Below, piece by piece: positions 1 to 61,990 of a DNA stretch of 61,990 nt. The DNA is from Akkermansia muciniphila. Its GTDB lineage: Bacteria > Verrucomicrobiota > Verrucomicrobiia > Verrucomicrobiales > Akkermansiaceae. The DNA is taken from positions 1-61,990 of the forward strand of contig CAMAYN010000001.1 of assembly GCA_945862285.1 (NCBI GenBank). The letters are read 5' to 3'. Positions within the stretch are counted from its first letter, which is position 1. Each line of letters starts with the position of its first letter. Position numbers and translations under genes: made by a program. The notes below the pieces were generated by a model. It saw nothing but the letters and a program-made list of their open reading frames with translations. It searched no databases and was not told the DNA's origin.

Positions 1-2648
1 GGCAACGCGGCAACTCGATTCCATGTGCTATTTGCCGTATTCTCAGATGCAGCACCGATAAAGTTATCGGCTGTGGTGATTTGATTCCCCGATTGTGTGG
101 CGAACTGAACGTTCCAAACTGATTTCGACGTTGGAGTCGTCGTTGTAGCTGATGCTAGTCCAGAACCAGACGTCGTATTTTGTCCTGCACTGCGGTCACG
201 TGCTGTTACGGTGTAGGTGTAGGTCGTGGAGGGCGATAAGCCTGTATCAATGTACGCCGGGCTTAACTGCCAACCGCTATCTGTGCCGCCTGGGTTACCG
301 CTGGTTTCATCGAAAAAATATTCCACACCGTTAGCATCCGTAGCTGCGGTAGCGGTCATGGTGATGGTGTCCGTTCCAGTAGCCGTTGGTACGCTGGCCC
401 ATGTCATAGGATTCGGCGTAGGTGCTGTGGTATCGGGCGGGGCGGAAGCCAAGATAAGAAATCCGTTAGAATCTAGCGAGTAGTCCCCTAGCCCCGTGCC
501 GTTTACAGAAATTTTATCGAGTTGCGCATCAGTCAGCCCCGTGCCAGAGCCGAAGTTGATCGACGTGGTCGTGAAAGTTCCCGTGATATTGAGCGTTCCA
601 GGCCAAGAAATAGAACTGCTGTTGGCAAAAGTCAAAGATGCACCGGTTTGTAGGTTGATCGTAGCATTTCCGGTGATAGCAAGTGTTCCCGCCGTATCCG
701 AAAAAGTTGCCGCATCGAAAGTGCCGACACTGATTGTGAGCGCCGAGGAATTTGGTAGAACATTGTTGGCGCCTAAGGCGAGCGTTCCGCCGTGAATCGT
801 TGTTGTGCCAGTGTATGTGTTTGCACCAGAGAGAGTCCATTTTCCTGTGCCTGTTTTGGAGACGGAGGTGATATTCGTCGTGCTATTATTCACGATGGCA
901 CCCGCGATTTCTCCTGTTCCTGTTGTCGAACCAGAGAGCACCAAGGTCTTTGATCCTCCGCCTGTGGCTGTCATGTTGCTTGTGAATTTAAGTAAGCCTG
1001 TACCAGCTTGTTCTAGTGTCGAAGTGCCAGTGGTGCCTCGGAGATCGATTACGCGGTCTGAGGTGTCGCCTGTTCCAATATAGCGTAAGGTGGGATTAGC
1101 GGTTAGAGAACCGAAACCGATGGTTCCTCTGGCCGTGGTAGTCGGAGCGCCCAATGCGCTAGCTCCTGCGCCAACGTTCTTGATAGAATGAAAGGAATAG
1201 ATTCCCGTTTGCTGGGTGTTGATTATGGCATCAAAAGTGTTGTTGCCCGAGAGGATGACCCCGTTTGGTGTGCCTGCTCCTAGGAATATATTTTGCCCGG
1301 CTTGGACCCCTGAAATATTTCCGGAAATGTTGAGTCCACTCAGCCAATAATTCCCAGCGCTAGGTGTCGCGTTTGTAATGTTTCCTACTTTGAGCATGTC
1401 CGTTCCAGTGCGCACGGCGATATTAAATGCTCCTGTGGCGGCGATTTCATTGATGGTCGCATTCGCTCCTGCTGCGGTGGTGAAATCCATTGCTGCTGTG
1501 AGCGAGGTAAGTTTGGAAATGACGATGCTCGACCCTGACGCTGTAGTGAAAACAAATTGTTGTCCTGACGACTGATTATATTCCGATTCGCCTAAGCTAA
1601 GGTTGACATTTGTTGCAGAAATATTGATGCCATTTGCGCCTCCTCTCGCAGTAAATCCTCGATTTGTCGTCACAGCAGATCCAGAATAATTCAGCGTGGC
1701 CCCGATGAGTGTTAGACCCGCTTTACCAGCAGTGGCAAAATTTCCAATACTGCTGACAGTGCCGGCGTTGGCAAGGTTAGCAATGCTGAGTGTGCCACCT
1801 TGCACCGTGGTCGTGCCAGTATAGGCATTATTCGCGCCTAGGGTAAGTGTATTCGCCCCTAGTTTGGTTAGACCTCTGCTGACGGAGCCGATGGCGGAGG
1901 AGTAGGAAAAATTGCCTGCTGTGGTATCGATACCGATAGATGTTGTGCTATCGACGGAAACATTGCTCAAGTTTCCCGACATGACTCCTGAGAAGGCATT
2001 GTCAAGATCGGTGACAGTAAAGCCTGAGCCACCCATACCAAGACCAAGTGTGGTTCCTGCGCTGAATACGTGAGTGCCCGAACTAGTTTTTGCGGCAAGG
2101 TTGCGAAATACCAGTGTGCCCTCGTTTACAGATGAGCCGCCAGAATAAGTGTTTGCGCCACTGAAGGCCACCGTGCCTGTGCCAGTTTTATTGATGCCGG
2201 TTGCTCCCAAAATGGGAGAGATTATTGTTTGAATAACATTAGGATTATTCTGAGTAATGGAGCTTACGGTCAACGAGTTTGCGGCGTTACCTAGTGTGAT
2301 TGCAGACGTTTGTCCTGCACCATAAACGATAGAACTCGCGACAACACCTACTGCTGCGATACCCACAGTCCCGTTGCCATAATTAAGCGTTGCAGTGCCA
2401 AAATTTACAGTGTCGGATGAGTTTGTGATGACTGGTGAGATTGCGGTAGTTCCAGCGTTATTGGCACTCCAGAAATCGCTCGTTCCCCACGTGCCCGTCG
2501 TGCTACCAAAGCCTGCAGTTGCGCCGTTAGAATCCCACCAGTAATCGGCAGCATGCGATGGATGCGCTGCTAGGGATAAGGCAAGGAATGAAAGGCTGAT
2601 GTAGCGTGTTATTGCGGTTAGACCTTTGGATTTTACTTTCTGTAACAT
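1..2648 (-). CDS. Secreted autotransporter-associated beta-strand (PATR) repeat protein; 5-prime complete, C-terminus beyond the left window edge
   Basis: Absent from the ORF track because it runs off the edge. The minus-strand frame is open from ATG 2648..2646 to nt 1. My translation starts MLQKVKSKGLTAITRYISLSFLALSLAAHPSHA (signal peptide). It continues with many G/T/N-rich ~30-aa units such as KTGTGTVAFSGANTYSGGSSVNEGTLVF and TKLGANTLTLGANNAYTGTTTVQGGTLS, the PATR repeat signature common in Verrucomicrobia and Planctomycetes. Confidence 0.8.
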   Translation of the reverse strand, partial: MLQKVKSKGLTAITRYISLSFLALSLAAHPSHAADYWWDSNGATAGFGSTTGTWGTSDFWSANNAGTTAISPVITNSSDTVNFGTATLNYGNGTVGIAAVGVVASSIVYGAGQTSAITLGNAANSLTVSSITQNNPNVIQTIISPILGATGINKTGTGTVAFSGANTYSGGSSVNEGTLVFRNLAAKTSSGTHVFSAGTTLGLGMGGSGFTVTDLDNAFSGVMSGNLSNVSVDSTTSIGIDTTAGNFSYSSAIGSVSRGLTKLGANTLTLGANNAYTGTTTVQGGTLSIANLANAGTVSSIGNFATAGKAGLTLIGATLNYSGSAVTTNRGFTARGGANGINISATNVNLSLGESEYNQSSGQQFVFTTASGSSIVISKLTSLTAAMDFTTAAGANATINEIAATGAFNIAVRTGTDMLKVGNITNATPSAGNYWLSGLNISGNISGVQAGQNIFLGAGTPNGVILSGNNTFDAIINTQQTGIYSFHSIKNVGAGASALGAPTTTARGTIGFGSLTANPTLRYIGTGDTSDRVIDLRGTTGTSTLEQAGTGLLKFTSNMTATGGGSKTLVLSGSTTGTGEIAGAIVNNSTTNITSVSKTGTGKWTLSGANTYTGTTTIHGGTLALGANNVLPNSSALTISVGTFDAATFSDTAGTLAITGNATINLQTGASLTFANSSSISWPGTLNITGTFTTTSINFGSGTGLTDAQLDKISVNGTGLGDYSLDSNGFLILASAPPDTTAPTPNPMTWASVPTATGTDTITMTATAATDANGVEYFFDETSGNPGGTDSGWQLSPAYIDTGLSPSTTYTYTVTARDRSAGQNTTSGSGLASATTTTPTSKSVWNVQFATQSGNQITTADNFIGAASENTANSTWNRVAAL

Positions 2649-2759
2649 ATTCGAGTTCAATTGTGCTGTCGTTATCCGCAACAGAATGAAACGTTCAAAA
2701 TATTTATCAAATGATATTTTTTCTTGCAGCCTGTATAGAATTTATTCACGTTGTTCATC

Positions 2760-3827
2760 ATGAACCATGTTACGATTCGATCTGTTTCTGAGCAAATTGC
2801 CGATTATATCAAGCTAGAAATTCAGTCGGGACGATGGGCGGAATTTTTCCCTGGGAGGAATGAATTAGCGAAGCAGTTTGATCAGGCGGTGATGAGTGTA
2901 GAAATGGCACTCCAGCAATTGGAAAAAGAAGGTTGGCTCATTTCTCAAGGAGCAGGGCGCCCACGCAAGGTTTTTAACCTAGCGGAATCGAATGGTGCGC
3001 ACAGTTTACGGATTGCGATCTTAATTTATGAACGTGAAGCCTATAGCGATGGGATTTATCCACGACTATTACACCTACTTAGGGAAGACGGTCACGATGC
3101 CTTTTTTGTCAATACAACACAGATGGAGTTAGGAGGGAGCATCAGGAAACTTTCTCGCATCGTTGACAAAATCAAGGCTGATGCGTGGATTTTGTGCACT
3201 TCTACAAGAGAGTTCGCCGCATGGTTCGCGCAGTCGGGGATTCCTGTTTTTGCCTTATTTGGCCGGCGTCGCGGCTTGCCGATCGCTAGTGCTGGACCCG
3301 ATAAGTCAACGGCGATTGCGGAGGCGACGAAGAAGCTGATTTCCCTAGGTCATGAGCGAATTGTGATGCTGGTGCGGGAGGATCGGCGACAACCTCATCC
3401 CGGGTATGTCGAGCGTGCGTTTCTGCGAGAATTAGAAAGGAACGGTCTGTTAAGTAGTAAATATCATTTGCCTGATTGGAAAGATGGGAGCGAAGGCTTG
3501 CTTGGAGTTCTTCAGAAAATTTTTGCGACCACACCTCCTACGGCACTGATTGTGGATGAGCTAGCAATACTTCTCGCCACGCAGCAGTTTCTGGCCAGCA
3601 AAACGATTCTCGTGCCGCGCGATGTATCTTTGGTGAGCATGGAATATGAAAATGTTTTTGCTTGGAGTTCTCCGATGATTGCTCATGTCAAATGGGACAT
3701 AGAATTTGTGCTCAAGAGGACAAGACAGTGGGCAAGAAATGTCGCAAAAGGGAAAAAGGATTTCAAAGAAACCAATACTCTAGCGGTATTTGTGGAAGGC
3801 GGGACGATTGCTATAGCAAAACGATGA
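2760..3827 (+). CDS. Transcriptional regulator: GntR-type winged-helix N-terminus fused to a LacI/periplasmic-binding-protein-like sugar-binding domain
   Basis: ORF 2751..3827; the first ATG is at 2760 (MNHVTIRS...). The N-terminus VSEQIADYIKLEIQSGRWAEFFPGRNELAKQFDQAVMSVEMALQQLEKEGWL is GntR-like. The remainder looks like a PBP type-1 fold (AILIYE..., DAWILCTS, ERIVMLV). It is divergent from the PATR gene and convergent with GH43. Confidence 0.7.
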   Translation: MNHVTIRSVSEQIADYIKLEIQSGRWAEFFPGRNELAKQFDQAVMSVEMALQQLEKEGWLISQGAGRPRKVFNLAESNGAHSLRIAILIYEREAYSDGIYPRLLHLLREDGHDAFFVNTTQMELGGSIRKLSRIVDKIKADAWILCTSTREFAAWFAQSGIPVFALFGRRRGLPIASAGPDKSTAIAEATKKLISLGHERIVMLVREDRRQPHPGYVERAFLRELERNGLLSSKYHLPDWKDGSEGLLGVLQKIFATTPPTALIVDELAILLATQQFLASKTILVPRDVSLVSMEYENVFAWSSPMIAHVKWDIEFVLKRTRQWARNVAKGKKDFKETNTLAVFVEGGTIAIAKR

Positions 3828-3829
3828 CT

Positions 3830-4891
3830 TTACTTCCTCTGAAAAATGGATAAGTCCCACTGGTCTTGCCATTGAATGATTGCACGATTTTGATGATCAA
3901 AAGTGACAGGGAGCCAGATGTAGGGGGAATGGTAAGGATTGTTTTCACTATTTATATCGAACATGGCAATCCAAGCATCTTTTTTCCCCGGCAGAGGAAA
4001 AATATAAGTGCTTTGGCCACCGAAGGTTTTGTCTGGTCCAAGCTTGTTATGGGGATTGATTCCTTGGCAAGGGTTCGGCAGAGCTTGCCAAGGACCAGTG
4101 AGCTGATCGGCTACAAACATCCGCGCGGGGTTTGCCTTCCAGCCTGTGCTGGCTGAGCCTAGGAGGTAAAGTTGCTTGCCACGCTGAAACAAGGCTGGGG
4201 CTTCCGTGTGCTGGGTGATGCCTTGCATTTCTAGGTAATCTCCTGCGGGCCTGAGGCCATCAGCTGACATTTTTCCTGCGATGAGCTTTTTGTCTGGCTT
4301 ACGTACGCAAACGTGAAAAACATCGCTGGCTTGATCGACAAATATCGCAAAATCTCCCGTGCCGAACTTGCTATCGACACCATTGCATTTCCCTCCGAGA
4401 AAGCGGCCATGATACGTAAAAGGCCCAAGTGGAGCGGGTGCTGATGCCACACCAACGTAGGCGTAGTCTTTGCCCGATTTCCCCCCTTCTTCTTTTGGCG
4501 GATAGAGTTTGAAATACATGATCCACTTGCCCGTTCTTTGGTGATGAATGACTTTGGGCCGATCGAGAATAAACGCTTTGGCTAATTCTGGTGGAGCATC
4601 GGCGGCGAAAACAGAGATCATCAATCCCTTATTTTCCCAATTGTAGAGGTCCTTGCTCGTGTAGCAACTCACGCCCGCTTCGTTTTTGTCATTTTCGGTC
4701 TTTCCAGGGATTTTTTGAGCTCCATACCAGTAGTAGGTGTCTTCGTGTTGGATCACGCAGAAACCGTGGGCATTAATCAGTTCTCCTTTGCTGTCGTGCC
4801 ATGGCTTGCCGGGTGAAATCTTCGATACTGGTTGAGCTATACACAAAATGGACGATGCGATGACGATGATGCATGAGAGGAATCGATTCAT
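3830..4891 (-). CDS. Secreted glycoside hydrolase family 43 (GH43_24-like)
   Basis: Signal peptide MNRFLSCIIVIASSILCIAQ. Motifs INAHGFCV..DTYYWYG and TEAPALF are typical of the GH43 five-bladed propeller. Confidence 0.8.
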   Translation of the reverse strand: MNRFLSCIIVIASSILCIAQPVSKISPGKPWHDSKGELINAHGFCVIQHEDTYYWYGAQKIPGKTENDKNEAGVSCYTSKDLYNWENKGLMISVFAADAPPELAKAFILDRPKVIHHQRTGKWIMYFKLYPPKEEGGKSGKDYAYVGVASAPAPLGPFTYHGRFLGGKCNGVDSKFGTGDFAIFVDQASDVFHVCVRKPDKKLIAGKMSADGLRPAGDYLEMQGITQHTEAPALFQRGKQLYLLGSASTGWKANPARMFVADQLTGPWQALPNPCQGINPHNKLGPDKTFGGQSTYIFPLPGKKDAWIAMFDINSENNPYHSPYIWLPVTFDHQNRAIIQWQDQWDLSIFQRK

Positions 4892-4903
4892 GATGCGAGA
4901 AAG

Positions 4904-6049
4904 TTAGCGATGTGAAAAACCGAGGACAAGTTTTTCGAGGCCTTGGGCTAGCACAGTGCGGGGGCAGGCAAAGTTCCAACGAATGTAGCCTGGATGCCCG
5001 AAGAAGGTGCCGTCAGAAACAAAGAGAGCCGCATTTTTTTCCAAATGCAATGCGGGATTCGGCAGGTCTAGAGCGCGACAGTCGATCCACGTCAGGTATG
5101 TGGCTTGATTGCGATTGACGATCAAAGATGGTGCGTTTTCCGCGAGGAAGGAAAGAAGGAATTCTTGATTGGCGGCGAGGTATTGCAGCATTTCTATTCG
5201 CCACGGTTCCCCATGGAGGTAGGCGGCTTCGGCGGCGTAGTAACCAAAGGTGTTGATCTCGGCGAGGGTGTGTCCGCGCGAGGCGGTGAATTTTCGACGT
5301 AGGGAATCATCCGTGATCACCGCGTAGGCGATGCCGATGCCGGCGATGTTGTAGGTCTTGGATGGAGAAAGTAGCGTGATGATGCGATCGTGGTATCGCG
5401 CGGGAAGTGCATGCGCGCAAATGTGAGGCGTTGTCGCTTCGTCTAGAATGAGGTCGCAATGGATTTCATCAGAAATGAGAATGAGATTGTGGCGTTCGCA
5501 AAAGTCACAGAGGGCTTCGAGTTCGTTTCTGGCAAAAACACGGCCTAGAGGATTTTGCGGGTTGCTGAGAAGAAATACCCGTGTGCGTGGCGTAATCGCG
5601 GCCTCCATGGCAGGGAAATCGAAAGTCCATCGTCCGTCGATTTGTGTGTGCGGCAAACTGACGAGTTGTACATCCTCGCCGTCGTGATGAACGTTAAGAA
5701 ATGGCGGGTAGGATGGTGAGCAAGTCATCACCGCATCACCAGGTGAGCAGAAGGCGCGAACGGCAAGCGATAATGCGGGCACGAGCCCACCGAGCCAGAC
5801 GAGGTCTTTTTCGCTGACAGTGAGATTTTTTGTCCGGAGAAGGTAGCCTAGCGTGGCATCGATGAGTCCATGGTGCGCCTGGGCATAACCGTAAATGGGG
5901 TGTTGGCAGCGTTTGATGAGCGCGGTGGTGATTTCGGGCGCCGAGGCAAAGTCCATGTCCGCGACCCAGAATGGATCAAGTTCGGGACGGCGATCGTATT
6001 TAATATTTCCTGTACCGCGGCGCGGGATGATGGTATCGAAATCGTACAT
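4904..6049 (-). CDS. MalY/PatB-family PLP-dependent C-S lyase (class I/II aminotransferase fold)
   Basis: N-terminus YDFDTIIPRRGTGNIKYD...WVADMDF. Contains the SPSKTYN PLP-lysine motif. 381 aa. Confidence 0.8.
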   Translation of the reverse strand: MYDFDTIIPRRGTGNIKYDRRPELDPFWVADMDFASAPEITTALIKRCQHPIYGYAQAHHGLIDATLGYLLRTKNLTVSEKDLVWLGGLVPALSLAVRAFCSPGDAVMTCSPSYPPFLNVHHDGEDVQLVSLPHTQIDGRWTFDFPAMEAAITPRTRVFLLSNPQNPLGRVFARNELEALCDFCERHNLILISDEIHCDLILDEATTPHICAHALPARYHDRIITLLSPSKTYNIAGIGIAYAVITDDSLRRKFTASRGHTLAEINTFGYYAAEAAYLHGEPWRIEMLQYLAANQEFLLSFLAENAPSLIVNRNQATYLTWIDCRALDLPNPALHLEKNAALFVSDGTFFGHPGYIRWNFACPRTVLAQGLEKLVLGFSHR

Positions 6050-6061
6050 GTGGTGAGGTGT

Positions 6062-7543
6062 TTACACACATTCCGCGTAATCTAGCAAGCCCTGCCTGCC
6101 CCCTTCGCGTCCGAATCCCGATTCCTTGTAGCCACCAAAGGGGGAAGTGGGATCGAATTTATTATAGGTATTTGCCCAAATCACCCCTGCTTTGAGTTGT
6201 GTGGCCATACGCAAAATGCGCGATCCTTTATCCGTCCAAACTCCAGCACTGAGGCCATAGCAGGTATTGTTCGCCTTCTCGATGGCCTCTTCTGGCGTGC
6301 GGAAGGTGAGAATGCTCAGCACGGGGCCAAAAATTTCTTCACGGGCGATGCGATGGCTAAGACTCACACCAGAAAAAATGGTCGGCGGAAAATAATACCC
6401 ATTTGTGGGCAGTGAGCAGTCGGGTTGATGCATTTCCGCGCCTTCGGCAACACCAGCGGCGCAGAGTTCTTGGATTTTGGCGAGTTGCTGCGATGAATTG
6501 ATGGCACCGATGTCGGTATTTTTATCAAGAGGATCGCCGACGCGCAGTGTGCGCAGACGGTTTTTCAGTTTGGCGAGAACTTGATCGGCGATGGATTCTT
6601 GCACAAGTAATCGCGACCCAGCGCAGCAAACGTGGCCTTGATTAAAAAAGATGGCGTTAATGATCCCTTCCACAGCTTGGTCAAGGGGTGCATCTTCAAA
6701 AATGATATTCGCGGCTTTTCCCCCGAGTTCCAGAGTCAGGCGTTTGCTGCTGCCAGCTAAGGTGTGCTGGATCCATTTGCCGACAGCAGTAGAACCAGTG
6801 AAGGCGATTTTTTTCGCTAGTGGATGCTGGACAACGGCTTTTCCTGTATCACCAGGGCCGGTGACGAAGTTGACAACGCCCGGTGGCAAACCTGCTTCGA
6901 GGAGCAAGGTGGCGAATTTTATGCAGGTAATGCTCGTGGTTTCTGCGGGCTTGAGGACGACGGTATTGCCGCACGCGAGTGCGGGGGCGAGCTTCCATGC
7001 GAGCATGAGCAGCGGGAAATTCCAGGGAATGATTTGTCCGACGACACCAAGCGGTGCGAGATTTTTCCCTGGTGTGGCGTAGGCGAGTTTATCAGCCCAA
7101 CCGGCGTGGTAGAAAAAGTGCGCAGCGGCCATGGGAAGGTCAAAGTCGCGAGCTTCTTTGATGGGTTTGCCGCCATCGAGTGTTTCGGCAACGGCAAACT
7201 CACGGGCTCGATCTTGGAGTAGGCGGGCAATGCGATAGAGATATTTTCCACGCTCTGCACCGGGGAGTTTGCTCCATGCGGGGAAGGCGTTTGCTGCGGC
7301 TTGGTAGGCGGCATCGACATCCGTAGCATTGGCATGAGCAATGTCTGCCAAGTGTGATGCATCGCGGGGACTCAGGGAGGGGAAATATTTCTTGCTCCGA
7401 GGTTTGGTGAATTTTCCGCCGATGAAAAGTTCGTAGCGAGTATCGAGGTGGGGTTGAGCTGTCTCAGGTGCGGGATCGTAGTCCCATAAATTTCCGAAGA
7501 GTAATTCACGCTCGGCTGTGCGTGGTGCTTTTTTTGTTGCCAT
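6062..7543 (-). CDS. NAD(P)-dependent aldehyde dehydrogenase
   Basis: ALDH motifs FTGSTAVGK, LELGGKA and the catalytic Cys context FFNQGHVCCAGSR. 493 aa. 12-nt gap to the downstream lyase gene. Confidence 0.85.
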   Translation of the reverse strand: MATKKAPRTAERELLFGNLWDYDPAPETAQPHLDTRYELFIGGKFTKPRSKKYFPSLSPRDASHLADIAHANATDVDAAYQAAANAFPAWSKLPGAERGKYLYRIARLLQDRAREFAVAETLDGGKPIKEARDFDLPMAAAHFFYHAGWADKLAYATPGKNLAPLGVVGQIIPWNFPLLMLAWKLAPALACGNTVVLKPAETTSITCIKFATLLLEAGLPPGVVNFVTGPGDTGKAVVQHPLAKKIAFTGSTAVGKWIQHTLAGSSKRLTLELGGKAANIIFEDAPLDQAVEGIINAIFFNQGHVCCAGSRLLVQESIADQVLAKLKNRLRTLRVGDPLDKNTDIGAINSSQQLAKIQELCAAGVAEGAEMHQPDCSLPTNGYYFPPTIFSGVSLSHRIAREEIFGPVLSILTFRTPEEAIEKANNTCYGLSAGVWTDKGSRILRMATQLKAGVIWANTYNKFDPTSPFGGYKESGFGREGGRQGLLDYAECV

Positions 7544-7601
7544 GAAAAATTGCTAGCAAAATCCTAAAAGGAAACAAGATGATTGTGCGGGAATTCGATC
7601 G

Positions 7602-9629
7602 TTATGGTGCCACGGGAGTCAAGATGCCTGTTTTGGTAACGCCGTTTTCTGTCGCCACCACAAGGATCAGTCCGTTCGTAGATAGATCGATGGCTCTGAT
7701 GATTTGTAAATTGCTTCCCGCAGGTTTAGTGATCAGAGTGTTGAGATCGATGTATTTGCCATTTCTCCAGAGGGTTGGATTTTTCGGAATTTGAGCATCT
7801 GGGTCACCTTCTGTGATGGCTAGTCCTTGGGCATTTAATCGATGAGCACCCATTTTCATTGATGCGGGCTTATGCCAACGCGCCGTGCCTGTGCCGCCGA
7901 TGCGTTTTTCGAGCAAACACGCATCACCTGAGGTGATCCACAGCCGACTTGTGTCATCTTGTTTCTTGTTAATCGCCTCGCTCATTTCAGCGACTTCAAC
8001 GACTTGATTTGTCATGAAACTAAGTTCTGAAATGGCAGTGCCTTCTTTGAGCCAGATTTTTGATTGATAGCCGCCCGCATTCAGCGCTCTTCGTTCTACA
8101 CAGAGGGATCGATTTTGATCAAGAATCGCACCAGGGAAGGTCATGTTTTCATCAATTTCTTGTTCTAAATCCCGTACCGTTGTCATGCTGTAGGTATTGC
8201 CTGAACTGGCATAGTTCATCCAAATATTAAATCCTACGGGAGCGTGAGAGCAGAGAGCATTAATGGTGCCATCGTTGGCAATGCCGCCAAAGGTTTTTCG
8301 CGGTTCGAGAGCATTTTGGTAATAATTGTTATGTACAACTGAGCTGATTTCCCCTGCTGGAAATGGATATTGTGGGAAAAAATAATTAGGCGGGGCATAT
8401 TGCGTTTTGCTTGTGCCGCTGCGTTTCCAGACCATGCCAGGAATAAAGGGGTCGATCCTGCCGTAATTATCGCCCTTGCTGAGTCCAAAAATGACACCGT
8501 TGTCGTTGATGTCGATGAACTCAATCACAGGCTCGATTAGATCAAATTGTGTTTGATTTGCAGCTACATTAACCGTCTTGCCATTATAGCTCCAACTCAT
8601 CTCCCATTCGTTTGTGCCAATATTGATGTTTTGCTGACCACTGAGTTCCAAAGTGACCCATGTTTGCGATGCACTATCCCACAGGTTTTTTTGGTCGTTA
8701 ATCTGCATGCCGGTCAACCTGCCATCGCGGAAGAGAATTTGACCATCTTGGTTAATCGCAATCGGTTTATGCAAGGGTGAAATTTCGGTCACATGGGCTT
8801 GCCAAGTGTAGGTGAGAGCAGGGGTTTTTAGCCAATTGATTTCAGCGTCTGTCGGCACAGCATCTTGGCTATCGAGGAGAGTGTCGCCGTCGGTATCGGG
8901 GTTTTTCGGATCGGTGTTATCTTTCAGCTCTTGGAGGTTTAAGCTGCCATCGTTATCTGGATCGATGTCTAAAAGAATTCCAGAGATGCCATTCTGAACA
9001 AGTTCAGTAGTATGGTATTCAGCGAGATTTTGATCAGGAATATCAAGGAAAGATCTCGATTGATTTGGATCCAGCCTAAGGATCAGTTCATCAGCGTTAC
9101 TTAACCCATCTTCATCGGTGTCTTGGTCGAGAACTTTTACGCGCCAAAATAGACGTGGAGCAGCAGAATCGGTAGCGGTATTGGTGGTTTGTATGCCCAT
9201 GCATAACTGCTGATCGTTCGTGCCAGCCGCCATTAATGGTCCGACGTTTGCCCAAAACTTCATATCGGAACTTGTTTGGACTCGATAGACTTTACCCACA
9301 ATCACGGGCCATGCCAATTCGAAGCTGTTTTGTTGGAGCGCAGGCGTGATTTTCACTGCGGTTTTGCCAGTGACTCCAGATGCAGAGAACGGGTTCGTTC
9401 CTGCGAGACATTCTTGGGCATTTGTCCAGCCGTCTTGATCAGGATCGGCAGTAGGGGAATGAGTGGCGTTTGCATCGGAAAATAACACGAGGTTATTATA
9501 TTTCAGTTCCCATGCGTCGCTCAGAGTATTGTTGTTGCGGTCAACCATGCCTGCACTTGGTAGCACGCAGGAAAAAAGGAAGCCACTGATCGATACTCGT
9601 TGCAGAATCTTTTTGGAAGAGAAATTCAT
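7602..9629 (-). CDS. Secreted modular protein (675 aa): ~165-aa N-module shared with 42992..45658 (Asp-rich thrombospondin-type-3-like motif plus a small beta-rich unit), then a unique C-terminal region
   Basis: N-terminal hydrophobic leader. Contains ADPDQDGWTNAQECLAGTNPF and ELAWPVIVGKVYRVQTSSDMKFW...RLFWRVKV, plus further DxDxDG motifs (DPDNDGSLN, NPDTDGDTL). The C-terminus has recurring I-N-D-N-G / ANDGTI / STNGLI motifs reminiscent of HAF-type extracellular repeats (low certainty). The ATG overlaps the upstream stop in an ATGA at 9626..9629. Confidence 0.7.
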   Translation of the reverse strand: MNFSSKKILQRVSISGFLFSCVLPSAGMVDRNNNTLSDAWELKYNNLVLFSDANATHSPTADPDQDGWTNAQECLAGTNPFSASGVTGKTAVKITPALQQNSFELAWPVIVGKVYRVQTSSDMKFWANVGPLMAAGTNDQQLCMGIQTTNTATDSAAPRLFWRVKVLDQDTDEDGLSNADELILRLDPNQSRSFLDIPDQNLAEYHTTELVQNGISGILLDIDPDNDGSLNLQELKDNTDPKNPDTDGDTLLDSQDAVPTDAEINWLKTPALTYTWQAHVTEISPLHKPIAINQDGQILFRDGRLTGMQINDQKNLWDSASQTWVTLELSGQQNINIGTNEWEMSWSYNGKTVNVAANQTQFDLIEPVIEFIDINDNGVIFGLSKGDNYGRIDPFIPGMVWKRSGTSKTQYAPPNYFFPQYPFPAGEISSVVHNNYYQNALEPRKTFGGIANDGTINALCSHAPVGFNIWMNYASSGNTYSMTTVRDLEQEIDENMTFPGAILDQNRSLCVERRALNAGGYQSKIWLKEGTAISELSFMTNQVVEVAEMSEAINKKQDDTSRLWITSGDACLLEKRIGGTGTARWHKPASMKMGAHRLNAQGLAITEGDPDAQIPKNPTLWRNGKYIDLNTLITKPAGSNLQIIRAIDLSTNGLILVVATENGVTKTGILTPVAP

Positions 9630-10528
9630 TGGTCGCCTCCTTTCGCTGCGGGTGATTGTTCCGAGATTTCAGGAGAAATGGGACTTTCTGGAATCCAATA
9701 GCGGATGGTGATATCGGGCGAAGGGTCTGGCGGGTTCGCTTTTAATGCAGCGGCACGACGAGCATTCTCCAATGAAATCCGTTGGTATTCTGCGATAAAG
9801 CTTTTTCGGTGTTTTTTGTATAGCTCATGGAGGCCCTCAACAGCGGCCAAATCCTCTGGTGCCGGGTTCCCCGAAACAATCGTGAACGAAGGCTTCGCCG
9901 CCGCATTGCGGGGGAGTTCTGGTATGGTGGGAGCTACGTATTCGCGCTGCATGTTGCGAGCTTGTTGTGCCATTTTCGCACTGCTTTGATAATTCATCGC
10001 AAACATCACGCTGTGCTGGGTTTGTGCTTTGTTGAATGACTGGATGTGGGCGAAGTGACGGAAATCAACATTCGACCAAGCTTCGTAAAACTCCACGGGT
10101 GTCTTACCTTGGCTTGTCCATTTGATATGGCTACGAGTGAGGGATTTTTCATCGTCTCGAAAAACAGTGCATGAAAACATCGTGAATCGCGTTGTCATCG
10201 CCTGGGCTGCACGTGCCGTTTGATCTTCTGCTGAAAGTTGGGATTGTTGCTTTGGCTCGGGCTTGGGCAAGGGGTCGAGCTTTTTCGATTTCAACTCTTC
10301 AATTGTGAATGTCTGCTCAGGTCGGACAACGACGCGTCGGCTGACAATGTCTGCGGCATCAATTTGTAATTCTACAGCGGGAACTGCCGCCACCTCCGCA
10401 GTTACAGGAGATGGCGGAATGAGCTGTGCTTCGGATGTTGGCGTTACTTGCGCATGTGTCACACTTGTAACGTAGCCACTAAACAAAATCGTTACGATAC
10501 TTTGCAATTTCTTGTTCATATACTTCAA
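9626..10528 (-). CDS. Signal-peptide protein of unknown function (300 aa); partner gene translationally coupled to 7602..9629; paralogue of 45655..46557
   Basis: Leader MKYMNKKLQSIVTILFSGYVTSVTHAQ. The central block RFTMFSCTVFRDDEKSLTRSHIKWTSQGKTPVEFYEAWSNVDF and the tail ANPPDPSPDITIRYWIPE align closely with the 310-aa protein at 45655..46587. I recognise no known domain. Confidence 0.7.
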   Translation of the reverse strand: MKYMNKKLQSIVTILFSGYVTSVTHAQVTPTSEAQLIPPSPVTAEVAAVPAVELQIDAADIVSRRVVVRPEQTFTIEELKSKKLDPLPKPEPKQQSQLSAEDQTARAAQAMTTRFTMFSCTVFRDDEKSLTRSHIKWTSQGKTPVEFYEAWSNVDFRHFAHIQSFNKAQTQHSVMFAMNYQSSAKMAQQARNMQREYVAPTIPELPRNAAAKPSFTIVSGNPAPEDLAAVEGLHELYKKHRKSFIAEYQRISLENARRAAALKANPPDPSPDITIRYWIPESPISPEISEQSPAAKGGDQ

Positions 10529-10627
10529 TTAAAAAAAACGAAATTTCATCATTTGGCAAATTCTAACATAAAATATTTTTCGGGCTTGCTATTTGCAAAA
10601 AAGCAACAATAAGACTTTGATGTTCCA

Positions 10628-12445
10628 TTACTGATGCATCTCGCACCATTCTTGCCATGCTTGCGTAAGAATTTGTTCGAAGTTTCGAGTGAAATCCATT
10701 TGGTCGTAGAGTTTGCTCTGCATCATAGCGCTACGCGAGGACTGGCGCATTTCATCCAATCGCTGGACATCGCTCGCTAATTTTTCCGCAATATCGACAT
10801 ACTGATCAGGATTTTTTGCAATCAGTTCTTCTCTTCCCAACAGGGTATTGATGACAAATCCGACACGAGAGACGTGTGTGGCTCCTTCCAATGTAATAAC
10901 GGGCAGTCCTTGCCAAATTGCTTCGCAGGTCGTTGTCGTGCCATTGTAGGGGAATGGGTCTAAGGCAATATCCATCTCATGGTAGAGTTGCAAATGCTTG
11001 CTCGTTTCATGCTCTCGCCCCATGATTTTCACCCGCGACGGTGCGATTCCACGGGATTGTAATTGGGATAATAATTGGTCGTGTACCTGCTTGTCAGAAA
11101 AGCCGTGTGCTTTGATGAGTAATCGAGAATGGGCAACACGATGGAGAATTTTACTCCAAGTATCTAGCACATGATCGTTAATTTTATTGTAGGTGTTAAA
11201 CGATCCGAAAGTGATATAACCATTTTTTAATGCGGGCGATGGTCCGACAGCGATGTTGTATGACGGTGGATGGAAGCACCATGTCGAAGTCGGCAGTCGT
11301 AAAAGTTTTTCTGAGTAATGCGATTCCGTCATTCCTACGGGGTCAGACAGTGCATCAGTAATACGATAATCGCACTCCTTAAGCCCTGTGGAAAAGGGGT
11401 AGCCAAGATACGTCATCTGAAGAGGCGCGGCACGTAATGCGAGGATGCGACAGCGGTTTTCTGAGGTGTGTCCGGCAAGGTCGATGAGTATGTCGATGCC
11501 ATCATCGATGATCATTTGTGCGGCTTTCTGATCGTCAAGGGGGATGATGTTGCGCCAGTTGACATCGTAGGTTTGCAATCTCTTTGTTGTTTCATCTGGA
11601 TTGACGACATTGGCGTAGCAAAAAATTTCAAATTTTGTGCGATCCATATTGCGCAGTAATGGTTCGATGAAGTAGGTGACCGAGTGCAAGCGGAAATCGG
11701 GCGAAATCAAGCCTGCTTTGATGCGTTTCGCTGCGTCGGGCTTGTTGGTGTGATGGCGAAAAATCGATTCGGGATGGATACTCTTCTCGAATTCACGGGC
11801 CCATGCGATATGTTCATCACGAACAAAAATGGGATCGAGATCTTTTAAAAACCCGACGTCGCGAAGATAATTATCAGCGGCGGCTTTGTGATTTGGATCA
11901 ATCGTGCAAGCTTGCTTATGCGCGGCCATCGCATCAGTGATGTGCCCTGTTTCCTGCATGATATTCGCCCAGTTCGAGAGGGCACCGGCGTTTAAGGAGT
12001 CGTGTTCGATGGCCCTCTTAAACGCGTCTGCGGATTCTAAAATTTTCCCCTGTATATAAAGGGCATTGCCGAGATTATTCCATAAACCAGAACAAGTAGG
12101 GTCGTTTGTCAGTCCCTGACGAGCGGCATTCTCCGCATCCAGAACGAGTGTCAGGCCTAAATAGATGCCGGAAAGATTGATCCAAAACAAACTCGGGGTA
12201 TTGGGGTGGGAGAGTTTAATCGCTTGCTGAATTAATTGTATCGCGACAGTATTTTTCCCCACGTGTGAGGCAAGCAATCCCAGAAGGTGCATGGCATCCG
12301 TTTGATACGGATCAAAGGTCAACACCTGCCGGTACAGCGCCTCTGCTTCCTTTAGCTTGCCTTCTTGATGATATTGGACGGCTAGGTCCATTGCTCCTTG
12401 AATCGTCATTTCCATGCGCCGCGAGCATAAGTCGATGATCGGCAC
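10628..12445 (-). CDS. TPR-repeat protein with C-terminal GT41 (SPINDLY/O-GlcNAc-transferase-like) glycosyltransferase domain
   Basis: N-terminal TPR units (EGKLKEAEALYRQVLTFDPYQTDAMHLLGLL...). The C-terminal half (ITFGSFNTYNKINDHVLDTWSKILHRVAHSRLLIK, PYNGTTTTCEAIWQGLPVITLEG) is typical of bacterial SPINDLY-family OGT-like enzymes. The start is uncertain (M1, M11 or M13). Confidence 0.75.
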   Translation of the reverse strand: MPIIDLCSRRMEMTIQGAMDLAVQYHQEGKLKEAEALYRQVLTFDPYQTDAMHLLGLLASHVGKNTVAIQLIQQAIKLSHPNTPSLFWINLSGIYLGLTLVLDAENAARQGLTNDPTCSGLWNNLGNALYIQGKILESADAFKRAIEHDSLNAGALSNWANIMQETGHITDAMAAHKQACTIDPNHKAAADNYLRDVGFLKDLDPIFVRDEHIAWAREFEKSIHPESIFRHHTNKPDAAKRIKAGLISPDFRLHSVTYFIEPLLRNMDRTKFEIFCYANVVNPDETTKRLQTYDVNWRNIIPLDDQKAAQMIIDDGIDILIDLAGHTSENRCRILALRAAPLQMTYLGYPFSTGLKECDYRITDALSDPVGMTESHYSEKLLRLPTSTWCFHPPSYNIAVGPSPALKNGYITFGSFNTYNKINDHVLDTWSKILHRVAHSRLLIKAHGFSDKQVHDQLLSQLQSRGIAPSRVKIMGREHETSKHLQLYHEMDIALDPFPYNGTTTTCEAIWQGLPVITLEGATHVSRVGFVINTLLGREELIAKNPDQYVDIAEKLASDVQRLDEMRQSSRSAMMQSKLYDQMDFTRNFEQILTQAWQEWCEMHQ

Positions 12446-12460
12446 AAGGGAATCAATTTT

Positions 12461-15391
<2,931 letters not shown>

Positions 15392-15520
15392 TTAGCGAGG
15401 CAGGAAACTTTTTACGAGGAAACAATTTGTGATTCCTAGCGGTTGGTGGGTTTTTCGTGAGTAAATTTTATGAAAAACGTGTTTGTGACGATGCCAGAAG
15501 TCACAGCGTCCGCGAGGTGG

Positions 15521-15739
15521 TCAATCGAAAAGAATCCAATCGATCATCCATCCGACACAGCGGGGGAAGAAGAAACCAAGTAGGGCACCAACGATGAGAC
15601 CAATGACCGCCAGCATGATGACTCCCTTGTAACCCTCTAAGGGGAAGCCCGAGAATGCGAAGTAATAAGCCAGCGGCACGATAACACTACATAAAATGGC
15701 CGCGATGATTGAGACGAGGATTCTTTTGCTGAGATTCAT
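15521..15739 (-). CDS. Small two-helix membrane protein (72 aa), unknown function
   Basis: Two hydrophobic helices (ILVSIIAAILCSVIVPLAYYF; VIMLAVIGLIVGALLGFFF). The ATG at 15739 lies immediately downstream of the 42-bp array. The coding call rests only on ORF and hydrophobicity. Confidence 0.45.
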   Translation of the reverse strand: MNLSKRILVSIIAAILCSVIVPLAYYFAFSGFPLEGYKGVIMLAVIGLIVGALLGFFFPRCVGWMIDWILFD

Positions 15740-15792
15740 GATCGTGAAGTTAGGGGAATGTATGATATTGTAGCAACGGAGCTGTCTGCTTG

Positions 15793-16158
15793 CCTATTTC
15801 CGATTTTGGAAGGTGGCAAACAGACGTCTGCTGAGGCATTTCCGATTTTGGAAATAGGCAAACAGACGTCTGCTGGGGCATTTCCGATTTTGGAAGATGG
15901 CAAACAGACGTCTGCTGGGGCATTTCCGATTTTGGAAATAGGCAAACAGACGTCTGCTGGGGCATTTCCGATTTTGGAAATAGGCAAACAGACGTCTGCT
16001 GAGGCATTTCCGATTTTGGAAATAGGCAAACAGACGTCTGCGGGGGCATTTCCGATTTTGGAAGATGGCAAACAGGCGTGTGCTGAGGCATTTGTGATTT
16101 TACAAAGTGGCAAACACACTTGTGCTGAGGCATTTGTGATTTTACAAGGTGGCAAAAA
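15793..16158. repeat. Tandem array A: ~9 units of 42 bp (GCATTTCCGATTTTGGAAATAGGCAAACAGACGTCTGCTGRG)
   Basis: Unit starts read directly at 15836, 15878, 15920, 15962, 16004, 16046, 16088 and 16130, an exact 42-nt spacing. A degenerate unit lies at each end. There are no unique spacers. Each unit holds two inverted repeats. The array fills the whole gap between the RND gene stop (16171) and the 72-aa gene start (15739). Confidence 0.95.
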
Positions 16159-16170
16159 TGCTAGGACGCT

Positions 16171-19100
16171 TCATGAAAACGATGAAGTAGGTGATTTTTT
16201 CGTGAGCAAATTCCAGAGATTCGTCAGCCGGAGCATGGCGGAATGGCTGATCAAATAAATCGAGGGAATCAGAAAGAGCGTGATCAAGGTAGAGAAAAGC
16301 ACGCCGAAGGCAATGGAGATGGCCATGGGCCGAAGGAACTGATTTTGCAGGGATTCATCCAGCATGGAGGGCACCATGCCGACGAAGGTGGTGAGCGAGG
16401 TAAGCAGGATGGGGCGAAAGCGTTTCACTCCCGATTCAATGACGGCATCCCAGACGCTCATGCCGTTGGCACGATGTTGGTTAATGAAATCCATCATGAC
16501 GATGGCGTTGTTGACGACGATGCCGGAGACGGCGAGAATGCCAAAGGCGGAGAGGAAAGACGGCGTCACATCCATAACAATGTGGCCGACGAGTGCGCCA
16601 ATGACACCAAAGGGAATGGATACCATAACGAAAAGTGGCTGGACGAGGGATTTGAAGGGAATCATCAGCAACGCGTAAAGGGCAATTAAAATGGCGGCTC
16701 CACCCACGAAAAGGCGGGTTTTGGTTTCGCCATGCTCAGCGATGTAACCAGTGAATTTCCATGACAAGGTAGGATGATCGACGATGAGGGCATCGAGCTT
16801 CGCTTGCGCATCATTGGCGATGCTGGTGATGTCCACAGTTTTGTCTTCGGCCTGGGCCCAGATGGTGACGGCCTGCATGCCATCGCTGCGATCAATTTCT
16901 GCGCGGGCTTTGCCGAAACTGACATCGGCAACGGTAGTAAGAGGAGCTTCACCGCCGTTGGGAATCTTGATGCGCATGGTTTCGAGGGTATGGAGGGATT
17001 CGCGTTGATCACGCGGGAGACGCACCATGACGCGAATATCATCAATCTCGCGTTGCACACGTTGGGCTTGCTCGCCGAAGAAGGACGAGCGGACTTGACG
17101 CGCTAGCTCTCGCTGCGTAAGGCCAAGCGCTTCGCCTTCGGGGCGAATGGTGGCGATGAGTTCATCGCGATTTTGCCCGAGATCGTTGCCGGCGGAGGTA
17201 ATTCCTTCGTAGGAGCGGAGTAGGTTAGCGATGTCATCAGCGAGTTTATCCCGAGCTTCCGAACCAGGGCCGCGGAGTTGGATTTTTAATGATTCTTCAC
17301 CACTACCGCCGCCGCCGCGTGAGCCGCGTCCGGAATCGACAGTGATGTAGAAAGATTGCGCGCTGCTGGTATCGCCACAGAGTTCTTTCCAGCGTTTGAT
17401 GAGAGCGCGGGTATCGGGATGTGCGGTGGTGCGGTCGGCGCTATCGATCACTGTCATGATGACGAAGCCCGAGCGGGGATCGACCCAAGGCATGCCAGGC
17501 CAACCGCCAGCGGAGCCGAGGACATCAAGGACGACGGATTTTCCGGTGGCGGGGTCGGTGAATTCTTTGCGCAATTGCTCGGCGGCTTTTTCGCAGCGCA
17601 GCACGAGTTCGTTCGTGTCCTTCACTTGCGCCGTTCGCGGCATGGTGAAATTGACAAAAAGTCGATTTTTTTCGAGATTCGGCATGGAAACGAAGCCGAG
17701 TCGTCCGCTGGTAATCAGGGCGACTGATGCGAGTGACATGGCGATGAAAAAGGCGACGCTGGCGTAGCGATGGCGCGCCGTGAAGGTGGCGAGGCGGCGG
17801 AAGTGGGTTTCGATCAGGTATTCTAGGCCATCGGCAATCCATTTTTGGAGGCGTGCAAAGCCTTGCGGGTTGGCGGGTAGGGGTTTTAAGTATTTGAGAT
17901 GACTCGGCAGACTCAGCTTTGCCTCAATCAGGGAGAATAGTAAAATCGCAGCGATGATGGGCGGTACCTGACTGGCGAATTGGCCGTAAAAGCCCTCAAA
18001 GAACATCAAAGGCAAGAATGAAACAATCGTGGTCAGTGAACCGAAGGTCACGGGCATGGCGATTTCCTCTGTGCCAGCGATGGCGGCTTGTTCCGGATCC
18101 ATGCCTTCGGACATTTTGGAATAGATATTTTCCGAGGTCACGATGGCATCATCGACGATCAAGCCTACGGCGATGATGAAGGCAAAAATGGTCATGACGT
18201 TGAGGGTCAAGCCCATCATCGGCATGACCCAAAGAGTGCCAGCAAAGGAAATGGGAATGCCAATTAACACCCAGAGAGCAATGGCGGGACGCAAAAACAG
18301 CCCTAGGACGATAATGACCAGCAGGCATCCTTGGAGCAGTGTGGAGAGTAGGGAATTGAGGCGGCCTTTGAGTTCGATGCTGCTATCGTCCCAAATGTGC
18401 AGGGTGACACCACTGGGGAATTTCGCTTTGGATTCGGTGACGTATTTTTTGACACTTTCGGCAATTTGCAGGGCACTTTCATTATTGAGGCGTAATACCT
18501 CGACGAGTAGGCAGGGTTTGCCGTTGAAGCGGAGAATTTTCCGCACTTCCTCGAAGCCATCGGTGACGCGGGCGACGTCGCTGAGTTTGACTTGTGATCC
18601 TTGGGAATTGCGCACGACGATGTCGGAAAAATCTTCTTGGGTGAAGGCTTGACCACTGGTGCGGATCATCAAATATCCTTCGGACGTTTGAATTTGCCCT
18701 GCGGGGAGATCGAGTGAAGAACGGCGGATGGCTTCGGCAAGATCGAGGTAGGTGAGGCCGTAGTCACGCAGGCGAGCGGGATCGGCCTCGATGGAGATCT
18801 CCACGGGTGAGTCGCCCTGCAGTTCTGCTTGGCTGATGCCGGGTAATGCGGTGAGGTCATCGCGCACACGTCGAGCAGCTTTCAAGAGGTCAGCTTCGTC
18901 CATTTCCCCGGTGATGGCGACTTTTATGACGTCGAACCATTTGGCACTGTTAGGGATTTCTAACTTCGGTGGTTCTACTTCTGCGGGGAATGTGGTGATT
19001 CCTTGAATGAGTGGGCGGAGTTCTTCGATGAGCTTTTCCGGGGTGGTCAACTGATTTGCCGTGACGATGATACGGGCGGTGCCGTAATTTGCCTCCGATT

Positions 19101-19338
19101 CGATTTCGGCAATGCTCGGGAGATTTTTAATCGCCCGTTCGATGGGGATGACCACGGCGCGCTCGACATCGGCAGGCGTTGCACCTCGGTAGGAAACATT
19201 GATGCGGACTTCATCGAAGCGATATTCGGGATTCACTTCGAGTGGGACTTTTTTCCATGCCGAATACGCGCCTAAAAGCACGATAATCACAACCAGGAGA
19301 TTGGCTGTTAGGTGATTTCGGGCAAACCAGGCGATCAT
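16171..19338 (-). CDS. RND-family efflux transporter permease (AcrB/HAE1-like), 1055 aa
   Basis: 12-TM RND architecture with two large periplasmic loops. N-terminus MIAWFARNHLTANLLVVIIVLLG. Conserved TM4 region AVGLIVDDAIV. No membrane-fusion or outer-membrane partner gene is adjacent in this window. Confidence 0.9.
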   Translation of the reverse strand: MIAWFARNHLTANLLVVIIVLLGAYSAWKKVPLEVNPEYRFDEVRINVSYRGATPADVERAVVIPIERAIKNLPSIAEIESEANYGTARIIVTANQLTTPEKLIEELRPLIQGITTFPAEVEPPKLEIPNSAKWFDVIKVAITGEMDEADLLKAARRVRDDLTALPGISQAELQGDSPVEISIEADPARLRDYGLTYLDLAEAIRRSSLDLPAGQIQTSEGYLMIRTSGQAFTQEDFSDIVVRNSQGSQVKLSDVARVTDGFEEVRKILRFNGKPCLLVEVLRLNNESALQIAESVKKYVTESKAKFPSGVTLHIWDDSSIELKGRLNSLLSTLLQGCLLVIIVLGLFLRPAIALWVLIGIPISFAGTLWVMPMMGLTLNVMTIFAFIIAVGLIVDDAIVTSENIYSKMSEGMDPEQAAIAGTEEIAMPVTFGSLTTIVSFLPLMFFEGFYGQFASQVPPIIAAILLFSLIEAKLSLPSHLKYLKPLPANPQGFARLQKWIADGLEYLIETHFRRLATFTARHRYASVAFFIAMSLASVALITSGRLGFVSMPNLEKNRLFVNFTMPRTAQVKDTNELVLRCEKAAEQLRKEFTDPATGKSVVLDVLGSAGGWPGMPWVDPRSGFVIMTVIDSADRTTAHPDTRALIKRWKELCGDTSSAQSFYITVDSGRGSRGGGGSGEESLKIQLRGPGSEARDKLADDIANLLRSYEGITSAGNDLGQNRDELIATIRPEGEALGLTQRELARQVRSSFFGEQAQRVQREIDDIRVMVRLPRDQRESLHTLETMRIKIPNGGEAPLTTVADVSFGKARAEIDRSDGMQAVTIWAQAEDKTVDITSIANDAQAKLDALIVDHPTLSWKFTGYIAEHGETKTRLFVGGAAILIALYALLMIPFKSLVQPLFVMVSIPFGVIGALVGHIVMDVTPSFLSAFGILAVSGIVVNNAIVMMDFINQHRANGMSVWDAVIESGVKRFRPILLTSLTTFVGMVPSMLDESLQNQFLRPMAISIAFGVLFSTLITLFLIPSIYLISHSAMLRLTNLWNLLTKKSPTSSFS

Positions 19339-19402
19339 AGGGAAATTGTTAGGATGAAGAGCTAGCCGATATACTTGAACATTGCCGCAGAGCTTTCATG
19401 GA

Positions 19403-21040
19403 TTAGAGCTTTTTCAGCCATGGGATGCGCCGTTTGATCATTTGCAGGCAATCGTGAGCTTCGCGCACGCCGAGCACATAACAAAGTCCGAAATAGACCG
19501 CAGCAAGCGCCGCAACGACAAGAATGACGATCGATAATCTGATCAAATAGCTACTGCCGCTCACTTGGTTGAAGACGTGTTGATTAGCCAACCATGCGAG
19601 TTCGGCCATGACAAAGGCGGCCACTAGACAGCGCCACAGGGTGTTCCAGACATTTTTGGTATGAAGATTTTTTGCGTAGCGATGGAGCAGCGCATACAAG
19701 ATCGTAAAATTCAGAACGGCAATCAAGCTCGTTGTGCAGGCGAGCGAGCGGTAGCCCCATCCTAAAACACGAATGAAATACCAATTGCAGACAAAATTTA
19801 CCGCAATCGAGCCAAAGCTCACTGCCATGGGAATCCATCTTTTATCAATCGCGTAATACGCCGGTTGGACAATTTTCATCCAACTGTAAAACAATAAACC
19901 GATGGCGTAGGCTTGCAGCGCGTAGGCGATCATGTTTGTTAGATCCGTATTCGGAAAAACCGCTTTCGTCAGTGGCAGTGCAAGGAAGCCCAAGCCAACG
20001 GCGCAGGGTAGCACGAGGATGGCGACCATTTTGAGCCCGCGATTCAACATCGCTGCAAATTCGTCCCCGATACCGCCAATCGCCGCTCGCGACATCGCGG
20101 GTAAGGTCACGGTAGCAATGGCAACGCCAAACACGCCAATGGGAAGTTGCATTAAGCGAAAGGCGTAACTCAAAGCACTGACGCCGCCCGCTTCCGCACT
20201 CGCCGCAAATGCAGCATTGACGACAACATTTACTTGCACGGCACTCGCCGCAATCACCGCAGGTATCATCAGGCTCAGGACTTTTTTCACACTACTATCC
20301 CGCCAGTCAAAGTCCCAGCGCGGGCGAAATCCCACTTTCTTCAGCGAAGGAAATTGCACCACAAGTTGCCCCAAGCCACCAATCAGCACGCCGATGCTGA
20401 TGCCGATCAAGCTCTTAAACCCCCATGTAGGGTCAATCAGCCAGCCGAGGAGTCCGCCTCCGATGATGCAGCCGAGATTAAAAAAGCACGATGCCAACGC
20501 AGGCATACCAAAAACGTTTTTCGCATTCAAAACCCCCATCACTAATGCCGCGAGACTCACAACTAGGATGAAGGGATACATGATGCGGGCAAAGAGAATG
20601 ATCCACTCTCGCTCGACCGACCCGTAGGCTTGGCTCGATGCCATTAAAATAAAGTCAACAATCCACGGCGCTACGAGAATCCCTAACAACGAAATCACAC
20701 TCATCGCGACGGTGGCGAGAGTCATGATTTTATTCGCGAGCTTCCATGCCGATCTCTCGCCTTCGACTTGGAGTTTTTTGACAAATGTCGTTACGAACGC
20801 TTGGGATAGCGCGCCTTCGGCAAAGAGATCGCGCAGTAAATTGGGGATTTTAAAAGCGAGATTAAAACAATCGGAGAGAATCTTTTTTGACTCATCGCCA
20901 AATAAATAAATCATGAAAGCATCCCGCGCCATGCCGAGCACTCGACTCGCCATCACCGCAAGACCAATCTTGCCCGTCGCTGCGGCAGCTTGACGATTGC
21001 TTTCAGATTGACGCGGCGAGTCGGCCATTAGCGGCGGCAT
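19403..21040 (-). CDS. murJ: Lipid II flippase MurJ (MviN family)
   Basis: 545 aa polytopic MOP-superfamily protein. N-terminal motif VMASRVLGMARDAFMIYLFG...FNLAFKIPNLLRDLFAEGALSQAFV is characteristic of MurJ. Confidence 0.9.
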   Translation of the reverse strand: MPPLMADSPRQSESNRQAAAATGKIGLAVMASRVLGMARDAFMIYLFGDESKKILSDCFNLAFKIPNLLRDLFAEGALSQAFVTTFVKKLQVEGERSAWKLANKIMTLATVAMSVISLLGILVAPWIVDFILMASSQAYGSVEREWIILFARIMYPFILVVSLAALVMGVLNAKNVFGMPALASCFFNLGCIIGGGLLGWLIDPTWGFKSLIGISIGVLIGGLGQLVVQFPSLKKVGFRPRWDFDWRDSSVKKVLSLMIPAVIAASAVQVNVVVNAAFAASAEAGGVSALSYAFRLMQLPIGVFGVAIATVTLPAMSRAAIGGIGDEFAAMLNRGLKMVAILVLPCAVGLGFLALPLTKAVFPNTDLTNMIAYALQAYAIGLLFYSWMKIVQPAYYAIDKRWIPMAVSFGSIAVNFVCNWYFIRVLGWGYRSLACTTSLIAVLNFTILYALLHRYAKNLHTKNVWNTLWRCLVAAFVMAELAWLANQHVFNQVSGSSYLIRLSIVILVVAALAAVYFGLCYVLGVREAHDCLQMIKRRIPWLKKL

Positions 21041-22068
21041 TTTTCTAGTAAGGAATCCAAGAAATAGGCAATCTGGTGGAGTGCCTGCGAGCTTTCATTT
21101 TCAGGAAGAATGCGCAAGTCATCATGGCATTGTCCGAGAAGATCTTTCGCAGTATCGATGGCTCGTTCCACTGCACCTTCATATTCCGCAATGCCGACTA
21201 ACACCGGAAGATCGAGGGGTTGCTGATTGATGATGCGGGCGGTAAGTTTCATGCGCTGGGCATCACTTGCCGACTCTAACAAATTCAAAATCGGTAAAGT
21301 CAATTTTCCTTTTTCCAAATCCGTGCGCAACGTTTTCCCCACGGTTTCTTCGACACCGACGAGGTCGAGACAATCATCGTAAATTTGATAAACGGCACCA
21401 AGGCGCAAGCCGTAGTTGTAGAGTTGTTGCTCGGTTTTTTCATCAGCACCAGAGAGCTTGGCCGACAAGCCACAGGCCGCAGCAAAAAGGGCTCCCGTTT
21501 TCATTTCCATGATTTGGAAATATTCGTCTTTTGTCAGTGTCAGATCGAATCGACGTTGCGTTTGCATGATTTCCCCTTGGCAAACTTCCCGCGAGGCGTG
21601 CCCCACTTTGCGGCAAATATCGATCGAATCAAAATCCGTGGCGAGCGAGAGTGCATGAGAGAAAAGCGCATCGCCGAGGAGCACGGATAGGCCATTTCCC
21701 CACTTGGCATTCGCCGTGGGCACCATGCGGCGAGTCGAAGCTCCATCGATGATGTCATCATGCACTAGAGTGGCCATGTGAATCAGTTCTAGGATCACGC
21801 CGATCTTTAAATGATCATCATTCACCTCGCCAAGCGCGCCGCCAGTGAGAATGGCTAAAGCGGGGCGAATTCGCTTTCCCGAAGTATTGCAAACATAGGA
21901 AACATACGGTTCGACCATGGGGTCAAAGGCACGAACTTGTTCACGAATGGAAACTTCTACTTTTTCTAAGTGCGGGCGCACAAGTTCAAAGGGAAACGAA
22001 TCTTTACGTCCGGGATTCTGAGTGATGGCAGGCATGAATGGAGTGAAATACCATTCCACAGGAAGCAT
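21028..22068 (-). CDS. Long-chain polyprenyl diphosphate synthase (IspB-like, trans-IPPS)
   Basis: First and second Asp-rich motifs LVHDDIID and YQIYDDCLD. Overlaps murJ by 13 nt. The start may be the internal Met at 22035. Confidence 0.85.
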   Translation of the reverse strand: MLPVEWYFTPFMPAITQNPGRKDSFPFELVRPHLEKVEVSIREQVRAFDPMVEPYVSYVCNTSGKRIRPALAILTGGALGEVNDDHLKIGVILELIHMATLVHDDIIDGASTRRMVPTANAKWGNGLSVLLGDALFSHALSLATDFDSIDICRKVGHASREVCQGEIMQTQRRFDLTLTKDEYFQIMEMKTGALFAAACGLSAKLSGADEKTEQQLYNYGLRLGAVYQIYDDCLDLVGVEETVGKTLRTDLEKGKLTLPILNLLESASDAQRMKLTARIINQQPLDLPVLVGIAEYEGAVERAIDTAKDLLGQCHDDLRILPENESSQALHQIAYFLDSLLEKCRR

Positions 22069-22091
22069 TTACTTGCAAGTGGATAAATTCT

Positions 22092-22129
22092 ACAAAAAAC
22101 AGGCGAACCTTTTGTTGGTTCGCCTGTTT
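22092..22129 (-). terminator. Rho-independent terminator downstream of the secretin gene
   Basis: 13-bp perfect stem AAACAGGCGAACC / GGTTCGCCTGTTT (22097..22109 and 22117..22129) with a 7-nt loop. On the minus strand it is followed by a T-run. Confidence 0.6.
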
Positions 22130-22153
22130 GAGTGATTTTTAAATTACTGGGGT

Positions 22154-24772
22154 TTACTGCATCGGCAGCACACCTACTGGAGGAATTAAGTCAGTTGCCC
22201 CTACAGGAGTAATCGCCTCTGCGTCAACTGTAGGTGCAACGTTCGTATCTTTCAATACGGCACCCGTAGCATCGATGACTTGTGCGGTGACAAAAACAAT
22301 CAAGTTACTCTTGATCCGATTTTCCGCTTTGGTTTGGAAGAGTCGGCCAACGATGGGAATATCACCTAAAATCGGCACCTTATCTTCGACGTTTTGCACA
22401 TCTTCGCGCATCAAGCCGCCAACCGCTATGGTATGACCGTCATAGATCGAAAGAGTCGTATTGACGCGACGCACGGAGAAAACAGGCATTTCGATGCGGT
22501 TTTCCGTGACAACGACAGTTGTAGGGTTACCTAATGCGTCAGTCGAAGGCGACTGAATTGGGCTGCCGTAGTTAATGAAACCTTCGAACTCGACAATTTC
22601 AGGAGCAAATGTGAGTTCAATCACAGAGTTATTTGCCGACAAAGTTGGTTCGATCTCCATCGTGACGCCGGTGTTTCGAGTTTCAAATTCGACGGGTGTT
22701 GCAGGTGTTACAGTCGCCCCTTGACCACCGCCGCCACCGCCGCCCTGTCCGAATCCTCCGTTAAAGTTGCCTCCAACGTTCTGAGGGATCTGTGGGGGTT
22801 CGTAAGCAATTGGATAAATAAACTCGCGAATGATCTCAATCTTCGCTTTTTGACCAGACTTCGCCATGATGCTAGGCGCTGTCATAATGTCGGCACCTTT
22901 TTTCTGTGCTAATCCACGCATGATCATCTGCACTTGTCCATCAGTAAACAGACCTGTGAGGCTAAGGATACCAGGAGCGACGGAAGCATTTTGCGCGGTG
23001 CGAGTTGGATTGTTTAGAATAGCATCGATACTGTCGCGGGTAATCGCTGTAGAACCACTGCGATTTGAGCCTGTTACGATATTTGTTACATTCGTTCCAG
23101 TGGCGAGAGGAATACCGTCAATCGATTCGCCGCCTACAAAGTTCAAGAAGTCGGCGTTGGTGCGTCCTGGGCCGTTGCCGACTGTGCCGCCGCCGGGAAA
23201 TAGACCTCCGCCGATGGAGAAGGGCGCCACGATCCAATCAAAGCCAAGTTCATCACTGTTTTCTTGGCTAATCTCGACGAACTTCGTCAAGATTTTGATT
23301 TGTTTCGGTGCACCAAGCTCGAGGCTTCTTACAATCTCCTCGATCAACTCCATGTTGGTTGCTGTGTTGCGAACAATGAGTGTGCTATTTGCTGGATTGT
23401 AGGAAGCAGAAGCCTTTTCTGAAAAGGGAACTCCGCGGTTGATGAGCGCCTGTTGCGCTGTGGGCTTTGGTTTTAATGAGCTAGCTCCACCTGGGGCAGG
23501 TGTGGCAAATGGGTCTTCTGGTGCCGCGCCGCCACCTTCACCTTCACCACCTACTGCAGTAAGGAAATCAGGTGGAACAGTAAAGACACGATAAATAATT
23601 TCTTCGGTATCATCGCTGATCGGGACGATGCTTACCGCGTATTCGCCGACACGATATTTCATTCTTGCCGCTTCGCAGATTTGGCGAAGTGCTTCGGAAA
23701 CAGGGACGTTAGTTAGAAACAATTTGGGAATGCGAATCTGAGACGCATCGGTAGTAGTCGTAGTGGTATCGAGTGGTGCTGCTTCTAGTCCGCCGTCTGC
23801 GGCAGGAGCGGCAGCACCTGATGAGCGTGGACGTGGGATGACAAAGTTGATTCCTTTCGTCGTGTCGCTAGTAGCGAAGGTATCCAATTCTTTGCAACGC
23901 ATCCGCAGGAAATCAATGGCCTCGGAAAGAGTCGTGTCTTCTAGATTGACTGTTGGAAGAATGATACTGTTGAGTTTTTTGATGATTTGCGAAGATCCGC
24001 CGTCATTTCGATCCACACTTCCTGTATTGCTTGGTCCTTGAGGGAGTCCCATGGGGACTGCTAATTCCCATGCTTTATCGACTTGGGAAAGCAACTCGGC
24101 GCGGGCGTGGTCATACGCGGATCTGTAATACGCTGTTTTTGCAGCGGCGACTCTTTCCATCCAACGACGGGCGGCTGAGTTGTAGGGATCAATTAATAAA
24201 ATTTTCTCAAACTCTTTCTTGGCCTCATCAAATTTACCAAGATTGTAATATCCTTCACCATTGTATAGTGTGCGGCGAACTTTATCAACATCTTGGGTGT
24301 GCTTGAATGTGAGCACAGGATTGTGCTGAATCGGATCTTCTAAGATGCTAAGCTCTTTTTTCGCCAAGCCATTTTCTGGGTCAACTCCGGGGGCTAGCAC
24401 ACCCTCAATCAATGCACGGGCTTCGGCACTTTTACCCACCTTGCGAAACTGTCCGGCGAGAGCAACGGCGGCATTGGCGTAGTCAGCCGTCATAGCCGCG
24501 CGACGATCTGCAAGAATCGGTGCGTTGGGAAGAAGACTGATTGCTGCTCTGAGTTTGTCATGCGCTTCTTGATAATTTTCTTGTTGATACGCAACGCGTG
24601 CATCTGCTTGCAACTTATCAGCTTCTTTCACTGCGGCAATGCGGCGAGCGATTTCGCGTGAGGCAGTGCTGCCCGATTCTTGCTGGGCGTGAAGAGCTAC
24701 TGGCATGATGGAGGCTGTTGCGAGGAGCATCGCCAAGGTTTTCTTAATCGATATCGATGGTGTTTTTTGCAT
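22154..24772 (-). CDS. pilQ: Type IV pilus / T2SS-family outer-membrane secretin with N-terminal TPR-like region
   Basis: Signal peptide. C-terminal secretin domain (VPILGDIPIVGRLFQTKAENRIKSNLIVFVTAQVI). Last gene of the pilM-containing operon. It corresponds positionally to Amuc_1098 of Akkermansia muciniphila. Confidence 0.85.
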   Translation of the reverse strand: MQKTPSISIKKTLAMLLATASIMPVALHAQQESGSTASREIARRIAAVKEADKLQADARVAYQQENYQEAHDKLRAAISLLPNAPILADRRAAMTADYANAAVALAGQFRKVGKSAEARALIEGVLAPGVDPENGLAKKELSILEDPIQHNPVLTFKHTQDVDKVRRTLYNGEGYYNLGKFDEAKKEFEKILLIDPYNSAARRWMERVAAAKTAYYRSAYDHARAELLSQVDKAWELAVPMGLPQGPSNTGSVDRNDGGSSQIIKKLNSIILPTVNLEDTTLSEAIDFLRMRCKELDTFATSDTTKGINFVIPRPRSSGAAAPAADGGLEAAPLDTTTTTTDASQIRIPKLFLTNVPVSEALRQICEAARMKYRVGEYAVSIVPISDDTEEIIYRVFTVPPDFLTAVGGEGEGGGAAPEDPFATPAPGGASSLKPKPTAQQALINRGVPFSEKASASYNPANSTLIVRNTATNMELIEEIVRSLELGAPKQIKILTKFVEISQENSDELGFDWIVAPFSIGGGLFPGGGTVGNGPGRTNADFLNFVGGESIDGIPLATGTNVTNIVTGSNRSGSTAITRDSIDAILNNPTRTAQNASVAPGILSLTGLFTDGQVQMIMRGLAQKKGADIMTAPSIMAKSGQKAKIEIIREFIYPIAYEPPQIPQNVGGNFNGGFGQGGGGGGGQGATVTPATPVEFETRNTGVTMEIEPTLSANNSVIELTFAPEIVEFEGFINYGSPIQSPSTDALGNPTTVVVTENRIEMPVFSVRRVNTTLSIYDGHTIAVGGLMREDVQNVEDKVPILGDIPIVGRLFQTKAENRIKSNLIVFVTAQVIDATGAVLKDTNVAPTVDAEAITPVGATDLIPPVGVLPMQ

Positions 24773-24840
24773 GTGCGTCGAGGTGTTTATGTCGTGTTAG
24801 AGTGGGATTGAAAAGAGGAAATTTCGAAAATGTTTACGAA

Positions 24841-25968
24841 TTATGGATTTAGCGGAATGATTCGTGTCATGACTTCACCTTTCTTCGATTTGTATTCGAT
24901 GGTGATTTGGTCTTTTTTGACTTCTTTTAATAAGTAATTTTTTTCCTTGGCATCACTGGGAAGGGCAAATGTTGTATTTTCTTCCACGGTAAATGTTTTC
25001 CCTGTTTCACCTGCGGCATTGAGATTCAAGACGGCACTGCGATCATAGCGCACGGTTTTTGCACGGTCTTGTGGGTTGCGTGGGATCTCAAACAGATCCA
25101 TTTTATTGGCTTTGGTGTCTTGAATTGTGGCGAATTCGACATCTACATTGGCATTGAGTTGTGGATTGAAAACTTGCTTGTTTTGTACTTTCTTCAGCAC
25201 GAAACGATTTTTCTGAAATGTCTTCGCCGCAGCTTGCCATTTTTTATCAGGAACATTTTCAAAAATATTACTATCTGGCGCGACGGGTTCTTCTGTGCGA
25301 GCGTAAGCAATTTGCGCATCTCTCAAAAAGTTTGCTTGTTTCACTGGAGCGGCATTTTCAAACGCCGCTGGGAGTTCGGCAATTTTGAACTCATATTGGT
25401 TCGGCCCCAGTGCCATGGTAAACCAGAGGAAATAGGGCGTGGATGAGTATTTTACGAATTCAAGCTTATCGGCTAGTTCTGGATAGCTGGCTACATCATT
25501 CGGATTCGTTGCGGCCTTGTATTCGTCGAGATTCGAAAAACCATCTTTGTCAGGGTCACGGGATGGGCCATCCGAGAGAAACATGTCATCCTTGAGTTGA
25601 TTTTCTAGCCACCATGTATTGGGGATGTCGGCATGGATCGGTGGATCGATCATCGGATCGACAGATTTGGGTGAGTCTTGTCCCGACTCTGGCTTGCGAG
25701 ATAGCAGAGAAACTCCAACGAAGAGATCGACGGGGCGTTTTTTCTCACCAACAAGGGCGGTAGGGGAAGAAAGCGGGGTATCGAGCATACTGATCGTACT
25801 AGCGAGATCGGCGGCACCTACGATGGACGCGTCATTTTTATTCGTAGGGTTCGATGAAAAGCTGAAGTCTTCTTCGACGGCTGTAATCTTCGAATAGCCG
25901 AGGAAAGCAACGCCGAGAGCGATGACGGAGGCGACGCCAAGAATGATTTTTTCCGAGTTTTTTTTCAT
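24841..25968 (-). CDS. Membrane-anchored periplasmic protein of the pilus operon (positional equivalent of Amuc_1099)
   Basis: N-terminal TM anchor (KIILGVASVIALGVAFLGY). One Asp-rich DPDKDGFSNLDEYKAATNPND motif. No other domain recognised. Confidence 0.6.
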   Translation of the reverse strand: MKKNSEKIILGVASVIALGVAFLGYSKITAVEEDFSFSSNPTNKNDASIVGAADLASTISMLDTPLSSPTALVGEKKRPVDLFVGVSLLSRKPESGQDSPKSVDPMIDPPIHADIPNTWWLENQLKDDMFLSDGPSRDPDKDGFSNLDEYKAATNPNDVASYPELADKLEFVKYSSTPYFLWFTMALGPNQYEFKIAELPAAFENAAPVKQANFLRDAQIAYARTEEPVAPDSNIFENVPDKKWQAAAKTFQKNRFVLKKVQNKQVFNPQLNANVDVEFATIQDTKANKMDLFEIPRNPQDRAKTVRYDRSAVLNLNAAGETGKTFTVEENTTFALPSDAKEKNYLLKEVKKDQITIEYKSKKGEVMTRIIPLNP

Positions 25969-25998
25969 TTTAAATAAGAATGGGGATAAAAATGATGA

Positions 25999-26970
25999 TT
26001 AAGGTTTTTTATTGGTTTTTGCCGCAGGTGCAGGATGGAAGCGAACGATGTCGATGCGCATGAAGACTTGAATTTTTTCTCCTCCGAGTACTTCTTTGAG
26101 AATGATTTCTGAAGTCATGGTTTTGGCTGGTTCTGTCTTGGCCTTTTCACCTTCAGCAGGTTCGCCAGGAAGGACGAATTCGCCAAAGGGAGAAGCAGCG
26201 GGTGCATCTTTATTGCCAGCTTCATCAGTCGCTGCGGTCTCGAAGCGAGCTTCAGAGGCGAGGGGAGGGGTTTGCTTTTCATTGGTGACGCGCATGGAGC
26301 GAATCATATAAAAGTGAGTCTTGGAGTTTTGCGTGGCATCCAACAAGGAGCGGAGGGTTTTTTCTGATCCCGTAAAAGATAATTCTATGGGCAAGGCGCG
26401 ATAGATGGAGTCTTTTGCAGGTGTTTCCTCTTTGCCAGTCTCTTCAGCGAGTGGTTCGCGGTAGAGAGCCATGATGGAGGCAGGTTTGGCGGCGGCGAGA
26501 GCGCGCGTCAATTCGCTGATGGCATCGAGTTGGTAGGAAAGTATGCCTGTCGCTCCTTGTTTGGCAGGGGTGTCAGCGTATTTTTCAAAGCCGAGGAAAA
26601 AGCCATCGGGCAGCGCGGCACCTTTCAGTGCTTCTTTTACTTCGGCGACTTCTTTGACAAGTTTGTCAGTGAAAGCTTGAGCATCGGTATTCGTTACTGG
26701 CTCGGAGCCGTATTTACGGAGTTCTGTGATCAGCTTATTTGACTCGGTATCGAAGTTTTTAATATTTTTTTCCTTACTGGCGATGTTATCTGGAGTAGGA
26801 GAAAGTTGAAGGTTGTTGTATTTATTGATTTCAGTGGAGACCTCTTCATAGGAGGCCTTCGCTTCGTCGTAGCGAGTGCTGGCAGAGCCGGCCCAGAAGT
26901 AAAGACCTGTGGAGCAAGCGGCAGTGATGACGGAGAGGATGATGACGAATTTTTTTTCCTGTGGATTCAT
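25999..26970 (-). CDS. Amuc_1100-like pilus-associated protein (323 aa)
   Basis: N-terminal TM anchor. The blocks PIELSFTGSEKTLRSLLDA...FYMIRSMRVTNEK and GEKIQVFMRIDIVRFHP align by eye with A. muciniphila Amuc_1100 (PLEIAFQGDRESVLKAMNA...FTVNSIRIRNER; KEQVFVKVSLNLVHFNQP, recalled from memory). It has the same position between the pilM-like and secretin genes. Confidence 0.75.
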   Translation of the reverse strand: MNPQEKKFVIILSVITAACSTGLYFWAGSASTRYDEAKASYEEVSTEINKYNNLQLSPTPDNIASKEKNIKNFDTESNKLITELRKYGSEPVTNTDAQAFTDKLVKEVAEVKEALKGAALPDGFFLGFEKYADTPAKQGATGILSYQLDAISELTRALAAAKPASIMALYREPLAEETGKEETPAKDSIYRALPIELSFTGSEKTLRSLLDATQNSKTHFYMIRSMRVTNEKQTPPLASEARFETAATDEAGNKDAPAASPFGEFVLPGEPAEGEKAKTEPAKTMTSEIILKEVLGGEKIQVFMRIDIVRFHPAPAAKTNKKP

Positions 26971-27003
26971 AATGCGAGAAAGATGCGGTAGAGTCGGAGT
27001 GAA

Positions 27004-28863
27004 TTACTTAGCGGGGACTTCACGAGTGATGGGAAGTACGATTTCGAAAGGCCAAGCGTATTTCTCTTTTTCATCTTCGGCACTTTGTAATTTGATGAGG
27101 ATATTTTCTTTGGGGAATTCAGCGACAGATTTATCGGGATTGAGTCCAGAGAATTTGAAAATCGTGGATGTTGAGCCTTGCAGGGAGGCCAGCAACTTGT
27201 TGACGACGTTCTGTTTATCTGGATTATCCCGCCACATTCCTTTGATGCGAATGGCATTAAAGGTGGAGCTGTCGGTAGTGTTCGTATTCGCTTTGGAAGG
27301 CGCGGACGTAGCGGTAGCTACCTTGGCGATGATCGAGGAAGTCGTGGAATTGGCACCAAAATCATCCTTCACCACTGATTCACCATTGACGTCGGGTTGG
27401 CCTGCTTCAACTTTCTTTTTCAATGGGTCATAGCCCCTGACAGGAGCCATGTCCACACTCCAAACATACTGGCTGGAGAAGTGAGTGGTGATTTCGTTGA
27501 GAGCGGCGACCCAAAATGTTTGATTCAACTTAGCTGTGATGTAGGCTTGTGCGGTCGCCTTGAGTTGTGACTCTTTGCGGAGCAAGTTCTCCATCGGCAC
27601 ACCCGTTTGGGCGAGTGTTTCTTTTTCTTGCTTCAGGGCGGCGAGTCGCTCTTCGGCATCGGAAGCCGCTTTGCTCTTCAGTAAACCAAATGCTGCCATG
27701 CCGACGACGATGGCCGCGGCGGAAGCGATAAAGAAGGGCTTACGTTTGTCCGCACTGCGCAAGGCCTCGACGCTGGCTGGTACGAGATCGATATTAATCG
27801 AAGATTTTCCTGTGGTGCGTAAACCGAGACCGATGAGTTCGCCCATTAGGTGAGCCTCGCGTGAAAGAAGTTCGGCATCGACATTTTTTCCAACGCTGAT
27901 GCTGCGGAGTGGATTAAAGTATTCTACGGGTATGCCGAGCTTTTCTTCGAGGAATTCCTTGGCATAAGGCAAGGTAGCACCGCCGCCTGCGAGAACGATA
28001 CGGCGTGGTGCATTACCACTATGATTGCTGCGATAGTGGTTCGTGGTGCGTGCGATTTCCGTTGGGAGTCGCGTCATGGCATTTCTGATGACCGTGCCAA
28101 GGGCGGCGACGGCTTCATCGAGATGGGATGTATGACCACCGCCAAGAGTCACGATGCCGTTGGAAGTTTTTTGGCTTTCTGCTTCTGCGAAGCTGATTCC
28201 ATATTCTTTTGCTATGGCTGTGGTAATGGATGCGCCCCCTACGGAAATGCTGCGGGTGAAGAAACGTGCACCCTCAATGTAAAGGAGGTTGCTTGTTTTA
28301 GCTCCGACATCAATCAGTAGCACGGGTTCTTGCACATCCGCATAAGCACTGCGGAAGGCGTTGTAGAGAGCCATTGGAGCGACATCGATTTCCGAAGTCA
28401 AGAATCCATGTCCGAGAATGCAGCTATTGATTTCATCGAGTGCGTCAGACTTAATGGCGACGAGCGCGACTTCTTTTTCTCCGGGAGCACCGGGGAGTAA
28501 TTCGTAATCCCAAACGACGGTGTCTAAGGGGAATGGGAATTGCTGTTGTGCCTCAAAGGTGACGAGTTGATCAATGTTGTCGCTATCGATGGCAGGAAGC
28601 TTCACGAATCGGGTTAGAACGGATTGACCGGCTACCGCGTAGCGAATCCTTGTGCCTTTGGCGATTTTTAGCCGTTGTGCCAATTCTTGGATGGCGAGCC
28701 GTGTTTGTGGCATGCGGATCACTTCGGCAGCAGGATCTGCGAGAATTGAGGTGGATTCGTAGGCCTTGAGCACTAATCCTCCAGATTTGGAGGTTTCAAA
28801 GACAGCCATGCTAATGCGCTGCGACCCAATGTTAAGAACTACGGAGCTTGGAGTTTCTGCCAT
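27004..28863 (-). CDS. pilM: PilM (actin-like ATPase) fused to a PilN-like TM/coiled-coil region and a C-terminal periplasmic domain
   Basis: FtsA/PilM-type motifs (VLNIGSQRISMAVFE, LLIDVGAKTSNLLYIEG, IVLAGGGATLP). These are followed by a TM helix (FFIASAAAIVVGMAAFGLL) and a coiled coil. Equivalent to Amuc_1101. Confidence 0.8.
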   Translation of the reverse strand: MAETPSSVVLNIGSQRISMAVFETSKSGGLVLKAYESTSILADPAAEVIRMPQTRLAIQELAQRLKIAKGTRIRYAVAGQSVLTRFVKLPAIDSDNIDQLVTFEAQQQFPFPLDTVVWDYELLPGAPGEKEVALVAIKSDALDEINSCILGHGFLTSEIDVAPMALYNAFRSAYADVQEPVLLIDVGAKTSNLLYIEGARFFTRSISVGGASITTAIAKEYGISFAEAESQKTSNGIVTLGGGHTSHLDEAVAALGTVIRNAMTRLPTEIARTTNHYRSNHSGNAPRRIVLAGGGATLPYAKEFLEEKLGIPVEYFNPLRSISVGKNVDAELLSREAHLMGELIGLGLRTTGKSSINIDLVPASVEALRSADKRKPFFIASAAAIVVGMAAFGLLKSKAASDAEERLAALKQEKETLAQTGVPMENLLRKESQLKATAQAYITAKLNQTFWVAALNEITTHFSSQYVWSVDMAPVRGYDPLKKKVEAGQPDVNGESVVKDDFGANSTTSSIIAKVATATSAPSKANTNTTDSSTFNAIRIKGMWRDNPDKQNVVNKLLASLQGSTSTIFKFSGLNPDKSVAEFPKENILIKLQSAEDEKEKYAWPFEIVLPITREVPAK

Positions 28864-28918
28864 ATTTGTTAGATTTTTTTGAAGAAAAAATGGTATGAGG
28901 AAATGTGGTGTGACCTAA

Positions 28919-29533
28919 TTATCGATTATCTGGTTTAATTTCCGCATAGCGGTCATACCAGAAAATGGAGAAGGGTGTATCATTTTTCGAAAGCAACGGA
29001 ATGGAGCTATCCTCGCTAATTTTGTCGCTCTTCATAGTCCACCATTTATCTTTACCTTTATTGGTATTGGTCTTTTTCTCTTCACCATCGACGAAAACTT
29101 CGTATCCGACGAATTCGACGGCATTTTTACCACCACGTGGTGATCCAGTTAGGAGGCGAATGGAGTTAGGACTTAGATAGATAGAGGAATAGATATCCTC
29201 ATTGAGAGGTACGTTGATGTGGGTGATGCTTTTGGTAAGAAGTAAAAATGTTCCAGGCTTTTCTGGGTTTTTAACCGCAACATACCACTTTACAATCACC
29301 TCCTTGGCCGTTTTTGATTTTGGTTCTGGGCTGAGTTGGACTTTGATCTTTGCTTCTACCTCTAACCAATCGTTTGGCGTAAAGCGTTTGCTGTTAGGAA
29401 GCTGGATGTTAGGCGATTGCAAATCGTCAAAAGTAGGCTTGTCGCCATCAACTTTCGACGCTGCGGAAGCAATTGGGCTCGATAACAAAAAGGCTGTAGA
29501 GAATAATACGAATAAGTTAGAATTCATTTTCAT
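28919..29533 (-). CDS. Secreted protein, first gene of the pilus operon (positional equivalent of Amuc_1102)
   Basis: Signal peptide MKMNSNLFVLFSTAFLLSSPIASA. 204 aa. No recognisable domain; the call rests on position only. Confidence 0.55.
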   Translation of the reverse strand: MKMNSNLFVLFSTAFLLSSPIASAASKVDGDKPTFDDLQSPNIQLPNSKRFTPNDWLEVEAKIKVQLSPEPKSKTAKEVIVKWYVAVKNPEKPGTFLLLTKSITHINVPLNEDIYSSIYLSPNSIRLLTGSPRGGKNAVEFVGYEVFVDGEEKKTNTNKGKDKWWTMKSDKISEDSSIPLLSKNDTPFSIFWYDRYAEIKPDNR

Positions 29534-29670
29534 GGGTTGTGCGTAACGACTCGTTACCTACTAACCAAATTGGGCTGGGATGACCAGAGAAAAACTGGTG
29601 TAAGAACATTTTTTTTCCAAACGTAAATACATGGCTTGGTTCCGAGGGTAAGTCGCTGATCATCGTTGAC

Positions 29671-30435
29671 TTGCTGGTGGAAATGGTAAATCTAGCCGCG
29701 ATGCATTGTAATTCCTCAGATTTTCTAACAAATGCGCCATTGTTTGTCGGCAGCCTTGGCGGTGATTTTTCATCAATCAATGATCATTCTGAGGTCTTCA
29801 ATCGATGTGATTTGGTGGAGATTCGCTGGGATCTGATCGATGATGTCGCATCCGAAGAGCAAAAAGCAGTTGATTTTCTGCTGAATCAAACGCGTCCCCT
29901 CTTGCATACGGCGCGTGTGCCGGCTGAAGGTGGAAAAAGAATGATGCCTATTGCTGGCATAAAAACCGTGGCGGCCAAGATCAGGCCGGGGGATTTATGG
30001 GACGTGGAGTTAGCAACATGGCTCAATGAAGAAGAACGGCGCGAGGCATTTTTGCAAGGTTGGGGTGAGATTGCGCCCATTCTCGTTTTATCATTCCACA
30101 ACTTCTCGGTAACTCCTTCGCTCGATGAATTGAAAAAACGAAGAGATCAAGCTCGTTACGCGAAAGCACACATTTTCAAAGTGGCGACATATTTGGAAAC
30201 AGAAACAGACGTGGAGCGACTATTGGCACTTCAGAATGAAGACGCGGGAATTGCCGTTGCCACTATGGGGATGGGCCAGTTTGGGGCAGATTCGCGGATT
30301 CGTTGTGCTGATGCAGGATCTGTTTTAAATTATGGTTACCTAGGTTCACAACCCACCGCGCCGGGACAATGGGAGGTAGGGAAATTACGGGATACCTTCC
30401 TAGAGTTGAAAAAAGGAGAGTCGCGCGTCGATTGA
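29671..30435 (+). CDS. aroD: Type I 3-dehydroquinate dehydratase (AroD-like)
   Basis: DLVEIRWDL, LSFHNFSVTPS (His region) and AHIFKVATY (Schiff-base Lys context) match the type I DHQase layout. The start is uncertain; several Met lie in the first 12 codons. Confidence 0.7.
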   Translation: MLVEMVNLAAMHCNSSDFLTNAPLFVGSLGGDFSSINDHSEVFNRCDLVEIRWDLIDDVASEEQKAVDFLLNQTRPLLHTARVPAEGGKRMMPIAGIKTVAAKIRPGDLWDVELATWLNEEERREAFLQGWGEIAPILVLSFHNFSVTPSLDELKKRRDQARYAKAHIFKVATYLETETDVERLLALQNEDAGIAVATMGMGQFGADSRIRCADAGSVLNYGYLGSQPTAPGQWEVGKLRDTFLELKKGESRVD

Positions 30436-30516
30436 TTCACTTCAGTCAAATCCCGAGTTGCGCAGCGAGAATCGATAATAGATTTGCAAGATTTCGTAAG
30501 AAGAAAGAGCAGGCGT

Positions 30517-31620
30517 TTAAGGATTTCGAATAACTTTCAAGCGAGTAAATTTTGCATTACCGCTGGTAGCGGGAGCAACATCTACCTGCACGCAGTCCCA
30601 TTCTGCAGTGGATGAAATGATTTGTGCTGTTCCCATTTCTGGCAGCCACGTGTTTTCTGCCAGCGTTGTAGAGGACTCGACAACATAAGTTACATCGATC
30701 GGCTCATTCGGCACGCTCGGCTTGCGCCGGAAATAGCGAAATTTCCACGTGTTACCAGCGGTTGGTGGCAATATCAGTTGTGGTGCCATCGCCTGGCCGT
30801 CAGAACTACGCAGCGATGAAGAAATCAGTGGCTCACCACCTAGGGCGTATTCGAGTAATTGATTCCATCCATCGCCATCGGGATCACAGGAGTCGGATGT
30901 GGTATTGGCATCGAGAAGTTCCACCATACTAAAACGCGTAGCTGTCCAACGCGCGTAGTCGCCGATTGCAAAAGCAATGGGTTGTGGCGAGCTCACGGGC
31001 GAAGTAGCACCACCGCTGAACGTGCCTTGAACGGTGAGATTTACGATCCATAAGCCTTTTTTGGTAAACGCCCAATTCATGTGCTCATGGTTGTCAGGTT
31101 TAGGATAGAGGTCGGTAGAATTGATGCCATTGTCGGTGCGGAAATAGGGGATGGGATTGGAGTTGGAAAAGTACAATGCTACCATGCCGCCTGCTGGACC
31201 AATCACGCTGTGTAATCGATAGTTCAATGGATTTCCTGCCATGTTGCTTGGAGTAGCAGCAAAGCCTGGCGTAAAAAATGCGGTGCCATTGAAACGCCAA
31301 AAAGTGCTTCCAGAAGGAATACCTAGAAAGTCCCACTGCGTACCAATCGGACGCGTGACAATCGTGCCGCCGCCCCCAGTGATATTAGAACCTGCGAAGA
31401 AGATTGAGCTAAGTGGTACGCTGGTAGATGCCACTGCTGTCCACGTCCAAGTAGTGGATGTGGTATTGTATGCCGGTGTGATTTCCCAATGGTTATTGCC
31501 TGGCGGATTCAATGCATGTGCATATCCTGCGAACAGACTGAAAAACGCAAGACTATGGCCTAACCACTCCCGGAATTTCACCCAAGTTATTTCCTTGTTC
31601 GATTTGTTGCTTAAATTCAT
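30517..31620 (-). CDS. Secreted protein with a TIGR03769-like (choice-of-anchor M / anchored-repeat) domain and a C-terminal beta-rich tail
   Basis: HEHMNWAFTKKGLWIVNLTVQG resembles the TIGR03769 core. The motif CDPDGDGWNQLLEYALGG precedes the tail ...AKFTRLKVIRNP. A GTG at 31581 would give a cleaner signal peptide (KFREWLGHSLAFFSLFAGYAHA). Either start overlaps the upstream pseudopilin gene. Confidence 0.6.
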   Translation of the reverse strand: MNLSNKSNKEITWVKFREWLGHSLAFFSLFAGYAHALNPPGNNHWEITPAYNTTSTTWTWTAVASTSVPLSSIFFAGSNITGGGGTIVTRPIGTQWDFLGIPSGSTFWRFNGTAFFTPGFAATPSNMAGNPLNYRLHSVIGPAGGMVALYFSNSNPIPYFRTDNGINSTDLYPKPDNHEHMNWAFTKKGLWIVNLTVQGTFSGGATSPVSSPQPIAFAIGDYARWTATRFSMVELLDANTTSDSCDPDGDGWNQLLEYALGGEPLISSSLRSSDGQAMAPQLILPPTAGNTWKFRYFRRKPSVPNEPIDVTYVVESSTTLAENTWLPEMGTAQIISSTAEWDCVQVDVAPATSGNAKFTRLKVIRNP

Positions 31621-32269
31621 TTCCAGTAATATTTTCTACATGGCCATCTGCGTAGAGATAGTTCGCACAGCCTTTGGTGTTATCGTTAGAGCCTTGGCGT
31701 TTGTGGATGTCTGGTGCAATATCGCGAGTGACACTAGCCCATGAACTCCACATTTCACTGTGGGTATGATCTTCGCCGCGAAATGGGCTGCGACTATCAC
31801 TGACGGGAAAAACAAGAATCGTCTTGGAAGGTTCTGGGAGGCGGTCAGGGCGATTGTAGTTCACCTGTGGTTCATCAGCCATGGCATCAATTTCAGCGGC
31901 AAACACCAAATTATTCAGAATATAGCTCGAGGCGCGATTTCTCTCGCGGTCTTTGGCCTTGAGATCCGCAGGGCAGATAAAAACATCGGTATTTTCGCCA
32001 AGATATTCCTCCAGTTGCGTAATCCACGCTTGTTCCGCAGGCTTTGTATGAGTTGTGTCTGGGTAGAATCCTTGGTTGTCATTGGCAAATTGTTGCATGG
32101 CGATGCCAATATTGCGCAAGTTCGAGGCGCAAGTTGCCATTCTGGACATGGCAATGCCTTTTTTCACAGCAAAAAAAACAAGTGAACTCAAGGCAAGAAT
32201 GATGCCTATTACGACGAGCAACTCGACGAGCGTGAAGCCATTTCTCTTTTGTTGTAAAGGGGATTTCAT
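31553..32269 (-). CDS. Type II secretion pseudopilin-like protein with DUF1559 (H-X9-DG) domain
   Basis: Prepilin cleavage/methylation motif RNGFTLVELLVVIGIILAL after ATG 32269. C-terminal ANYLYADGHVENI fits the H-X9-DG signature of the PVC-superphylum family. Confidence 0.85.
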   Translation of the reverse strand: MKSPLQQKRNGFTLVELLVVIGIILALSSLVFFAVKKGIAMSRMATCASNLRNIGIAMQQFANDNQGFYPDTTHTKPAEQAWITQLEEYLGENTDVFICPADLKAKDRERNRASSYILNNLVFAAEIDAMADEPQVNYNRPDRLPEPSKTILVFPVSDSRSPFRGEDHTHSEMWSSWASVTRDIAPDIHKRQGSNDNTKGCANYLYADGHVENITGNEFKQQIEQGNNLGEIPGVVRP

Positions 32270-32295
32270 TTTATAGGCAGAACATGAATGTCGTC

Positions 32296-34926
32296 TCACC
32301 AAGTGCGACGCAAGCGGAAAAATTGTTGCCGCAAAAGCGGTGAAGGAAAAGTGATTTGCCAGAAGTCGCCAATATCAATCATTTCATGATGCAGTGGCAG
32401 CCATGGCGGCGCGAGCGTGGAGGATGTTTCAGGGAACCAATCTGCCTTGGGCCAGGTCAATGACATCATCGCTCCAATCTGTGTGAGTTGGATTTGGGGA
32501 GGTGATTCCTTGACATCGGGAATGAGATTCGCATTCCGATCAAGGCTACGCCACGCGACTTCATGGGTAAAAACTCCAGCAAACGTCATTACGTCTTCGG
32601 CTTGAATTAGTGCCAATAGTTCAGTTCGACTGTAGGACGATTCCTCATCCTCAACGAAATAGCGCGAGAGTGTGGTATCCCAGCGGAAACGTCGTAACGT
32701 GTTGGCGATGCTTCCCCAAGCGACGAGACCGTTAGAGGAAGAGTTAGCACGGGCTTCTAGGGTGGCTAGTTGACTAAGCTGGCTAGCGTGGTTTTTGTTA
32801 GCCGCAGTGATTGTGAGATCGTAGCAGGCGGTAGGCGCCGTGCCAGTATCGAAGGATAAGATAAATGCAGTGAGATGGTTCAGAGCCGTTTGATCTACTG
32901 GATCTTGGTTGATCGTAGAGAGAAAGTAGGGATGGACGATGGGCATGGCATGTCCCGTGCCGTCCGAGCCGAGGCCAAAGCCAGATATGGAGGAAGTTCC
33001 GGGACTAGGATGAAATAGGCCAAAGCGCTGGTACACGGTGCGCAGGGAGGGGTTTTTCATCGGCTGTGATACTTCAACTAGTTCTGGATCATCGATGTTT
33101 TGATTCGTGCCGCTGGGAAGCCCATGACAAACAACACAGTGACTATTGCCGTGATCGAGAAAAACGCCTTTGCCTACTGCTGCATTTCCCTGAGGGAGAT
33201 TTGTGCGAAGTGAGCCGTCGAGAGCTAGGTTCGGGTTGGGCGAGTGGACGATGGAACGCAGGTATTCATTCATGCGGTTCATGGTAGCGGCCGATTGCAG
33301 ATTCCCCCCCATGAGATCGCGAAAGGTAAAATTGAACGATTGGATGGATGGTTTGTCACCACGCCAGTGAAATTTGGTAACAATAGCAGCGGCTGGTTGG
33401 GTTCTTCCGTCTGTAGGGTCGATGGGCCCGGCTTCGTTGGTGTTTAGACCGCGCAGTGTTTGCGTAGTAAGTGGCCCTTTCATCGGATGCAGAGATTGTG
33501 TATAGAGAGAAAAATCATGGGCAGATAGACCAGCACTAGTGACGGAAATCATGTTGCCGCCGGGATCACCAAGATCCCATGCTAAACCATCGCGATCTGC
33601 ATCGATGTGACAAGAAGCGCATGAAATAGTGCCATTTCCCGAGAGGCGCGCATCATAGAGTGCGCCTCGTCCAGCGCGAATGTTGGCAGGCATGGGATCG
33701 ATGGTGCCCAGTGGAATTTCTGAGAGAATCGTTCCATTACTGGGACGAATGGTCGTGAGAGTATCGGAAATTTTATTAACGACATAAATTCGATCGTTGC
33801 CTAACACAATTCCGCGCGGGCCACGCATGGCATCACTGGCGGTGCCTTCGGGACGTAGATCAATGCGGCGAATGATAGCACCCGTATCCAAATGGACTTC
33901 TGCAATGCGATCTGAAGAAAATGCGGCAATCCATGCTGAACTTCCATTGCTTGAGAAGGTAAATGCCATCGGGGCAGCAAGGGCTTTCGCGATACTTGGT
34001 GAATGCGGAGATGTCGCCCGAAGAATTCCTGGATTGAGATCGTGATGGACGATAGTATTCGATGTTAGCGCGACTTTGCTGAGTCGATGTTTGATAAACT
34101 CGCCCTTGAGCTCAGGTTCAAAGCGGATGAGGTTATTCGAGTCGGAGTTGCCGCACCACAACGAGCCATCCGGATGCATGGCGAGCGAAAATAAGTTTGT
34201 GCCCACATCGCTAATCCATCGGGATATTGTATGGTTGCTGGTGTTAATTTCTGCGATGTCTTGATCAAGCACATTCCAAGTCACGCGACTATCATTGGTT
34301 GGCACAATGACTCCCACCCGTGGAGGTGCTGGCAATAATGGGTTAGTAGGAGCAGGCTGAGCGGGGGCACTCAAGTGGTGAAGTATGGTTGTTCGATTTC
34401 CTGAATAAAGACAGGCCACGAAAACTTTTGTGCCGTCTGGACTAGCAGTCATGGCTCGCGGGGCTACGCCATTGATGGGGATTTGCCCAAGAGGCATGCG
34501 CGTTACGGCATCAAAAATGCTGATGACACGAGCTTGTGCAGAGCTAACGAATGCTTTGCCATTGGCAAAAACCACATCTGCTGGCTCATCTGCCACTCGC
34601 AGGGTGTCGATGATGACCCCCTGTGCGAGCGACAGGATTGAAACAGAGTCTGACCCTTCGTTGACAACCCAAACTTCGTCATTTGTGCGGGCTTTCACTG
34701 TTACGGGCGCTGTGGCAAGGGAAATTTCCCTCGTTAGGAGCGGAATCGAGCGAGGCGGATTCCCTACATCAAAGACACTCAAGCTATGCGCGGTGGAATG
34801 CAATGCGAGCAACTTCATCCCATCTGGCGTTAGCGCGACGGGATTCTGCTGCCTAGGCTCCAAATGGGTGTAGCCCCATGCGTATGCCGTAGCGATAAGA
34901 GATAAAATGTAGATGATGAATTTCAT
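32296..34926 (-). CDS. Beta-propeller (YVTN/YncE-like) fused to a di-haem cytochrome c peroxidase (CCP/MauG-family) domain plus an unknown C-terminal region
   Basis: Signal peptide MKFIIYILSLIATAYA (ATG 34926). Propeller repeats (DEVWVVNEGSDSVSILSL, PRAMTASPDGTKVFVA). Two CxxCH motifs in CCP context (YDARLSGNGTISCASCHIDADRDGLAWDLG; GNSHCVVCHG; KNPSLRTV). Ends QQFFRLRRTW. Confidence 0.8.
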   Translation of the reverse strand: MKFIIYILSLIATAYAWGYTHLEPRQQNPVALTPDGMKLLALHSTAHSLSVFDVGNPPRSIPLLTREISLATAPVTVKARTNDEVWVVNEGSDSVSILSLAQGVIIDTLRVADEPADVVFANGKAFVSSAQARVISIFDAVTRMPLGQIPINGVAPRAMTASPDGTKVFVACLYSGNRTTILHHLSAPAQPAPTNPLLPAPPRVGVIVPTNDSRVTWNVLDQDIAEINTSNHTISRWISDVGTNLFSLAMHPDGSLWCGNSDSNNLIRFEPELKGEFIKHRLSKVALTSNTIVHHDLNPGILRATSPHSPSIAKALAAPMAFTFSSNGSSAWIAAFSSDRIAEVHLDTGAIIRRIDLRPEGTASDAMRGPRGIVLGNDRIYVVNKISDTLTTIRPSNGTILSEIPLGTIDPMPANIRAGRGALYDARLSGNGTISCASCHIDADRDGLAWDLGDPGGNMISVTSAGLSAHDFSLYTQSLHPMKGPLTTQTLRGLNTNEAGPIDPTDGRTQPAAAIVTKFHWRGDKPSIQSFNFTFRDLMGGNLQSAATMNRMNEYLRSIVHSPNPNLALDGSLRTNLPQGNAAVGKGVFLDHGNSHCVVCHGLPSGTNQNIDDPELVEVSQPMKNPSLRTVYQRFGLFHPSPGTSSISGFGLGSDGTGHAMPIVHPYFLSTINQDPVDQTALNHLTAFILSFDTGTAPTACYDLTITAANKNHASQLSQLATLEARANSSSNGLVAWGSIANTLRRFRWDTTLSRYFVEDEESSYSRTELLALIQAEDVMTFAGVFTHEVAWRSLDRNANLIPDVKESPPQIQLTQIGAMMSLTWPKADWFPETSSTLAPPWLPLHHEMIDIGDFWQITFPSPLLRQQFFRLRRTW

Positions 34927-34950
34927 GGAATTGCCGATCATCAGGCAGAT

Positions 34951-35742
34951 TCAGCACTCTAGCACACGACGGCGACGGCGCAATGTGTAGAGCAAAGCAC
35001 CTCCCATAGAAAGCAACGCTGTACTTGGTTCAGGAACGGTAATGCCAATATTGAAGCCTTTATTGCCCGTTGCGAGACTGGAATCACCGATGTTGCCAAA
35101 AACCACAGTGTAGGAGCCAGCATCGAGCAAGCGTGTTTCTGAAAGACTTGATCCACTACTATTGCTGCCGTTGGTCACAAAGCCGAGAGATGTGATGTTT
35201 TTATCCCATCCGCTGTTGAGAGACATGTTTGTTCCATCGTTGTTGTATGTGTGTGCATTTCCCCAAGTGTGATTCAGCGATTCACCAGCAAAAACAACAA
35301 AGCCGGGGCGCCCGTCGATGCTTTCATTTAATGGCGAAGTGGTAGGATTATCCCACGGAGTCATATCAAACGTCACATAGCTGGCCGCACTTAGCTCAAG
35401 CAGATACCATCTTGAAGTATGCCCCCAGCCTTGAGCGGTTCCTCCTGTTGTGTGGGTATTGCTGACATTCGAGTAGCTCCATCCCCCAGCAGTTATGGTA
35501 GTTGTGTATGTGGCGGAATCAGCATTGGTAAATGATACTTTGGCGAGATAGCCAAAGCGCGCGGTACCAGGTGTGCCATCGTTGACAGTGGTGGGATTCG
35601 CGCCATCCGTATCAACAGCGAGCGGATTGGTGTAACCAGACTTGGTCACGCCATCGAGCGTAAGAAATGTGTTAGTAATGGTAACTGCACCGTGGCTCAA
35701 GGAGCTTGATGCGATTAATGCGAGGATGTGTGTGTATTTCAT
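34951..35742 (-). CDS. PEP-CTERM-anchored secreted protein
   Basis: Signal peptide MKYTHILALIASSSLSHG. C-terminal VPEPSTALLSMGGALLYTLRRRRR is the PEP motif plus TM plus Arg cluster. Confidence 0.8.
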   Translation of the reverse strand: MKYTHILALIASSSLSHGAVTITNTFLTLDGVTKSGYTNPLAVDTDGANPTTVNDGTPGTARFGYLAKVSFTNADSATYTTTITAGGWSYSNVSNTHTTGGTAQGWGHTSRWYLLELSAASYVTFDMTPWDNPTTSPLNESIDGRPGFVVFAGESLNHTWGNAHTYNNDGTNMSLNSGWDKNITSLGFVTNGSNSSGSSLSETRLLDAGSYTVVFGNIGDSSLATGNKGFNIGITVPEPSTALLSMGGALLYTLRRRRRVLEC

Positions 35743-35772
35743 ATATTACTGTATTGTTTGTTGTTTCTCGTT

Positions 35773-38256
35773 TCACCAAGTGCGATGAAGGCGAAAAAAT
35801 TGTCGTGCTGGTTTTTCGGGATGATTTTGATAGATCTGCCAGTCAGAAAATGATGAAGAGCATTCGATAAACCAATCAAGATGGTGACTTTCTTTGACTG
35901 GGGAGAGCCATTCATCGATCTCCAATCGTGGTGGTGGAGTGTCTCGATTAAGAACACCATCTCCATTGCGGTCGATGGAGAATCGTTTGCCATTCCCCAA
36001 AGGCACTGCGAGAATGCGCAAGGAAGTGGATCTTTCCTCCAACTGCGCAGGGCTCAGCGCAGATGCATCGAGCGAATCAGGATGATACGTATTCGTAGCT
36101 GGGTGGTATAGAAAGCTAGTTGCCACGCCTTGAATCACGGCATGGGCTACTACATCACAGTGGCCAGCTTGTGCTTGTTGCTGATGAACAGATGAGAGCA
36201 TAGCCGAAACCTTACCAACAATCGGTTTGGTATCCGTCTCTGTACAAAGGAGAAATGCCATGACATCCGCTTCAGCATGGGGAATGGTAGAAAAGACATC
36301 TTGCCCGTATTCATGACCGCGTGGAATGTCATGCCCCGTGCCATCATGGGTGAATCCGTAGCCACTCAGTGTAGTGGCTTGCCAAGGAGTAAAGTGGATC
36401 TTTTTATAAACATGCTCCAAGGTTGAATTTTTAACTGGCTGCCGTGTGAGAACTGCGGAAAAATCGTCGAGTATGTGATTTGTTCCCCGCGCCCCTTCGT
36501 GACATACTGAGCAGACTTGTGCATCGTGAAAATGGCTCTGACCTCTCCGCGGATTCGCGCCAGCAAGTGTGATGGGGAGTGTGTTGTCGATCAATCTGTT
36601 AGGATTGGGGTGATTGCGCAGGGATTCAATGTAGGCGACGACTTTATCCATGTCAGCAGCGGGTAGTTCGCTACCTGCTTGGAGTTTTGCGAAGCTGGAA
36701 TTAAAGCCTTTGATGGTGGCAATGTCACCACGCCAATGGAATGGGCCCGAATTTTTGATGCCGCGTAGTGGCTGGGTAACCATCGGGCCTTTCATGGGAT
36801 GCATGATGCGATTGACCGCTTGTGGTTCTCCGATAGCGATGCCGAAGCCGGTGATGCTGCTCATTCGACCTACAGGATCTCCTAGATCCCATGCAATCCC
36901 ATCAATGTCGGCATCTAAGTGGCATGACCCACAGGCCACTGTGCCATTTCCAGAAAGTCTGGCATCAAAGAAAAATCCTCTGCCTTGTTGTTGGGCGATG
37001 GAAATGGGTTGATGACTAGACCATGGGAATTCCGCTATGACATGGTGCATCTTACCATGGATCAAGGAAATCGTTTGTGAGAGCTTGTTGTAGATCAATA
37101 GGTGTCCCGTCTGCGGATGAATACTGATGCCTCTCGGACCGCGCATTTGTGTAGGAAATGTGCTACGGAGATCAATGCGGGTGGTGATTTTTCCGAAGGA
37201 ATCGATGCGGGCGATGCGATCGGAGGCAAAAGCTGCAAGCCATGCGCCTTCTTCATCCGCCTGTACGGACATCGGTTGCGCGAGTGATAAGGATTTGTTT
37301 TCCTGCGATAATTGTGCCGCCGTAGCATGGGGATTTAAATTCCAAATTTCTGTGCCTTCTTCCGTCATGCGAGCGATTCGACTTTCCGAAAAAATTCCAT
37401 TTAAATTCGGTTCGAAGCGGATGAGGTTCTTTGCCTCTGCGGCTCCCACCCATAAGCTACCGTTCGCACCGCACGAGAGACTGAAAATGTTCGTTCCGAT
37501 ATTCTCTGTGTAACTGACAATTTGCTGAGTCTCTACGTTGATGTGGGCTATGTCGTGATCAATGACATCGTACGGAATCTGCGGATCAGAATCAGGCACC
37601 AGCAGTGCCACCTGTGGTGGTGGCGGAAGATCAGCGAGCCACGGCGCGGGTTGGGCGGGAGCTTGGCGGAAATGCAGCGCCGTGGTGTTATTGCCGGACA
37701 AAAGAACTGCTGCATGGATCATGGATTCATTGGCAGATACAGCCAGAGAGCGCGGAAAATTCCCTGCCACCGGGATCGAGCCAAGAGCTGCTCGCGTTGC
37801 TACATCATAAACGCGAATGCAATTTTGGCGTGCGCAACTGACAAAGGCCATTCCTTTTGCAAAAACGACATCCGCTGGCTCATCATCTACAGCGATGGTT
37901 TCAATGACCTGAAGTTTTGTTAGATCGATGATGCTAATCGAGTCGGAAACCTCATTTACCACCCATGCTTCACGATCATTTACGGCGCGGACGGTCACAG
38001 GTTCGATCCCCACGGGGATTTCTGCAATCAATGTAGGAACATTGTGTGGAGATACCGAATGGAAAACGGACAAGCGCCCCTCGGGGGTGTTGACAGCAAG
38101 CAAGCGATGCCCCGATGGAGTATGGTCGAGAGGATGACATAATCTACCTTCAAAGTGCGTAAAATCTTCACCCCAACACATCAATACAGAACAACACATG
38201 GCCGCAAGGGCTAGTGCATTTACTCTAATGAAAAATTGATTTCGGAGTATTGTCAT
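35773..38256 (-). CDS. Paralogous beta-propeller / di-haem cytochrome c peroxidase fusion
   Basis: Same architecture as 32296..34926 (FDARLSGNGTVACGSCHLDADIDGIAWDLGDP; AQVCSVCHEG; KNSTLEHV). Signal peptide begins at the internal ATG 38256 (MTILRNQFFIRVNALALAAMCCSVLMCWG). Ends RQFFRLHRTW. Confidence 0.8.
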   Translation of the reverse strand: MTILRNQFFIRVNALALAAMCCSVLMCWGEDFTHFEGRLCHPLDHTPSGHRLLAVNTPEGRLSVFHSVSPHNVPTLIAEIPVGIEPVTVRAVNDREAWVVNEVSDSISIIDLTKLQVIETIAVDDEPADVVFAKGMAFVSCARQNCIRVYDVATRAALGSIPVAGNFPRSLAVSANESMIHAAVLLSGNNTTALHFRQAPAQPAPWLADLPPPPQVALLVPDSDPQIPYDVIDHDIAHINVETQQIVSYTENIGTNIFSLSCGANGSLWVGAAEAKNLIRFEPNLNGIFSESRIARMTEEGTEIWNLNPHATAAQLSQENKSLSLAQPMSVQADEEGAWLAAFASDRIARIDSFGKITTRIDLRSTFPTQMRGPRGISIHPQTGHLLIYNKLSQTISLIHGKMHHVIAEFPWSSHQPISIAQQQGRGFFFDARLSGNGTVACGSCHLDADIDGIAWDLGDPVGRMSSITGFGIAIGEPQAVNRIMHPMKGPMVTQPLRGIKNSGPFHWRGDIATIKGFNSSFAKLQAGSELPAADMDKVVAYIESLRNHPNPNRLIDNTLPITLAGANPRRGQSHFHDAQVCSVCHEGARGTNHILDDFSAVLTRQPVKNSTLEHVYKKIHFTPWQATTLSGYGFTHDGTGHDIPRGHEYGQDVFSTIPHAEADVMAFLLCTETDTKPIVGKVSAMLSSVHQQQAQAGHCDVVAHAVIQGVATSFLYHPATNTYHPDSLDASALSPAQLEERSTSLRILAVPLGNGKRFSIDRNGDGVLNRDTPPPRLEIDEWLSPVKESHHLDWFIECSSSFSDWQIYQNHPEKPARQFFRLHRTW

Positions 38257-38363
38257 CGGGACATATCGAATCGGACAGCCATTACTATAGCGCGTAACAA
38301 CGATTCGGGAATGTGGCAAAATGCCGCACGTAGGGACTCTGGAAACACTTGTCCTAGGCTCGA

Positions 38364-39641
38364 TTGTTGTTCATCTTCGCGCCGATGTTTCACCAATCTC
38401 TACCCCACCGGCAATCCGTCAGCATTCGCTGGATTATCCGTATGCGATGGCTCGCGGTGCTTGGGCAATTTGTTGCGGCAGTAGTAGCGTTTTTTCTCTA
38501 CGATGTAAAAGTTCCGTGGTGGCCCATCTCCGCTGTGCTCGCTATGACAGTGGTATCCAATCTCCTTTTTCCCCATCGACCGAAACTCGTTTTACGTGGT
38601 TGGAGTTTATGGCTGGATGTCATTTTACTTACCGTCTTGATTTATTTTACTGGCGGGCCTCACAATCCTTTTACTTCGTTTTATCTGCTACATATCGCGC
38701 TTGCGGCGATGACTTTGTCGGCACGAAATTTATGGTGTCTGGTGGCCGCATGCATCGCGGGCTATAGTTTTTTATTTTTCAATCATCGGCCTGTGATTCT
38801 GGGCGATATGGAAATTAGTAGTGGCTGTGAAAGTTATAGTTGGCATTTACAAGGCATGCTCATCGCCTTCATTGTGACGGCCTGCTTCATCGCGGCATTT
38901 GTCGCAAGGATGCATCGGATTTTGTTAGAGCAAGATGCAGAGCTAGAGTCGGCACGCATTGAGGTGGAAAAAAATGCTCATTTTGCCTCTTTGGTGACGC
39001 TTTCCGCAGGTGTAGCACACGAACTCGGATCGCCATTAGCCACCATCTCGCTCGCGAGTTCAGAGTTATTACGATCTGCCACACCAGAAGTCATCGACGA
39101 TGCACAACTCATCCACTCGCAGGCACAACGCTGCCGCACGATACTCGATCAACTCAACGAGAGGAATACCTTCGGCATTGGCGATCCTTGTGTTGCAATT
39201 ACTGGTGAGACTTTAGAAAAAGCCGTTAGAGAAAAAGCTTCCCCCGATGTTCTTTCACGTCTGAAAGTGAAAATCCTCAAAAATCATCCCTGTAGCTTAC
39301 CAGTAGAATCCATCGTGCAGGCCATGATTATTTTACTCGAAAATGCCGTGCAGGCTGACCAAAGCGATGTCGCTGTGGAATGGCAAATCACTACCAGCGA
39401 AAATGGATGTGTGGTCGAAGTGATCGATGCTGGACCTGCATTGGACACCGCGATTTTACAAAGAGCCAGTGATCCCTTTTTCACCACCAAAGCACCAGGA
39501 GAAGGCATGGGGTTGGGGTTGTTTCTGGTGCAATGCCTCGCGCAACGATTGCGTGGCAAATTTGAAATCACCCGCTCGGCTTCGGGGCGCACCCATGCGC
39601 GATTGCTTCTTCAATCACCTCCATCTACGCATGCACCATGA
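38364..39641 (+). CDS. regB: RegB/PrrB-type redox-sensing histidine kinase
   Basis: Multi-TM N-terminus with the GGxxNPF motif (TGGPHNPFTSFYL). H-box AHELGSPLATISL. Cys box AQRCRTILDQL. HATPase G-box GEGMGLGLF. The start could lie a few codons downstream. Confidence 0.75.
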   Translation: MLFIFAPMFHQSLPHRQSVSIRWIIRMRWLAVLGQFVAAVVAFFLYDVKVPWWPISAVLAMTVVSNLLFPHRPKLVLRGWSLWLDVILLTVLIYFTGGPHNPFTSFYLLHIALAAMTLSARNLWCLVAACIAGYSFLFFNHRPVILGDMEISSGCESYSWHLQGMLIAFIVTACFIAAFVARMHRILLEQDAELESARIEVEKNAHFASLVTLSAGVAHELGSPLATISLASSELLRSATPEVIDDAQLIHSQAQRCRTILDQLNERNTFGIGDPCVAITGETLEKAVREKASPDVLSRLKVKILKNHPCSLPVESIVQAMIILLENAVQADQSDVAVEWQITTSENGCVVEVIDAGPALDTAILQRASDPFFTTKAPGEGMGLGLFLVQCLAQRLRGKFEITRSASGRTHARLLLQSPPSTHAP

Positions 39642-40162
39642 ATATTTTACTCGCCGATGATGATGAAGCCTATCGACTGCGCCTCGCCCGCGCACTCCAG
39701 GCGCGTGGTCATGTGGTCGTCAGTGCGCGCGATGGCGCAGAAGCGCTCCAGTTCAGCAATGACCCTGCGATTGAGGTGGCGATTCTTGATTTAAAAATGC
39801 CGCATCATAGTGGCATCGATGTTTTGCGTTCCATCATGCAATCGCGGCCAGAGATGCGCGTGCTCATCCACACAGGCTACGGCAGCATTGCTTCGGCCAT
39901 GGAAGCGGTGCGGCTTGGAGCCATCGACTACCGCATCAAACCGACTGACGTCGATGCGCTACTCGCCGCTTTTGAGACCGATGGGTCGGAGGCGGAATCG
40001 GAATCACCGCTCGTAGCACCGAGCTTGGAGCGGGTCGAATGGGAACACATCCAGCGGGTGATGGCGGATTGCCAAGGAAACATCAGCGAAGCGGCACGTG
40101 TGCTTGGGTTGCATCGTCGGTCTTTGCAAAGAAAGCTACAAAAATACCCCCCGCTGCGCTGA
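39638..40162 (+). CDS. regA: RegA/PrrA/ActR-type response regulator (REC plus short Fis-type HTH)
   Basis: REC domain (ILLADDDE..., ILDLKMP). C-terminal GNISEAARVLGLHRRSLQRKLQK. ATGA overlap with the kinase gene at 39638..39641. Confidence 0.8.
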   Translation: MNILLADDDEAYRLRLARALQARGHVVVSARDGAEALQFSNDPAIEVAILDLKMPHHSGIDVLRSIMQSRPEMRVLIHTGYGSIASAMEAVRLGAIDYRIKPTDVDALLAAFETDGSEAESESPLVAPSLERVEWEHIQRVMADCQGNISEAARVLGLHRRSLQRKLQKYPPLR

Positions 40163-40213
40163 AGATTTTTACATAGGCTCGCAAATCAAAAAGTGAAAAT
40201 CCCCATCCTTTTC

Positions 40214-41617
40214 TCAGCTACGCTCGACAGCTTGTGCTACTTGTAGCAACAGGGCTTCTTGCATGTGCGGGGTGATGATTTGTAGGCCGATGGGAAGCGG
40301 CGATGTAGGCAATGGCACGGAAATCGCGGGCAGTCCAGCGAGGTTCACAGGGATGGTGCAAACATCCGCCATGTAATCTTCTAACGGATTCGTGCAGCCA
40401 CCGATGAGGCGAGCGGGTGTTGGTGCCACAGGAGATAGGAGGGCATCAACTTTTTCAAAAGCTTGATCAAAGTCGCGACGGATCAGAGTGCGGACTTTTT
40501 GCGCCTTGGTGTAGTAGGCATCGTAGTAGCCAGAGGAAAGCACGTAGGTTCCTAAAATGATCCGCCGTTTAACTTCTGGGCCAAAACCTTCTTCGCGGGA
40601 GCGTTCGTAGAGGGATAAAATATCGGCAGGCGCGGATGCGCGATGACCGTAGCGTATGCCGTCGAAACGCGATAAATTCGATGATGCTTCAGCGGGTGCG
40701 ATGATGTAATAAGTAGCAACGGCGTAAGAGGTGTGTGGCAGAGAAACATCGATGATTTCGGCACCTTGATTCGCAAGTTGATCGATGGCTTTTTGCACAG
40801 CGGCGCGGACGGCGGGGTCGAGACCATCGGAGAAATATTCTTTCGGCAAGCCGAGTCGCAGGCCTTTGACACCTTTTTGTAAGTTGGCAGAAAAATCGGG
40901 CACAGCTACGGGAAGGGAAGTCGAATCTTGTGGGTCATGCCCAGCGATGGCTTGAAGCACCAGTGCGGCATCGGCAACTGAGCGCGTCATCGGACCGATT
41001 TGGTCAAGCGAAGAAGCGAAGGCGACGAGACCATAGCGGGAAACGCGCCCGTAGGATGGCTTTAAGCCAACGATGCCACAATGCGAGGCGGGTTGGCGAA
41101 TGGAGCCGCCGGTATCGGAACCAAGGGCAGCGGGGACGAAGTTTGCGGCAACGGCGGCGGCAGAGCCACCGGAAGAACCACCGGGGATGTGGTCAGGCGC
41201 TACGGGGTTGATGGTGCGGCGTAGGGCGGAATTTTCGGTAGAAGATCCCATGGCGAACTCGTCCATATTGGTACGGCCAAAGCAGATGGCACCAGCGGCA
41301 CGGAGTTTTTTAGTAACGCCAGCGTCATAGGGGGAAATGTATTTATTTTCTAACATTTTCGAGCCGCACGTACAAGGCTGGCCTAGAACGTTGATGTTGT
41401 CTTTGATCCCGATGGGCAGTCCACCTAAGGGTTGGGTGATGTCAGCATCGCGGGCGGCGGCGAGAATGGCTTCGGCATCAAGGGACAGAAAAGCCCCGAA
41501 GGAGGTGTCTTGTTGGGCGACGGCGGCGAGGCAGGATTCTGCGATATCGAGCGCGGAGAACTCGCCTTGTGTTAGACCGGCGCGGAGTTCAGTGAGTGTT
41601 TGCGTGTGAAGAGACAT
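40214..41617 (-). CDS. gatA: Glu-tRNA(Gln)/Asp-tRNA(Asn) amidotransferase subunit A
   Basis: Amidase signature GGSSGGSAAAVAA...GSDTGGSIRQPAS. 467 aa. Immediately downstream of gatC. Confidence 0.95.
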   Translation of the reverse strand: MSLHTQTLTELRAGLTQGEFSALDIAESCLAAVAQQDTSFGAFLSLDAEAILAAARDADITQPLGGLPIGIKDNINVLGQPCTCGSKMLENKYISPYDAGVTKKLRAAGAICFGRTNMDEFAMGSSTENSALRRTINPVAPDHIPGGSSGGSAAAVAANFVPAALGSDTGGSIRQPASHCGIVGLKPSYGRVSRYGLVAFASSLDQIGPMTRSVADAALVLQAIAGHDPQDSTSLPVAVPDFSANLQKGVKGLRLGLPKEYFSDGLDPAVRAAVQKAIDQLANQGAEIIDVSLPHTSYAVATYYIIAPAEASSNLSRFDGIRYGHRASAPADILSLYERSREEGFGPEVKRRIILGTYVLSSGYYDAYYTKAQKVRTLIRRDFDQAFEKVDALLSPVAPTPARLIGGCTNPLEDYMADVCTIPVNLAGLPAISVPLPTSPLPIGLQIITPHMQEALLLQVAQAVERS

Positions 41618-41656
41618 GGTGGGCAGGCTTGGTGAGGATGCGAAATGGAGAACGGA

Positions 41657-41950
41657 TTAGGCATCGGCGATCACTTTAGGAACGCGGATTTGTTGCTGAG
41701 CGTGGTCTGGGGCATTTTGGATCAAAGCTGATGCGGGCAAACTCGTGCCTGGTGTATCATCGCGCATCGGAGCAGAGACGGTCATAGCATTTGCCGTGGG
41801 TTCGATCCCACTGACATCGAGTGCGGAAAGTTCTTCCATATAGCCAAGGATCTCATCGAGTTGCTGGGTGTAAGAGAAGACTTCTTCCTCAGATAATTCA
41901 AGGCGAGCAAGTCGGGCAATGCGGTGGACATCGATGTGCGGCTGAGACAT
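41657..41950 (-). CDS. gatC: Glu-tRNA(Gln) amidotransferase subunit C
   Basis: Starts at the internal ATG 41950 (MSQPHIDVHRIARLARLELSEEEV...). About 97 aa, typical GatC length and motif. Sits upstream of gatA. Confidence 0.85.
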   Translation of the reverse strand: MSQPHIDVHRIARLARLELSEEEVFSYTQQLDEILGYMEELSALDVSGIEPTANAMTVSAPMRDDTPGTSLPASALIQNAPDHAQQQIRVPKVIADA

Positions 41951-42044
41951 GCGAGGACAGTAGAAGGGCAGGGGAGTCCTGCCAAGCATTTTGATCAACA
42001 AGTGTTGTTAGTATTCTTGAAAAGTCAATGATTGCCCAAATGTA

Positions 42045-43016
42045 TTAGTGAGGTAAACCCTCGAATAAGGTCGCAGCGTGTTTGTAGATTGGGTCATTTT
42101 TATCATCGATTTTATTTTTGATACTTTGTAGCTCCGAAAGCGATCCCGGACTGTTTTGTAATGCAATTTCATCTATTACCAATCTTCTTATACTTATATG
42201 CAAATCGTTTTCAAAAGTTTTGTAGAAAGTAAAAAGGTCTTGTTCATTCTTTATGTAACTTTTGCCAGTATAAATTGCTAAAGCTCTGTAAATCGGGTTT
42301 TTTGAATTTCCCATATTTTTCAACATATTTATGTTTTCTTCTTGAGATGAATTTTTGAATGGATTAACATCACTAGCAATTCTAGCTAAAAATATATCTC
42401 CTAATTGCGGTTCTTCTTTGGACATCCGTTCCTTAAAGAACTTATCAATGCCGGAATTATTTGTCTGTGAGTATAAAGCATAAACCGCGTACAATCCATA
42501 AGCGCCTGACATTTCATCATCAGTTAGCTTTGACGTGCTACTTCCTTTTCTCAATTCTTCTACAAATTTGCTAGAACTACGGAATAATACACTAAAGTCA
42601 ATATTCGCTATGTCAACAGTCACTTCAAAATCCTCAATCCAATACCTGCTTGCAAGTTGTGTCAACTTTTGCGAAGTTTTTGCAATATCCGATTCTTTTA
42701 GAATTGCAGAATTTAATTCTGCTAAAACTAATTTAGCGTAAGCAGGAATTTCTTGTAATGGAACTTCATTTCCAGTATCACTTATTGAGTTAGCGGTGGG
42801 TAATGGTCTTGTATCTTTCACAGAAATTCCATGAAAATCAAATTCCCTTAGAATGCTTTCATCAGCAATATTATTACCTGATTGTTGTCTTTTGAGTGAA
42901 GCCTCGCTTTGTGTTTTGGTAGTGCGATTTTCTTCAGAAATTTTTTCTTTCTTGCAAGATGACAAACCAGATAGAAACAGAGTAAGAATGATTATGGTGT
43001 TTGACGAATGGGCCAT
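42045..43016 (-). CDS. Lipoprotein of unknown function (323 aa), very AT-rich gene overlapping the end of 42992..45658
   Basis: Lipobox LFLSGLSSC after MAHSSNTIIILT. The predicted helical C-terminus looks repeat-like (NPIYRALAIYTG..., DPIYKHAATLFEG). My hand count is ~25 % GC in 42301..42400. 25-nt overlap with the upstream gene. Confidence 0.65.
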   Translation of the reverse strand: MAHSSNTIIILTLFLSGLSSCKKEKISEENRTTKTQSEASLKRQQSGNNIADESILREFDFHGISVKDTRPLPTANSISDTGNEVPLQEIPAYAKLVLAELNSAILKESDIAKTSQKLTQLASRYWIEDFEVTVDIANIDFSVLFRSSSKFVEELRKGSSTSKLTDDEMSGAYGLYAVYALYSQTNNSGIDKFFKERMSKEEPQLGDIFLARIASDVNPFKNSSQEENINMLKNMGNSKNPIYRALAIYTGKSYIKNEQDLFTFYKTFENDLHISIRRLVIDEIALQNSPGSLSELQSIKNKIDDKNDPIYKHAATLFEGLPH

Positions 43017-45658
43017 GACTGAAAAATTAGATAAGTATTTACGTAGTAATAGGGAGGTCCGTTATGCTTTGCACCTTTTATGACTGTTTTAATTGGAGCA
43101 CCTCCCTTGCTGTATGCTAAGGCCACCGATGTTGATCCATCCAAGAATAGTAACTCGATTTCATCAGCGCGGCCACCTGTTAGTTGTTTGACCCCTGATT
43201 TTTTAGCGTCATGGGCAAGATCCTTTCCTCTCCCCGTCCCAACTTCAGATGATGCACTAAATATAATACCTTTCGTAGCTTGCCCACTCTTATTGTAGTA
43301 GCCGATTGACTGAATTTCATTACCATCAGATTGCCGCTTATCGAAATTTGCTGATAAGCCTCCCATTCCAGATCGCGGATTTGCGGCGTTATTTGTAGAA
43401 CTTGAAGGTAGCACGCTTGCTCCCCAAGAGTAATTTCCCGTCGATAACTCTCTGATATAATTGCCACCTCGATCCCCATTAGGCATAGGCTCAGGACCAG
43501 CTAATGGACTGAAAGGATTACCATGAGCAGGTAAATGAGCATCGGATGATACAATTTGATCCAGAACCCCATTTCTTACAACCCTTCCATGGCAACGATC
43601 AGTTATATCGCCTCGAATTCCTGCTCCCGCAGGATTTCTGTCATCAATGAAAAAGCATTGATTTCCGTTTATAGTTACCGTAGCAGGGTAAGCAGCAATA
43701 ACTGCATCAATTCCTTTGAGTTGACCGCCATTAGCTCTCCTGGATGCGTCTATAGGAAAAAGTCTAGTCTGTTGTTCTAGCATAAAGACCAACCGAAATG
43801 TATCTGCACCGTAAGCACGCTGAACAACACATAGTGTCGTATTATTCTCCCTAATATAATCTTCAACTGTTTCAAAAAATCTAGAAGCACCAAATCTTTT
43901 AATAACGGTTAGGTCAAGTTTCAAAGAAGTCTGCACATCCTTGAATTCCCCATCGATTTTTTCACGAAATTTGAGAACAAGTTCTCCTTCTACTTGGGGA
44001 TTATCTGCGGGATAAGCTACATCAACATCAGCTCGTGCATAGATGATTTTTGGCAAAGGGTTGCTTCCACTCACCACAAACCGATTTCCTGTTTTTAGTC
44101 CAAGCGCGTCTTTGCATTCTGCTGTTTTGTAGAAAGTAAGTCGATCAATCCCAGGATGCTCTAGCCATATCTCGCCTTCTTCAATACCGCAAGTTATTGC
44201 GATCGCTTCTGCATCGTCGTCATTGATTTCACTTTTTGGACGATCTGGGTCTGAATCGCCAATGTCCCACTTGCCATTTGATAAATTATCATTCGCGAAC
44301 ATAAACTCCGTGCCCAATATTTTTGCATTACTACCTGCCGCTGCGCTCTGCGCGGCATCTCGTAAGGTGATGTCCTTGGTATCAATGACACCATCATTGT
44401 TTAAATCAGATAACAACTGAACAGGAATTGTTTTTGCATCGGCGACAAAAATTGTTCCCTGTTGGATCCCTGGTGATTCTTGAGGGGAAATATCAAGAGG
44501 AGCAGAATTCATCGCTCCCGCGCTAACATATTGTTCGAGTTTATCATAGGTAGTAATGAAACTTTCATTTTCATTGAAAATCCGATGGCGCACAATGAAG
44601 TGAAATTTGCTCTGAGCCTCTGCTAACTCGGGTAACACCGTCCAAATTCTTCTGGCTGACAGGTAAGCATTTTCGCTTCGTCCCTGTTCTTCCAATCTTT
44701 GAGTTGATTCAAACAAATTCGTCTCTTCTGGTTTTAGCTCATCTTCTGTCGGCAGATTGGGAAACGCTTTTAATGCTAGCATGTCGCGCAACTCTTGAAG
44801 AGTTTTGAAACTTTGAATCTCGCTCGTAACGTTGGTTTCATCCCAAGTTGCTAACGTAGTAACAAGGCCTTCTATTCCAGAAGAAGGGTTATTAGGTGTT
44901 GTATTATCATTACAACCATACTGCAAAGCCTTCAAGGCATTCACATGTCTGTATGGCATGCTTGCTGCTAGTATTGGATTTGAACCAAAGTGTTGTTCAT
45001 GTCCGTCATCAATGCCATCTCCATCTGTATCGGGATTCGTCGGTGAGGTTCCGGTAAGTATTTCCATTATATCGCTTATTCCGTCACGATCTGTATCCTT
45101 CAGTAATAAGTTTGTGCCAACAAGATATTCTTCATAGGTTGTCAAGTCGTCACTGTCTTCGTCGCGGTCTGTGACTTTTACGCGGTAAAACAACTTGGGT
45201 GGCGGAGCGGTGGTGTTGGTGTTTTCCGGGTCGGTCGCTTGAATGGCGATGGTGTGAGCGGTGTCGTTCGCTGCGGCATCGATGATTGGCCCGATGTTGA
45301 CCCAGAAATGGAGGTTGGTGCTGGCTTGAATACGGTAGTTTTTCCCGGGGATCACCGGCCAAGTGAGTTCGTAAGTTGCGGCGGTGGCGGTGGATTGGAT
45401 CGCGAGGGCAGTTTTCCCGTTTGAGCCATTGGCGGAGAAGGGATTTGTTCCCGCTAGGGCTTCTTGGGCGTTTGTCCAACCGTCTTGATCGGGATCGGCG
45501 GTCGCGGCGTGGGTGGCGTTACTCGCCTGAAAGAGTTGGCTGGTGTTGTATTGCTTTTCCCATACATCGCTTAGGCCGTTAGCGTTTGTGTCGAGGATGG
45601 CAAGGAGTGGGAAAATGCTGAAAATCTGAAACGCTAAAAAGCTGAAAATGGTTTTCAT
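42992..45658 (-). CDS. Secreted modular protein (888 aa): shared ~165-aa N-module, then a unique payload with Asp-rich Ca-binding-type motifs and a possible phosphodiester-glycosidase-like tail
   Basis: I place the start at ATG 45658 (MKTIFSFLAFQIFSIFPLLA), which forms an ATGA with the upstream stop. I do not use the track start at 45733. The N-module ADPDQDGWTNAQEALAGTNPF...ELTWPVIPGKNYRIQASTNLHFW...KLFYRVKV is homologous to 7602..9629. The tail has TINGNQCFFIDD...GRVVRNG and ELLFLDGSTSVALAY (weak NAGPA-like resemblance). Confidence 0.75.
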   Translation of the reverse strand: MKTIFSFLAFQIFSIFPLLAILDTNANGLSDVWEKQYNTSQLFQASNATHAATADPDQDGWTNAQEALAGTNPFSANGSNGKTALAIQSTATAATYELTWPVIPGKNYRIQASTNLHFWVNIGPIIDAAANDTAHTIAIQATDPENTNTTAPPPKLFYRVKVTDRDEDSDDLTTYEEYLVGTNLLLKDTDRDGISDIMEILTGTSPTNPDTDGDGIDDGHEQHFGSNPILAASMPYRHVNALKALQYGCNDNTTPNNPSSGIEGLVTTLATWDETNVTSEIQSFKTLQELRDMLALKAFPNLPTEDELKPEETNLFESTQRLEEQGRSENAYLSARRIWTVLPELAEAQSKFHFIVRHRIFNENESFITTYDKLEQYVSAGAMNSAPLDISPQESPGIQQGTIFVADAKTIPVQLLSDLNNDGVIDTKDITLRDAAQSAAAGSNAKILGTEFMFANDNLSNGKWDIGDSDPDRPKSEINDDDAEAIAITCGIEEGEIWLEHPGIDRLTFYKTAECKDALGLKTGNRFVVSGSNPLPKIIYARADVDVAYPADNPQVEGELVLKFREKIDGEFKDVQTSLKLDLTVIKRFGASRFFETVEDYIRENNTTLCVVQRAYGADTFRLVFMLEQQTRLFPIDASRRANGGQLKGIDAVIAAYPATVTINGNQCFFIDDRNPAGAGIRGDITDRCHGRVVRNGVLDQIVSSDAHLPAHGNPFSPLAGPEPMPNGDRGGNYIRELSTGNYSWGASVLPSSSTNNAANPRSGMGGLSANFDKRQSDGNEIQSIGYYNKSGQATKGIIFSASSEVGTGRGKDLAHDAKKSGVKQLTGGRADEIELLFLDGSTSVALAYSKGGAPIKTVIKGAKHNGPPYYYVNTYLIFQSWPIRQTP

Positions 45659-46557
45659 TGGCCACCTCCTTGCTGAGTTTGAGCTTCTTGTTGCTCTTGG
45701 AGTTTTTCTGCCATCGTTTTTTCGGGAGTCCAATAGCGGATGATGAGGTTAGGAGTTGGGTCGGGAGGGTTGGCGGCTAATGCAGCGGCACGGCGGGCGT
45801 TTTCTTCTTTGAGGGAGGCAGATTTAGCGATGAAAGCGGCGTGGTGCTGTTGGTAGAGTTCGTGCAGACCATCGAGGGCGGCGAGGTCGGTTTCATCGGG
45901 ATTCCCTTGGGTAATGGCGTAGGTGGGTTGCGTTGTGGAATCGGTGGGGAGTTCGGGAATTGATGGTGGGGTATAGGTTTTTCCTGCTTGTGCGGCGCGG
46001 GTGGCGGCTTGGGAATTAGATTGATCGCCAATGCCAAACATGACGTTGTGGGTAATGTTGGCTTTGTTGAAGGCGTGAAGATGGGTGAGGTGATGGAAGT
46101 TGACGTTTGACCATGCTTCGTAGAATTCGGTGGGAGTTTTCCCTTGGCTTGTCCAGCGGATGTGGGTGCGAGTGGTGCCGTTGGCCTCGTCGTGATGGAC
46201 GGTGCAGGAAAGCATCGTCATGCGGTGTTCGGTGCGATGAGCAATCCTTGCGGCACGAGCGGCTTGTTGTTCCGGTGTTACAGGTTCGGGGGTTGGAGCG
46301 GCATGTGGAAGAGGAATGTCTTGGGGGACGACTTCTTGAATGGTGATGGTTTGATCTGGGCGAACGACGGTGCGGGAAGAAATGATTTCATCTGGGGTGA
46401 TTTCGAGTTTTGGGGCGGCGGGAACAGCGGGCGCGCTAGGTGCTGCTTGCTCGGGGATGAGGGTGGCGGTCTCATCGGCATAGGTTGCAGGAAATAGATT
46501 GACCACGAAGAACGCGAGAGCGTAGAGGCGCGAATTTTGTAAGAGACTGATTTTCAT
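45655..46557 (-). CDS. Signal-peptide protein of unknown function (about 300 aa), paralogue of 9626..10528, translationally coupled to 42992..45658
   Basis: Likely start at ATG 46557 (MKISLLQNSRLYALAFFVVNLFPATYA). HRMTMLSCTVHHDEANGTTRTHIRWTSQGKTPTEFYEAWSNVNF and ANPPDPTPNLIIRYWTPE match the paralogue. Confidence 0.7.
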   Translation of the reverse strand: MKISLLQNSRLYALAFFVVNLFPATYADETATLIPEQAAPSAPAVPAAPKLEITPDEIISSRTVVRPDQTITIQEVVPQDIPLPHAAPTPEPVTPEQQAARAARIAHRTEHRMTMLSCTVHHDEANGTTRTHIRWTSQGKTPTEFYEAWSNVNFHHLTHLHAFNKANITHNVMFGIGDQSNSQAATRAAQAGKTYTPPSIPELPTDSTTQPTYAITQGNPDETDLAALDGLHELYQQHHAAFIAKSASLKEENARRAAALAANPPDPTPNLIIRYWTPEKTMAEKLQEQQEAQTQQGGGQ

Positions 46558-46953
46558 GATTTTGTGGGAAAAGTTATCATTCCGCACTGGCGGACGGGGA
46601 GTTCAAAAGTCGCTTACAGACGACCGCAACGGCCTTTGGCCTCCCTCAGAAGGCAAAACCTAAAGAAAGCGGCTTGGACATGCGCCGCTGCCTCCCCGGC
46701 CTTTCGACTAGTTTGGCAGCAATGTTTGCGGTCATTGCTAACCGCTGTAAGAGAAGATTTTGAAGTCCTCATCCGCAATGCGGACAGGACTAGAATAGGC
46801 AGATATGTGATCGCGGCAAGCTATTTGTTCTTTCCGTAGAAATTTTTTGACTGTTGAAGAATCGCATCTGGACACTGCGAGGGCGTTATGCTATTCCTCT
46901 AGTGTAATCGAAAAGTATTTCGCTTACGTATTTCACATCAACTAAAACAAAAA

Positions 46954-47427
46954 ATGAACACATTAAACCGTATATCCGCCACTCTGACAGCCGCAGAAGT
47001 GACCACATTACTAACCAAGATCAATGAGGTGAAAAATGCCTTGCCATTTCTCATCGATCTTTCACCAGAAGAACGCCGCACCTTTCCTAAGATGGGCGAT
47101 AAGTCCGTCGCCTTTGTGAGTCGTTGCGTAGAAATCGCGCAAAGGGATGACTCTTTTCTGCCCAAAAAATTCGATGTCACAGAGTTTGCCGAAGACCACG
47201 CCCTAAGCGTGGCATTAGAGCCGATCCGCCAGCAACTTGCACAATTGCTAGAGCTAGTCGAGGATACTCAATTGCTCGCTGGTTCGGAGGCTTACATCGG
47301 AGCCTTGGAAGTTTATAATAGTGCACAGCGCTCTGGGCAAGGTCTTGGCTTAGACGACCTGATTGATCAACTCGGGATGCGCTTCGTCCGCCGTAGGAAA
47401 GAAGCTGAAGACTCTAAAACACCCTAA
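46954..47427 (+). CDS. Unknown 157-aa protein (family A), paralogue of 55055..55498
   Basis: ATG at 46954. LPFLIDLSPEERRTFPKMGDKSVAFVSRCVEIAQ and the C-terminal GLGLDDLIDQLGMRF align with the 55-kb copy. Followed by a strong terminator. No domain recognised. Confidence 0.65.
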   Translation: MNTLNRISATLTAAEVTTLLTKINEVKNALPFLIDLSPEERRTFPKMGDKSVAFVSRCVEIAQRDDSFLPKKFDVTEFAEDHALSVALEPIRQQLAQLLELVEDTQLLAGSEAYIGALEVYNSAQRSGQGLGLDDLIDQLGMRFVRRRKEAEDSKTP

Positions 47428-47460
47428 TTTTCCTACGATTTTCACAATCATCTAATGTTA

Positions 47461-47498
47461 GCTCCTGCTGTGAGAAAAATCGCGGCAGGAGCTTTTTT
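47461..47498 (+). terminator. Rho-independent terminator after the family-A gene
   Basis: Stem GCTCCTGCTG / CGGCAGGAGC (47461..47470 and 47483..47492; one G-T pair), 12-nt loop, then TTTTTT at 47493..47498. Confidence 0.75.
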
Positions 47499-47688
47499 CT
47501 CGGGAGTTCGGCCTTTTTACTCGAAAGTTCAGCCTTTTTGCTCGGAAGATCGACCTTTTTACTCGGAAGATCGGCCATTTTGCTCGGAAGATCGACCTTT
47601 TTGCTCGGAAGATCGACCTTTTTGCTCGGAAGATCGGCCTTTTTGCTCGGAAGCTCGACCTTTTTGCTCGGAAGTTCGCCCTTTTTTG
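47493..47688. repeat. Tandem array B: 9 units of exactly 21 bp (TTTGCTCGGAAGATCGACCTT)
   Basis: The CTCG core recurs at 47499, 47520, 47541, 47562, 47583, 47604, 47625, 47646 and 47667, a constant 21-nt spacing. The array starts on the terminator T-tract and ends ~125 nt upstream of the AlkP-family gene. Confidence 0.95.
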
Positions 47689-47813
47689 CATGCGTGATGT
47701 AATTTTCCGTCTGCCGAGACTGGCGTAACGTATTATCCTCCGCTCAACTAGATTCCTCGTTCATCCGAATATTTCCGTGACATGTCTTATGGTTTGCTTT
47801 GAAGTGAGCGCGA

Positions 47814-49175
47814 ATGCAACGTTTGGCACTGTTAAATATCGTGGGCTTATCTGCGTCTCTGATCGATGATCGGATGCCGCGATTTTCTGCGTGGGCGAGG
47901 CGGGCGGGGCTGCAATCCTTTTCTCCGGCATTTCCTGCGGTGACTTGTACGGCACAGTCGGATATGCTCACAGGCACAGATGCCGATGGGCATGGCATTG
48001 TGGCAAATGGTTGGTATGATCGGGAATCCTGTGAAGTGCGATTTTGGAAGCAGAGCAATCATTTAGTGCGTGGGGAGAAGATCTGGGATGTATTGAAACG
48101 CGAAGTGCCAAACTTCACCTGCGCCAATTTATTTTGGTGGTATAACATGGCAACGCGGGCGGATTTCGCGGTGACACCGCGGCCACTGTATTTGTCGGAT
48201 GGGGCGAAGCATTTTGACATTCATACCCAGCCGATGGGCTTGCGGGAGGAATTGAAAAGTGATCTCGGGGCCTTTCCGTTTCCGTCGTTTTGGGGGCCGG
48301 CGGCGGGGATTCCTTGTAGCCAATGGATTGCTCGTTGTGCGAAGTGGATGGAGGAAAAGTACTCGGCACATTTGAATTTGGTCTATTTGCCGCATTTGGA
48401 TTATGGTTTGCAAAAATATGGGCCAGGAGCTGCGGAGATGGAGGTGGAATTGCGGGCGATCGATGAGGTGGTGGCTGATTTGATTGATTTTTACGAGTCG
48501 CGTGGGGTGCGGGTGATGTCGGTTTCTGAGTATGGTATTTCTGCGGTGGAAACTCCGGTGCATCTGAATCGGATCTTGCGGGCGAATGGCTGGCTATCGA
48601 TCAAAGATGAATTGGGTCGCGATGGCTTAGATTTTTTTCAATCGGATGCAATAGCCGTGGCGGATCATCAAGTGGCGCATGTGTATTTGAAGGATCGGAG
48701 TCGTATGGGGGAAATGCGGGAGTTGTTAGAAAAACAACGTGGCGTGGAGAGTGTGAAGGAAGCGCAAGAAATCTGGGCCAATGGTGGAGCGAATGACCGG
48801 GCGGGAGATTTAGTCGTGACGGCGGCGGCAGGGCATTGGTTCACGTATTATTTTTGGGAGGATGACAATCGTGCGCCGGATTATGCGCGCTGTGTGGATA
48901 TTCACCGCAAACCGGGCTATGACCCAGCGGAGTTATTTCTCGATCCGAAAATCGCTATGCCGAAGTGGGAGATTGCGAAATTTTTGCTGAAGAAAAAGAT
49001 CGGTATGCGAGCCTTGATGGAGGTGATTCCTTTGGATGCGAGCCTAGTAAAAGGATCGCACGGCAGGGTGGATGTGCTGGATGAAGAGCGCCCGATCATT
49101 GCTGGTGCGGATCACGAGATCGGTAGTGCGAAAGAGGTTTTTTCTGCGATGTTGCAACATTTTCGGAATGGCTAA
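47814..49175 (+). CDS. Alkaline-phosphatase-superfamily protein (type I phosphodiesterase / nucleotide pyrophosphatase-like)
   Basis: Nucleophile/metal motif SPAFPAVTCTAQSDMLTG. Other motifs are VYLPHLDYGLQKYGP and SEYGI; 453 aa. Confidence 0.8.
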   Translation: MQRLALLNIVGLSASLIDDRMPRFSAWARRAGLQSFSPAFPAVTCTAQSDMLTGTDADGHGIVANGWYDRESCEVRFWKQSNHLVRGEKIWDVLKREVPNFTCANLFWWYNMATRADFAVTPRPLYLSDGAKHFDIHTQPMGLREELKSDLGAFPFPSFWGPAAGIPCSQWIARCAKWMEEKYSAHLNLVYLPHLDYGLQKYGPGAAEMEVELRAIDEVVADLIDFYESRGVRVMSVSEYGISAVETPVHLNRILRANGWLSIKDELGRDGLDFFQSDAIAVADHQVAHVYLKDRSRMGEMRELLEKQRGVESVKEAQEIWANGGANDRAGDLVVTAAAGHWFTYYFWEDDNRAPDYARCVDIHRKPGYDPAELFLDPKIAMPKWEIAKFLLKKKIGMRALMEVIPLDASLVKGSHGRVDVLDEERPIIAGADHEIGSAKEVFSAMLQHFRNG

Positions 49176-49312
49176 ATCCCTGCAATATCGAAAAAATTAC
49201 CGTCAGCCCGATAGGAGTGACTGCATTCACGACCTTGCTAGCTTTGCAGCAAAGTGAGCAATTCGTTTGTTGATTCTGTTTCTTGTCATAGCCCAATTTG
49301 CTCGTTAAGGCT

Positions 49313-51784
49313 TTAGAAGCCAATCGCGTCAGTGACTCGAAATTCTCTTATAGCAACGGGTTTTTTCGTTTTTTCGTCAAATTCTACTGTCATCCAGCGT
49401 TGTTCATTTTTCGCTACGATTAAGACACGACCATACGCAAGATGCTCCGCTAGCACCTTAGGAGCTTCTTTACTTGTCTCGAAACGCTCCTTCGGATCGG
49501 CAAGGAGAGCCCCAAGCTCTGTTTTCCTACCTTCAATGCCAATTACAAAGTCAGGGTAAAAACCACGTCCATTGTCCATGAGAACATTCACCGACCACGG
49601 CTTATCAGGCTCGTTACGGTGCCACCACTTCACTATGTTGTTAGGCTCACGGTCTAAAATCTCAGCAAACTCACGTTCCCAGCCATTCATTTGCGCGGGA
49701 ATGACTCCATAGATGTTACGTGGCGATTGCGTAAGATAGCCACACGCCGTAATTTCCGCTGGTAATTCCGCCGCTTCGATGATTTCGGCAGATGCTGCCA
49801 AGGCTTTCTTTTGCGCATCCCACAGCAGTTCCGCTCTCGTTGCCAGAATAACGTTGAGAAAGTGGGCAACTTTTTCGTCATCATCCGCCTCTGCCATGGC
49901 CTCTTCTCTCATCACCATTTTCATTTTTTTAAGTAAGGCTCGTCGCAGTTCTCGCGGATCGAATACCTTATTTTTGCACAGAGCTTTGTGCGCAGACTGA
50001 GCCGCCTGCGTAGGGGAAAGCTCCGCTGCAAAATTGAATTCTTGTTGAATATTTTGAGTAAAAACATCCAAGGTGCGCTTTTCCACAGGGATGCGATTTT
50101 TCATCACATCAAAAAGTTCACGGGCAGACACAGCGAAACGATTCGCACAATCCTCTTCTGTCACATCGTTCTGCGGGGAAACAACTTGCGTCTTAAACTT
50201 CTGTGGCATGCCCGCACGGAGCGTGTATCGCTGCACATCCGCAGAGCCCGCTACCTGCTTTGGTGCTGCATCAGGTGAATCCCCCGTACCTTCAGCGCCG
50301 CCGATCCCGAAAAACTTGCCGAAATCCAGTGCCGAAGGAGGGGTAAATTCAGCAGACTCTACTGCATTATCCTCATCTTCCTCAGTGTAACCTTGCCCTC
50401 CTCCTGTTTCTTGTGTTTCAAGGCCAAAAAATTCGATCTGCCCTATTTTGTCAACTCGACTCACACCTGTCACATTCTCGCCGAAGCGCACGGCAATCGT
50501 CGCCGTGCTAGCACGAGCATAAGCTGTTTTAATGGCATTGATTTTTTGCCCTGCGATGTCTAAGCCTGCTTGCGTCTCGGGAGCGGCGAGAAATACCAAG
50601 CCATGCGTCAATTCTAGCGGTAATTTTTGCGCCTGTGCTTTTGCTTGGAGCAGCCGATGCACCCGTAGAATCCGCCCGACGAGTTGCACGCCAAAGTCCG
50701 CATCGCGGCTCGCGCGCATGGACACTAACGTAAAAGCACGAGGGGCATCAAAGCCTAATGCCACAGCCATTTTAAAAATCAGCACCTCGCGGCGTGGTTC
50801 ATTTGCGAGTGCCAGAAGGCCGCTATCGGGTTCTTCTGCGGTGTGGATGGCGATTTGTTCATCAGTAAACCCCATGCGCAGAAGGCGTGACTTTAAACGC
50901 TCGATGCTCCCATCCGTCGAGTCGGCCTGCACAAGCAGCAATGGCACGAGAGGGATTTTCATCTCCTCTAGCTTGCGCTTGATCATTCTGTGCGCCGCCA
51001 CGCCATCGCGCAAAGCCGTACCCACGAGGTCGGCAAGACTCCGTTTCTCTGGATCCACAAAATACGCCGCACATCTTACCCCCATCTTGATTAGGCCAGA
51101 GTCAACAGCATCTTCGCGGCTGACGCTGATCCGGTGCAGTTCTGCCACTGACAGTGCTTTTTGAAATGCCTTAATGTCTGCATCGTCAGGAGTCGCCGTG
51201 ATCAGAACTGTATATTCTGGTTGCAGGGTCTCTTTGAAAAATTTAGCGGCCAATGTGCTCTCGCCAAATCCATGGTGCGCTTCATCTACCACCACGCCGA
51301 TGCGCATCCCTTGGGCGCGTAATCGCGTAATGAGCTTATCGATCGAGGGATTCGTGTCCCCCTCTTTGCGGATGTTACGCTTGTCTTTGACTCGGGTCGC
51401 CACCGCAGCCCACGTCGTGACGAATGTATCTCCCTTGCGGCTGCCTTCTGCTGCGCGGTCGTCTGCTAGGTCACGAACTTGCAGACCATTAAACTCTTCT
51501 CTGAGAAAAGCTTCCGTTTGCTGAACGACTCCCTTAAAGGGCGCAAACCAAAACCACACGACATCTTCTTCATGGCTGAATTTTTCTAATATCGTCCCCG
51601 CCATGAGTGTCTTGCCTGACCCCGTAGGAGCCTCGATCAAGAGATATCCGTTATGATTGATCGCCCGTGTACGGCTCGCGGAATCCGTTCCCGCCGCATC
51701 CAGGAGCTGGCGTGTCGCCATAAATAATTCATAGCCACTATCCACAGCCCGCTCCTGAAATCCTTTGAGTGTTTTCTTGCTCAT
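49313..51784 (-). CDS. res: Type III restriction enzyme Res subunit (SF2 DEAH helicase plus C-terminal PD-(D/E)xK-like nuclease)
   Basis: Walker A EAPTGSGKT. DEAH box VVDEAHH. Helicase C-terminal motifs. C-terminal YPDFVIGIEGRKTELGALLADPKE nuclease-like motif. 6-nt gap after mod. Confidence 0.85.
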   Translation of the reverse strand: MSKKTLKGFQERAVDSGYELFMATRQLLDAAGTDSASRTRAINHNGYLLIEAPTGSGKTLMAGTILEKFSHEEDVVWFWFAPFKGVVQQTEAFLREEFNGLQVRDLADDRAAEGSRKGDTFVTTWAAVATRVKDKRNIRKEGDTNPSIDKLITRLRAQGMRIGVVVDEAHHGFGESTLAAKFFKETLQPEYTVLITATPDDADIKAFQKALSVAELHRISVSREDAVDSGLIKMGVRCAAYFVDPEKRSLADLVGTALRDGVAAHRMIKRKLEEMKIPLVPLLLVQADSTDGSIERLKSRLLRMGFTDEQIAIHTAEEPDSGLLALANEPRREVLIFKMAVALGFDAPRAFTLVSMRASRDADFGVQLVGRILRVHRLLQAKAQAQKLPLELTHGLVFLAAPETQAGLDIAGQKINAIKTAYARASTATIAVRFGENVTGVSRVDKIGQIEFFGLETQETGGGQGYTEEDEDNAVESAEFTPPSALDFGKFFGIGGAEGTGDSPDAAPKQVAGSADVQRYTLRAGMPQKFKTQVVSPQNDVTEEDCANRFAVSARELFDVMKNRIPVEKRTLDVFTQNIQQEFNFAAELSPTQAAQSAHKALCKNKVFDPRELRRALLKKMKMVMREEAMAEADDDEKVAHFLNVILATRAELLWDAQKKALAASAEIIEAAELPAEITACGYLTQSPRNIYGVIPAQMNGWEREFAEILDREPNNIVKWWHRNEPDKPWSVNVLMDNGRGFYPDFVIGIEGRKTELGALLADPKERFETSKEAPKVLAEHLAYGRVLIVAKNEQRWMTVEFDEKTKKPVAIREFRVTDAIGF

Positions 51785-51790
51785 AAATGT

Positions 51791-53671
51791 TTATCCTTTC
51801 ATGCCAAATCGCCGCGCTAAGCCTTCTGGTATCGCCTCATATTGCAAAAGATTCATGCGTATATGTTGCCTTAATGCTTCTGGCTGCCATGAGTAAATCA
51901 CTGCACCTGCTAGTTCATGCACTGCCGCTTTGATGGCGGGAACGATTTTCTTAGAAAAGCGTGGTATATAAAGGAGTCCAGAATCCCCATCGAGCGAGAT
52001 CTGAAAATCCCCAACCGCAAAAGGAAACAAAACTTCCCGATGAATCATTTGTAATGCTGTCCACACTTGTTCGTGCTCGATTTCTAGCAATTTTCCCGGA
52101 GAAATACGACGGCACTTGAGGTAGGCAAAGTCGCCTTCTAATGCCTCAATTTCTTTGACGCCATTCCGCGTGGGAACGCTATATCCTTCGATTAACCTGC
52201 GCACACGCTGAGCGCAAACATCACGGCAGAGATTTTTAAGAGGCTGCTCCTTCGTCGCCTCGCTGTTCGAGACTAGGATAAACCGCCTTGCTCCACCGTC
52301 CTCCAGATTTTGCTCTAACACAGCTTGCCCCGTAGTGCCTGACCCAGCAAAGAAATCAAGAATTAGATCATCATCACTCGTTGTTTGTCGGATGAAAGAC
52401 TGAATCAAGGAAAGCGGCTTAGGGTAATCAAAGTCCTTGTTACCCATGATTTCTTGAAGCAGAGAAGTCCCATCAGATGTGCCACCGACTACGGCTATAT
52501 TTAGTCCATCTGTATCGATTTCGCTGCGTTCATTCTTCTTTAACGCTGCGGGCATAAGCCATGAAGAAAAGGGCTTCTCTGATCGCTTCACTTCACTTAA
52601 ATGGCGTTTGTAGCGTGGTTTCCCATAACCAATCTTTTTACCCACCCAGAAATCCAGTTCATGCTCCCAGAATGCCCGTTCTTCTTCATTCGCCCCTAGC
52701 CTGAGATTACGCGGTGCAGTGCCCTCTTCTACGGCGGCGCGTAATTCCTCCTTGCTCTCGTATTGTATGACCTTCTCCTCCTTCGGCCACAGCACTTTTT
52801 TTTCGGCAATAATTTGCTCCATCGTCAAACTGCGCAGTTGCTGGCCAGGCTTTAGCCTAGCTTTTGAGGAAAAGCGCCAGACGTTGTCAGGATCACAGGC
52901 ATACCACGTTTCCGTAGTGGGATTGTAGATCGGGTAAAAAGTATTAGGCCGCTGCTTGTAGTTTTTATTTTGCACCAAATTATCATTATTCCAAGCCCCC
53001 CGTGGATCATCATCATCATTGGTATAAGCGTCAGTGGATTTGACTTTACCGGCGAAGGAAAAATTCGTCTTGGCGTAGCAGAGCACATGCTCATGATCTA
53101 CGCTGCGGAAGTATTCTTTGGAGTCATTTGCCCCGCTACGCGTCCGCCAAACGAAGCTACCTACACGCCTACCCGGCATGACCTTATCAAGAAGTAATTC
53201 CAGTTTTGCCCGGCTCTCATCATTGATGCAAACCAGCATCACGCCATCGTCACGCAGCAAGTCGCGGGCGATGATGAGACGTTGGTAGAGGAACTCGATC
53301 CATGTGGAAAAACGCCATGAATCATTCTCGCCCACAAAACTGTCATTGTACACGAAATCTTTCTTTCCCGTATTATAAGGCGGATCGATCAAAATGCACT
53401 TAATCCGCCCTGCGTATGCCATGCGTAGGTAACGCAGCGCATCAAAGTTATCGCCCTCGATGATGAGATTCCGCCAGCCCTCGCTAGGTGCTTGTTGTGG
53501 CTCAGAGTGCTCCGGTAGGAAATCCAGTGCCACGAAGTCTGCATTGATGGCTTTATCTCTTTCAATTTCATTGGTTTCCCAAACTAAGCCGAAGCGTGAA
53601 GCATCGCGGCTGTCACGCGTTTCTAGAAGTCGGATTAATTCATCCTTAGTGAGGTGATCATATTGCGGCAT
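51791..53671 (-). CDS. mod: Type III R-M Mod subunit (beta-class N6-adenine/N4-cytosine DNA methyltransferase)
   Basis: Catalytic LIDPPYNTGKKDFVYND lies upstream of the SAM-binding FFAGSGTTGQAV. That is the motif IV then motif I order of beta-class Type III Mod proteins. 626 aa. Confidence 0.9.
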   Translation of the reverse strand: MPQYDHLTKDELIRLLETRDSRDASRFGLVWETNEIERDKAINADFVALDFLPEHSEPQQAPSEGWRNLIIEGDNFDALRYLRMAYAGRIKCILIDPPYNTGKKDFVYNDSFVGENDSWRFSTWIEFLYQRLIIARDLLRDDGVMLVCINDESRAKLELLLDKVMPGRRVGSFVWRTRSGANDSKEYFRSVDHEHVLCYAKTNFSFAGKVKSTDAYTNDDDDPRGAWNNDNLVQNKNYKQRPNTFYPIYNPTTETWYACDPDNVWRFSSKARLKPGQQLRSLTMEQIIAEKKVLWPKEEKVIQYESKEELRAAVEEGTAPRNLRLGANEEERAFWEHELDFWVGKKIGYGKPRYKRHLSEVKRSEKPFSSWLMPAALKKNERSEIDTDGLNIAVVGGTSDGTSLLQEIMGNKDFDYPKPLSLIQSFIRQTTSDDDLILDFFAGSGTTGQAVLEQNLEDGGARRFILVSNSEATKEQPLKNLCRDVCAQRVRRLIEGYSVPTRNGVKEIEALEGDFAYLKCRRISPGKLLEIEHEQVWTALQMIHREVLFPFAVGDFQISLDGDSGLLYIPRFSKKIVPAIKAAVHELAGAVIYSWQPEALRQHIRMNLLQYEAIPEGLARRFGMKG

Positions 53672-53797
53672 GGTAGCGGAAGGAACAGGAATTTGGTAAA
53701 TCGACAGATTCTACCGCGTTTCCGCATGCATTCCTCTGCCTTGTCGTTAGCGGGAAAATGCTAGTCAGCCATCGTAATCAAGTCAATGAGTGAATAC

Positions 53798-54052
53798 GCA
53801 ACTCGGAAACTCCATCGATGAGGGTAGGGAACTCGGAAATTGAGGTTGAAGAATTCGGAAGTTGGGATTGTGCAACCCAAAAGTCGGAGTTAGGGGCCTT
53901 GAAAGTCGAGGTTGAGGAACTCGAAAGTTGGAGTTGAGGAACTCGGAAATTGGGGTTGAGGAACTCGGAAGTCGAAGTTAAGTGAACCGGAAGTCGAAGT
54001 TAAGTGAACCGGAAGCTTGGGTTAGGGAACTCCAAGGCTGAAGGTGAAGAAC
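53798..54052. repeat. Tandem array C: ~11 degenerate units of ~22 bp (GAGGAACTCGGAAGTTGRGGTT)
   Basis: Cores (CTCGG / CTCGA / CCGG variants) at 53802, 53832, 53854, 53876, 53898, 53920, 53942, 53964, 53987, 54009 and 54030. Spacing is mostly 22 nt, not a multiple of 3. The array lies in a 590-bp ORF-free gap upstream of mod. Confidence 0.9.
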
Positions 54053-54059
54053 GTGAGTA

Positions 54060-54122
54060 GCGGAGGTATCTTGCCTCCCTGCCTATTTTTTTCAGACGGC
54101 TGGGAGGCGAGGACACCTCCGC
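54060..54122. repeat. Hairpin element copy 1 (nested stems GCGGAGGT/ACCTCCGC and GCCTCCC/GGGAGGC)
   Basis: Outer stem 54060..54067 with 54115..54122. Inner stem 54073..54079 with 54102..54108. The ~42-nt core is ~83 % identical (my hand alignment) to 55003..55046, in the same orientation. Confidence 0.7.
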
Positions 54123-54264
54123 CACGGGTCAAATTCGCTTAGGAGTGTGAGGAGTGATTGAGGATACAGTATAACTTCGTTTTTACGTAGCGCATTATGC
54201 GCATATCATTTTGGCGAGAAGTTTCCTAGTAACAAGCGAGTAAAAATTTCGCATTTCGTGGACA

Positions 54265-54873
54265 TTAGATGCGCTTGTTGGCGTAGCGATTGCTAAATGC
54301 TTTTGGCGCTGCTTGATTTCTTTTCCACTCGATACCCATTTTTATCGTCGAACCCACGCGGACGCTTTTGCGTTGCCAAGAAATGGATTGACTTGGATTT
54401 CCAGATCCGTAGGCAGACACTTTCCCCGCGAGAGCATAGCCCGTTGCGAGCAGCGAGCGAGCATTCCCTACAGGGATTCCGTATTGATAAACCCAATCAC
54501 CACCACTCTTACCATCGGTTGTCGGCATGAGAGTCAGCACATCGTATGCGTAGCCATCGGTATAAACGGACATTTCCGTCGAAGTGAGAGTGACATACCC
54601 AATAATATCTTTGCCGTTATTAGGACGATTGCCCAGCAATCCTGCATTTGCACTTTGATTGGAAGATTGGTTCGCGCCAATCGTCATGGCTGACTGATTC
54701 AGCAAGCTTTGCGCTAACCCGTAATCTTTCTTGCCAGCGGCACCCAATCCAGCACCAGCCAGAAAAACACCAGCAAGGTTTTGAGAAGTCATTCCATTGC
54801 TTCCCGTTGTAGTTGGGCCGCAGCTAGATAGAAGCAATGTGATAATCAGAAGTAGTTTGATGCGATTTTTCAT
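54265..54873 (-). CDS. Lipoprotein of unknown function (202 aa)
   Basis: Internal ATG 54873 gives MKNRIKLLLIITLLLSSCG (lipobox). Gly/Asn/Ser-rich N-terminal part. No domain recognised. Confidence 0.6.
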   Translation of the reverse strand: MKNRIKLLLIITLLLSSCGPTTTGSNGMTSQNLAGVFLAGAGLGAAGKKDYGLAQSLLNQSAMTIGANQSSNQSANAGLLGNRPNNGKDIIGYVTLTSTEMSVYTDGYAYDVLTLMPTTDGKSGGDWVYQYGIPVGNARSLLATGYALAGKVSAYGSGNPSQSISWQRKSVRVGSTIKMGIEWKRNQAAPKAFSNRYANKRI

Positions 54874-55004
54874 AATGATAATGATATAGACTTGATTGTA
54901 GTTACGCTTATTACCGCGTGTCAAAAACTGAGAATTTTCGTGTCTTTTGTCAAAAGAATTTCATTTTAGCACGCGAGCTTGAGCATTTGGCAAGAGCTAC
55001 TTTC

Positions 55005-55042
55005 GCCTCCCTGTCCATTGTTTTAAGAAGACTGGGAGGCGA
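55005..55042. repeat. Hairpin element copy 2 (stem CGCCTCCC / GGGAGGCG)
   Basis: 8-bp stem 55005..55012 with 55035..55042 and a 22-nt loop. Homologous to the core of 54060..54122. No flanking U-tract on either strand, so it is not a canonical terminator. Confidence 0.7.
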
Positions 55043-55054
55043 GGATCAAATTCA

Positions 55055-55498
55055 TCAAGGTATGGGCGGCGTTACGGGATCGGCGGTTTTGCGGGTAAAG
55101 CGTTTGCCCAGTTCACCCATAAGTCCATCCAGTCCGCCTGTGTCGCCAAAGCGTTTCGCTGCTGCGTAATGGACTAGCGCGGCGACGTAGAGATCACTGC
55201 CGATGAGTAGCAGGGTATCGTCCAAAAGTTCTTGCAGTTTGGAGGTCTTTTGCAGCATGGGAAGCAGAGCATCATACAGGGCGAGGTCGCTCTTGAATTC
55301 GGCGGCATCAAAGGCTCCGGGCAGATAGTCAGAGCCATCTTGCGCCATCTCTACGGATTTGCGGACAAAGGCGACTGATTTATCCCCCATCTTCGGCAAC
55401 TCCTGCCGCTCTTCCGGCGTAAGATCTACTAAAAATGGTAGCTTGGTGGTGATAGTATTAAGGGCATCAAGCACGGCCTGGCGGTCGGCTTCCGACAA
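55055..55498 (-). CDS. Unknown protein (family A paralogue), possibly N-terminally disrupted
   Basis: Track ORF starts at a TTG (55498). LPFLVDLTPEERQELPKMGDKSVAFVRKSVEMAQ and GGLDGLMGELGKRF match 46954..47427. In-frame homology continues 6 codons upstream (NRITAT) to an ATG-TAA pair at 55522..55517. Confidence 0.55.
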   Translation of the reverse strand: MSEADRQAVLDALNTITTKLPFLVDLTPEERQELPKMGDKSVAFVRKSVEMAQDGSDYLPGAFDAAEFKSDLALYDALLPMLQKTSKLQELLDDTLLLIGSDLYVAALVHYAAAKRFGDTGGLDGLMGELGKRFTRKTADPVTPPIP

Positions 55499-55635
55499 TG
55501 TAGCTGTAATACGATTTTACATGGCGCTTAAGAACTAGCAGAAATTCTGTGCCATGTCAGCAGCCTAGTTCAGATTTTTTTACCGCGCCGCATTTAATTC
55601 CTAGCGACGGCGAGGCAAATGGTGAAATCGGAGGG

Positions 55636-55707
55636 GCGAATGGTGAGATCACCAGTGCAAAAGAAGTTTTTTCTACGATCTTGCAACATTTTCGAAATCA
55701 GAGCTAA
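55636..55707 (+). pseudogene. Orphan 3-prime fragment of an AlkP-family gene (paralogous to the end of 47814..49175)
   Basis: 55636..55707 translates ANGEITSAKEVFSTILQHFRNQS-stop, against ADHEIGSAKEVFSAMLQHFRNG-stop at 49107..49175. My hand alignment gives about 51/63 nt identical. Similarity continues ~25 nt past both stops (ATATCGAAAAAATTACCGT vs TTATCGAAATTTTACGTT). No upstream part of the gene is present. Confidence 0.7.
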
Positions 55708-55779
55708 GATTTATCGAAATTTTACGTTAAGGTTCACCAACTTTATGAAAAGCAGTAATAGCAATCGACTAGAAATGGC

Positions 55780-56388
55780 ATGAGTTCTTCCGATAGTATC
55801 GCCTCGTCTCTTAACGAAGTTTTCGCCATGGCCGATAGCGTGCCAGAAAATGAAGTATTGCTATGTCTTGGAGGTATTGATGCGCAGTGCATGGCGCGGG
55901 TGGCGGCGGGTGATCATCGTGCGTTTGAGGAAATCGTGATACGCCATCAAAAAATGTTACTGAACTTTTTTGCCCGCATGGGCGCTCAATCAGAATGTGA
56001 GGATCTTGTGCAAAATACTTTCATTCAGTTGTATCAATACCGTGACCGCTACCAAGCTACAGCGAAGTTCACCACTTTTCTTCATGTTTTGGCGTATCGT
56101 GTGTGGGCAGATCTTGGTCGCAAAAAGATGCGGCGCGAGAAGTTGGCAGTCTTCCTGCGGGTGGCGGCGGAGACGACAGAAACCGCGAGCGAGGAACCAG
56201 AATCCGGCATGGATGTGCAAGCCGCACTGGACAAGCTTTCCCCAAAGCTCCGTGAAGTGGTGGTGCTGCATTTTTACCAAGGTTTACCCTATCAGGAAAT
56301 CGCCGATGTTTTAAAAATCCCACTCGGTACCGTGAAATCCCGTCTCAATCTCGCTATCAACGCCCTACGTGAAATCTTCCATGAATAA
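55780..56388 (+). CDS. ECF-type RNA polymerase sigma-70 family factor
   Basis: Region 2 (EDLVQNTFIQLYQYRDRY) and region 4 HTH (LPYQEIADVLKIPLGTVKSRLNLA). 202 aa. Confidence 0.9.
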   Translation: MSSSDSIASSLNEVFAMADSVPENEVLLCLGGIDAQCMARVAAGDHRAFEEIVIRHQKMLLNFFARMGAQSECEDLVQNTFIQLYQYRDRYQATAKFTTFLHVLAYRVWADLGRKKMRREKLAVFLRVAAETTETASEEPESGMDVQAALDKLSPKLREVVVLHFYQGLPYQEIADVLKIPLGTVKSRLNLAINALREIFHE

Positions 56389-57442
56389 ACAATTTTCCCA
56401 CGACTCGAAGCTGTTGGACGAGCCATCGGCGCAAGATTTGCTTTGGCTGAAAGATCGACTGGCTCATGTCCCCGAAGTGACACCGAGTGCCGATCTTACG
56501 CAACGTGTGATGTCCGCCGTGCGCCATGAACAGGTGCGTGAGGTGCGCTACCGATGGTTCCAAGGTGCGGCTGCGGCGATGTTGCTGATCGGGGTTTCCG
56601 TATGGGGTATTTCTTCGATGATTCCGCGTCCGGGGTCAGCCATTGCCACGCAAGCCACAACGCTGCCAGAGCAAATGACAGATAGCGGTGTGCAGGATGC
56701 GTTGGAATGGTTTTGCCGCAATCAAGAACAGGATGGCTCATGGAGTCCGGCGCGATGGGGGGGAGATCCGCGGTTTGAAGTGGCGTTGACGGCACTGCCT
56801 TTGTTGGCACTTCGCTCTGCCGAGGGCGAGAAAACACCACGCCAGCAAGAAGTAGCGGATAACGCCAAAGCGTATTTGTTGAGTCATTGTGATGAAAATG
56901 GTCGCATCGGTCCCGCCTTTCACGGTTCTTCTTATACCCAAGGCATTGCTACCTTGGCACTGTTATTTTGCTATCAACAGCAACCGGATGAGGAGCTGAA
57001 ACGAGTCTTACAACTGGCCTTAGAGGTAATCGTTTGCCAACAGCAACCTTATGGCTCGTGGACTATGGCGGATGCCGCGCAGCCGAATGTCATCGCCACT
57101 CTTTGGCAAAGGGAGGCGATCAAAGTCGCATCCGATTTAGGGCTGGGCGATGTGTTGCCGCACATTGACCAGAGTGCGAAATGGTTGAATGCTACTTCCG
57201 TACCCGATGCCTTCAAGGTAACGCAACAAACAGATTTTTTTAGGATCTATCTCGCCTCGACGCAACTTCGCGAAAGTGGCGAAGCGGCAGCGCTTGAGCA
57301 ACTGATTTCGATCAGAAAAACCTTGCTCGCAAAGCAAATCCACCAGGGGGAAGATTCTGGTAGTTGGTCGCCCGATGATCGATGGTCTTCCGTGGGTGGC
57401 AGGCTCTACAGTACGGCGATGGCATCGTTAGCATTACGGTGA
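56381..57442 (+). CDS. Putative anti-sigma factor: single-pass membrane protein with a periplasmic prenyltransferase/squalene-oxidase-repeat (alpha/alpha toroid-like) domain
   Basis: ATG 56381 overlaps the sigma stop (ATGAATAA). TM segment AAAAMLLIGVSVWGI. Repeated QxxDGSW-type motifs (QEQDGSWSP, QQQPYGSWT, GEDSGSWSP). The anti-sigma role is inferred from position only. Confidence 0.6.
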   Translation: MNKQFSHDSKLLDEPSAQDLLWLKDRLAHVPEVTPSADLTQRVMSAVRHEQVREVRYRWFQGAAAAMLLIGVSVWGISSMIPRPGSAIATQATTLPEQMTDSGVQDALEWFCRNQEQDGSWSPARWGGDPRFEVALTALPLLALRSAEGEKTPRQQEVADNAKAYLLSHCDENGRIGPAFHGSSYTQGIATLALLFCYQQQPDEELKRVLQLALEVIVCQQQPYGSWTMADAAQPNVIATLWQREAIKVASDLGLGDVLPHIDQSAKWLNATSVPDAFKVTQQTDFFRIYLASTQLRESGEAAALEQLISIRKTLLAKQIHQGEDSGSWSPDDRWSSVGGRLYSTAMASLALR

Positions 57443-57545
57443 AAATTTTTATTTTTCCACTGAACCAGATCGCCACTAACGACGATTGATTGTTTGATCG
57501 GACGAAATCGACTCCGGTTTTTCACATCACATTTCAAAATCGATT

Positions 57546-59693
57546 ATGCCAAATCTACGTAATTCCCTACTTCGCACCGCCAGCACCATGTCGGTTTTTT
57601 TGTCACTTGTGCCTTTGTTGAGTGAGGCCCAGGATTTGCTCAATCCCCTGATCGTCACGGCGACACGTTCGGAAGATGAAAAAGTTCCTTACACGGTGGA
57701 AAAAATATCTCAGCAATTGATGCGCGATCAAGCACGTCGCACGATACCTGAAGCACTACAATTTACTCCCGGGGTTCTTGTGCAGAAAACTACGCATGGT
57801 CATGGATCTCCATTTATTCGCGGATTCACGGGCAGACAAAATCTTTTGCTTATTGATGGAGTGCGGATGAATAACTCCACTTGGCGCAGTGGTCCCGTAC
57901 AGTACTGGAATACGGTGGATCCATTTTCGATAGAAAGCCTCGAACTGATCAAAAGCCAAGGTTCGGTCATTTTCGGATCTGATGCCATTGGTGGCACATT
58001 GAATGCCGTGACGCGTTCATCAAATTTCATGGATCAAACTCAGGGTCAGCTTTTCGCTCACGGAAATGCGTTTTATGAATATCGCACGAGTGGAGAAGGC
58101 AGTCACGTAGGGCGCCTAGAAAGCAGTGTGGGTGTGGGTGGTGAGTATGGCTTGCACGTTGGCGTAACAGAAAAAGATTTTGGTGATATTGAGGATTCTG
58201 CCGTGGGGCGCATGCGTGGAACGGGCTATGAGGATCGCGCGCTTGATTTGCGTTTCGATAGTAAACTTGGACAAGACACAATGCTGACCGTGGCGAGCCA
58301 GTATGTGGATCAAGATGGAATTTCTCGCTGGCATAGGACAACAAACAATCCAGGCTGGAATCATGATGGTCACGTAGCTGCACCTGGTGCATGGCTGAGC
58401 AATTTGTATGATCAAGAAAGATCATTAACTTACGCTCGCATCCAACAAGAAAACGCAGAAAAAAATGCGCTGCTGAGTAAGTGGGCACTGACATTTTCCT
58501 ATCAAAAGTCCCACGATAGCGAGCTGCAAGATCGTCGCGCAAACAGCGCAGCGGCCTATACATCTACGGCATTTTTGCAGACACAATATGCTATCGTGGA
58601 TACTTACGGCATCGATCTCTCGCTCGAATCAAAATTAGGTTTAGGTGAATTGGTTTATGGAGTGGATTATTATCACGATGAAGTGGATTCTGAAGGGCGT
58701 AGAAGAACATCAAATGCAGGAACATTAGCCGACCGCCCCGCCTCGCGTCCCGTTGCCGATGATGCGACGTACGATTTACTCGGGGCCTATGCGAATTACA
58801 CATTCAAGCCCGTGAATCGTGTGCAAGTCTCAGCCGGCACTCGGTTCACCTACGCGGAAGCAGAATGGGGAAAATACCGTCCGAGCGGTGCTACTGCAGA
58901 CATTGCTGGCAGTAATTCGTGGACGGATTTATCCTCCAGTTTACGTGCGAGTGTGGACATAGCGGATGACTGGATCGCTTACGGCTCGGTGTCACAAAGT
59001 TTCCGCTCTCCGAATTTAGCCGACCTCACAGGTAGCGGCACAACATCGAGCGGGCTTAGCACTTCTGGTTCGCCAAACGTCGATCCTGAAAAGTTTGTCA
59101 CTTACGAAATCGGGACCAGAGGGCGAGTCACGGATCAGATGCAAATCCAAGCTGCAGTTTTTCATACTGCGAGCACGGATGGTGCCATTTCCTCCTACAG
59201 CGTGGGAACGAATACCTTTACTGTCAATGGAACAGATAGCTCAATTTATGGCATAGAAGCAGAGGCCGTCTATGACATCGATGATCACTGGACAGCGCGT
59301 GGCTTCGTGACTTGGCAGGAAGGAAAAGATGACGTGATCAACCGCACTCCGCCGGGAGAGCGTTGGATTGATCGAATGATGCCATTTAGCGGTTCTGCGG
59401 CTCTTCGATATACTGCCAGTGACACGAAGTGGTGGGTGGAAGGTCGCTTGACTGGGGCGGTAGATGCAGATCGTATTCATCCAGCAAATCAAGTCATCGA
59501 CAACCAGCGTATCCCCACCAACGGCACACCCGCTTACCTAGTGCCTGCCATTTATGCAGGCTACCGGGTTTCAGAAAACCTAGGACTGAATTTGGCCTTC
59601 GAGAACCTCAGCGATACGGATCATCGCATCCATGGCTCGGGGCAAAACGAACCAGGCTTTCAGGCGATTGTTGGGCTTCGCGCGAGTTGGTAA
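57546..59693 (+). CDS. TonB-dependent outer-membrane receptor
   Basis: Signal peptide. Plug motifs (PLIVTATRSE, GSPFIRGFTGRQNLLLIDGVRMN). Long beta-barrel ending in the aromatic terminus ...IVGLRASW. No N-terminal STN signalling domain is visible. Confidence 0.9.
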   Translation: MPNLRNSLLRTASTMSVFLSLVPLLSEAQDLLNPLIVTATRSEDEKVPYTVEKISQQLMRDQARRTIPEALQFTPGVLVQKTTHGHGSPFIRGFTGRQNLLLIDGVRMNNSTWRSGPVQYWNTVDPFSIESLELIKSQGSVIFGSDAIGGTLNAVTRSSNFMDQTQGQLFAHGNAFYEYRTSGEGSHVGRLESSVGVGGEYGLHVGVTEKDFGDIEDSAVGRMRGTGYEDRALDLRFDSKLGQDTMLTVASQYVDQDGISRWHRTTNNPGWNHDGHVAAPGAWLSNLYDQERSLTYARIQQENAEKNALLSKWALTFSYQKSHDSELQDRRANSAAAYTSTAFLQTQYAIVDTYGIDLSLESKLGLGELVYGVDYYHDEVDSEGRRRTSNAGTLADRPASRPVADDATYDLLGAYANYTFKPVNRVQVSAGTRFTYAEAEWGKYRPSGATADIAGSNSWTDLSSSLRASVDIADDWIAYGSVSQSFRSPNLADLTGSGTTSSGLSTSGSPNVDPEKFVTYEIGTRGRVTDQMQIQAAVFHTASTDGAISSYSVGTNTFTVNGTDSSIYGIEAEAVYDIDDHWTARGFVTWQEGKDDVINRTPPGERWIDRMMPFSGSAALRYTASDTKWWVEGRLTGAVDADRIHPANQVIDNQRIPTNGTPAYLVPAIYAGYRVSENLGLNLAFENLSDTDHRIHGSGQNEPGFQAIVGLRASW

Positions 59694-59816
59694 ATTTGGG
59701 GGTAGTGGCATTTCCGCCAAATCGAATCAGCGATACTTGCCGACTTCTTGGCGCATGGAAAATGTTTTGCGATTTCTACTTGCTGCAACGTCAGATGCGC
59801 TTACTCTCATCGACAA

Positions 59817-60806
59817 ATGAAAACAATATTCGATGTTTTTCCTGATGGCAGCACGGCGCGCAAGGGCACTTTCCCCACGCGGATTGTCTTTTACGCGATT
59901 GTGTTATTGCTGGTGTTCATTGGTGGCTTGACGAGTTTTTATACAGTAAATACCGAATACGTTGCAGTAGTGCAACGCTTTGGACGCTATCACAGCACGA
60001 AACCGCCGGGACTTCATTGGAAGATTCCCTTCGGCATTGACCGCGTTACCTCTGTGCCCATTTTACGGCAACTCAAGCTTGAGTTTGGCTACAACACCTC
60101 TGGATCGACGAATGAATACCAACGCAGTGAAAAACCCGAGTTGGAGCGTAGCATGGTCACCGGTGATTTGAATGCCGCAGAAGTGGAGTGGGTAGTACAG
60201 TATGGGATTTCTGATCCAGTGGCTTATCTTTTCCATGTCCATGAGCCGGAAATTACCCTGCGCGATGTAGCGGAAAGTGTGATGAATGAAGTCGTCGGCG
60301 ATCGCACCATTGATGAAGTCCTCACTTACGGACGCGCCGAGATCGAAATCGACGGACTGGCGAAACTCAAAGCAGCCATGGAGCAACTCAGTATGGGACT
60401 CCGAATCGAGCAAATCCAATTGAAAAATGTTCATCCACCACGGGCGATTCAAAGCTCCTTCGATGAAGTAAATCGCGCCCAACAAGCCCGCGAAGAACGC
60501 ATCAACATCGCCAATGGAGAATACAACAAAGTCATTCCCAAAGCGCGCGGTCTGGCTGACCAAATGATTTCAACAGCAGAGGGATATGCCCTACAGCGTG
60601 TCAACGAAGCGCAAGGAGATGTCGCACGTTTTCGTGAATTGCTGACACAATACGAGAAAGCACCGCAAGTCACCAAACAACGACTCTACCTTGAAACCAT
60701 GAATGAGGTGCTACCGAAGCTCGGAAACAAAGTCATCATCGACGAAGATGCTCAGCAATTTTTACCTCTCCTCAACTTACAACAAACCCCTAACACCCAA
60801 CGCTGA
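59817..60806 (+). CDS. hflK: FtsH protease modulator HflK (SPFH/band-7)
   Basis: ATG 59817 (MKTIFDVF...). TM helix. VVQRFGRYHSTKPPGLHWKIPFGIDRV and SPFH core. Directly followed by hflC. Confidence 0.9.
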   Translation: MKTIFDVFPDGSTARKGTFPTRIVFYAIVLLLVFIGGLTSFYTVNTEYVAVVQRFGRYHSTKPPGLHWKIPFGIDRVTSVPILRQLKLEFGYNTSGSTNEYQRSEKPELERSMVTGDLNAAEVEWVVQYGISDPVAYLFHVHEPEITLRDVAESVMNEVVGDRTIDEVLTYGRAEIEIDGLAKLKAAMEQLSMGLRIEQIQLKNVHPPRAIQSSFDEVNRAQQAREERINIANGEYNKVIPKARGLADQMISTAEGYALQRVNEAQGDVARFRELLTQYEKAPQVTKQRLYLETMNEVLPKLGNKVIIDEDAQQFLPLLNLQQTPNTQR

Positions 60807-60812
60807 TCTTTT

Positions 60813-61805
60813 ATGAAATCCGCACGATTTTTCTTCATCGCTTTTCTCTCCTTCATTGCCCTCATTCTCCTCAATGCCAGCACGTATTTCGTAGATGAAA
60901 GAGAGCAAGTTATTCTCACGCAGTTCGGTAAACCCGTGGGCTTGGCCGTCAATAGCGACCCCGCGAAAAGTGAGTCAGGTTTGCATTTTAAACTGCCATT
61001 CATCCAAAAGGTGAACCGAGTGGAAAAACGCATCATCGAGTGGGACGGCCCCGCTACTGAAATGCCAACACGCGATAAGCTCTATATCACTGTGGATAAC
61101 TTCGCCCGCTGGCGTATCACGGATCCTTTGAAATTCCTCGAAAGCCTGCGCGATGTTCGTTCGGCCATTTCTCGCTTAGATGACATCATCGGTGGTGCTA
61201 CGCGCAGCGTGATCGCGAAACATGATCTCATCGAAGTGATTCGCACCGATGCCACGCGCACCGCCATTTTGCCAGAAGATCTGATCAGCACAGGTATCCC
61301 TGCGGCATTGCCGAAAATCCGCTTCGGCCGTAAAGCTTTAGAAATGGAAATCCTGAATGCTGCACGCGATAAAGCGAAAACTTGGGGAATCGAATTGCTT
61401 GATGTCCGCTTCAAACGCCTCAACTACAAAGCAGGTGTCATCGATAAAATCTACGATCGCATGCGCAGTGAACGACAACAAATCGCGTCAAAATTCATCT
61501 CCGAGGGCGAGGGTGAAGCAGCCAAAATCAAAGGTCGCACGGAGAAAGAATTGCTAACAATTCAATCCGAAGCCTACCGCCAAGAGCAAGAAATCAAAGG
61601 CAAAGCCGATGCCGAAGCAACACAGATTTACGCCAACGCCTATAACACCAGCCCCCTCGCATCGGACTTCTACCAATTCATCAAAACGCTGGAAACTTAT
61701 CAGAAAACCATGAACGCAAGCACAACTGCCGTATTCACTACGAATAGCGATTTATTCCGCTTGCTCAAGCAGATCGATTCATCGGCGAGTAAGCAGCCAA
61801 AATAA
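60813..61805 (+). CDS. hflC: FtsH protease modulator HflC (SPFH/band-7)
   Basis: N-terminal TM helix. LTQFGKPVG...GLHFKLPFIQKV and SPFH core. 330 aa. Confidence 0.9.
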   Translation: MKSARFFFIAFLSFIALILLNASTYFVDEREQVILTQFGKPVGLAVNSDPAKSESGLHFKLPFIQKVNRVEKRIIEWDGPATEMPTRDKLYITVDNFARWRITDPLKFLESLRDVRSAISRLDDIIGGATRSVIAKHDLIEVIRTDATRTAILPEDLISTGIPAALPKIRFGRKALEMEILNAARDKAKTWGIELLDVRFKRLNYKAGVIDKIYDRMRSERQQIASKFISEGEGEAAKIKGRTEKELLTIQSEAYRQEQEIKGKADAEATQIYANAYNTSPLASDFYQFIKTLETYQKTMNASTTAVFTTNSDLFRLLKQIDSSASKQPK

Positions 61806-61814
61806 AATCATCCC

Positions 61815-61990
61815 GTGACGAGAGAAGAATTGATTGAAAAAATCCGCAAGGTTGAAGCCCTCTATCATGCTACAAATTCGCAAGGCGAAGCCACTGCCGC
61901 TCAGACGGCGTTGCAAAAATTACGGTCACAACTGGATGCCGCCCCCGAGCCACTTGTGGAATACCAACTCAGCCTTGCCGATCCGTGGAA
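61815..61990 (+). CDS. Partial ORF of unknown function running off the right edge
   Basis: GTG 61815 then open frame (TREELIEKIRKVEALYHATNSQGEATAAQTALQKLRSQLD...). It is 10 nt after the hflC stop. No homology recognised. Confidence 0.3.
   Translation, partial: MTREELIEKIRKVEALYHATNSQGEATAAQTALQKLRSQLDAAPEPLVEYQLSLADPW

Follow-up and report, generated by a model that had tools for sequence, protein, structure and literature searches.

The 61,990-nt stretch of Akkermansia muciniphila DNA analysed here (the window) carries two gene pairs, in each of which a gene for a protein of about 300 residues, the partner, directly precedes a gene for a larger protein, the cargo. Their features are as follows.

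9626..10528, minus strand: partner 1 gene, 300 aa when read from TTG 10528
9626..9641, minus strand: pair 1 junction, with AGGAGG at 9636..9641, a 6-nt spacer and ATG 9627..9629 overlapping TGA 9626..9628
7602..9629, minus strand: cargo 1 gene, 675 aa
9354..9629, minus strand: cargo 1 residues 1-92, signal peptide (~1-27) and two calcium-loop-plus-helix segments
9126..9353, minus strand: cargo 1 residues 93-168, a small six-strand beta-sandwich, WPVIVGKVYRVQ...LFWRVKV
8844..9125, minus strand: cargo 1 residues 169-262, TSP3-type calcium-binding repeats and a helical linker
7605..8843, minus strand: cargo 1 residues 263-675, the payload, all-beta and propeller-like
45655..46557, minus strand: partner 2 gene, 300 aa from ATG 46557
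45655..45670, minus strand: pair 2 junction, with AGGAGG at 45665..45670, a 6-nt spacer and ATG 45656..45658 overlapping TGA 45655..45657
42992..45658, minus strand: cargo 2 gene, 888 aa
45134..45658, minus strand: cargo 2 residues 1-175, the N-terminal module (N-module), with the sandwich at residues 95-164
42045..43016, minus strand: gene for a 323-aa lipoprotein-like product (LSGLSSC), overlapping the end of cargo 2 by 25 nt

The likely start of partner 1 is ATG 10519, giving 297 aa, which is also the length of P0001, a relative at 94% identity. The open frame of partner 2 reaches back to GTG 46587.

A preliminary description of this DNA had presented the two pairs as duplicates, and this is confirmed and, if anything, was understated. 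The two partners are paralogues, sharing 48% identity over 250 aa (BLASTP, E = 7e-76), and the blocks then quoted as conserved fall inside the alignment. Cargo 1 and cargo 2 are 42% identical over ~235 columns (E = 3e-51), with nothing significant beyond. The aligned part spans the signal peptide, the ADPDQDGWTNAQE motif, WPVI.GK.YR.Q and LF(W/Y)RVKV, so that the N-terminal homology extends over the first ~175-235 aa, followed by unrelated C-termini as originally claimed. The ATGA overlap reported for both pairs is likewise identical (9626..9629 and 45655..45658), each junction reading AGGAGG-6 nt-ATGA. With overlapping start and stop and a ribosome-binding site inside the upstream coding sequence, both have the sequence features of a translationally coupled operon pair. 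Other overlaps occur within the window, for example at 39638..39641.

The surroundings of the two pairs differ. As the earlier account had it, cargo 1 has no small gene after it; its downstream neighbour encodes an aldehyde dehydrogenase (6062..7543) and is syntenic at orthologous loci. The 323-aa product encoded after cargo 2 has no family match and its gene is not conserved at other loci. It can therefore be counted as part of the unit only tentatively, perhaps as an accessory specific to this payload.

Architecture of the partner and cargo proteins

Partner 1 consists of a Sec-type signal peptide, which is its sole hydrophobic segment, proline-rich linkers, an alpha/beta core and a conserved ANPPDP..IRYW tail. 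The AF2 model is confident (pLDDT 88) and depicts a soluble alpha/beta domain with one long helix; there is no beta-barrel in the model and no membrane segment in the protein. Foldseek found no match to the model in the PDB or BFVD, nor did sequence searches of the PDB with both close and broad profiles. Judged from the model, the partner has no detectable known fold.

An exhaustive profile search (E <= 1e-3) gathered 633 partner clusters at 50% identity. The family has no match in Pfam, NCBIfam, PADLOC or PHROGs, and a set of 50 diverse members returned zero Pfam or NCBIfam matches. Members traceable to a source name are all unnamed or 'hypothetical protein', and the literature on Amuc_1099, MUL2 and thrombospondin type 3 in Verrucomicrobia and Akkermansia yielded nothing on the partner-cargo pair. 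Seven residues are near-invariant across the 50 diverse members (alignment A2): W151, S152, H234, Y237, P266, P267 and W278. The last codons of partner 1 (GGDQ, then stop) contain the ribosome-binding site for cargo 1, and the GG two residues ahead of the stop is invariant in the close family (alignment A1) and frequent, not universal, over the 48 loci described below. We also considered charge complementarity between a basic partner and an acidic cargo. This fits partner 1, but partner cores across the family are not consistently basic and the idea was dropped.

The cargo N-module, previously treated as one homologous unit, is indeed homologous but composite, being made of calcium-loop segments plus the beta-sandwich. 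The EF-hand/TSP3-like segments of cargo 1, read as motifs from the sequence, are DRNNNTLSDAWE and DPDQDGWTNAQE; its AF2 model has helices at residues 38-44 and 70-76, with a pLDDT of about 87-94 at residues 31-80 that drops from residue 81. The sandwich is the element common to nearly all downstream proteins in the family. In the TSP3 region, cargo 1 has three D.D.DG...E motifs and scores 18.4 bits against TSP3_bac (PF18884), under the cutoff of 25, whereas cargo 2 reaches 39.1 bits.

A distinct payload is present in cargo 1, as proposed, but the limits first given for it (nt 7602 to ~9130) were too wide: it starts nearer residue 263 (~nt 8843), and TSP3 repeats fill residues 169-262. This ~400-aa domain has no Pfam family. 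The label 'repeat-containing' is fair because the domain is all-beta and propeller-like, with Foldseek propellers giving TM scores of 0.16-0.44 (either normalisation) at ~10% identity, a generic similarity. Assignments as a HAF-repeat protein or a sialidase were rejected, having no NCBIfam or Pfam support and only this generic likeness. In cargo 2, the N-module is followed by TSP3 repeats and then by a ~650-aa payload that bears no relation to the cargo 1 payload and matches no Pfam or NCBIfam family.

Pairing across the family

Loci were collected with a 10-member alignment and the single peptide pattern [FY][EA]AWSN[VI][DN]F, which samples part of the family only. The 48 unique loci examined come from Verrucomicrobiales genomes and unassigned metagenome contigs, every assigned locus being from Verrucomicrobiales. 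At all 48, the gene directly after the partner encodes a sandwich or TSP3 protein. The sandwich is present wherever the downstream sequence is long enough, with one locus (L010) as the sole exception, and TSP3 repeats are usual. In the reverse direction, six N-module proteins were sampled independently, and for five of them the gene immediately upstream encodes a partner; a word-index search with the N-module as query had returned 3 proteins only, and the relatives came from a full-length cargo query. Signal-peptide-like N-termini were found in 49 of 50 partners and 43 of 45 cargos.

The junction overlap is present at 45 of the 48 loci (ATGA, n = 32; GTGA, n = 13), at partner identities down to ~25%, and 40 of these 45 have GGAG or GAGG no more than 20 nt upstream. 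The view of the two genes as a unit kept intact, with its ATGA junction, is thus borne out in related genomes, both by co-occurrence of the two families and by persistence of the overlap. Partner clusters largely track the N-terminal architecture of the cargo, and partner and sandwich identities co-vary (Mantel r = 0.74, 0/2000 permutations), although co-duplication alone would produce the same correlation. One protein, P0115, found on a single contig, is a natural single-chain fusion of partner, sandwich and TSP3 repeats that has lost the internal signal peptide.

The C-terminus, by contrast, is exchanged while the pair is kept, as had been suggested from the window. A partner 86% identical to partner 2 precedes a cargo that is 68% identical to cargo 2 over the first 180 aa and unrelated beyond. 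A constant 5' part with swapped C-termini recurs at three loci of one genome (L009, L012 and L013) and between cargo 2 and L004. Besides the beta-propeller of cargo 1, payloads include LamG, CotH and hydrolases, among them N-acetylmuramoyl-L-alanine amidase and alpha/beta hydrolase, the commonest being binding-type domains such as LamG. Many members have no payload, consisting of sandwich and TSP3 repeats only (165-275 aa), which argues that the pair itself provides the core function. Some cargos are followed by non-homologous small genes, among them two tandem paralogues at L025.

Across the inspected loci we found no conserved third gene or secretion-gene neighbourhood beside the pair, and no export machinery conserved next to it. 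The preliminary description could put no name to the family, and in sequence, profile and fold searches neither family matched a characterised secretion or sorting system. DUF1800 proteins with a complete N-module account for 12 of 78 matches (E = 2.5e-24 in L020). One such locus was checked and has no partner; the module can therefore occur without it. The payload-free members, this DUF1800 locus and the missing export machinery each qualify the earlier suggestion that the pair might serve the export or maturation of variable cargo.

A possible role for the pair

The reading we favour, with a probability of roughly 0.45, is that the pair encodes two Sec-exported proteins that are produced at a constant ratio and assemble into a complex by way of the cargo N-module, the partner being an adaptor, anchor or holdase. 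Each pair would then be a free-standing two-gene module of Verrucomicrobiales. Ribosomes finishing the partner would probably re-initiate on the cargo and so fix the protein ratio, because a strong ribosome-binding site lies inside the last partner codons and start and stop overlap. Both products, with their Sec-type signal peptides, would leave the cytoplasm. In the periplasm, we infer, the partner would bind the N-terminal region of the cargo, with its sandwich and acidic TSP3 calcium loops, and serve in stoichiometric amounts as an adaptor, holding, anchoring or escorting it. The variable C-terminal domain may then be displayed on the surface or released. In favour of this reading are the homology of partners and N-modules beside unrelated payloads, the constant adjacency and overlap, the export signals, the exchange of payloads behind a retained partner and N-module, the absence of any other conserved neighbour, and the fusion protein.

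Counting against it are the DUF1800 locus with an N-module and no partner, the sandwich-free cargo of L010, partner cores that are not consistently basic, and the near-invariance of Ser 152, His 234 and Tyr 237, which would also suit an enzyme. A partner that cleaves, cross-links or otherwise modifies the sandwich or TSP3 repeats to mature the N-module could draw a candidate Ser/His site from its near-invariant residues, and its unrecognised fold leaves room for an unrecognised activity. Nevertheless, no hydrolase or transferase family matched, and the strict coupling (45/48) together with the one-to-one duplication of partner and cargo argues for stoichiometric rather than catalytic action, making an enzyme improbable. 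A similarly low probability attaches to the two genes being merely co-expressed, with products acting independently. The four-base overlap is the commonest overlap of adjacent bacterial genes, and the window has others, such as that at 39638..39641; ordinary operon compaction could thus account for the junction. It would not readily account for adjacency at 48/48 loci and overlap at 45/48, at ~25% identity and in unrelated genomic contexts, for duplication of the pair as a unit or for the fusion protein.

An outer-membrane export factor is also conceivable, if unlikely. The partner would here be dedicated to piloting the cargo to or through a channel, much as two-partner secretion pairs operate. 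An example of such a channel is the Amuc_1098-type secretin of the window, encoded in a complete secretin/pilus-like locus (Amuc_1098-1102; 22154..29533) located between the two pairs. One-to-one pairing and the N-terminal position of the conserved module in otherwise variable exoproteins would suit such a factor. Moreover, all assigned loci belong to Verrucomicrobiales, the order in which the Amuc_1098-1102 locus is reported to be conserved (PMC13174399), and the Amuc_1099-family member of the window shares a 22-aa TSP3-like motif with the cargo. That motif, however, is a widespread calcium-binding repeat, the pairs lie dispersed and show no conserved association with secretion genes, the partner model has neither beta-barrel nor membrane segment, and no Omp85/POTRA, secretin, pilotin or usher match was found. 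The broader proposal that partner and sandwich-TSP3 proteins make up an unrecognised export or display pathway throughout Verrucomicrobiales, a new kind of two-partner system requiring a periplasmic partner of novel fold, made in step with its cargo, to deliver that cargo to the cell surface or tether it there and possibly using an Amuc_1098-type secretin, is doubtful, though a shade less so. Finally, the C-termini might be toxins or effectors of a polymorphic system, with the partner as adaptor or chaperone and genes like 42045..43016 encoding immunity proteins. Polymorphic toxin loci likewise combine a fixed 5' part with swapped C-termini, and the small genes after some cargos, the tandem paralogues of L025 and the hydrolase payloads (the amidase and the alpha/beta hydrolase) are in line with this. 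Yet cargo 1 combines a propeller payload with the absence of a small downstream gene, the commonest payloads are of binding type, LamG among them, many cargos are payload-free, no recognised toxin or defence domain matched, and T5, T6 and T7 secretion markers are absent; we consider an effector system quite unlikely.

Akkermansia belongs to Verrucomicrobiales, as do abundant glycan degraders of water and soil, and how these bacteria place adhesins and enzymes on or past the outer membrane is poorly understood. A family of hundreds of clusters, with an apparently novel predicted fold and locked to calcium-repeat exoproteins, offers a defined and testable unit of surface biology, and defining the pair as a family is warranted even before its function is known. 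If the partner were an export or anchoring factor, the N-module would be a sequence tag predicting a class of surface or secreted proteins in the phylum and a handle for display of foreign domains, and the pair a new example of payload shuffling behind a constant delivery module.

Comparison with known systems

Among known arrangements, two-partner secretion (type Vb, TpsB and TpsA) is similar in its one-to-one pairs, several per genome, and in exoproteins with a conserved N-module and an exchangeable C-terminus. The components differ. The partner is a soluble alpha/beta protein of ~270 aa, not an Omp85 barrel with POTRA domains; no 16-strand barrel or POTRA domain (ShlB/POTRA_2) was found in 50 partners with Pfam and NCBIfam or in the AF2 model. 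The N-module is a beta-sandwich with calcium loops rather than a TPS beta-helix, and in the cargo Pfam gives TSP3_bac only, with no haemagglutination activity domain.

Several other paired systems find no counterpart here. For chaperone-usher pili there is no family match, no PapD-like chaperone in the fold search and no conserved third gene. For cohesin-dockerin pairs, neither dockerin (PF00404) nor cohesin (PF00963) is matched and the partner has no cohesin fold match, two EF-hand-like loop-helix segments at the cargo N-terminus notwithstanding. The lipase-foldase family (Lif, Lipase_chap) has no Pfam match, and it is the N-module, not the payload, that is conserved with the partner. A toxin-immunity layout does not describe cargo 1, with its propeller-like payload and neighbouring aldehyde dehydrogenase; in cargo 2, a payload with no family match is followed by the 323-aa lipoprotein-like gene.

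The MUL2 locus also has a gene for a ~300-aa protein (Amuc_1100) followed by one for a TSP3-motif protein (Amuc_1099). Kinship with either was considered and rejected. Against the Amuc_1099 model NF042425 (cutoff 50 bits), cargo 1 reaches 40 bits, its best-matching stretch being 30 residues long, and cargo 2 12.5 bits, compared with 270.9 bits for the true family member of the window, and the likeness comes down to the one 22-aa TSP3 motif. The partner has no NCBIfam match to Amuc_1100 (NF038287), and hhalign of A2 against the Amuc_1100-family protein of the window gives a probability of 0.3%. With TSP3 surface proteins (PF18884), such as Myxococcus CglD and MtsD, the cargos share acidic calcium-binding repeats, cargo 2 and relatives exceeding the gathering score. 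The MtsD and CglD models score 26-27 bits against the cargos, far under their cutoffs of 800 and 400, with similarity confined to the repeats, and CglD and MtsD lack a partner gene of the present family. The DUF1800/DUF1501 pairs of Planctomycetes and Verrucomicrobia are similar in that some DUF1800 proteins carry the same complete N-module and are accompanied by a second exported protein. The neighbour there, however, is a DUF1501 protein encoded downstream, with no partner gene at the one locus checked.

Eag/DUF1795 chaperones are encoded upstream of T6SS effectors in polymorphic toxin systems and recognise the constant N-terminal part of the effector. They resemble the partner as small dedicated proteins encoded just upstream of a large one with a conserved N-terminus and varied C-termini, but there is no fold match and no T6SS context, and the payloads here are mostly non-toxin. 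In addition, since both members of the present pair carry signal peptides, they would meet, if at all, outside the cytoplasm. In cholera toxin, the ctxAB genes have an ATGA-type overlap, and the A and B subunits, both Sec-exported and produced at a defined ratio, assemble once exported and are then secreted as a complex. There is no sequence or fold relation to the verrucomicrobial pair. Still, as two Sec-exported proteins encoded across an ATGA-type overlap, ctxAB offers the closest analogy for how the pair might work.

The two partner–cargo pairs of the window

Both pairs consist of a gene for a ~300-residue protein (the partner) followed by a coupled gene for a second protein (the cargo), in which a conserved N-terminal part (the N-module; calcium-loop segments plus a small β-sandwich) precedes a variable C-terminal payload.

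Features of the window
9626..10528 (−): partner 1 ORF, 300 aa, followed by cargo 1
7602..9629 (−): cargo 1 ORF, 675 aa, directly 3' of partner 1
45655..46557 (−): partner 2 ORF, 300 aa counted from ATG, followed by cargo 2
42992..45658 (−): cargo 2 ORF, 888 aa counted from ATG, directly 3' of partner 2
22154..29533 (−): complete pilus-like/MUL2 locus homologue between the two pairs, all members above NCBIfam cutoffs

The preliminary description had presented this arrangement as a duplicated two-gene unit with an exchanged C-terminus, and the observation is confirmed, far beyond chance. The partners are paralogues that share the sequence blocks quoted there (48% identity over 250 residues, E 7e-76), and the cargos are 42% identical over ~235 columns (E 3e-51) and unrelated beyond. 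At both junctions AGGAGG and six bases precede an identical ATGA, in which the partner TGA is overlapped by the cargo ATG. No small gene follows cargo 1, as had been noted; an aldehyde dehydrogenase gene comes next, in conserved synteny. Partner 1 starts in an AT-rich 100-bp intergenic region (10519..10627, −) without a clear Shine-Dalgarno sequence, unlike cargo 1, whose start is preceded by a perfect AGGAGG; from this difference, strong initiation signals seem to be reserved for the coupled second gene.

Elsewhere in the window, the NAD-dependent DNA ligase gene (12461..15376, −) encodes 971 aa, compared with 731 aa in a 92–95% identical orthologue (L005, a relative's locus). The insertion (~14072..14806; ~230 extra aa, in frame, within the adenylation domain) matches Pfam Kinase-PolyVal (PF18762, E 8e-12), a kinase domain characteristic of polyvalent proteins from phages and conjugative elements. 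At 47492..47686, ~900 bp 5' of partner 2, lies a 21-bp tandem repeat (9.3 copies, 88% match) with ORFs on both strands encoding a repeated heptapeptide (EDRPFCS and similar).

Partner family and its junction with the cargo

A word-indexed search returned only eight close relatives of the partner; an exhaustive profile search through 1.84 billion representatives extended the family to 633 clusters at E ≤ 1e-3, of which 214 reach E ≤ 1e-10; most are 250–320 aa long. Fifty diverse partners have in common, besides a signal peptide and linkers rich in proline, the motifs LSATVY, AWSNxDF and LHxLY as well as ANPPxPKD...W at the C-terminus. None of the fifty matches a Pfam or NCBIfam model, PADLOC and PHROGs gave no match for the partner, and close and broad partner profiles found nothing among PDB sequences. 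The AF2 model built from the fifty-sequence alignment is confident (pLDDT 88.2, pTM 0.75) and comprises a β-hairpin, an antiparallel sheet, a 40-residue helix and a final strand; Foldseek against PDB and BFVD returned no match at E ≤ 0.001, with all query-normalised TM-scores below 0.2.

Loci were drawn from close-relative look-ups, a scan of one genome per species and a metagenome scan (30 loci), and were annotated with custom HMMs for partner, N-module and sandwich. The one-genome-per-species scan gave 11 loci, all in Verrucomicrobiales or Verrucomicrobiota (Akkermansiaceae, Verrucomicrobiaceae, Haloferula, Luteolibacter); as many as three copies occur in one MAG. The gene directly 3' of every partner encodes a protein with a signal peptide and, near the N-terminus, a small β-sandwich, and thrombospondin type 3-like calcium repeat (TSP3) motifs occur in most loci; the one exception with enough sequence, the L010 cargo, keeps the calcium-loop start without the sandwich. 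No third gene was found conserved beside the pair among the compared loci.

The coupled junction also holds in relatives. The cargo start overlaps the partner TGA in 45 of 48 unique junctions (32 ATGA and 13 GTGA), with GGAG or GAGG no more than 20 nt upstream in 40 of these 45, and the overlap persists at 20–30% partner identity and across unrelated neighbourhoods. The embedded ribosome-binding site leaves its trace in the partner protein as a GG two residues ahead of the stop, which never varies in the close family and is common in the wider set. L014 (8513..10051), one of three pairs that are uncoupled, has a TAA stop and a 29-nt gap; its cargo ends in a PEP-CTERM sorting signal, which would imply a different anchoring route.

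The co-occurrence of the two families holds for every partner gene examined and for most of the N-module proteins sampled. Six of the latter were picked among the matches of the cargo search because their contigs were long and their payloads varied; in five, a partner gene lies immediately upstream, with an ATGA or GTGA overlap. The sixth, a DUF1800 protein of Luteolibacter sp. GHJ8 (L020, 5001..9081), has a complete N-module (calcium loops and sandwich, residues 39–188; E 2.5e-24), a DUF1501 gene lies 3' of its own, and no partner gene is present at that locus. DUF1800 proteins make up 12 of the 78 matches in the cargo 1 search, and together these findings point to a minority of N-module proteins that is probably partner-free.

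Cargo architecture and payloads

In the AF2 model of cargo 1 (pLDDT 84.2), a disordered signal peptide is accompanied by two loop–helix segments, DRNNNTLSDAWE and DPDQDGWTNAQE, interpreted as 12-residue EF-hand/TSP3 calcium loops, a six-strand sandwich (residues 93–168), a TSP3/helical region up to ~262 and an all-β domain (residues 273–673). The likeness of this last domain to β-propellers (sialidases, integrin α and others; TM 0.16–0.44, ~10% identity) is generic only. Two N-terminal layouts occur, with calcium loops first in 19 unique loci (the window type) and the sandwich first in 25. Many cargos are just 165–275 aa long and consist of sandwich and TSP3 repeats, lacking a payload; longer ones carry LamG, α/β hydrolase, CotH, amidase and other domains or a PEP-CTERM tail.

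Payloads turn over across short distances. One cargo, coupled to a partner that shares 86% identity with partner 2, is 68% identical to cargo 2 over 180 aa and unrelated after. Three pairs of the Akkermansiaceae MAG AnMBR.bin208 (L009, L012 and L013) have nearly identical partner genes and cargos nearly identical over the first ~200 residues, with cargo lengths of 1338, 1457 and 965 aa and differing C-termini, one bearing a DUF900 α/β hydrolase; this combination suggests recent cassette-like exchange.

A similar strand-like motif (ATLRILTPVK, ATVLKVWAPLE, TELMVISPLK, TGILTPVAP) closes many of the short cargos as well as the orthologues of cargo 1 (for example, window 7602..7640, L018, L033, L045 and L047). 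This motif is missing from most long cargos and might act in sorting or strand complementation; the C-terminus of cargo 2 is YLIFQSWPIRQTP. In L025 (5630..7542), the cargo gene is followed by a tandem pair of paralogues (301 and 330 aa, ~36–40% identical) that are unrelated to the genes 3' of the other cargos compared; the arrangement is reminiscent of immunity-gene arrays.

Possible role of the pair and known systems

With signal-peptide-like N-termini in 49 of 50 partners and 43 of 45 cargos, both proteins look Sec-exported. We infer the mechanism of the pair, and the most economical reading, to which we give a probability of roughly 0.45, is that partner and cargo would be exported, produced at a fixed ratio and joined in a complex through the N-module of the cargo. 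The partner would be an adaptor, anchor or holdase, and the exchangeable functional part would be the cargo C-terminal domain. A natural single-chain fusion, P0115 (868 aa, from a single 47.8-kb Logan contig), unites a partner domain (10–301), a non-hydrophobic linker, a sandwich (333–389), TSP3 repeats and, as payload, a C-terminal domain with a GDSG motif; the internal signal peptide is gone. Identities among partners vary together with those among sandwiches (Mantel r 0.74, 0 of 2000 permutations), and partner clusters largely track the cargo N-terminal layout; this demonstrates inheritance as a unit, not binding. Charge complementarity between partner and cargo is not a family trait.

It is unlikely that the partner is instead a dedicated outer-membrane export factor; signal peptide aside, partner 1 has no hydrophobic segments. 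We consider it more doubtful still that the partner is a maturation enzyme, and similarly improbable that the pair is a polymorphic effector system or that partner and cargo are merely co-expressed.

A sub-threshold match of cargo 1 to the Amuc_1099 model led to the homologue of the Amuc_1098-1102 locus being found in the window. Its members are an Amuc_1098-family TPR-secretin, Amuc_1099-family, Amuc_1100-family and Amuc_1102-family proteins and an Amuc_1101-family PilM-like protein; the secretin would be a candidate exit route for the cargo. The likeness of the pair to this locus amounts to one 22-aa TSP3 motif, and the partner and the Amuc_1100 family are unrelated. The partner–cargo feature is real, conserved and apparently undescribed, and the partner family and its tightly coupled gene pair are certainly new. 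Although it lacks the features that define two-partner secretion, effector–adaptor pairs or overlapping-cistron AB toxins, the pair resembles each of these systems in its logic.

Follow-up and report, generated by a model that had tools for sequence, protein, structure and literature searches.

What is a tandem array of 42-bp units, each with two inverted repeats, doing between two genes that are read in the same direction? The question is raised by a stretch of 61,990 nucleotides from Akkermansia muciniphila (GCA_945862285.1 CAMAYN010000001.1:1-61990; hereafter the window), in which such an array lies between an RND pump gene and an open reading frame (ORF) for a 72-aa protein, both on the minus strand. 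The array could be a control element of this locus, a coding sequence or a repeat element that happens to reside here, and we weighed these readings against the structure of the array, its presence in other strains and at other loci, and the pattern of changes within its units.

The array and the junction that it occupies

Tandem Repeats Finder places an array of period 42 at 15796-16143, with 8.3 copies and 90% matches, and also assigns a period of 84 to the same array (15796-16156). When we printed the units in register, we found eight full units and a terminal partial ninth (Table 1), which confirms the exact 42-nt phasing claimed in a preliminary description of this sequence. Each full unit consists of a module M1 (ATTTCCGATTTTGGAA..GGC, with arms TTCC/GGAA) and a module M2, which is a 10-bp palindrome. 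The preliminary description gave ATTTCC-GATTTT-GGAAAT and a perfect palindrome as the content of a typical unit; the first is exact in four units and the palindrome, CAGACGTCTG, is exact in six, but three units end in GGAAGG or GGAAGA instead. The two array motifs have 7 and 8 matches as compared to 0.2 and 0 expected from shuffles, with none elsewhere in the window, and a profile search with the units found no further copies in the 62-kb window beyond the array. In the two pump-proximal units (16090 and 16132), M1 reads ATTTGT-GATTTT-ACAA with both arms altered, which is the paired change that had been reported for the two rightmost units. The unit at 16090 has CACACTTGTG, in which the G3:C8 pair is flipped as reported, but the central pair is broken there. 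The M2 form that had been taken for an intermediate, CAGGCGTGTG, does exist; its unit starts at 16048, not at 16046.

The units make up nearly all of a block of ~428 nt (15742-16169) that is bounded by two copies of TTCATGA. Because seven letters fit both sides of the 15734/16170 joint seen in strains without the array, we take these copies as a 7-bp direct repeat on either side of the block. The block itself lacks terminal inverted repeats. At its left end, both modules of unit 0, M1 and M2 (GCAACGGAGCTGTCTGCTTGCCT), are decayed; this left-end part is kept with 8 substitutions in the minimal allele that we found in run X5 (see below), as is the right-hand tail AATGCTAGGACGC, with one change and a 1-nt deletion. 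The terminal variant unit (16132 to ~16156) is also present in the public contig L001. The gap from the pump stop (16171) to the ATG of the small gene (15739) is 431 nt and is filled by the block, as had been stated for a gap of about 430 nt. In contrast, the kinship that had been suggested to two further arrays, B and C, is not supported, as only the hexamer TCGGAA is in common and the unit profile gives no match to B or C. The array itself is genuine: array pieces or whole alleles are present in independent assemblies (L001; runs X1, X5, X6, X8, X9, X11, X12, X13), which excludes an assembly artefact. The copy number of 8.6 in the window is that given by this assembly.

Table 1. Coordinates of the array, its boundaries and the neighbouring reading frames in the window.
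Feature	Position	Strand	Basis
Pump-proximal copy of the 7-bp direct repeat TTCATGA	16170..16176	-	Window sequence; 15734->16170 joint in contigs of X2, X3 and X4
Distal copy of the direct repeat TTCATGA	15735..15741	-	Window sequence; X2-X4 contigs
RND (AcrB-family) permease gene, stop inside the direct repeat	16171..19338	-	Pfam ACR_tran, E = 2.6e-170
72-aa ORF, putative small membrane partner of the pump	15521..15739	-	Translation
Array-spanning frame without a stop, same frame as the pump, 139 aa, TTG start	15736..16155	-	ORF listing
10-codon ORF MKRPSIFATL*, start at the duplicated ATG that overlaps the pump stop (putative)	16143..16175	-	Read from sequence
Eight full 42-bp units	15796..16131	None assigned	Units printed in register, motif searches, alignment
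Terminal partial ninth unit, M1 only, variant ATTTGTGATTTTACAAGGTGGCAAA	16132..~16156	None assigned	Register print
Left end of block: 12-nt end piece, then degenerate unit 0 (15754-15795)	15742..15795	None assigned	Register print
Right-hand block tail AATGCTAGGACGC, 13 nt	16157..16169	None assigned	Window sequence

The two copies of TTCATGA coincide with the ends of the two genes. The pump-proximal copy holds the pump stop TGA (16173..16171) and a duplicated, orphan ATG (16175..16173). The distal copy holds the ATG of the 72-aa ORF (15739..15737), and this ATG is overlapped by the TGA (15738..15736) of the stop-free frame that runs through the array, giving ATGA. The best homologues of the pump are Akkermansiaceae/Verrucomicrobiia proteins from metagenome-assembled genomes, with at most 71% identity. 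The 72-aa ORF was missed by the public gene caller; its translation appears to have two hydrophobic stretches, it has no Pfam match, and an exact look-up of the protein returned no record. It is intact in strains that are 95% identical to the window, where it differs by 4 amino-acid changes. We found no terminator-like site at the array. A single promoter-like site on the minus strand (TAGGCA-18-TACAAT, 15796..15767) is placed 28 nt before the ATG of the small gene, although shuffles give as many. The RNA run X25 holds patchy contigs from a ~96% identical strain, with no contig over 15601-17055. Elsewhere, the window also carries an Amuc_1100/Amuc_1102-type pilus cluster.

Alleles of the site and copies at other loci

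The runs that hold this locus are freshwater, lake, drinking-water and wastewater metagenomes. In three of them (X2, X3 and X4), from strains ~95% identical to the window, contigs join 15734 directly to 16170; 435 nt are skipped, seven letters are shared and one TTCATGA is kept. At the reconstructed empty junction, the pump ends ...TCG TTT TCA TGA and overlaps the small ORF, which begins ATG AAT CTC AGC..., so the start of the 72-aa ORF overlaps the pump stop in a classic ATGA stop/start overlap. In X5, whose flanking SNPs are those of X2-X4, the allele has ~1 unit (unit 0, one M1 and the tail) and adds 98 nt. The allele in L001 (ENA ERZ27280300; a public contig with an identical pump, 99.7-99.85% identical to the window) has 2.6 units, namely two full units and the terminal variant unit. 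It contains an in-register junction between CTGCTGGGGC and ATTTGTG that is absent from the window; at k=141 the assembler reads across this junction, which is therefore no product of collapse. Array pieces are joined to sequence of the window locus (flank or unit 0) in X6, X9 and X13; X8 and X12 hold array pieces only, and in X11 the array contig ends in a foreign flank.

The same site thus holds 0 (X2-X4), ~1 (X5), 2.6 (L001) or 8.6 (window) units, and the comparison of strains called for in the preliminary description shows that copy number varies. The array cannot be regarded as a fixed feature of the operon, as it is missing from some 95%-identical strains and variable in copy number elsewhere. 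Filled alleles are found in both SNP lineages, and empty alleles are confined to one of them. The strains without the array may therefore have lost it precisely, across the 7-bp repeat, instead of keeping an ancestral state, and loss is at least as parsimonious as insertion. Relatives of the pump at 70% identity (L002-L004, L126-L129) have other neighbours, with no synteny and no small ORF, and for this reason they are unusable as outgroups. We had considered the length of the block (435 nt, a multiple of three) as meaningful, but the 98 nt that the X5 allele adds led us to give this up.

A scan of metagenomes with the unit pattern found a seven-unit 42-bp array of the same family in L122 and L123. 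In L122, which comes from a related verrucomicrobium (another part of it is 79% identical to window 46580-46797), the array is placed between a Doc toxin gene and an unrelated gene. The ATTTCC strand is sense with respect to the flanking genes at L122 and antisense in the window. The same locus has 7 units in L122 as compared to ~2 in the protein P0122. It first looked as if this array too were at a start codon, with a GGTTG duplication, but this was ruled out; 691 homologues of P0122 start at residue 59, ~85 nt past the array, which thus lies ~85 nt upstream of the true gene start and in the opposite orientation to the window. The position at a stop/start junction is therefore seen at the window locus only. 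A third array, in L125, was found by a protein search with an array ORF; it adjoins the 3' end of a CDF transporter gene, and the contig ends inside the array.

There are also solitary units with unrelated flanks in X26 and X27. One of these (X26 rec 2, also found as X28 rec 4 and X33 rec 21) has a depth of 22.5 as compared to 21.5 for the L122 genome, and the L122 organism has at least two family loci at equal depth. Communities that hold the window's species carry more solitary units and more arrays: X1 rec 3 and X6 rec 9 each have a solitary unit with unrelated flanks, and X11 rec 3 provides a second flank for a window-type array. The preliminary description had proposed a search for other copies of the unit, and homologous arrays and solitary units are indeed present at unrelated loci of related freshwater Verrucomicrobiota, in both orientations. 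A scan of a genome collection with ATTTNNGATTTTNNAANNNGGCAAA was uninformative on copy number since the pattern is too loose, with at least 116 single chance matches in unrelated taxa. We found no description of such repeats for Verrucomicrobiota in the literature. Membership of a dispersed family means that a locus-specific regulatory role is not needed to explain the array.

Comparison with known interspersed repeats

We propose, with a probability of roughly 0.6, that a newly seen interspersed repeat family of freshwater Akkermansiaceae-like Verrucomicrobiota, with MIRU- or BOX-like behaviour, has a copy here that was tandemly amplified into the array, and that the history of this site combines insertion, slippage and tolerance. 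A short M1-M2-M1 element would have entered the ATGA junction and duplicated 7 bp. Copy number would then have been altered by in-register slippage or by unequal recombination between units, with the L001 junction being of that kind, and the empty alleles would be sites that were never filled or that lost the element precisely, across the 7-bp repeat. The duplication would leave a decoy ATG at the pump stop that opens only the 10-codon ORF (16175..16143), itself presumably a by-product of the duplication. The block may be tolerated because the duplicated ATGA recreates a stop/start overlap before the small gene and because the sense frame of the array is stop-free. Since the frame 15736..16155 has no stop across the array, delivery of ribosomes to the small gene is possible; ribosomes translating the array could be handed on to that gene, and the frame may be a ribosome-delivery ORF rather than a conserved protein. 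Any effect on expression of the pump and the small gene would be a side effect and not the array's reason to exist.

Some findings speak against this explanation, among them the restriction of the junction position to one locus and the parsimony of precise loss. Among the scanned ORFs of the 62-kb window there is no transposase, integrase, recombinase, HUH (Y1) or partition (ParA/ParB) protein, and the lack of a mobilising enzyme there, like the lack of terminal inverted repeats, counts against an element that inserts. Nor is the repeat a mobile element of a known type, as searches of viral contig, phage and plasmid collections gave no match to it.

BOX elements of pneumococci have the structure boxA-(boxB)n-boxC, with a ~45-bp internal module that is tandem and variable in number. 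REP/BIME palindromes are thought to form hairpins in single-stranded DNA or RNA and to be moved by a hairpin-recognising HUH enzyme (RAYT). Mycobacterial MIRUs, as two sources describe them (PMC12548453, citing Supply et al. 1997, and PMC3184786), occupy operon gaps as tandem units of 40-100 bp with internal inverted repeats, and short direct repeats, reported as 4 bp, mark the borders of their filled and empty sites. MIRUs insert where a gene starts, at the start codon and with a -4 overlap, a placement believed to keep damage to the downstream gene small (PMC12548453; PMC3184786).

The array resembles MIRUs more than it resembles a locus-specific control element. As in MIRUs, head-to-tail units of 40-100 bp lie between co-oriented genes (here 8.6 x 42 bp in a 431-nt gap), copy number varies between strains (VNTR), copies are present at several loci, and a short direct repeat (here TTCATGA) borders the site whether it is filled or empty. 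The window also shares with them the position at a start codon and a repeat ORF that ends in an ATGA overlap with the downstream gene. There are differences, however. The start-codon position is found at one locus only, the L122 array being ~85 nt upstream of its gene; the direct repeat is 7 bp and not 4 bp; at least two loci are known in one organism, that of L122, as compared to ~40 loci in M. tuberculosis; and a unit of two modules, one of them a palindrome that is locus-specific and covaries, has not been described for MIRUs. The phylum is also another one, and we liken the two by behaviour without claiming sequence homology, which would not be expected between phyla.

The array is like BOX in being intergenic, dispersed and devoid of coding capacity, with a tandem module of variable number and a strong predicted RNA structure; BOX elements are used as VNTR markers. 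In contrast to BOX, it has no distinct conserved ends like boxA and boxC, only a decayed unit and a short tail, and it lacks terminal inverted repeats. With REP/BIME it shares short palindromic intergenic repeats, often in operons, and compensatory changes in the palindromes; REP clusters, however, usually alternate in orientation with variable spacers, whereas the units here are exact 42-bp direct tandems. No RAYT gene is present among the window ORFs that were scanned. The end tag of REP is given as GTAG or CGTC (PMC3733652), and no such tag is conserved here: CGTC is in the M2 of the window only, with CGTG at L122 and CGAG or CGTG at L125. By this comparison the element would be closest to MIRUs in behaviour, with pneumococcal BOX next, and a member of neither sequence family. 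A CRISPR array was ruled out, as the 17-nt variable module is identical in all units of an array and there are no unique spacers.

A variant of the proposal, which we regard as doubtful, is that the array is a convergent MIRU-like mobile minisatellite of Verrucomicrobiota that is moved via its hairpins (the conserved M1 and the covarying palindrome around ACGT) by a putative structure-specific enzyme and prefers ATGA junctions, with the stop-free frame keeping the downstream gene coupled. If it were true, operon junctions would shelter selfish repeats in a further phylum, unrelated to the first. If the preferred reading of an interspersed, tandemly amplified family is true, an uncultured freshwater verrucomicrobial lineage joins the few bacteria with interspersed, tandemly amplifying intercistronic repeats (MIRU, BOX). 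We see no pointer from the array to a new kind of regulatory system. What makes it of interest is the 0/1/3/9-unit series and a second module that is locus-specific yet always palindromic; the natural series of 0, ~1, ~3 and ~9 units lies at a translational-coupling junction and could serve in a test of a repeat's effect on coupled expression.

Paired changes within the units and what they may serve

We aligned 16 distinct units from three arrays (window, L122 and L125; alignment A1) and compared the two modules. M1, GGCATTTCCGATTTYGGAAGGTGGC, is nearly invariant across loci; between array consensuses, 2-3 of its 25 positions (GGC-ATTTCCGATTTYGGAAGGTGGC) differ. In M2, 5-12 of 17 positions differ between arrays, and yet it is palindromic around ACGT throughout: it reads CAGACGTCTG in the window, CACACGTGTG or CTCACGTGTG at L122 and TCCACGTGGA or TCCACGAGGA at L125. 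In the two proposed helices, 86% of cells pair as compared to 78% in shuffles (0/500), and two-sided changes are found at 5 pairs (5/500 shuffles). The covariation score is 0.277 as compared to 0.130 in shuffles, none of which reaches it (0/500). When the registers are slid by 1-3 columns, only 33-50% of cells pair.

By our reading of the alignment, about four independent double changes would lie behind this covariation. One is the change of CC/GG to GT/AC in M1 of the window's end units; two are in L125 (C:G to T:A and A:T to C:G); and one, C:G to G:C, separates the window from L122. The M2 form that had been called flipped is therefore probably the older one. The majority units of L122 and of L125 have one palindrome mismatch each, and so the maintenance of symmetry is not strict. 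Some variant units are paired only via G-U on one strand, for example CATGCGTGTG in X13.

The tests of folding and covariation that the preliminary description had suggested thus favour pairing, with paired changes that hold across loci and folds (below) that beat shuffles. Its further claim, that selection acts on a hairpin or cruciform or on a dyad-symmetric site, fares less clearly: the pairing covaries, but symmetry is not strictly maintained, and a mutational origin is offered equally. Correction of quasi-palindromes by template switching can keep symmetry without selection. For an interspersed repeat, dyad symmetry could be kept because strand pairing serves the element itself, in its propagation, its expansion or the structure of its transcript; alternatively, its quasi-palindromes may self-correct by template switching, without selection. 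Taken alone, the covariation would also fit a functional hairpin or a site that binds a dimer. If the preferred reading is true, the cross-locus covariation of the palindromes is a clean case in which to separate selection for pairing from template-switch mutation.

If pairing is what matters, it could act in the transcript. The array would then give the polycistronic mRNA a functional structure, one that serves as stabiliser, decoupler or site of RNase processing, and this structure would set the ratio of pump to small protein, which copy number would tune. The whole intercistronic gap is filled without a terminator-like site, the arms covary, and the G-U pairs of variants such as the one in X13 are available on one strand only. 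Three units are predicted to fold strongly, with z = -7.0 for the sense RNA, -5.2 for the antisense RNA and -5.4 for single-stranded DNA relative to shuffles, and effects of this kind are reported for REP and BOX elements (PMC3184786). The strong three-unit fold, however, arises mainly because neighbouring M2 palindromes in the tandem array can pair and enclose the M1 hairpin, whereas the standalone hairpins are weak (M1, 4-6 bp; M2, 3 bp and a loop). The array is antisense in the window and sense at L122, and 95%-identical strains dispense with it. In Rfam 15, the whole window gave 0 matches at gathering thresholds, and a permissive search gave only miRNA-hairpin noise (19-24 bits as compared to thresholds of 84-245). 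We therefore consider a role in setting the pump/small-protein ratio unlikely.

The symmetry could instead be read by a protein. In plasmid F, SopB binds sopC, a tandem run of 12 units of 43 bp beside sopAB in which every unit has a 7-bp inverted repeat. By analogy, the array would offer phased sites, one per 42 bp (~four helical turns), for a dimeric regulator, nucleoid protein or partition protein, with M1, the ACGT palindrome or both as the operator. The 10-bp palindrome of M2 lacks a spacer and hardly varies in its ACGT core, features more in keeping with a dimer than with a hairpin; M1 is nearly the same in species that share ~79% identity in their genes; the phasing is exact; and the likeness to sopC extends to unit length (43 as compared to 42 bp) and to the inverted repeat in each unit. 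Unlike sopC, however, the array is chromosomal, intercistronic, found at several loci and dispensable, with no partition genes among the window ORFs. Copies occur singly and at unrelated loci, the scanned ORFs of the window include no ParA/ParB and no regulator adjacent to the array, and strains do without it. The arms of the palindrome change between loci while symmetry is kept, as base pairing predicts, whereas a fixed protein would hold the sequence. Phased binding sites thus seem improbable to us, and the reading of the array as an interspersed repeat is again preferred.

That the stop-free sequence encodes a protein of 14-aa repeats is very improbable: in the canonical unit, four of six frames lack a stop, which leaves candidates such as a 127-aa ATG ORF (15750..16133, minus strand) and a 166-aa ORF (15758..16258, plus strand), and public callers put ORFs over the arrays (82 aa on L001, P0121 and the N-terminus of P0122), but codon periodicity is absent, the variable columns being divided 9/10/10 among the three codon phases, M1 is conserved as nucleotides without synonymous drift, P0122 homologues begin 58 residues past the N-terminus that derives from the repeat, 5.8 billion proteins searched with one frame of the repeat peptide and then with a six-frame composite yielded only P0121 and P0122 as incidental calls, and the repeat number changes freely down to loss of the array. 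The earlier judgement that selection is not on a peptide is supported by the codon phases, by the nucleotide conservation of M1 and by the occurrence of arrays in either orientation with respect to flanking genes.

The array also has practical consequences. It breaks short-read assemblies and draws spurious gene calls, with the 82-aa ORF being called and the real 72-aa ORF missed, and it could be used as a VNTR strain marker for this lake bacterium.

Genes flanking the 42-bp array

We found that the RND permease gene lies downstream of murJ and that no membrane-fusion or outer-membrane-factor gene is adjacent to it. In the strains that lack the 42-bp array, the permease gene is coupled to the 72-aa ORF by ATGA. 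The 72-aa ORF appears to encode two hydrophobic stretches, and in comparisons between strains we found seven substitutions within it, which result in four amino-acid changes; beside pump homologues at 70% identity, the small ORF is missing. The 72-aa ORF may be an AcrZ-like small partner of the RND permease.

The public annotation of L001, a contig 99.7-99.85% identical to the window, leaves the 72-aa ORF uncalled and instead calls an 82-aa ORF that runs antisense across the 42-bp array and then into the 3' end of the pump gene. This call is probably an annotation artefact that arises because the 42-bp repeat is free of stop codons.

Also in the window is a gene for an NAD-dependent DNA ligase (LigA) in which the Pfam match to the adenylation domain is split into two separate stretches. 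Inside this domain, at residues 284-418, both Pfam and the public annotation place a Kinase-PolyVal Ser/Thr/Tyr kinase domain.

Coordinates of features in the window and in two related contigs
Feature	Position	Strand	Details
LigA	window 12461-15376	-	971 aa
72-aa ORF	window 15521-15739	-	
82-aa ORF	window 16010-16258 (L001 13081-13329)	+	public gene call, source-contig annotation
RND permease	window 16171-19338	-	
Pilus-like cluster	window 22154-29533	-	
Low-GC stretch	window 42001-44000		38% GC, ~50% elsewhere
Array B	window 47492-47686		9.3 tandem units, 21 bp, CTTTTTGCTCGGAAGATCGAC
res (type III pair)	window 49313..51784		
mod (type III pair)	window 51791..53671		
Array C	window 53828-54032		~9 units, 22 bp, GGAACTCGGAAGTCGAAGTTGA
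Region of the 42-bp array in L122	L122 4685-5328		array directly after antitoxin/toxin pair (ORF translations)

Variation and setting of the 42-bp family

In one strain (run X13), the palindrome of the first unit reads CATGCGTGTG (window 15821-15830), which pairs fully on the + strand only with G-U pairs and is mismatched on the opposite strand. This single observation is a possible hint at which strand matters.

In L122, a contig of a related verrucomicrobium, the pair preceding the array consists of an AbrB/MazE-like antitoxin and a Doc (Fic-family) toxin, as judged from ORF translations, and the gene on the other side of the array is a member of a large family that has no Pfam domain.

Arrays B and C

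Array B covers the interval from 130 to 320 nt upstream of the gene at 47814..49175, which encodes a type I phosphodiesterase/nucleotide pyrophosphatase. The array is kept in the ~95% identical strains, with one additional unit in X2 and X4; in run X1 it has one unit fewer. By profile search, array B showed no relation to the 42-bp family. It shares CTCGGAAG-TCGA with array C, which is located 157-360 nt upstream of mod in a type III restriction-modification pair. Across window 49162-54100 we found no X2 or X4 contig, short scattered matches aside, and this stretch therefore looks like a strain-specific island.

Other regions of the window

The pilus-like cluster contains a secretin, a PilM-like protein and homologues of Akkermansia Amuc_1100 and Amuc_1102, which supports the Akkermansiaceae placement. 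The low-GC stretch may be acquired DNA. It includes an ORF at 42045..43016 for which Pfam gave no match, and the end of the ORF at 42992..45733, whose 913-aa product carries bacterial TSP3 repeats.

Follow-up and report, generated by a model that had tools for sequence, protein, structure and literature searches.

The window (the whole stretch of DNA analysed, 61,990 nucleotides) harbors at 42045-46587 on the minus strand three open reading frames in the order partner, effector and lipoprotein, and it also contains a second partner and N-module pair. The features are the following:

45655..46557 (-), partner gene, 300 aa with the ATG at 46557 as start codon, according to the gene call of the source contig
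42992-45658 (-), N-module effector gene, 888 aa
42045..43016 (-), lipoprotein gene, 323 aa; GC 34.2%, GC3 27.5%
45655..45658 (-), ATGA shared by partner stop and effector start, from the sequence
42992..43016 (-), overlap of 25 nt between effector 3' end and lipoprotein gene start
45599..45658 (-), effector signal peptide (aa 1-20, MKTIFSFLAFQIFSIFPLLA), from the sequence
45149..45598 (-), conserved N-module (aa 21-170), by homology; GC 54.5%
44444..45148 (-), linker or stalk (aa 171-405), with a TSP3_bac repeat at aa 210-229 and a middle module; GC 41.8%
43859..44443 (-), first half of the tip (aa ~406-600), predicted Ig-like beta domains, by AF2 and Foldseek
42995..43858 (-), second half of the tip (aa ~601-888), predicted NAGPA/DUF2233-type fold, by Foldseek; GC 43%, GC3 31%
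43127..43141 (-), D840-G-S-T-S844 loop, putative counterpart of NAGPA DGGGS, by motif and fold position
9626..10528 (-), second partner gene, 300 aa, identity to the first partner 48%
7602..9629 (-), second N-module protein, 675 aa, its C-terminal part unrelated to that of the effector

Gene order, the partner and base composition

The maximal partner frame (45655-46587) would encode 310 aa from a GTG at 46587, the ATG at 46557 (300 aa) being the more likely start. Both junctions described in the initial annotation, the ATGA joining partner stop and effector start and the 25 nt shared by the effector gene and the lipoprotein gene, were found at 45655-45658 and 42992-43016 respectively; the three genes are tightly packed, with reading frames that overlap, and the ATGA suggests translational coupling of partner and effector. 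All three products carry export signals, of SPase-I type in the partner and the effector and a lipobox in the third protein. The partner (300 aa) is exported through a signal peptide (MKISLLQNSRLYALAFFVVNLFPATYA, followed by DE) and is not a lipoprotein; besides Pro-rich linkers it has a central domain that is conserved (RWTSQGKTP.EFYEAWSNV), and its C-terminal helix ends in NPPDP.P..I.YW. It has no family in Pfam, NCBIfam or PADLOC and no sequence match in PDB, and its AF2 model is unusable (pLDDT 36). Partner homologues are located directly upstream of N-module genes at every locus examined, and in 10/10 related loci the two overlap by ATGA or GTGA. Two such pairs lie within the window and two more in the same sample. 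The second pair of the window, whose partner gene the initial annotation does not mention, shares a 4-nt overlap, and its synteny is conserved in a Verrucomicrobiaceae MAG; the 675-aa gene is followed in the window by no third gene and by no GC drop. Not every member of the N-module family therefore fits a toxin/immunity model.

The drop in GC content along the locus, estimated by hand in the initial annotation as ~56, ~43 and ~25%, was reproduced exactly when the same 100-nt samples were recomputed (0.56 in the shared module, 0.43 in the payload and 0.25 in the lipoprotein gene). By segment, GC amounts to 54.5% in the N-module (GC3 65%), 41.8% in the middle, 43.0% in the C-terminal unit (GC3 31%) and 34.2% in the lipoprotein gene (GC3 27.5%), compared with a mean of 50.2 +/- 3.1% (GC3 51.2 +/- 4.8%) for the remaining 37 genes in the window, from which the lipoprotein gene lies 5 sd down. 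The step at ~nt 45160 coincides with a homology breakpoint: relative to a second contig of the same sample (L001), DNA identity is ~93% from 46417 to ~45460, 77-83% to 45160 and at background level (~50%) beyond. Nine loci from genomes of 46-68% GC show the same gradient, with flank and partner about equal and above the N-module, followed by the payload and the downstream gene.

Modular structure of the effector

The effector is a mosaic in which a signal peptide and a conserved N-module of 150 aa are followed by a Ca-binding TSP3 repeat, a middle module and finally a C-terminal unit of 475 aa. Members of the N-module family share its mature N-terminus (ILDTNxNGLSDxWEKQ), and the module combines two TSP3/dockerin-like Ca-loops (DTNANGLSD and DPDQDGWTNAQE) with a beta-sandwich-like segment (ELTWPVIPGKNYRIQASTNLHFW). 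The amino acid identity of the N-module reaches 85% with protein P0001, 51% with the 675-aa paralogue and 28-71% with ~30 other proteins, in all of which it is N-terminal. Homology between the 888-aa and the 675-aa proteins had been placed in their N-terminal parts, which holds, with 42% identity over aa 6-221 including the TSP3 repeat and nothing further. The ~30 N-module proteins (674-1553 aa) fall into at least six classes whose C-termini are unrelated, and the ends found include an HExxH...H zinc protease, the PAD catalytic domain (arginine deiminase), matrixin, DUF1800 and LamG; homologues of the module are thus not bound to a single C-terminus. P0130 and P0029 are 81% identical across 569 aa, beyond which their ends differ. 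The proposal of one swappable payload after ~aa 165 stands as far as a swappable tip is concerned, but the payload is composite rather than single: aa 171-405 form a stalk common to proteins with other tips (the middle module is also present in P0030, P0050 and P0001), and only aa ~406-888 make up the actual mobile tip.

The 475-aa tip unit lies at the very C-terminal end in 171 cluster representatives (450-3395 aa), whose N-terminal architectures are varied (TSP3, LamG, Big, RCC1, FG-GAP, CHB_HEX_C and Fn3_assoc). No Pfam model matches the tip, and there is no match to PF09992 at E <= 0.1; its AF2 model has a pLDDT of 87 and a pTM of 0.89. The first half resembles the N-terminal domains of peptidylarginine deiminases (PADI4, PADI2 and PADI6 in Foldseek, E from 4e-4) and carries the invariant Ca-loop-like motifs SDLNNDGxIxxxD, LSNGxWD and DDDD. 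The second half, ending in ...YYVNTYLIF..., is predicted from the model to adopt the NAGPA/DUF2233 phosphodiester-glycosidase fold (3ohg, E 3e-7; NAGPA 6u11, 6pku and 6pki, E 2e-6 to 1e-4; probability 1.0), with a TM of about 0.5 normalised to the target and 10-16% identity to the NAGPA structures, which gives substance to the loose resemblance noticed at first in this tail. Judged by motif and fold position, D840-G-S-T-S844 is the probable counterpart of the catalytic DGGGS loop; across 28 sequences D840 and S844 do not vary and G841 hardly does, and some members have exact DGGGS. The DGGGS motif and the catalytic Asp of NAGPA have been described (PMC13474241), and NAGPA domains have been predicted within Bacillota conflict toxins, next to TelC-like domains (PMC12419801).

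Genes that follow the tip

The 323-aa protein begins with MAHSSNTIIILTLFLSGLSSC and has the lipobox initially proposed for it (L18-S-S-C21). A word-indexed search returned the protein itself alone, and it has no family in Pfam or NCBIfam. Its status as an orphan was nevertheless rejected, as pairwise BLAST and HMM comparisons tie it to genes located after the same tip elsewhere; it is a divergent member of a tip-linked family (A1) with the motif N240-P-I-Y-R244-A-L-A. The gene downstream of the tip starts between -56 and +43 nt from the tip stop in 28/28 metagenome loci, and family A1, including the lipoprotein of the window, occupies this position in 21 of the 28, with no match among the genes that follow other tip classes; the downstream gene thus co-varies with the tip. 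A second family (A2), unrelated to A1 (hhalign probability 5%), follows one monophyletic tip clade. Zinc-protease tips have a third family behind them, whose members combine a signal peptide with a C-terminal TM helix and are 30-37% identical across three loci. An orphan copy of the tip, devoid of start codon and signal peptide, keeps its lipoprotein gene and is located between tandem primase/integrase units. Tip and downstream gene, both low in GC, move jointly as one cassette from one N-terminal backbone to another, and the lipoprotein is a candidate for a tip-specific protector (immunity or inhibitor). The comparative data indicate that the architecture suspected in the initial annotation, a trafficking module with a swappable payload and a linked payload-specific gene, is real and recurrent. 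The sizes are large for a toxin/immunity pair (475 aa for the tip and ~300 aa for the protector).

Readings of the locus and related systems

On balance, the locus probably belongs to an effector/immunity system that is polymorphic, specific to this lineage and present in several copies; it resembles MafA-MafB-MafI in organisation and is unrelated to it in sequence, and the cassette looks like an undescribed relative of interbacterial toxin/immunity weapons. A serious rival, although a less likely one, is that these proteins are secreted or surface degradative enzymes for nutrient or matrix processing, in which N-module and partner attach or export the stalk, the head (glycosidase, protease or deiminase) processes polymers from the environment or the host, and the companion serves in the periplasm as an inhibitor or maturation factor specific to that head. 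Inh/AprI, for example, inhibits serralysin-type proteases and guards against premature activity, and a dedicated inhibitor of this kind would equally give a tip-specific companion gene. Every head is a hydrolase-like or binding domain typical of extracellular enzymes, heads and companions are both large, other tip-bearing proteins have adhesin or carbohydrate N-terminal modules (LamG, CHB_HEX_C, Fn3_assoc, Big), the 675-aa paralogue is vertically conserved without a companion, and toxin marker domains were not detected. However, the head and companion cassettes are compositionally foreign in nine genomes and exchanged at sharp breakpoints, a start-less orphan cassette sits inside integrase/primase repeats, and unrelated companion families follow tip subclades, all of which is more typical of arms-race loci than of metabolic enzymes.

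It is improbable that the family represents Ca-binding surface adhesins or cohesion proteins (TSP3/LamG, like MtsD and CglD of Myxococcus) whose C-terminal units bind instead of catalysing, with the partner and the downstream lipoprotein as assembly or anchoring components. TSP3 repeats do occur throughout the family, the lipoprotein could be an outer-membrane anchor, and weak NCBIfam matches to MtsD, CglD and Amuc_1099 were obtained, but these span just a 20-70-residue TSP3 motif and score far under the cut-offs (27 vs 800, 26 vs 400 and 40 vs 50 bits). Moreover, the heads retain features of catalysis, namely D-G-x-x-S, HExxH...H and a PAD catalytic domain, and an anchor would be expected to follow the conserved N-module, whereas the lipoprotein follows the variable tip. 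A chance arrangement or annotation artefact, with unrelated frames and a GC dip left by a recent insertion without functional coherence, would account for the compositional heterogeneity alone and is hardly credible, since the three-gene order, the overlaps and the co-variation recur in >15 loci that are independent of one another and come from various samples and genomes, and the tip structure model is confident.

Under the effector/immunity reading, the partner would recognise the N-module in the periplasm and mediate outer-membrane passage or attachment, as MafA does for MafB, and the stalk would display the tip outside the cell. The tip may then cleave sugar-1-phosphate linkages within a component of a competitor's envelope, possibly in undecaprenyl-pyrophosphate-linked precursors or phosphodiester-linked surface polymers, while the lipoprotein would bind and neutralise it in the envelope of the producer. 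Recombination past aa ~170, or at later module borders, would exchange tip and protector jointly.

The initial annotation knew of no described system with a dedicated partner gene; this part does not hold, as mafA directly upstream of mafB is a precedent (PMC7738311; PMC3482391). In Neisseria, mafA in this position is required for MafB export (PMC7738311), and the MafA/MafB-N pairing had already been noted in section 37 of Zhang et al., 2012 (PMC3482391). In both systems the gene of a ~300-aa exported partner is followed by that of a Sec-signal toxin, a putative one here, whose conserved N-domain is specific to the lineage and whose C-terminus varies; the last gene encodes tip-specific immunity, here as a candidate role. 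They also share several islands per genome, orphan C-terminal cassettes, and a partner that is little polymorphic next to a variable tip and companion (PMC7738311, PMC4287609, PMC3482391). They differ in that the N-module has no DUF1020/MafB-N match and the partner no family match, that MafA is a lipoprotein whereas the partner has an SPase-I signal peptide, and that Maf tips are small and cytoplasm-acting (mostly nucleases) with cytoplasmic immunity, unlike the large hydrolase-like tips and exported companions found here; the hosts also belong to different phyla, being Neisseria in one case and Verrucomicrobia-type in the other.

In Rhs proteins, tip and companion have a lower GC content than the conserved part. 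The locus shares this trait with Rhs/CDI systems (CdiB/CdiA/CdiI), together with a conserved N-terminal part, a variable tip whose cognate gene lies downstream, a sharp breakpoint and orphan cassettes, but it has no YD/Rhs repeats, PAAR, TPS domain, FHA repeats, VENN or Omp85 partner, and its own partner is not a member of a beta-barrel family by any sequence test. Marker domains of Rhs, CDI or MafB had not been recognised by eye either, and profile searches likewise detected no known toxin, pre-toxin (VENN, HINT, PAAR, Rhs, TPS, DUF1020) or immunity family. With NAGPA/DUF2233 proteins (PF09992; 3ohg, 6pki, 6pku, 6u11) the effector shares the predicted fold of aa ~601-888 and the D-G-x-x-S loop; it differs in that the tip domain is fused to PAD-like Ig domains, is C-terminal in every case and comes with a specific exported companion gene. 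T6SS/T7SS periplasm-acting effectors (Tle/Tli, Tae/Tai, Tse3/Tsi3; TelC/TipC, a lipid II phosphatase) resemble it in being envelope-aimed hydrolases, a putative role here. In these systems, the hydrolase effector is paired with an adjacently encoded periplasmic or lipoprotein immunity protein (PMC6193138, PMC3792639). The present effector, in contrast, lacks a T6SS/T7SS marker, carries a Sec signal peptide and has a partner gene of its own.

The three-gene locus and the modules of its effector

The locus consists of three tightly coupled minus-strand genes whose products are all exported: a partner, an effector of 888 aa and a lipoprotein of 323 aa. The effector is a mosaic of a signal peptide (aa 1-20), an N-module (aa 21-170), a stalk or middle part (aa 171-405) and a tip (aa ~406-888), and the tip and the companion gene directly after it are exchanged as modules.

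Features of the locus
42045-46587, minus strand: three closely packed open reading frames (ORF calls)
45655 up to 46587, minus strand: exported partner, 300 aa from the ATG at 46557 (gene call of the source contig) or 310 aa from an upstream GTG
45655-45658, minus strand: ATGA in which the TGA of the partner is shared with the ATG of the 888-aa ORF
42992-43016, minus strand: 25-nt overlap between the end of the 888-aa ORF and the ATG of the 323-aa ORF, whose product starts with a lipobox (LSSC21)

The shared ATGA and the 25-nt overlap with the lipobox gene reported in the initial annotation are both present in the sequence, and its three 100-nt GC samples match computation exactly (0.56, 0.43 and 0.25). 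The drop in GC along the three genes is likewise reproduced by per-segment computation: 54.5% in the N-module segment (GC3 65%), 41.8% in the middle part of the effector, 43.0% in its C-terminal unit (GC3 31%) and 34.2% in the lipoprotein gene (GC3 27.5%), with the remaining 37 window genes at 50.2 +/- 3.1% (GC3 51.2 +/- 4.8%).

A whole-protein search led to about 30 proteins of 674-1553 aa that carry the N-module at the N-terminus, and their mature N-terminus after signal-peptide cleavage is near-identical (ILDTNxNGLSDxWEKQ). Past aa ~170 these proteins are mosaics in which common middle modules combine with ends of six or more unrelated C-terminal classes, among them a zinc-protease type with HExxHxxxGxGH, a protein-arginine deiminase catalytic domain, matrixin, DUF1800 and LamG-rich ends. 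The C-termini vary, so the earlier idea of a swappable payload behind a conserved module survives. For instance, the N-module proteins P0130 and P0029 share 81% identity over 569 aa after the N-module and then continue into different end domains. At the DNA level, the window and a related locus (L001) are ~93% identical from 46417 to ~45460 and 77-83% identical to ~45160, with background similarity beyond; GC falls exactly where this identity ends. The family therefore has one of the marks of polymorphic toxins in Zhang et al. (2012), an N-terminal trafficking region that is conserved and continues into C-terminal domains unrelated to one another.

The partner tracks the N-module. A partner homologue precedes every N-module gene that had upstream DNA, and the two genes overlap through ATGA or GTGA in 10 of 10 loci; even the most divergent partner (locus L007) is recovered, at E 5e-7, by an HMM from which it had been left out. 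No partner lies upstream of the genes for tip-bearing proteins without the N-module. The partner has a signal peptide of the SPase-I type and Pro-rich linkers, belongs to no Pfam or NCBIfam family, has no PDB relative and gave no POTRA or beta-barrel family match over its 300 aa. The structure model built from the two window paralogues was unusable (pLDDT 36), and a scan of genome contigs with the partner, for which the DNA patterns were narrow, returned a single locus. The partner gene seems broken by a frameshift or premature stop next to an intact effector in L004 (215-1047), L016 (3241-4004) and L011 (3985-5004), which could be assembly errors or decaying partners.

The window holds a second pair of this kind (7602-10528, minus strand; 300 aa and 675 aa). 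The N-terminal-only homology noted earlier between the 888-aa protein and the 675-aa protein (7602-9629) is confined to aa 6-221, at 42% identity. Absent from the initial annotation was a partner paralogue (9626-10528) before the 675-aa gene, with 48% identity to the first partner and a 4-nt overlap; the 675-aa gene is preceded by its own partner and there are therefore two partner/N-module pairs in the window. This second pair has neither a third gene nor a GC drop, and aldehyde dehydrogenase and aminotransferase genes come after it. It is syntenic with the Verrucomicrobiaceae MAG JAIYDP010000024 (L003, 9869-12870), where a partner, a 663-aa protein and an aldehyde dehydrogenase are found; the organism of the window is therefore related to that group. 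No family match was obtained for the C-terminal part of the 675-aa protein. The window belongs to a 63-kb metagenome contig of ENA sample ERZ27280300, and two more loci of the same kind, L001 and L012, lie on other contigs of this sample; the L001 partner is 94% and its N-module 85% identical to those of the window, and the L012 locus is found also in assembly GCA_945888515.1. If these contigs come from one genome, that genome has at least four copies. The fourth locus (L012, 1-3768) comprises a partner, an N-module protein of 739 aa (P0008) and a small gene for a 197-aa lipoprotein, and a Wadjet-type JetA/JetB/JetC defence operon directly adjoins it.

The third gene, in turn, tracks the tip. 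A word-indexed homology search with the window lipoprotein returned only the lipoprotein itself, and its relatives were obtained solely via the gene neighbourhoods of tip-bearing homologues, where the same trio recurs. The downstream proteins of these loci are homologous to one another and to the window lipoprotein (22-24% identity, pairwise E 1e-7 to 1e-8), have the motif (S/G)KNP(I/V)YR(A/L)LAL in common and mostly carry a lipobox. Scanning metagenomes with the tip alignment yielded 32 loci, 28 of which have DNA past the stop of the tip, and in all 28 a gene for an exported protein starts between -56 and +43 nt from that stop. Family A1, which includes the window lipoprotein, follows the tip in 21 of the 28 (iterated HMM), bearing out the co-inheritance of lipoprotein and payload that had been presumed; the A1 HMM matches none of the genes after other tip classes. 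Family A2, unrelated to A1 (hhalign probability 5%), follows the tip in 4 of the 28 and also in L004, with 34-62% identity among its members, and the tips linked to it form one clade in a neighbour-joining tree. The other followers are a 153-aa membrane protein (two loci) and an unclassified protein (one locus). After zinc-protease tips (L001, L016 and L017) comes a third family, whose members have a signal peptide, a TM helix at the C-terminus and 30-37% mutual identity. At least three follower families thus go with particular tip classes or clades, and by this linkage and co-variation the followers are candidates for the tip-specific immunity gene of Zhang et al. (2012). Comparison of the companion families A1, A2 and B by hhalign gave no sign of a relationship.

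Signs of mobility are found in the same loci. GC falls in the same order (flank ~ partner > N-module > payload > downstream gene) in nine loci whose genomes have 46-68% GC, with the downstream gene 10-25 points under the flanks. In L010 the tip frame opens a few codons before the domain, with neither start codon nor signal peptide, a lipoprotein gene (lipobox IVGC) overlaps the tip stop, and tandem primase/integrase units flank the pair, one on each side, which makes it an orphan cassette carried by a mobile element. Zhang et al. (2012) also count orphan cassettes of tip and immunity gene and traces of horizontal exchange among their criteria, and L010 and the low GC of payload and follower in the nine loci are cases of this. 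The tandem units of L010 (429-5178 and 10429-13407) each contain a primase (Toprim/DnaG-type, ~885 aa) and phage-type integrases, at 67% GC vs 58-59% for the orphan cassette.

Structure of the tip

An exhaustive HMMER search with aa 235-888 as query matched 171 cluster representatives (147 at E <= 1e-10), all of them only over aa ~410-885. These representatives are 450-3395 aa long and end ...NTYLxFxSxKPR, with the match almost without exception at the very C-terminal end, and their N-terminal parts carry TSP3, LamG, Big, CHB_HEX_C, Fn3_assoc, RCC1 or FG-GAP modules; Rhs, FHA/TPS, PAAR or other known trafficking markers were absent from the tip-bearing proteins examined. No Pfam model covers the tip unit, and PF09992 has no match to the effector at E <= 0.1. 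Sequence and profile searches of the PDB with the payload, the tip profile and the partner profile gave nothing significant, the tip profile retrieving only a dockerin-like Ca-loop similarity (E > 0.2).

An AlphaFold2 model of the tip from 19 sequences (pLDDT 87.4, pTM 0.89) was divided by Foldseek against the PDB into two parts. Over the first ~190 residues the matches are to peptidylarginine deiminases, namely to their N-terminal Ig-like domains (E from 4e-4). The last ~300 residues of the predicted model match DUF2233 (3ohg, E 3e-7) and the catalytic domain of vertebrate NAGPA (6u11, 6pku and 6pki; probability 1.0, TM ~0.5 on target), and the model has the three-subdomain alpha/beta catalytic-core fold of NAGPA and DUF2233. 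NAGPA is the vertebrate 'uncovering enzyme', whose catalytic loop, DGGGS, is invariant and begins with the catalytic Asp (PMC13474241). In the tip family D840 and S844 never vary and G841 almost never does, within LFLDGSTSVAL; the window tip reads DGSTS and some relatives exactly DGGGS. By motif and position in the fold, the D-G-x-x-S loop would be the counterpart of the NAGPA loop, a putative conserved catalytic-type loop. The loose likeness of the payload tail to a phosphodiester glycosidase, as first proposed, is hence backed by the Foldseek matches and this motif rather than by a sequence model, and on the predicted structure we are confident of a NAGPA-like tip, with a conserved loop of putatively catalytic type. 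NAGPA domains have also been predicted as parts of conflict proteins in Bacillota (PMC12419801).

Relation to known systems and probable role

Pfam, NCBIfam and PADLOC scans of the three locus proteins detected a TSP3 repeat only, in agreement with the absence of Rhs, CDI and MafB marker domains stated earlier, which holds in the Pfam and NCBIfam scans. Rhs and CDI systems follow the same logic as the window system, which has none of their defining domains: it lacks YD/Rhs repeats and a core ending in PxxxxDPxGL (no RHS-type Pfam match in the window protein and 27 tip-bearing relatives), and the TPS domain, FHA repeats, VENN/pre-toxin motif and Omp85 partner of CdiA/CdiB were not detected. The closest analogue is Neisseria Maf, in which mafB is immediately preceded by mafA, the gene of an outer-membrane protein needed for MafB export, and followed by mafI; MafB itself combines a signal peptide and a conserved DUF1020 with toxic ends that vary (PMC7738311). 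The pairing of MafA with MafB-N, and comparable lineage-specific N-domains, had been noted before by Zhang et al. (2012; PMC3482391). The statement in the initial annotation that a dedicated partner is part of no described system needs correcting because this pairing has been described (PMC7738311; PMC3482391). The genes of the window locus stand in the Maf order (partner, putative toxin, putative immunity gene) and are tightly coupled. By signal type and family models, however, its partner has an SPase-I signal, no lipobox and no family match, whereas MafA is an outer-membrane lipoprotein; its tips and companions differ in kind from those of Maf, and DUF1020 (PF06255) has no Pfam match at E <= 0.1 in the 888-aa or 675-aa protein. 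For these reasons the sequence comparison does not support membership in Maf. Matches to the Amuc_1099 pilus-like family (NF042425) reach 12-40 bits against a curated cut-off of 50 bits and are confined to model positions ~121-151, a TSP3-like motif; this lead and those to MtsD and CglD were dropped because the matches cover only that motif. Literature searches found no description of the tip family, companions, N-module or partner.

Zhang et al. (2012) define polymorphic toxins by a C-terminal domain that is toxic to cells without the immunity gene, which lies directly downstream (PMC3482391). On balance, we lean towards reading the window locus as a polymorphic effector/immunity system, best filed as Maf-like in organisation with new parts throughout. 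The similar interpretation in the initial annotation stands as regards the architecture and evolution of the locus, and for its function we infer the following. The partner would bind the N-module and export the effector or anchor it at the outer membrane, TSP3 and the middle modules would form a Ca-stabilised stalk, and the tip would cleave a sugar-1-phosphate linkage in the envelope of another cell, while the lipoprotein would neutralise the tip in the periplasm or outer membrane of the producer. Undecaprenyl-pyrophosphate-linked precursors are an attractive candidate substrate, a speculation drawn from analogy with colicin M and TelC. Every companion family is exported, which fits a tip that is harmful in the envelope and not in the cytoplasm.

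The chief competing explanation is a family of hydrolases, secreted or displayed, that have periplasmic inhibitors specific to their heads and are not aimed at other bacteria; we regard it as possible, if rather unlikely. It explains the export signals, hydrolase heads and large sizes, as well as the 675-aa paralogue, which lacks a companion and is vertically conserved; the mobility of the cassettes, the orphan without a start codon and the existence of several unrelated companion families fit it less well. An adhesin, to which the TSP3 motifs are the sole pointer, is improbable. Within the polymorphic effector reading, a more far-reaching proposal is that partner and N-module constitute an unrecognised, self-contained Verrucomicrobia-type pathway of outer-membrane export or display, similar to MafA/MafB and two-partner secretion and of independent origin, delivering a new class of envelope-directed toxin, a NAGPA-like phosphodiester glycosidase (cleaving sugar-1-(pyro)phosphate linkages, e.g., in undecaprenyl-linked cell-wall precursors) that is neutralised by two unrelated new families of exported immunity proteins; taken whole, this is doubtful and is put forward tentatively.

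To our knowledge, interbacterial weaponry in Verrucomicrobiota and relatives is almost uncharted, and standard marker-based surveys would miss the window locus entirely. If the effector reading is true, the new trafficking module with its dedicated partner would show the MafA/MafB principle for a second time and independently, the tip (NAGPA-like with PAD-like Ig domains) would be a new toxin fold in polymorphic systems that probably acts on phosphodiester-linked envelope sugars, the companions at least three new families of exported proteins, and the locus a clear-cut case of cassette exchange in nature, traced by a gradient in GC. Should the hydrolase rival be true, modular secreted hydrolases carrying their own head-specific inhibitors would be likewise undescribed in the phylum. 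The mere existence of such systems in Verrucomicrobiota is unsurprising; the independent partner-dependent module, the NAGPA-like tip and the new exported companions are concrete and testable, and profiles of the N-module, partner, tip and companions can be used to find such systems in metagenomes.

Surroundings of the locus in the window

The locus is surrounded by ordinary housekeeping genes, namely gatC/gatA and genes for a two-component system, a phosphodiesterase and a helicase. gatC comes directly after the three genes, and the window contains no orphan cassette. A promoter and terminator scan and a repeat search over 41600-47100 gave nothing above chance. Beyond that interval, a 21-nt tandem repeat at 47492-47686 (9.3 copies, 88% match, unit CTTTTTGCTCGGAAGATCGAC) sits between a family-less 157-aa gene and the phosphodiesterase gene and is also readable as an ORF of EDRPFCS repeats. 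Elsewhere in the window, the NAD-dependent DNA ligase LigA (971 aa, 12461-15376, minus strand) carries a 'Kinase-PolyVal' domain (PF18762, E 1e-10, aa 284-418) between its N-terminal Ia and adenylation domains, an unusual insertion for LigA. Two large paralogues of 848 and 881 aa (32296-38319, minus strand; also L002, 14818-20721) show faint lactonase/Vgb-lyase and CCP_MauG (cytochrome c peroxidase) matches; they flank a family-less 263-aa gene, and a gene with an N_methyl (pilin-like) signal adjoins.
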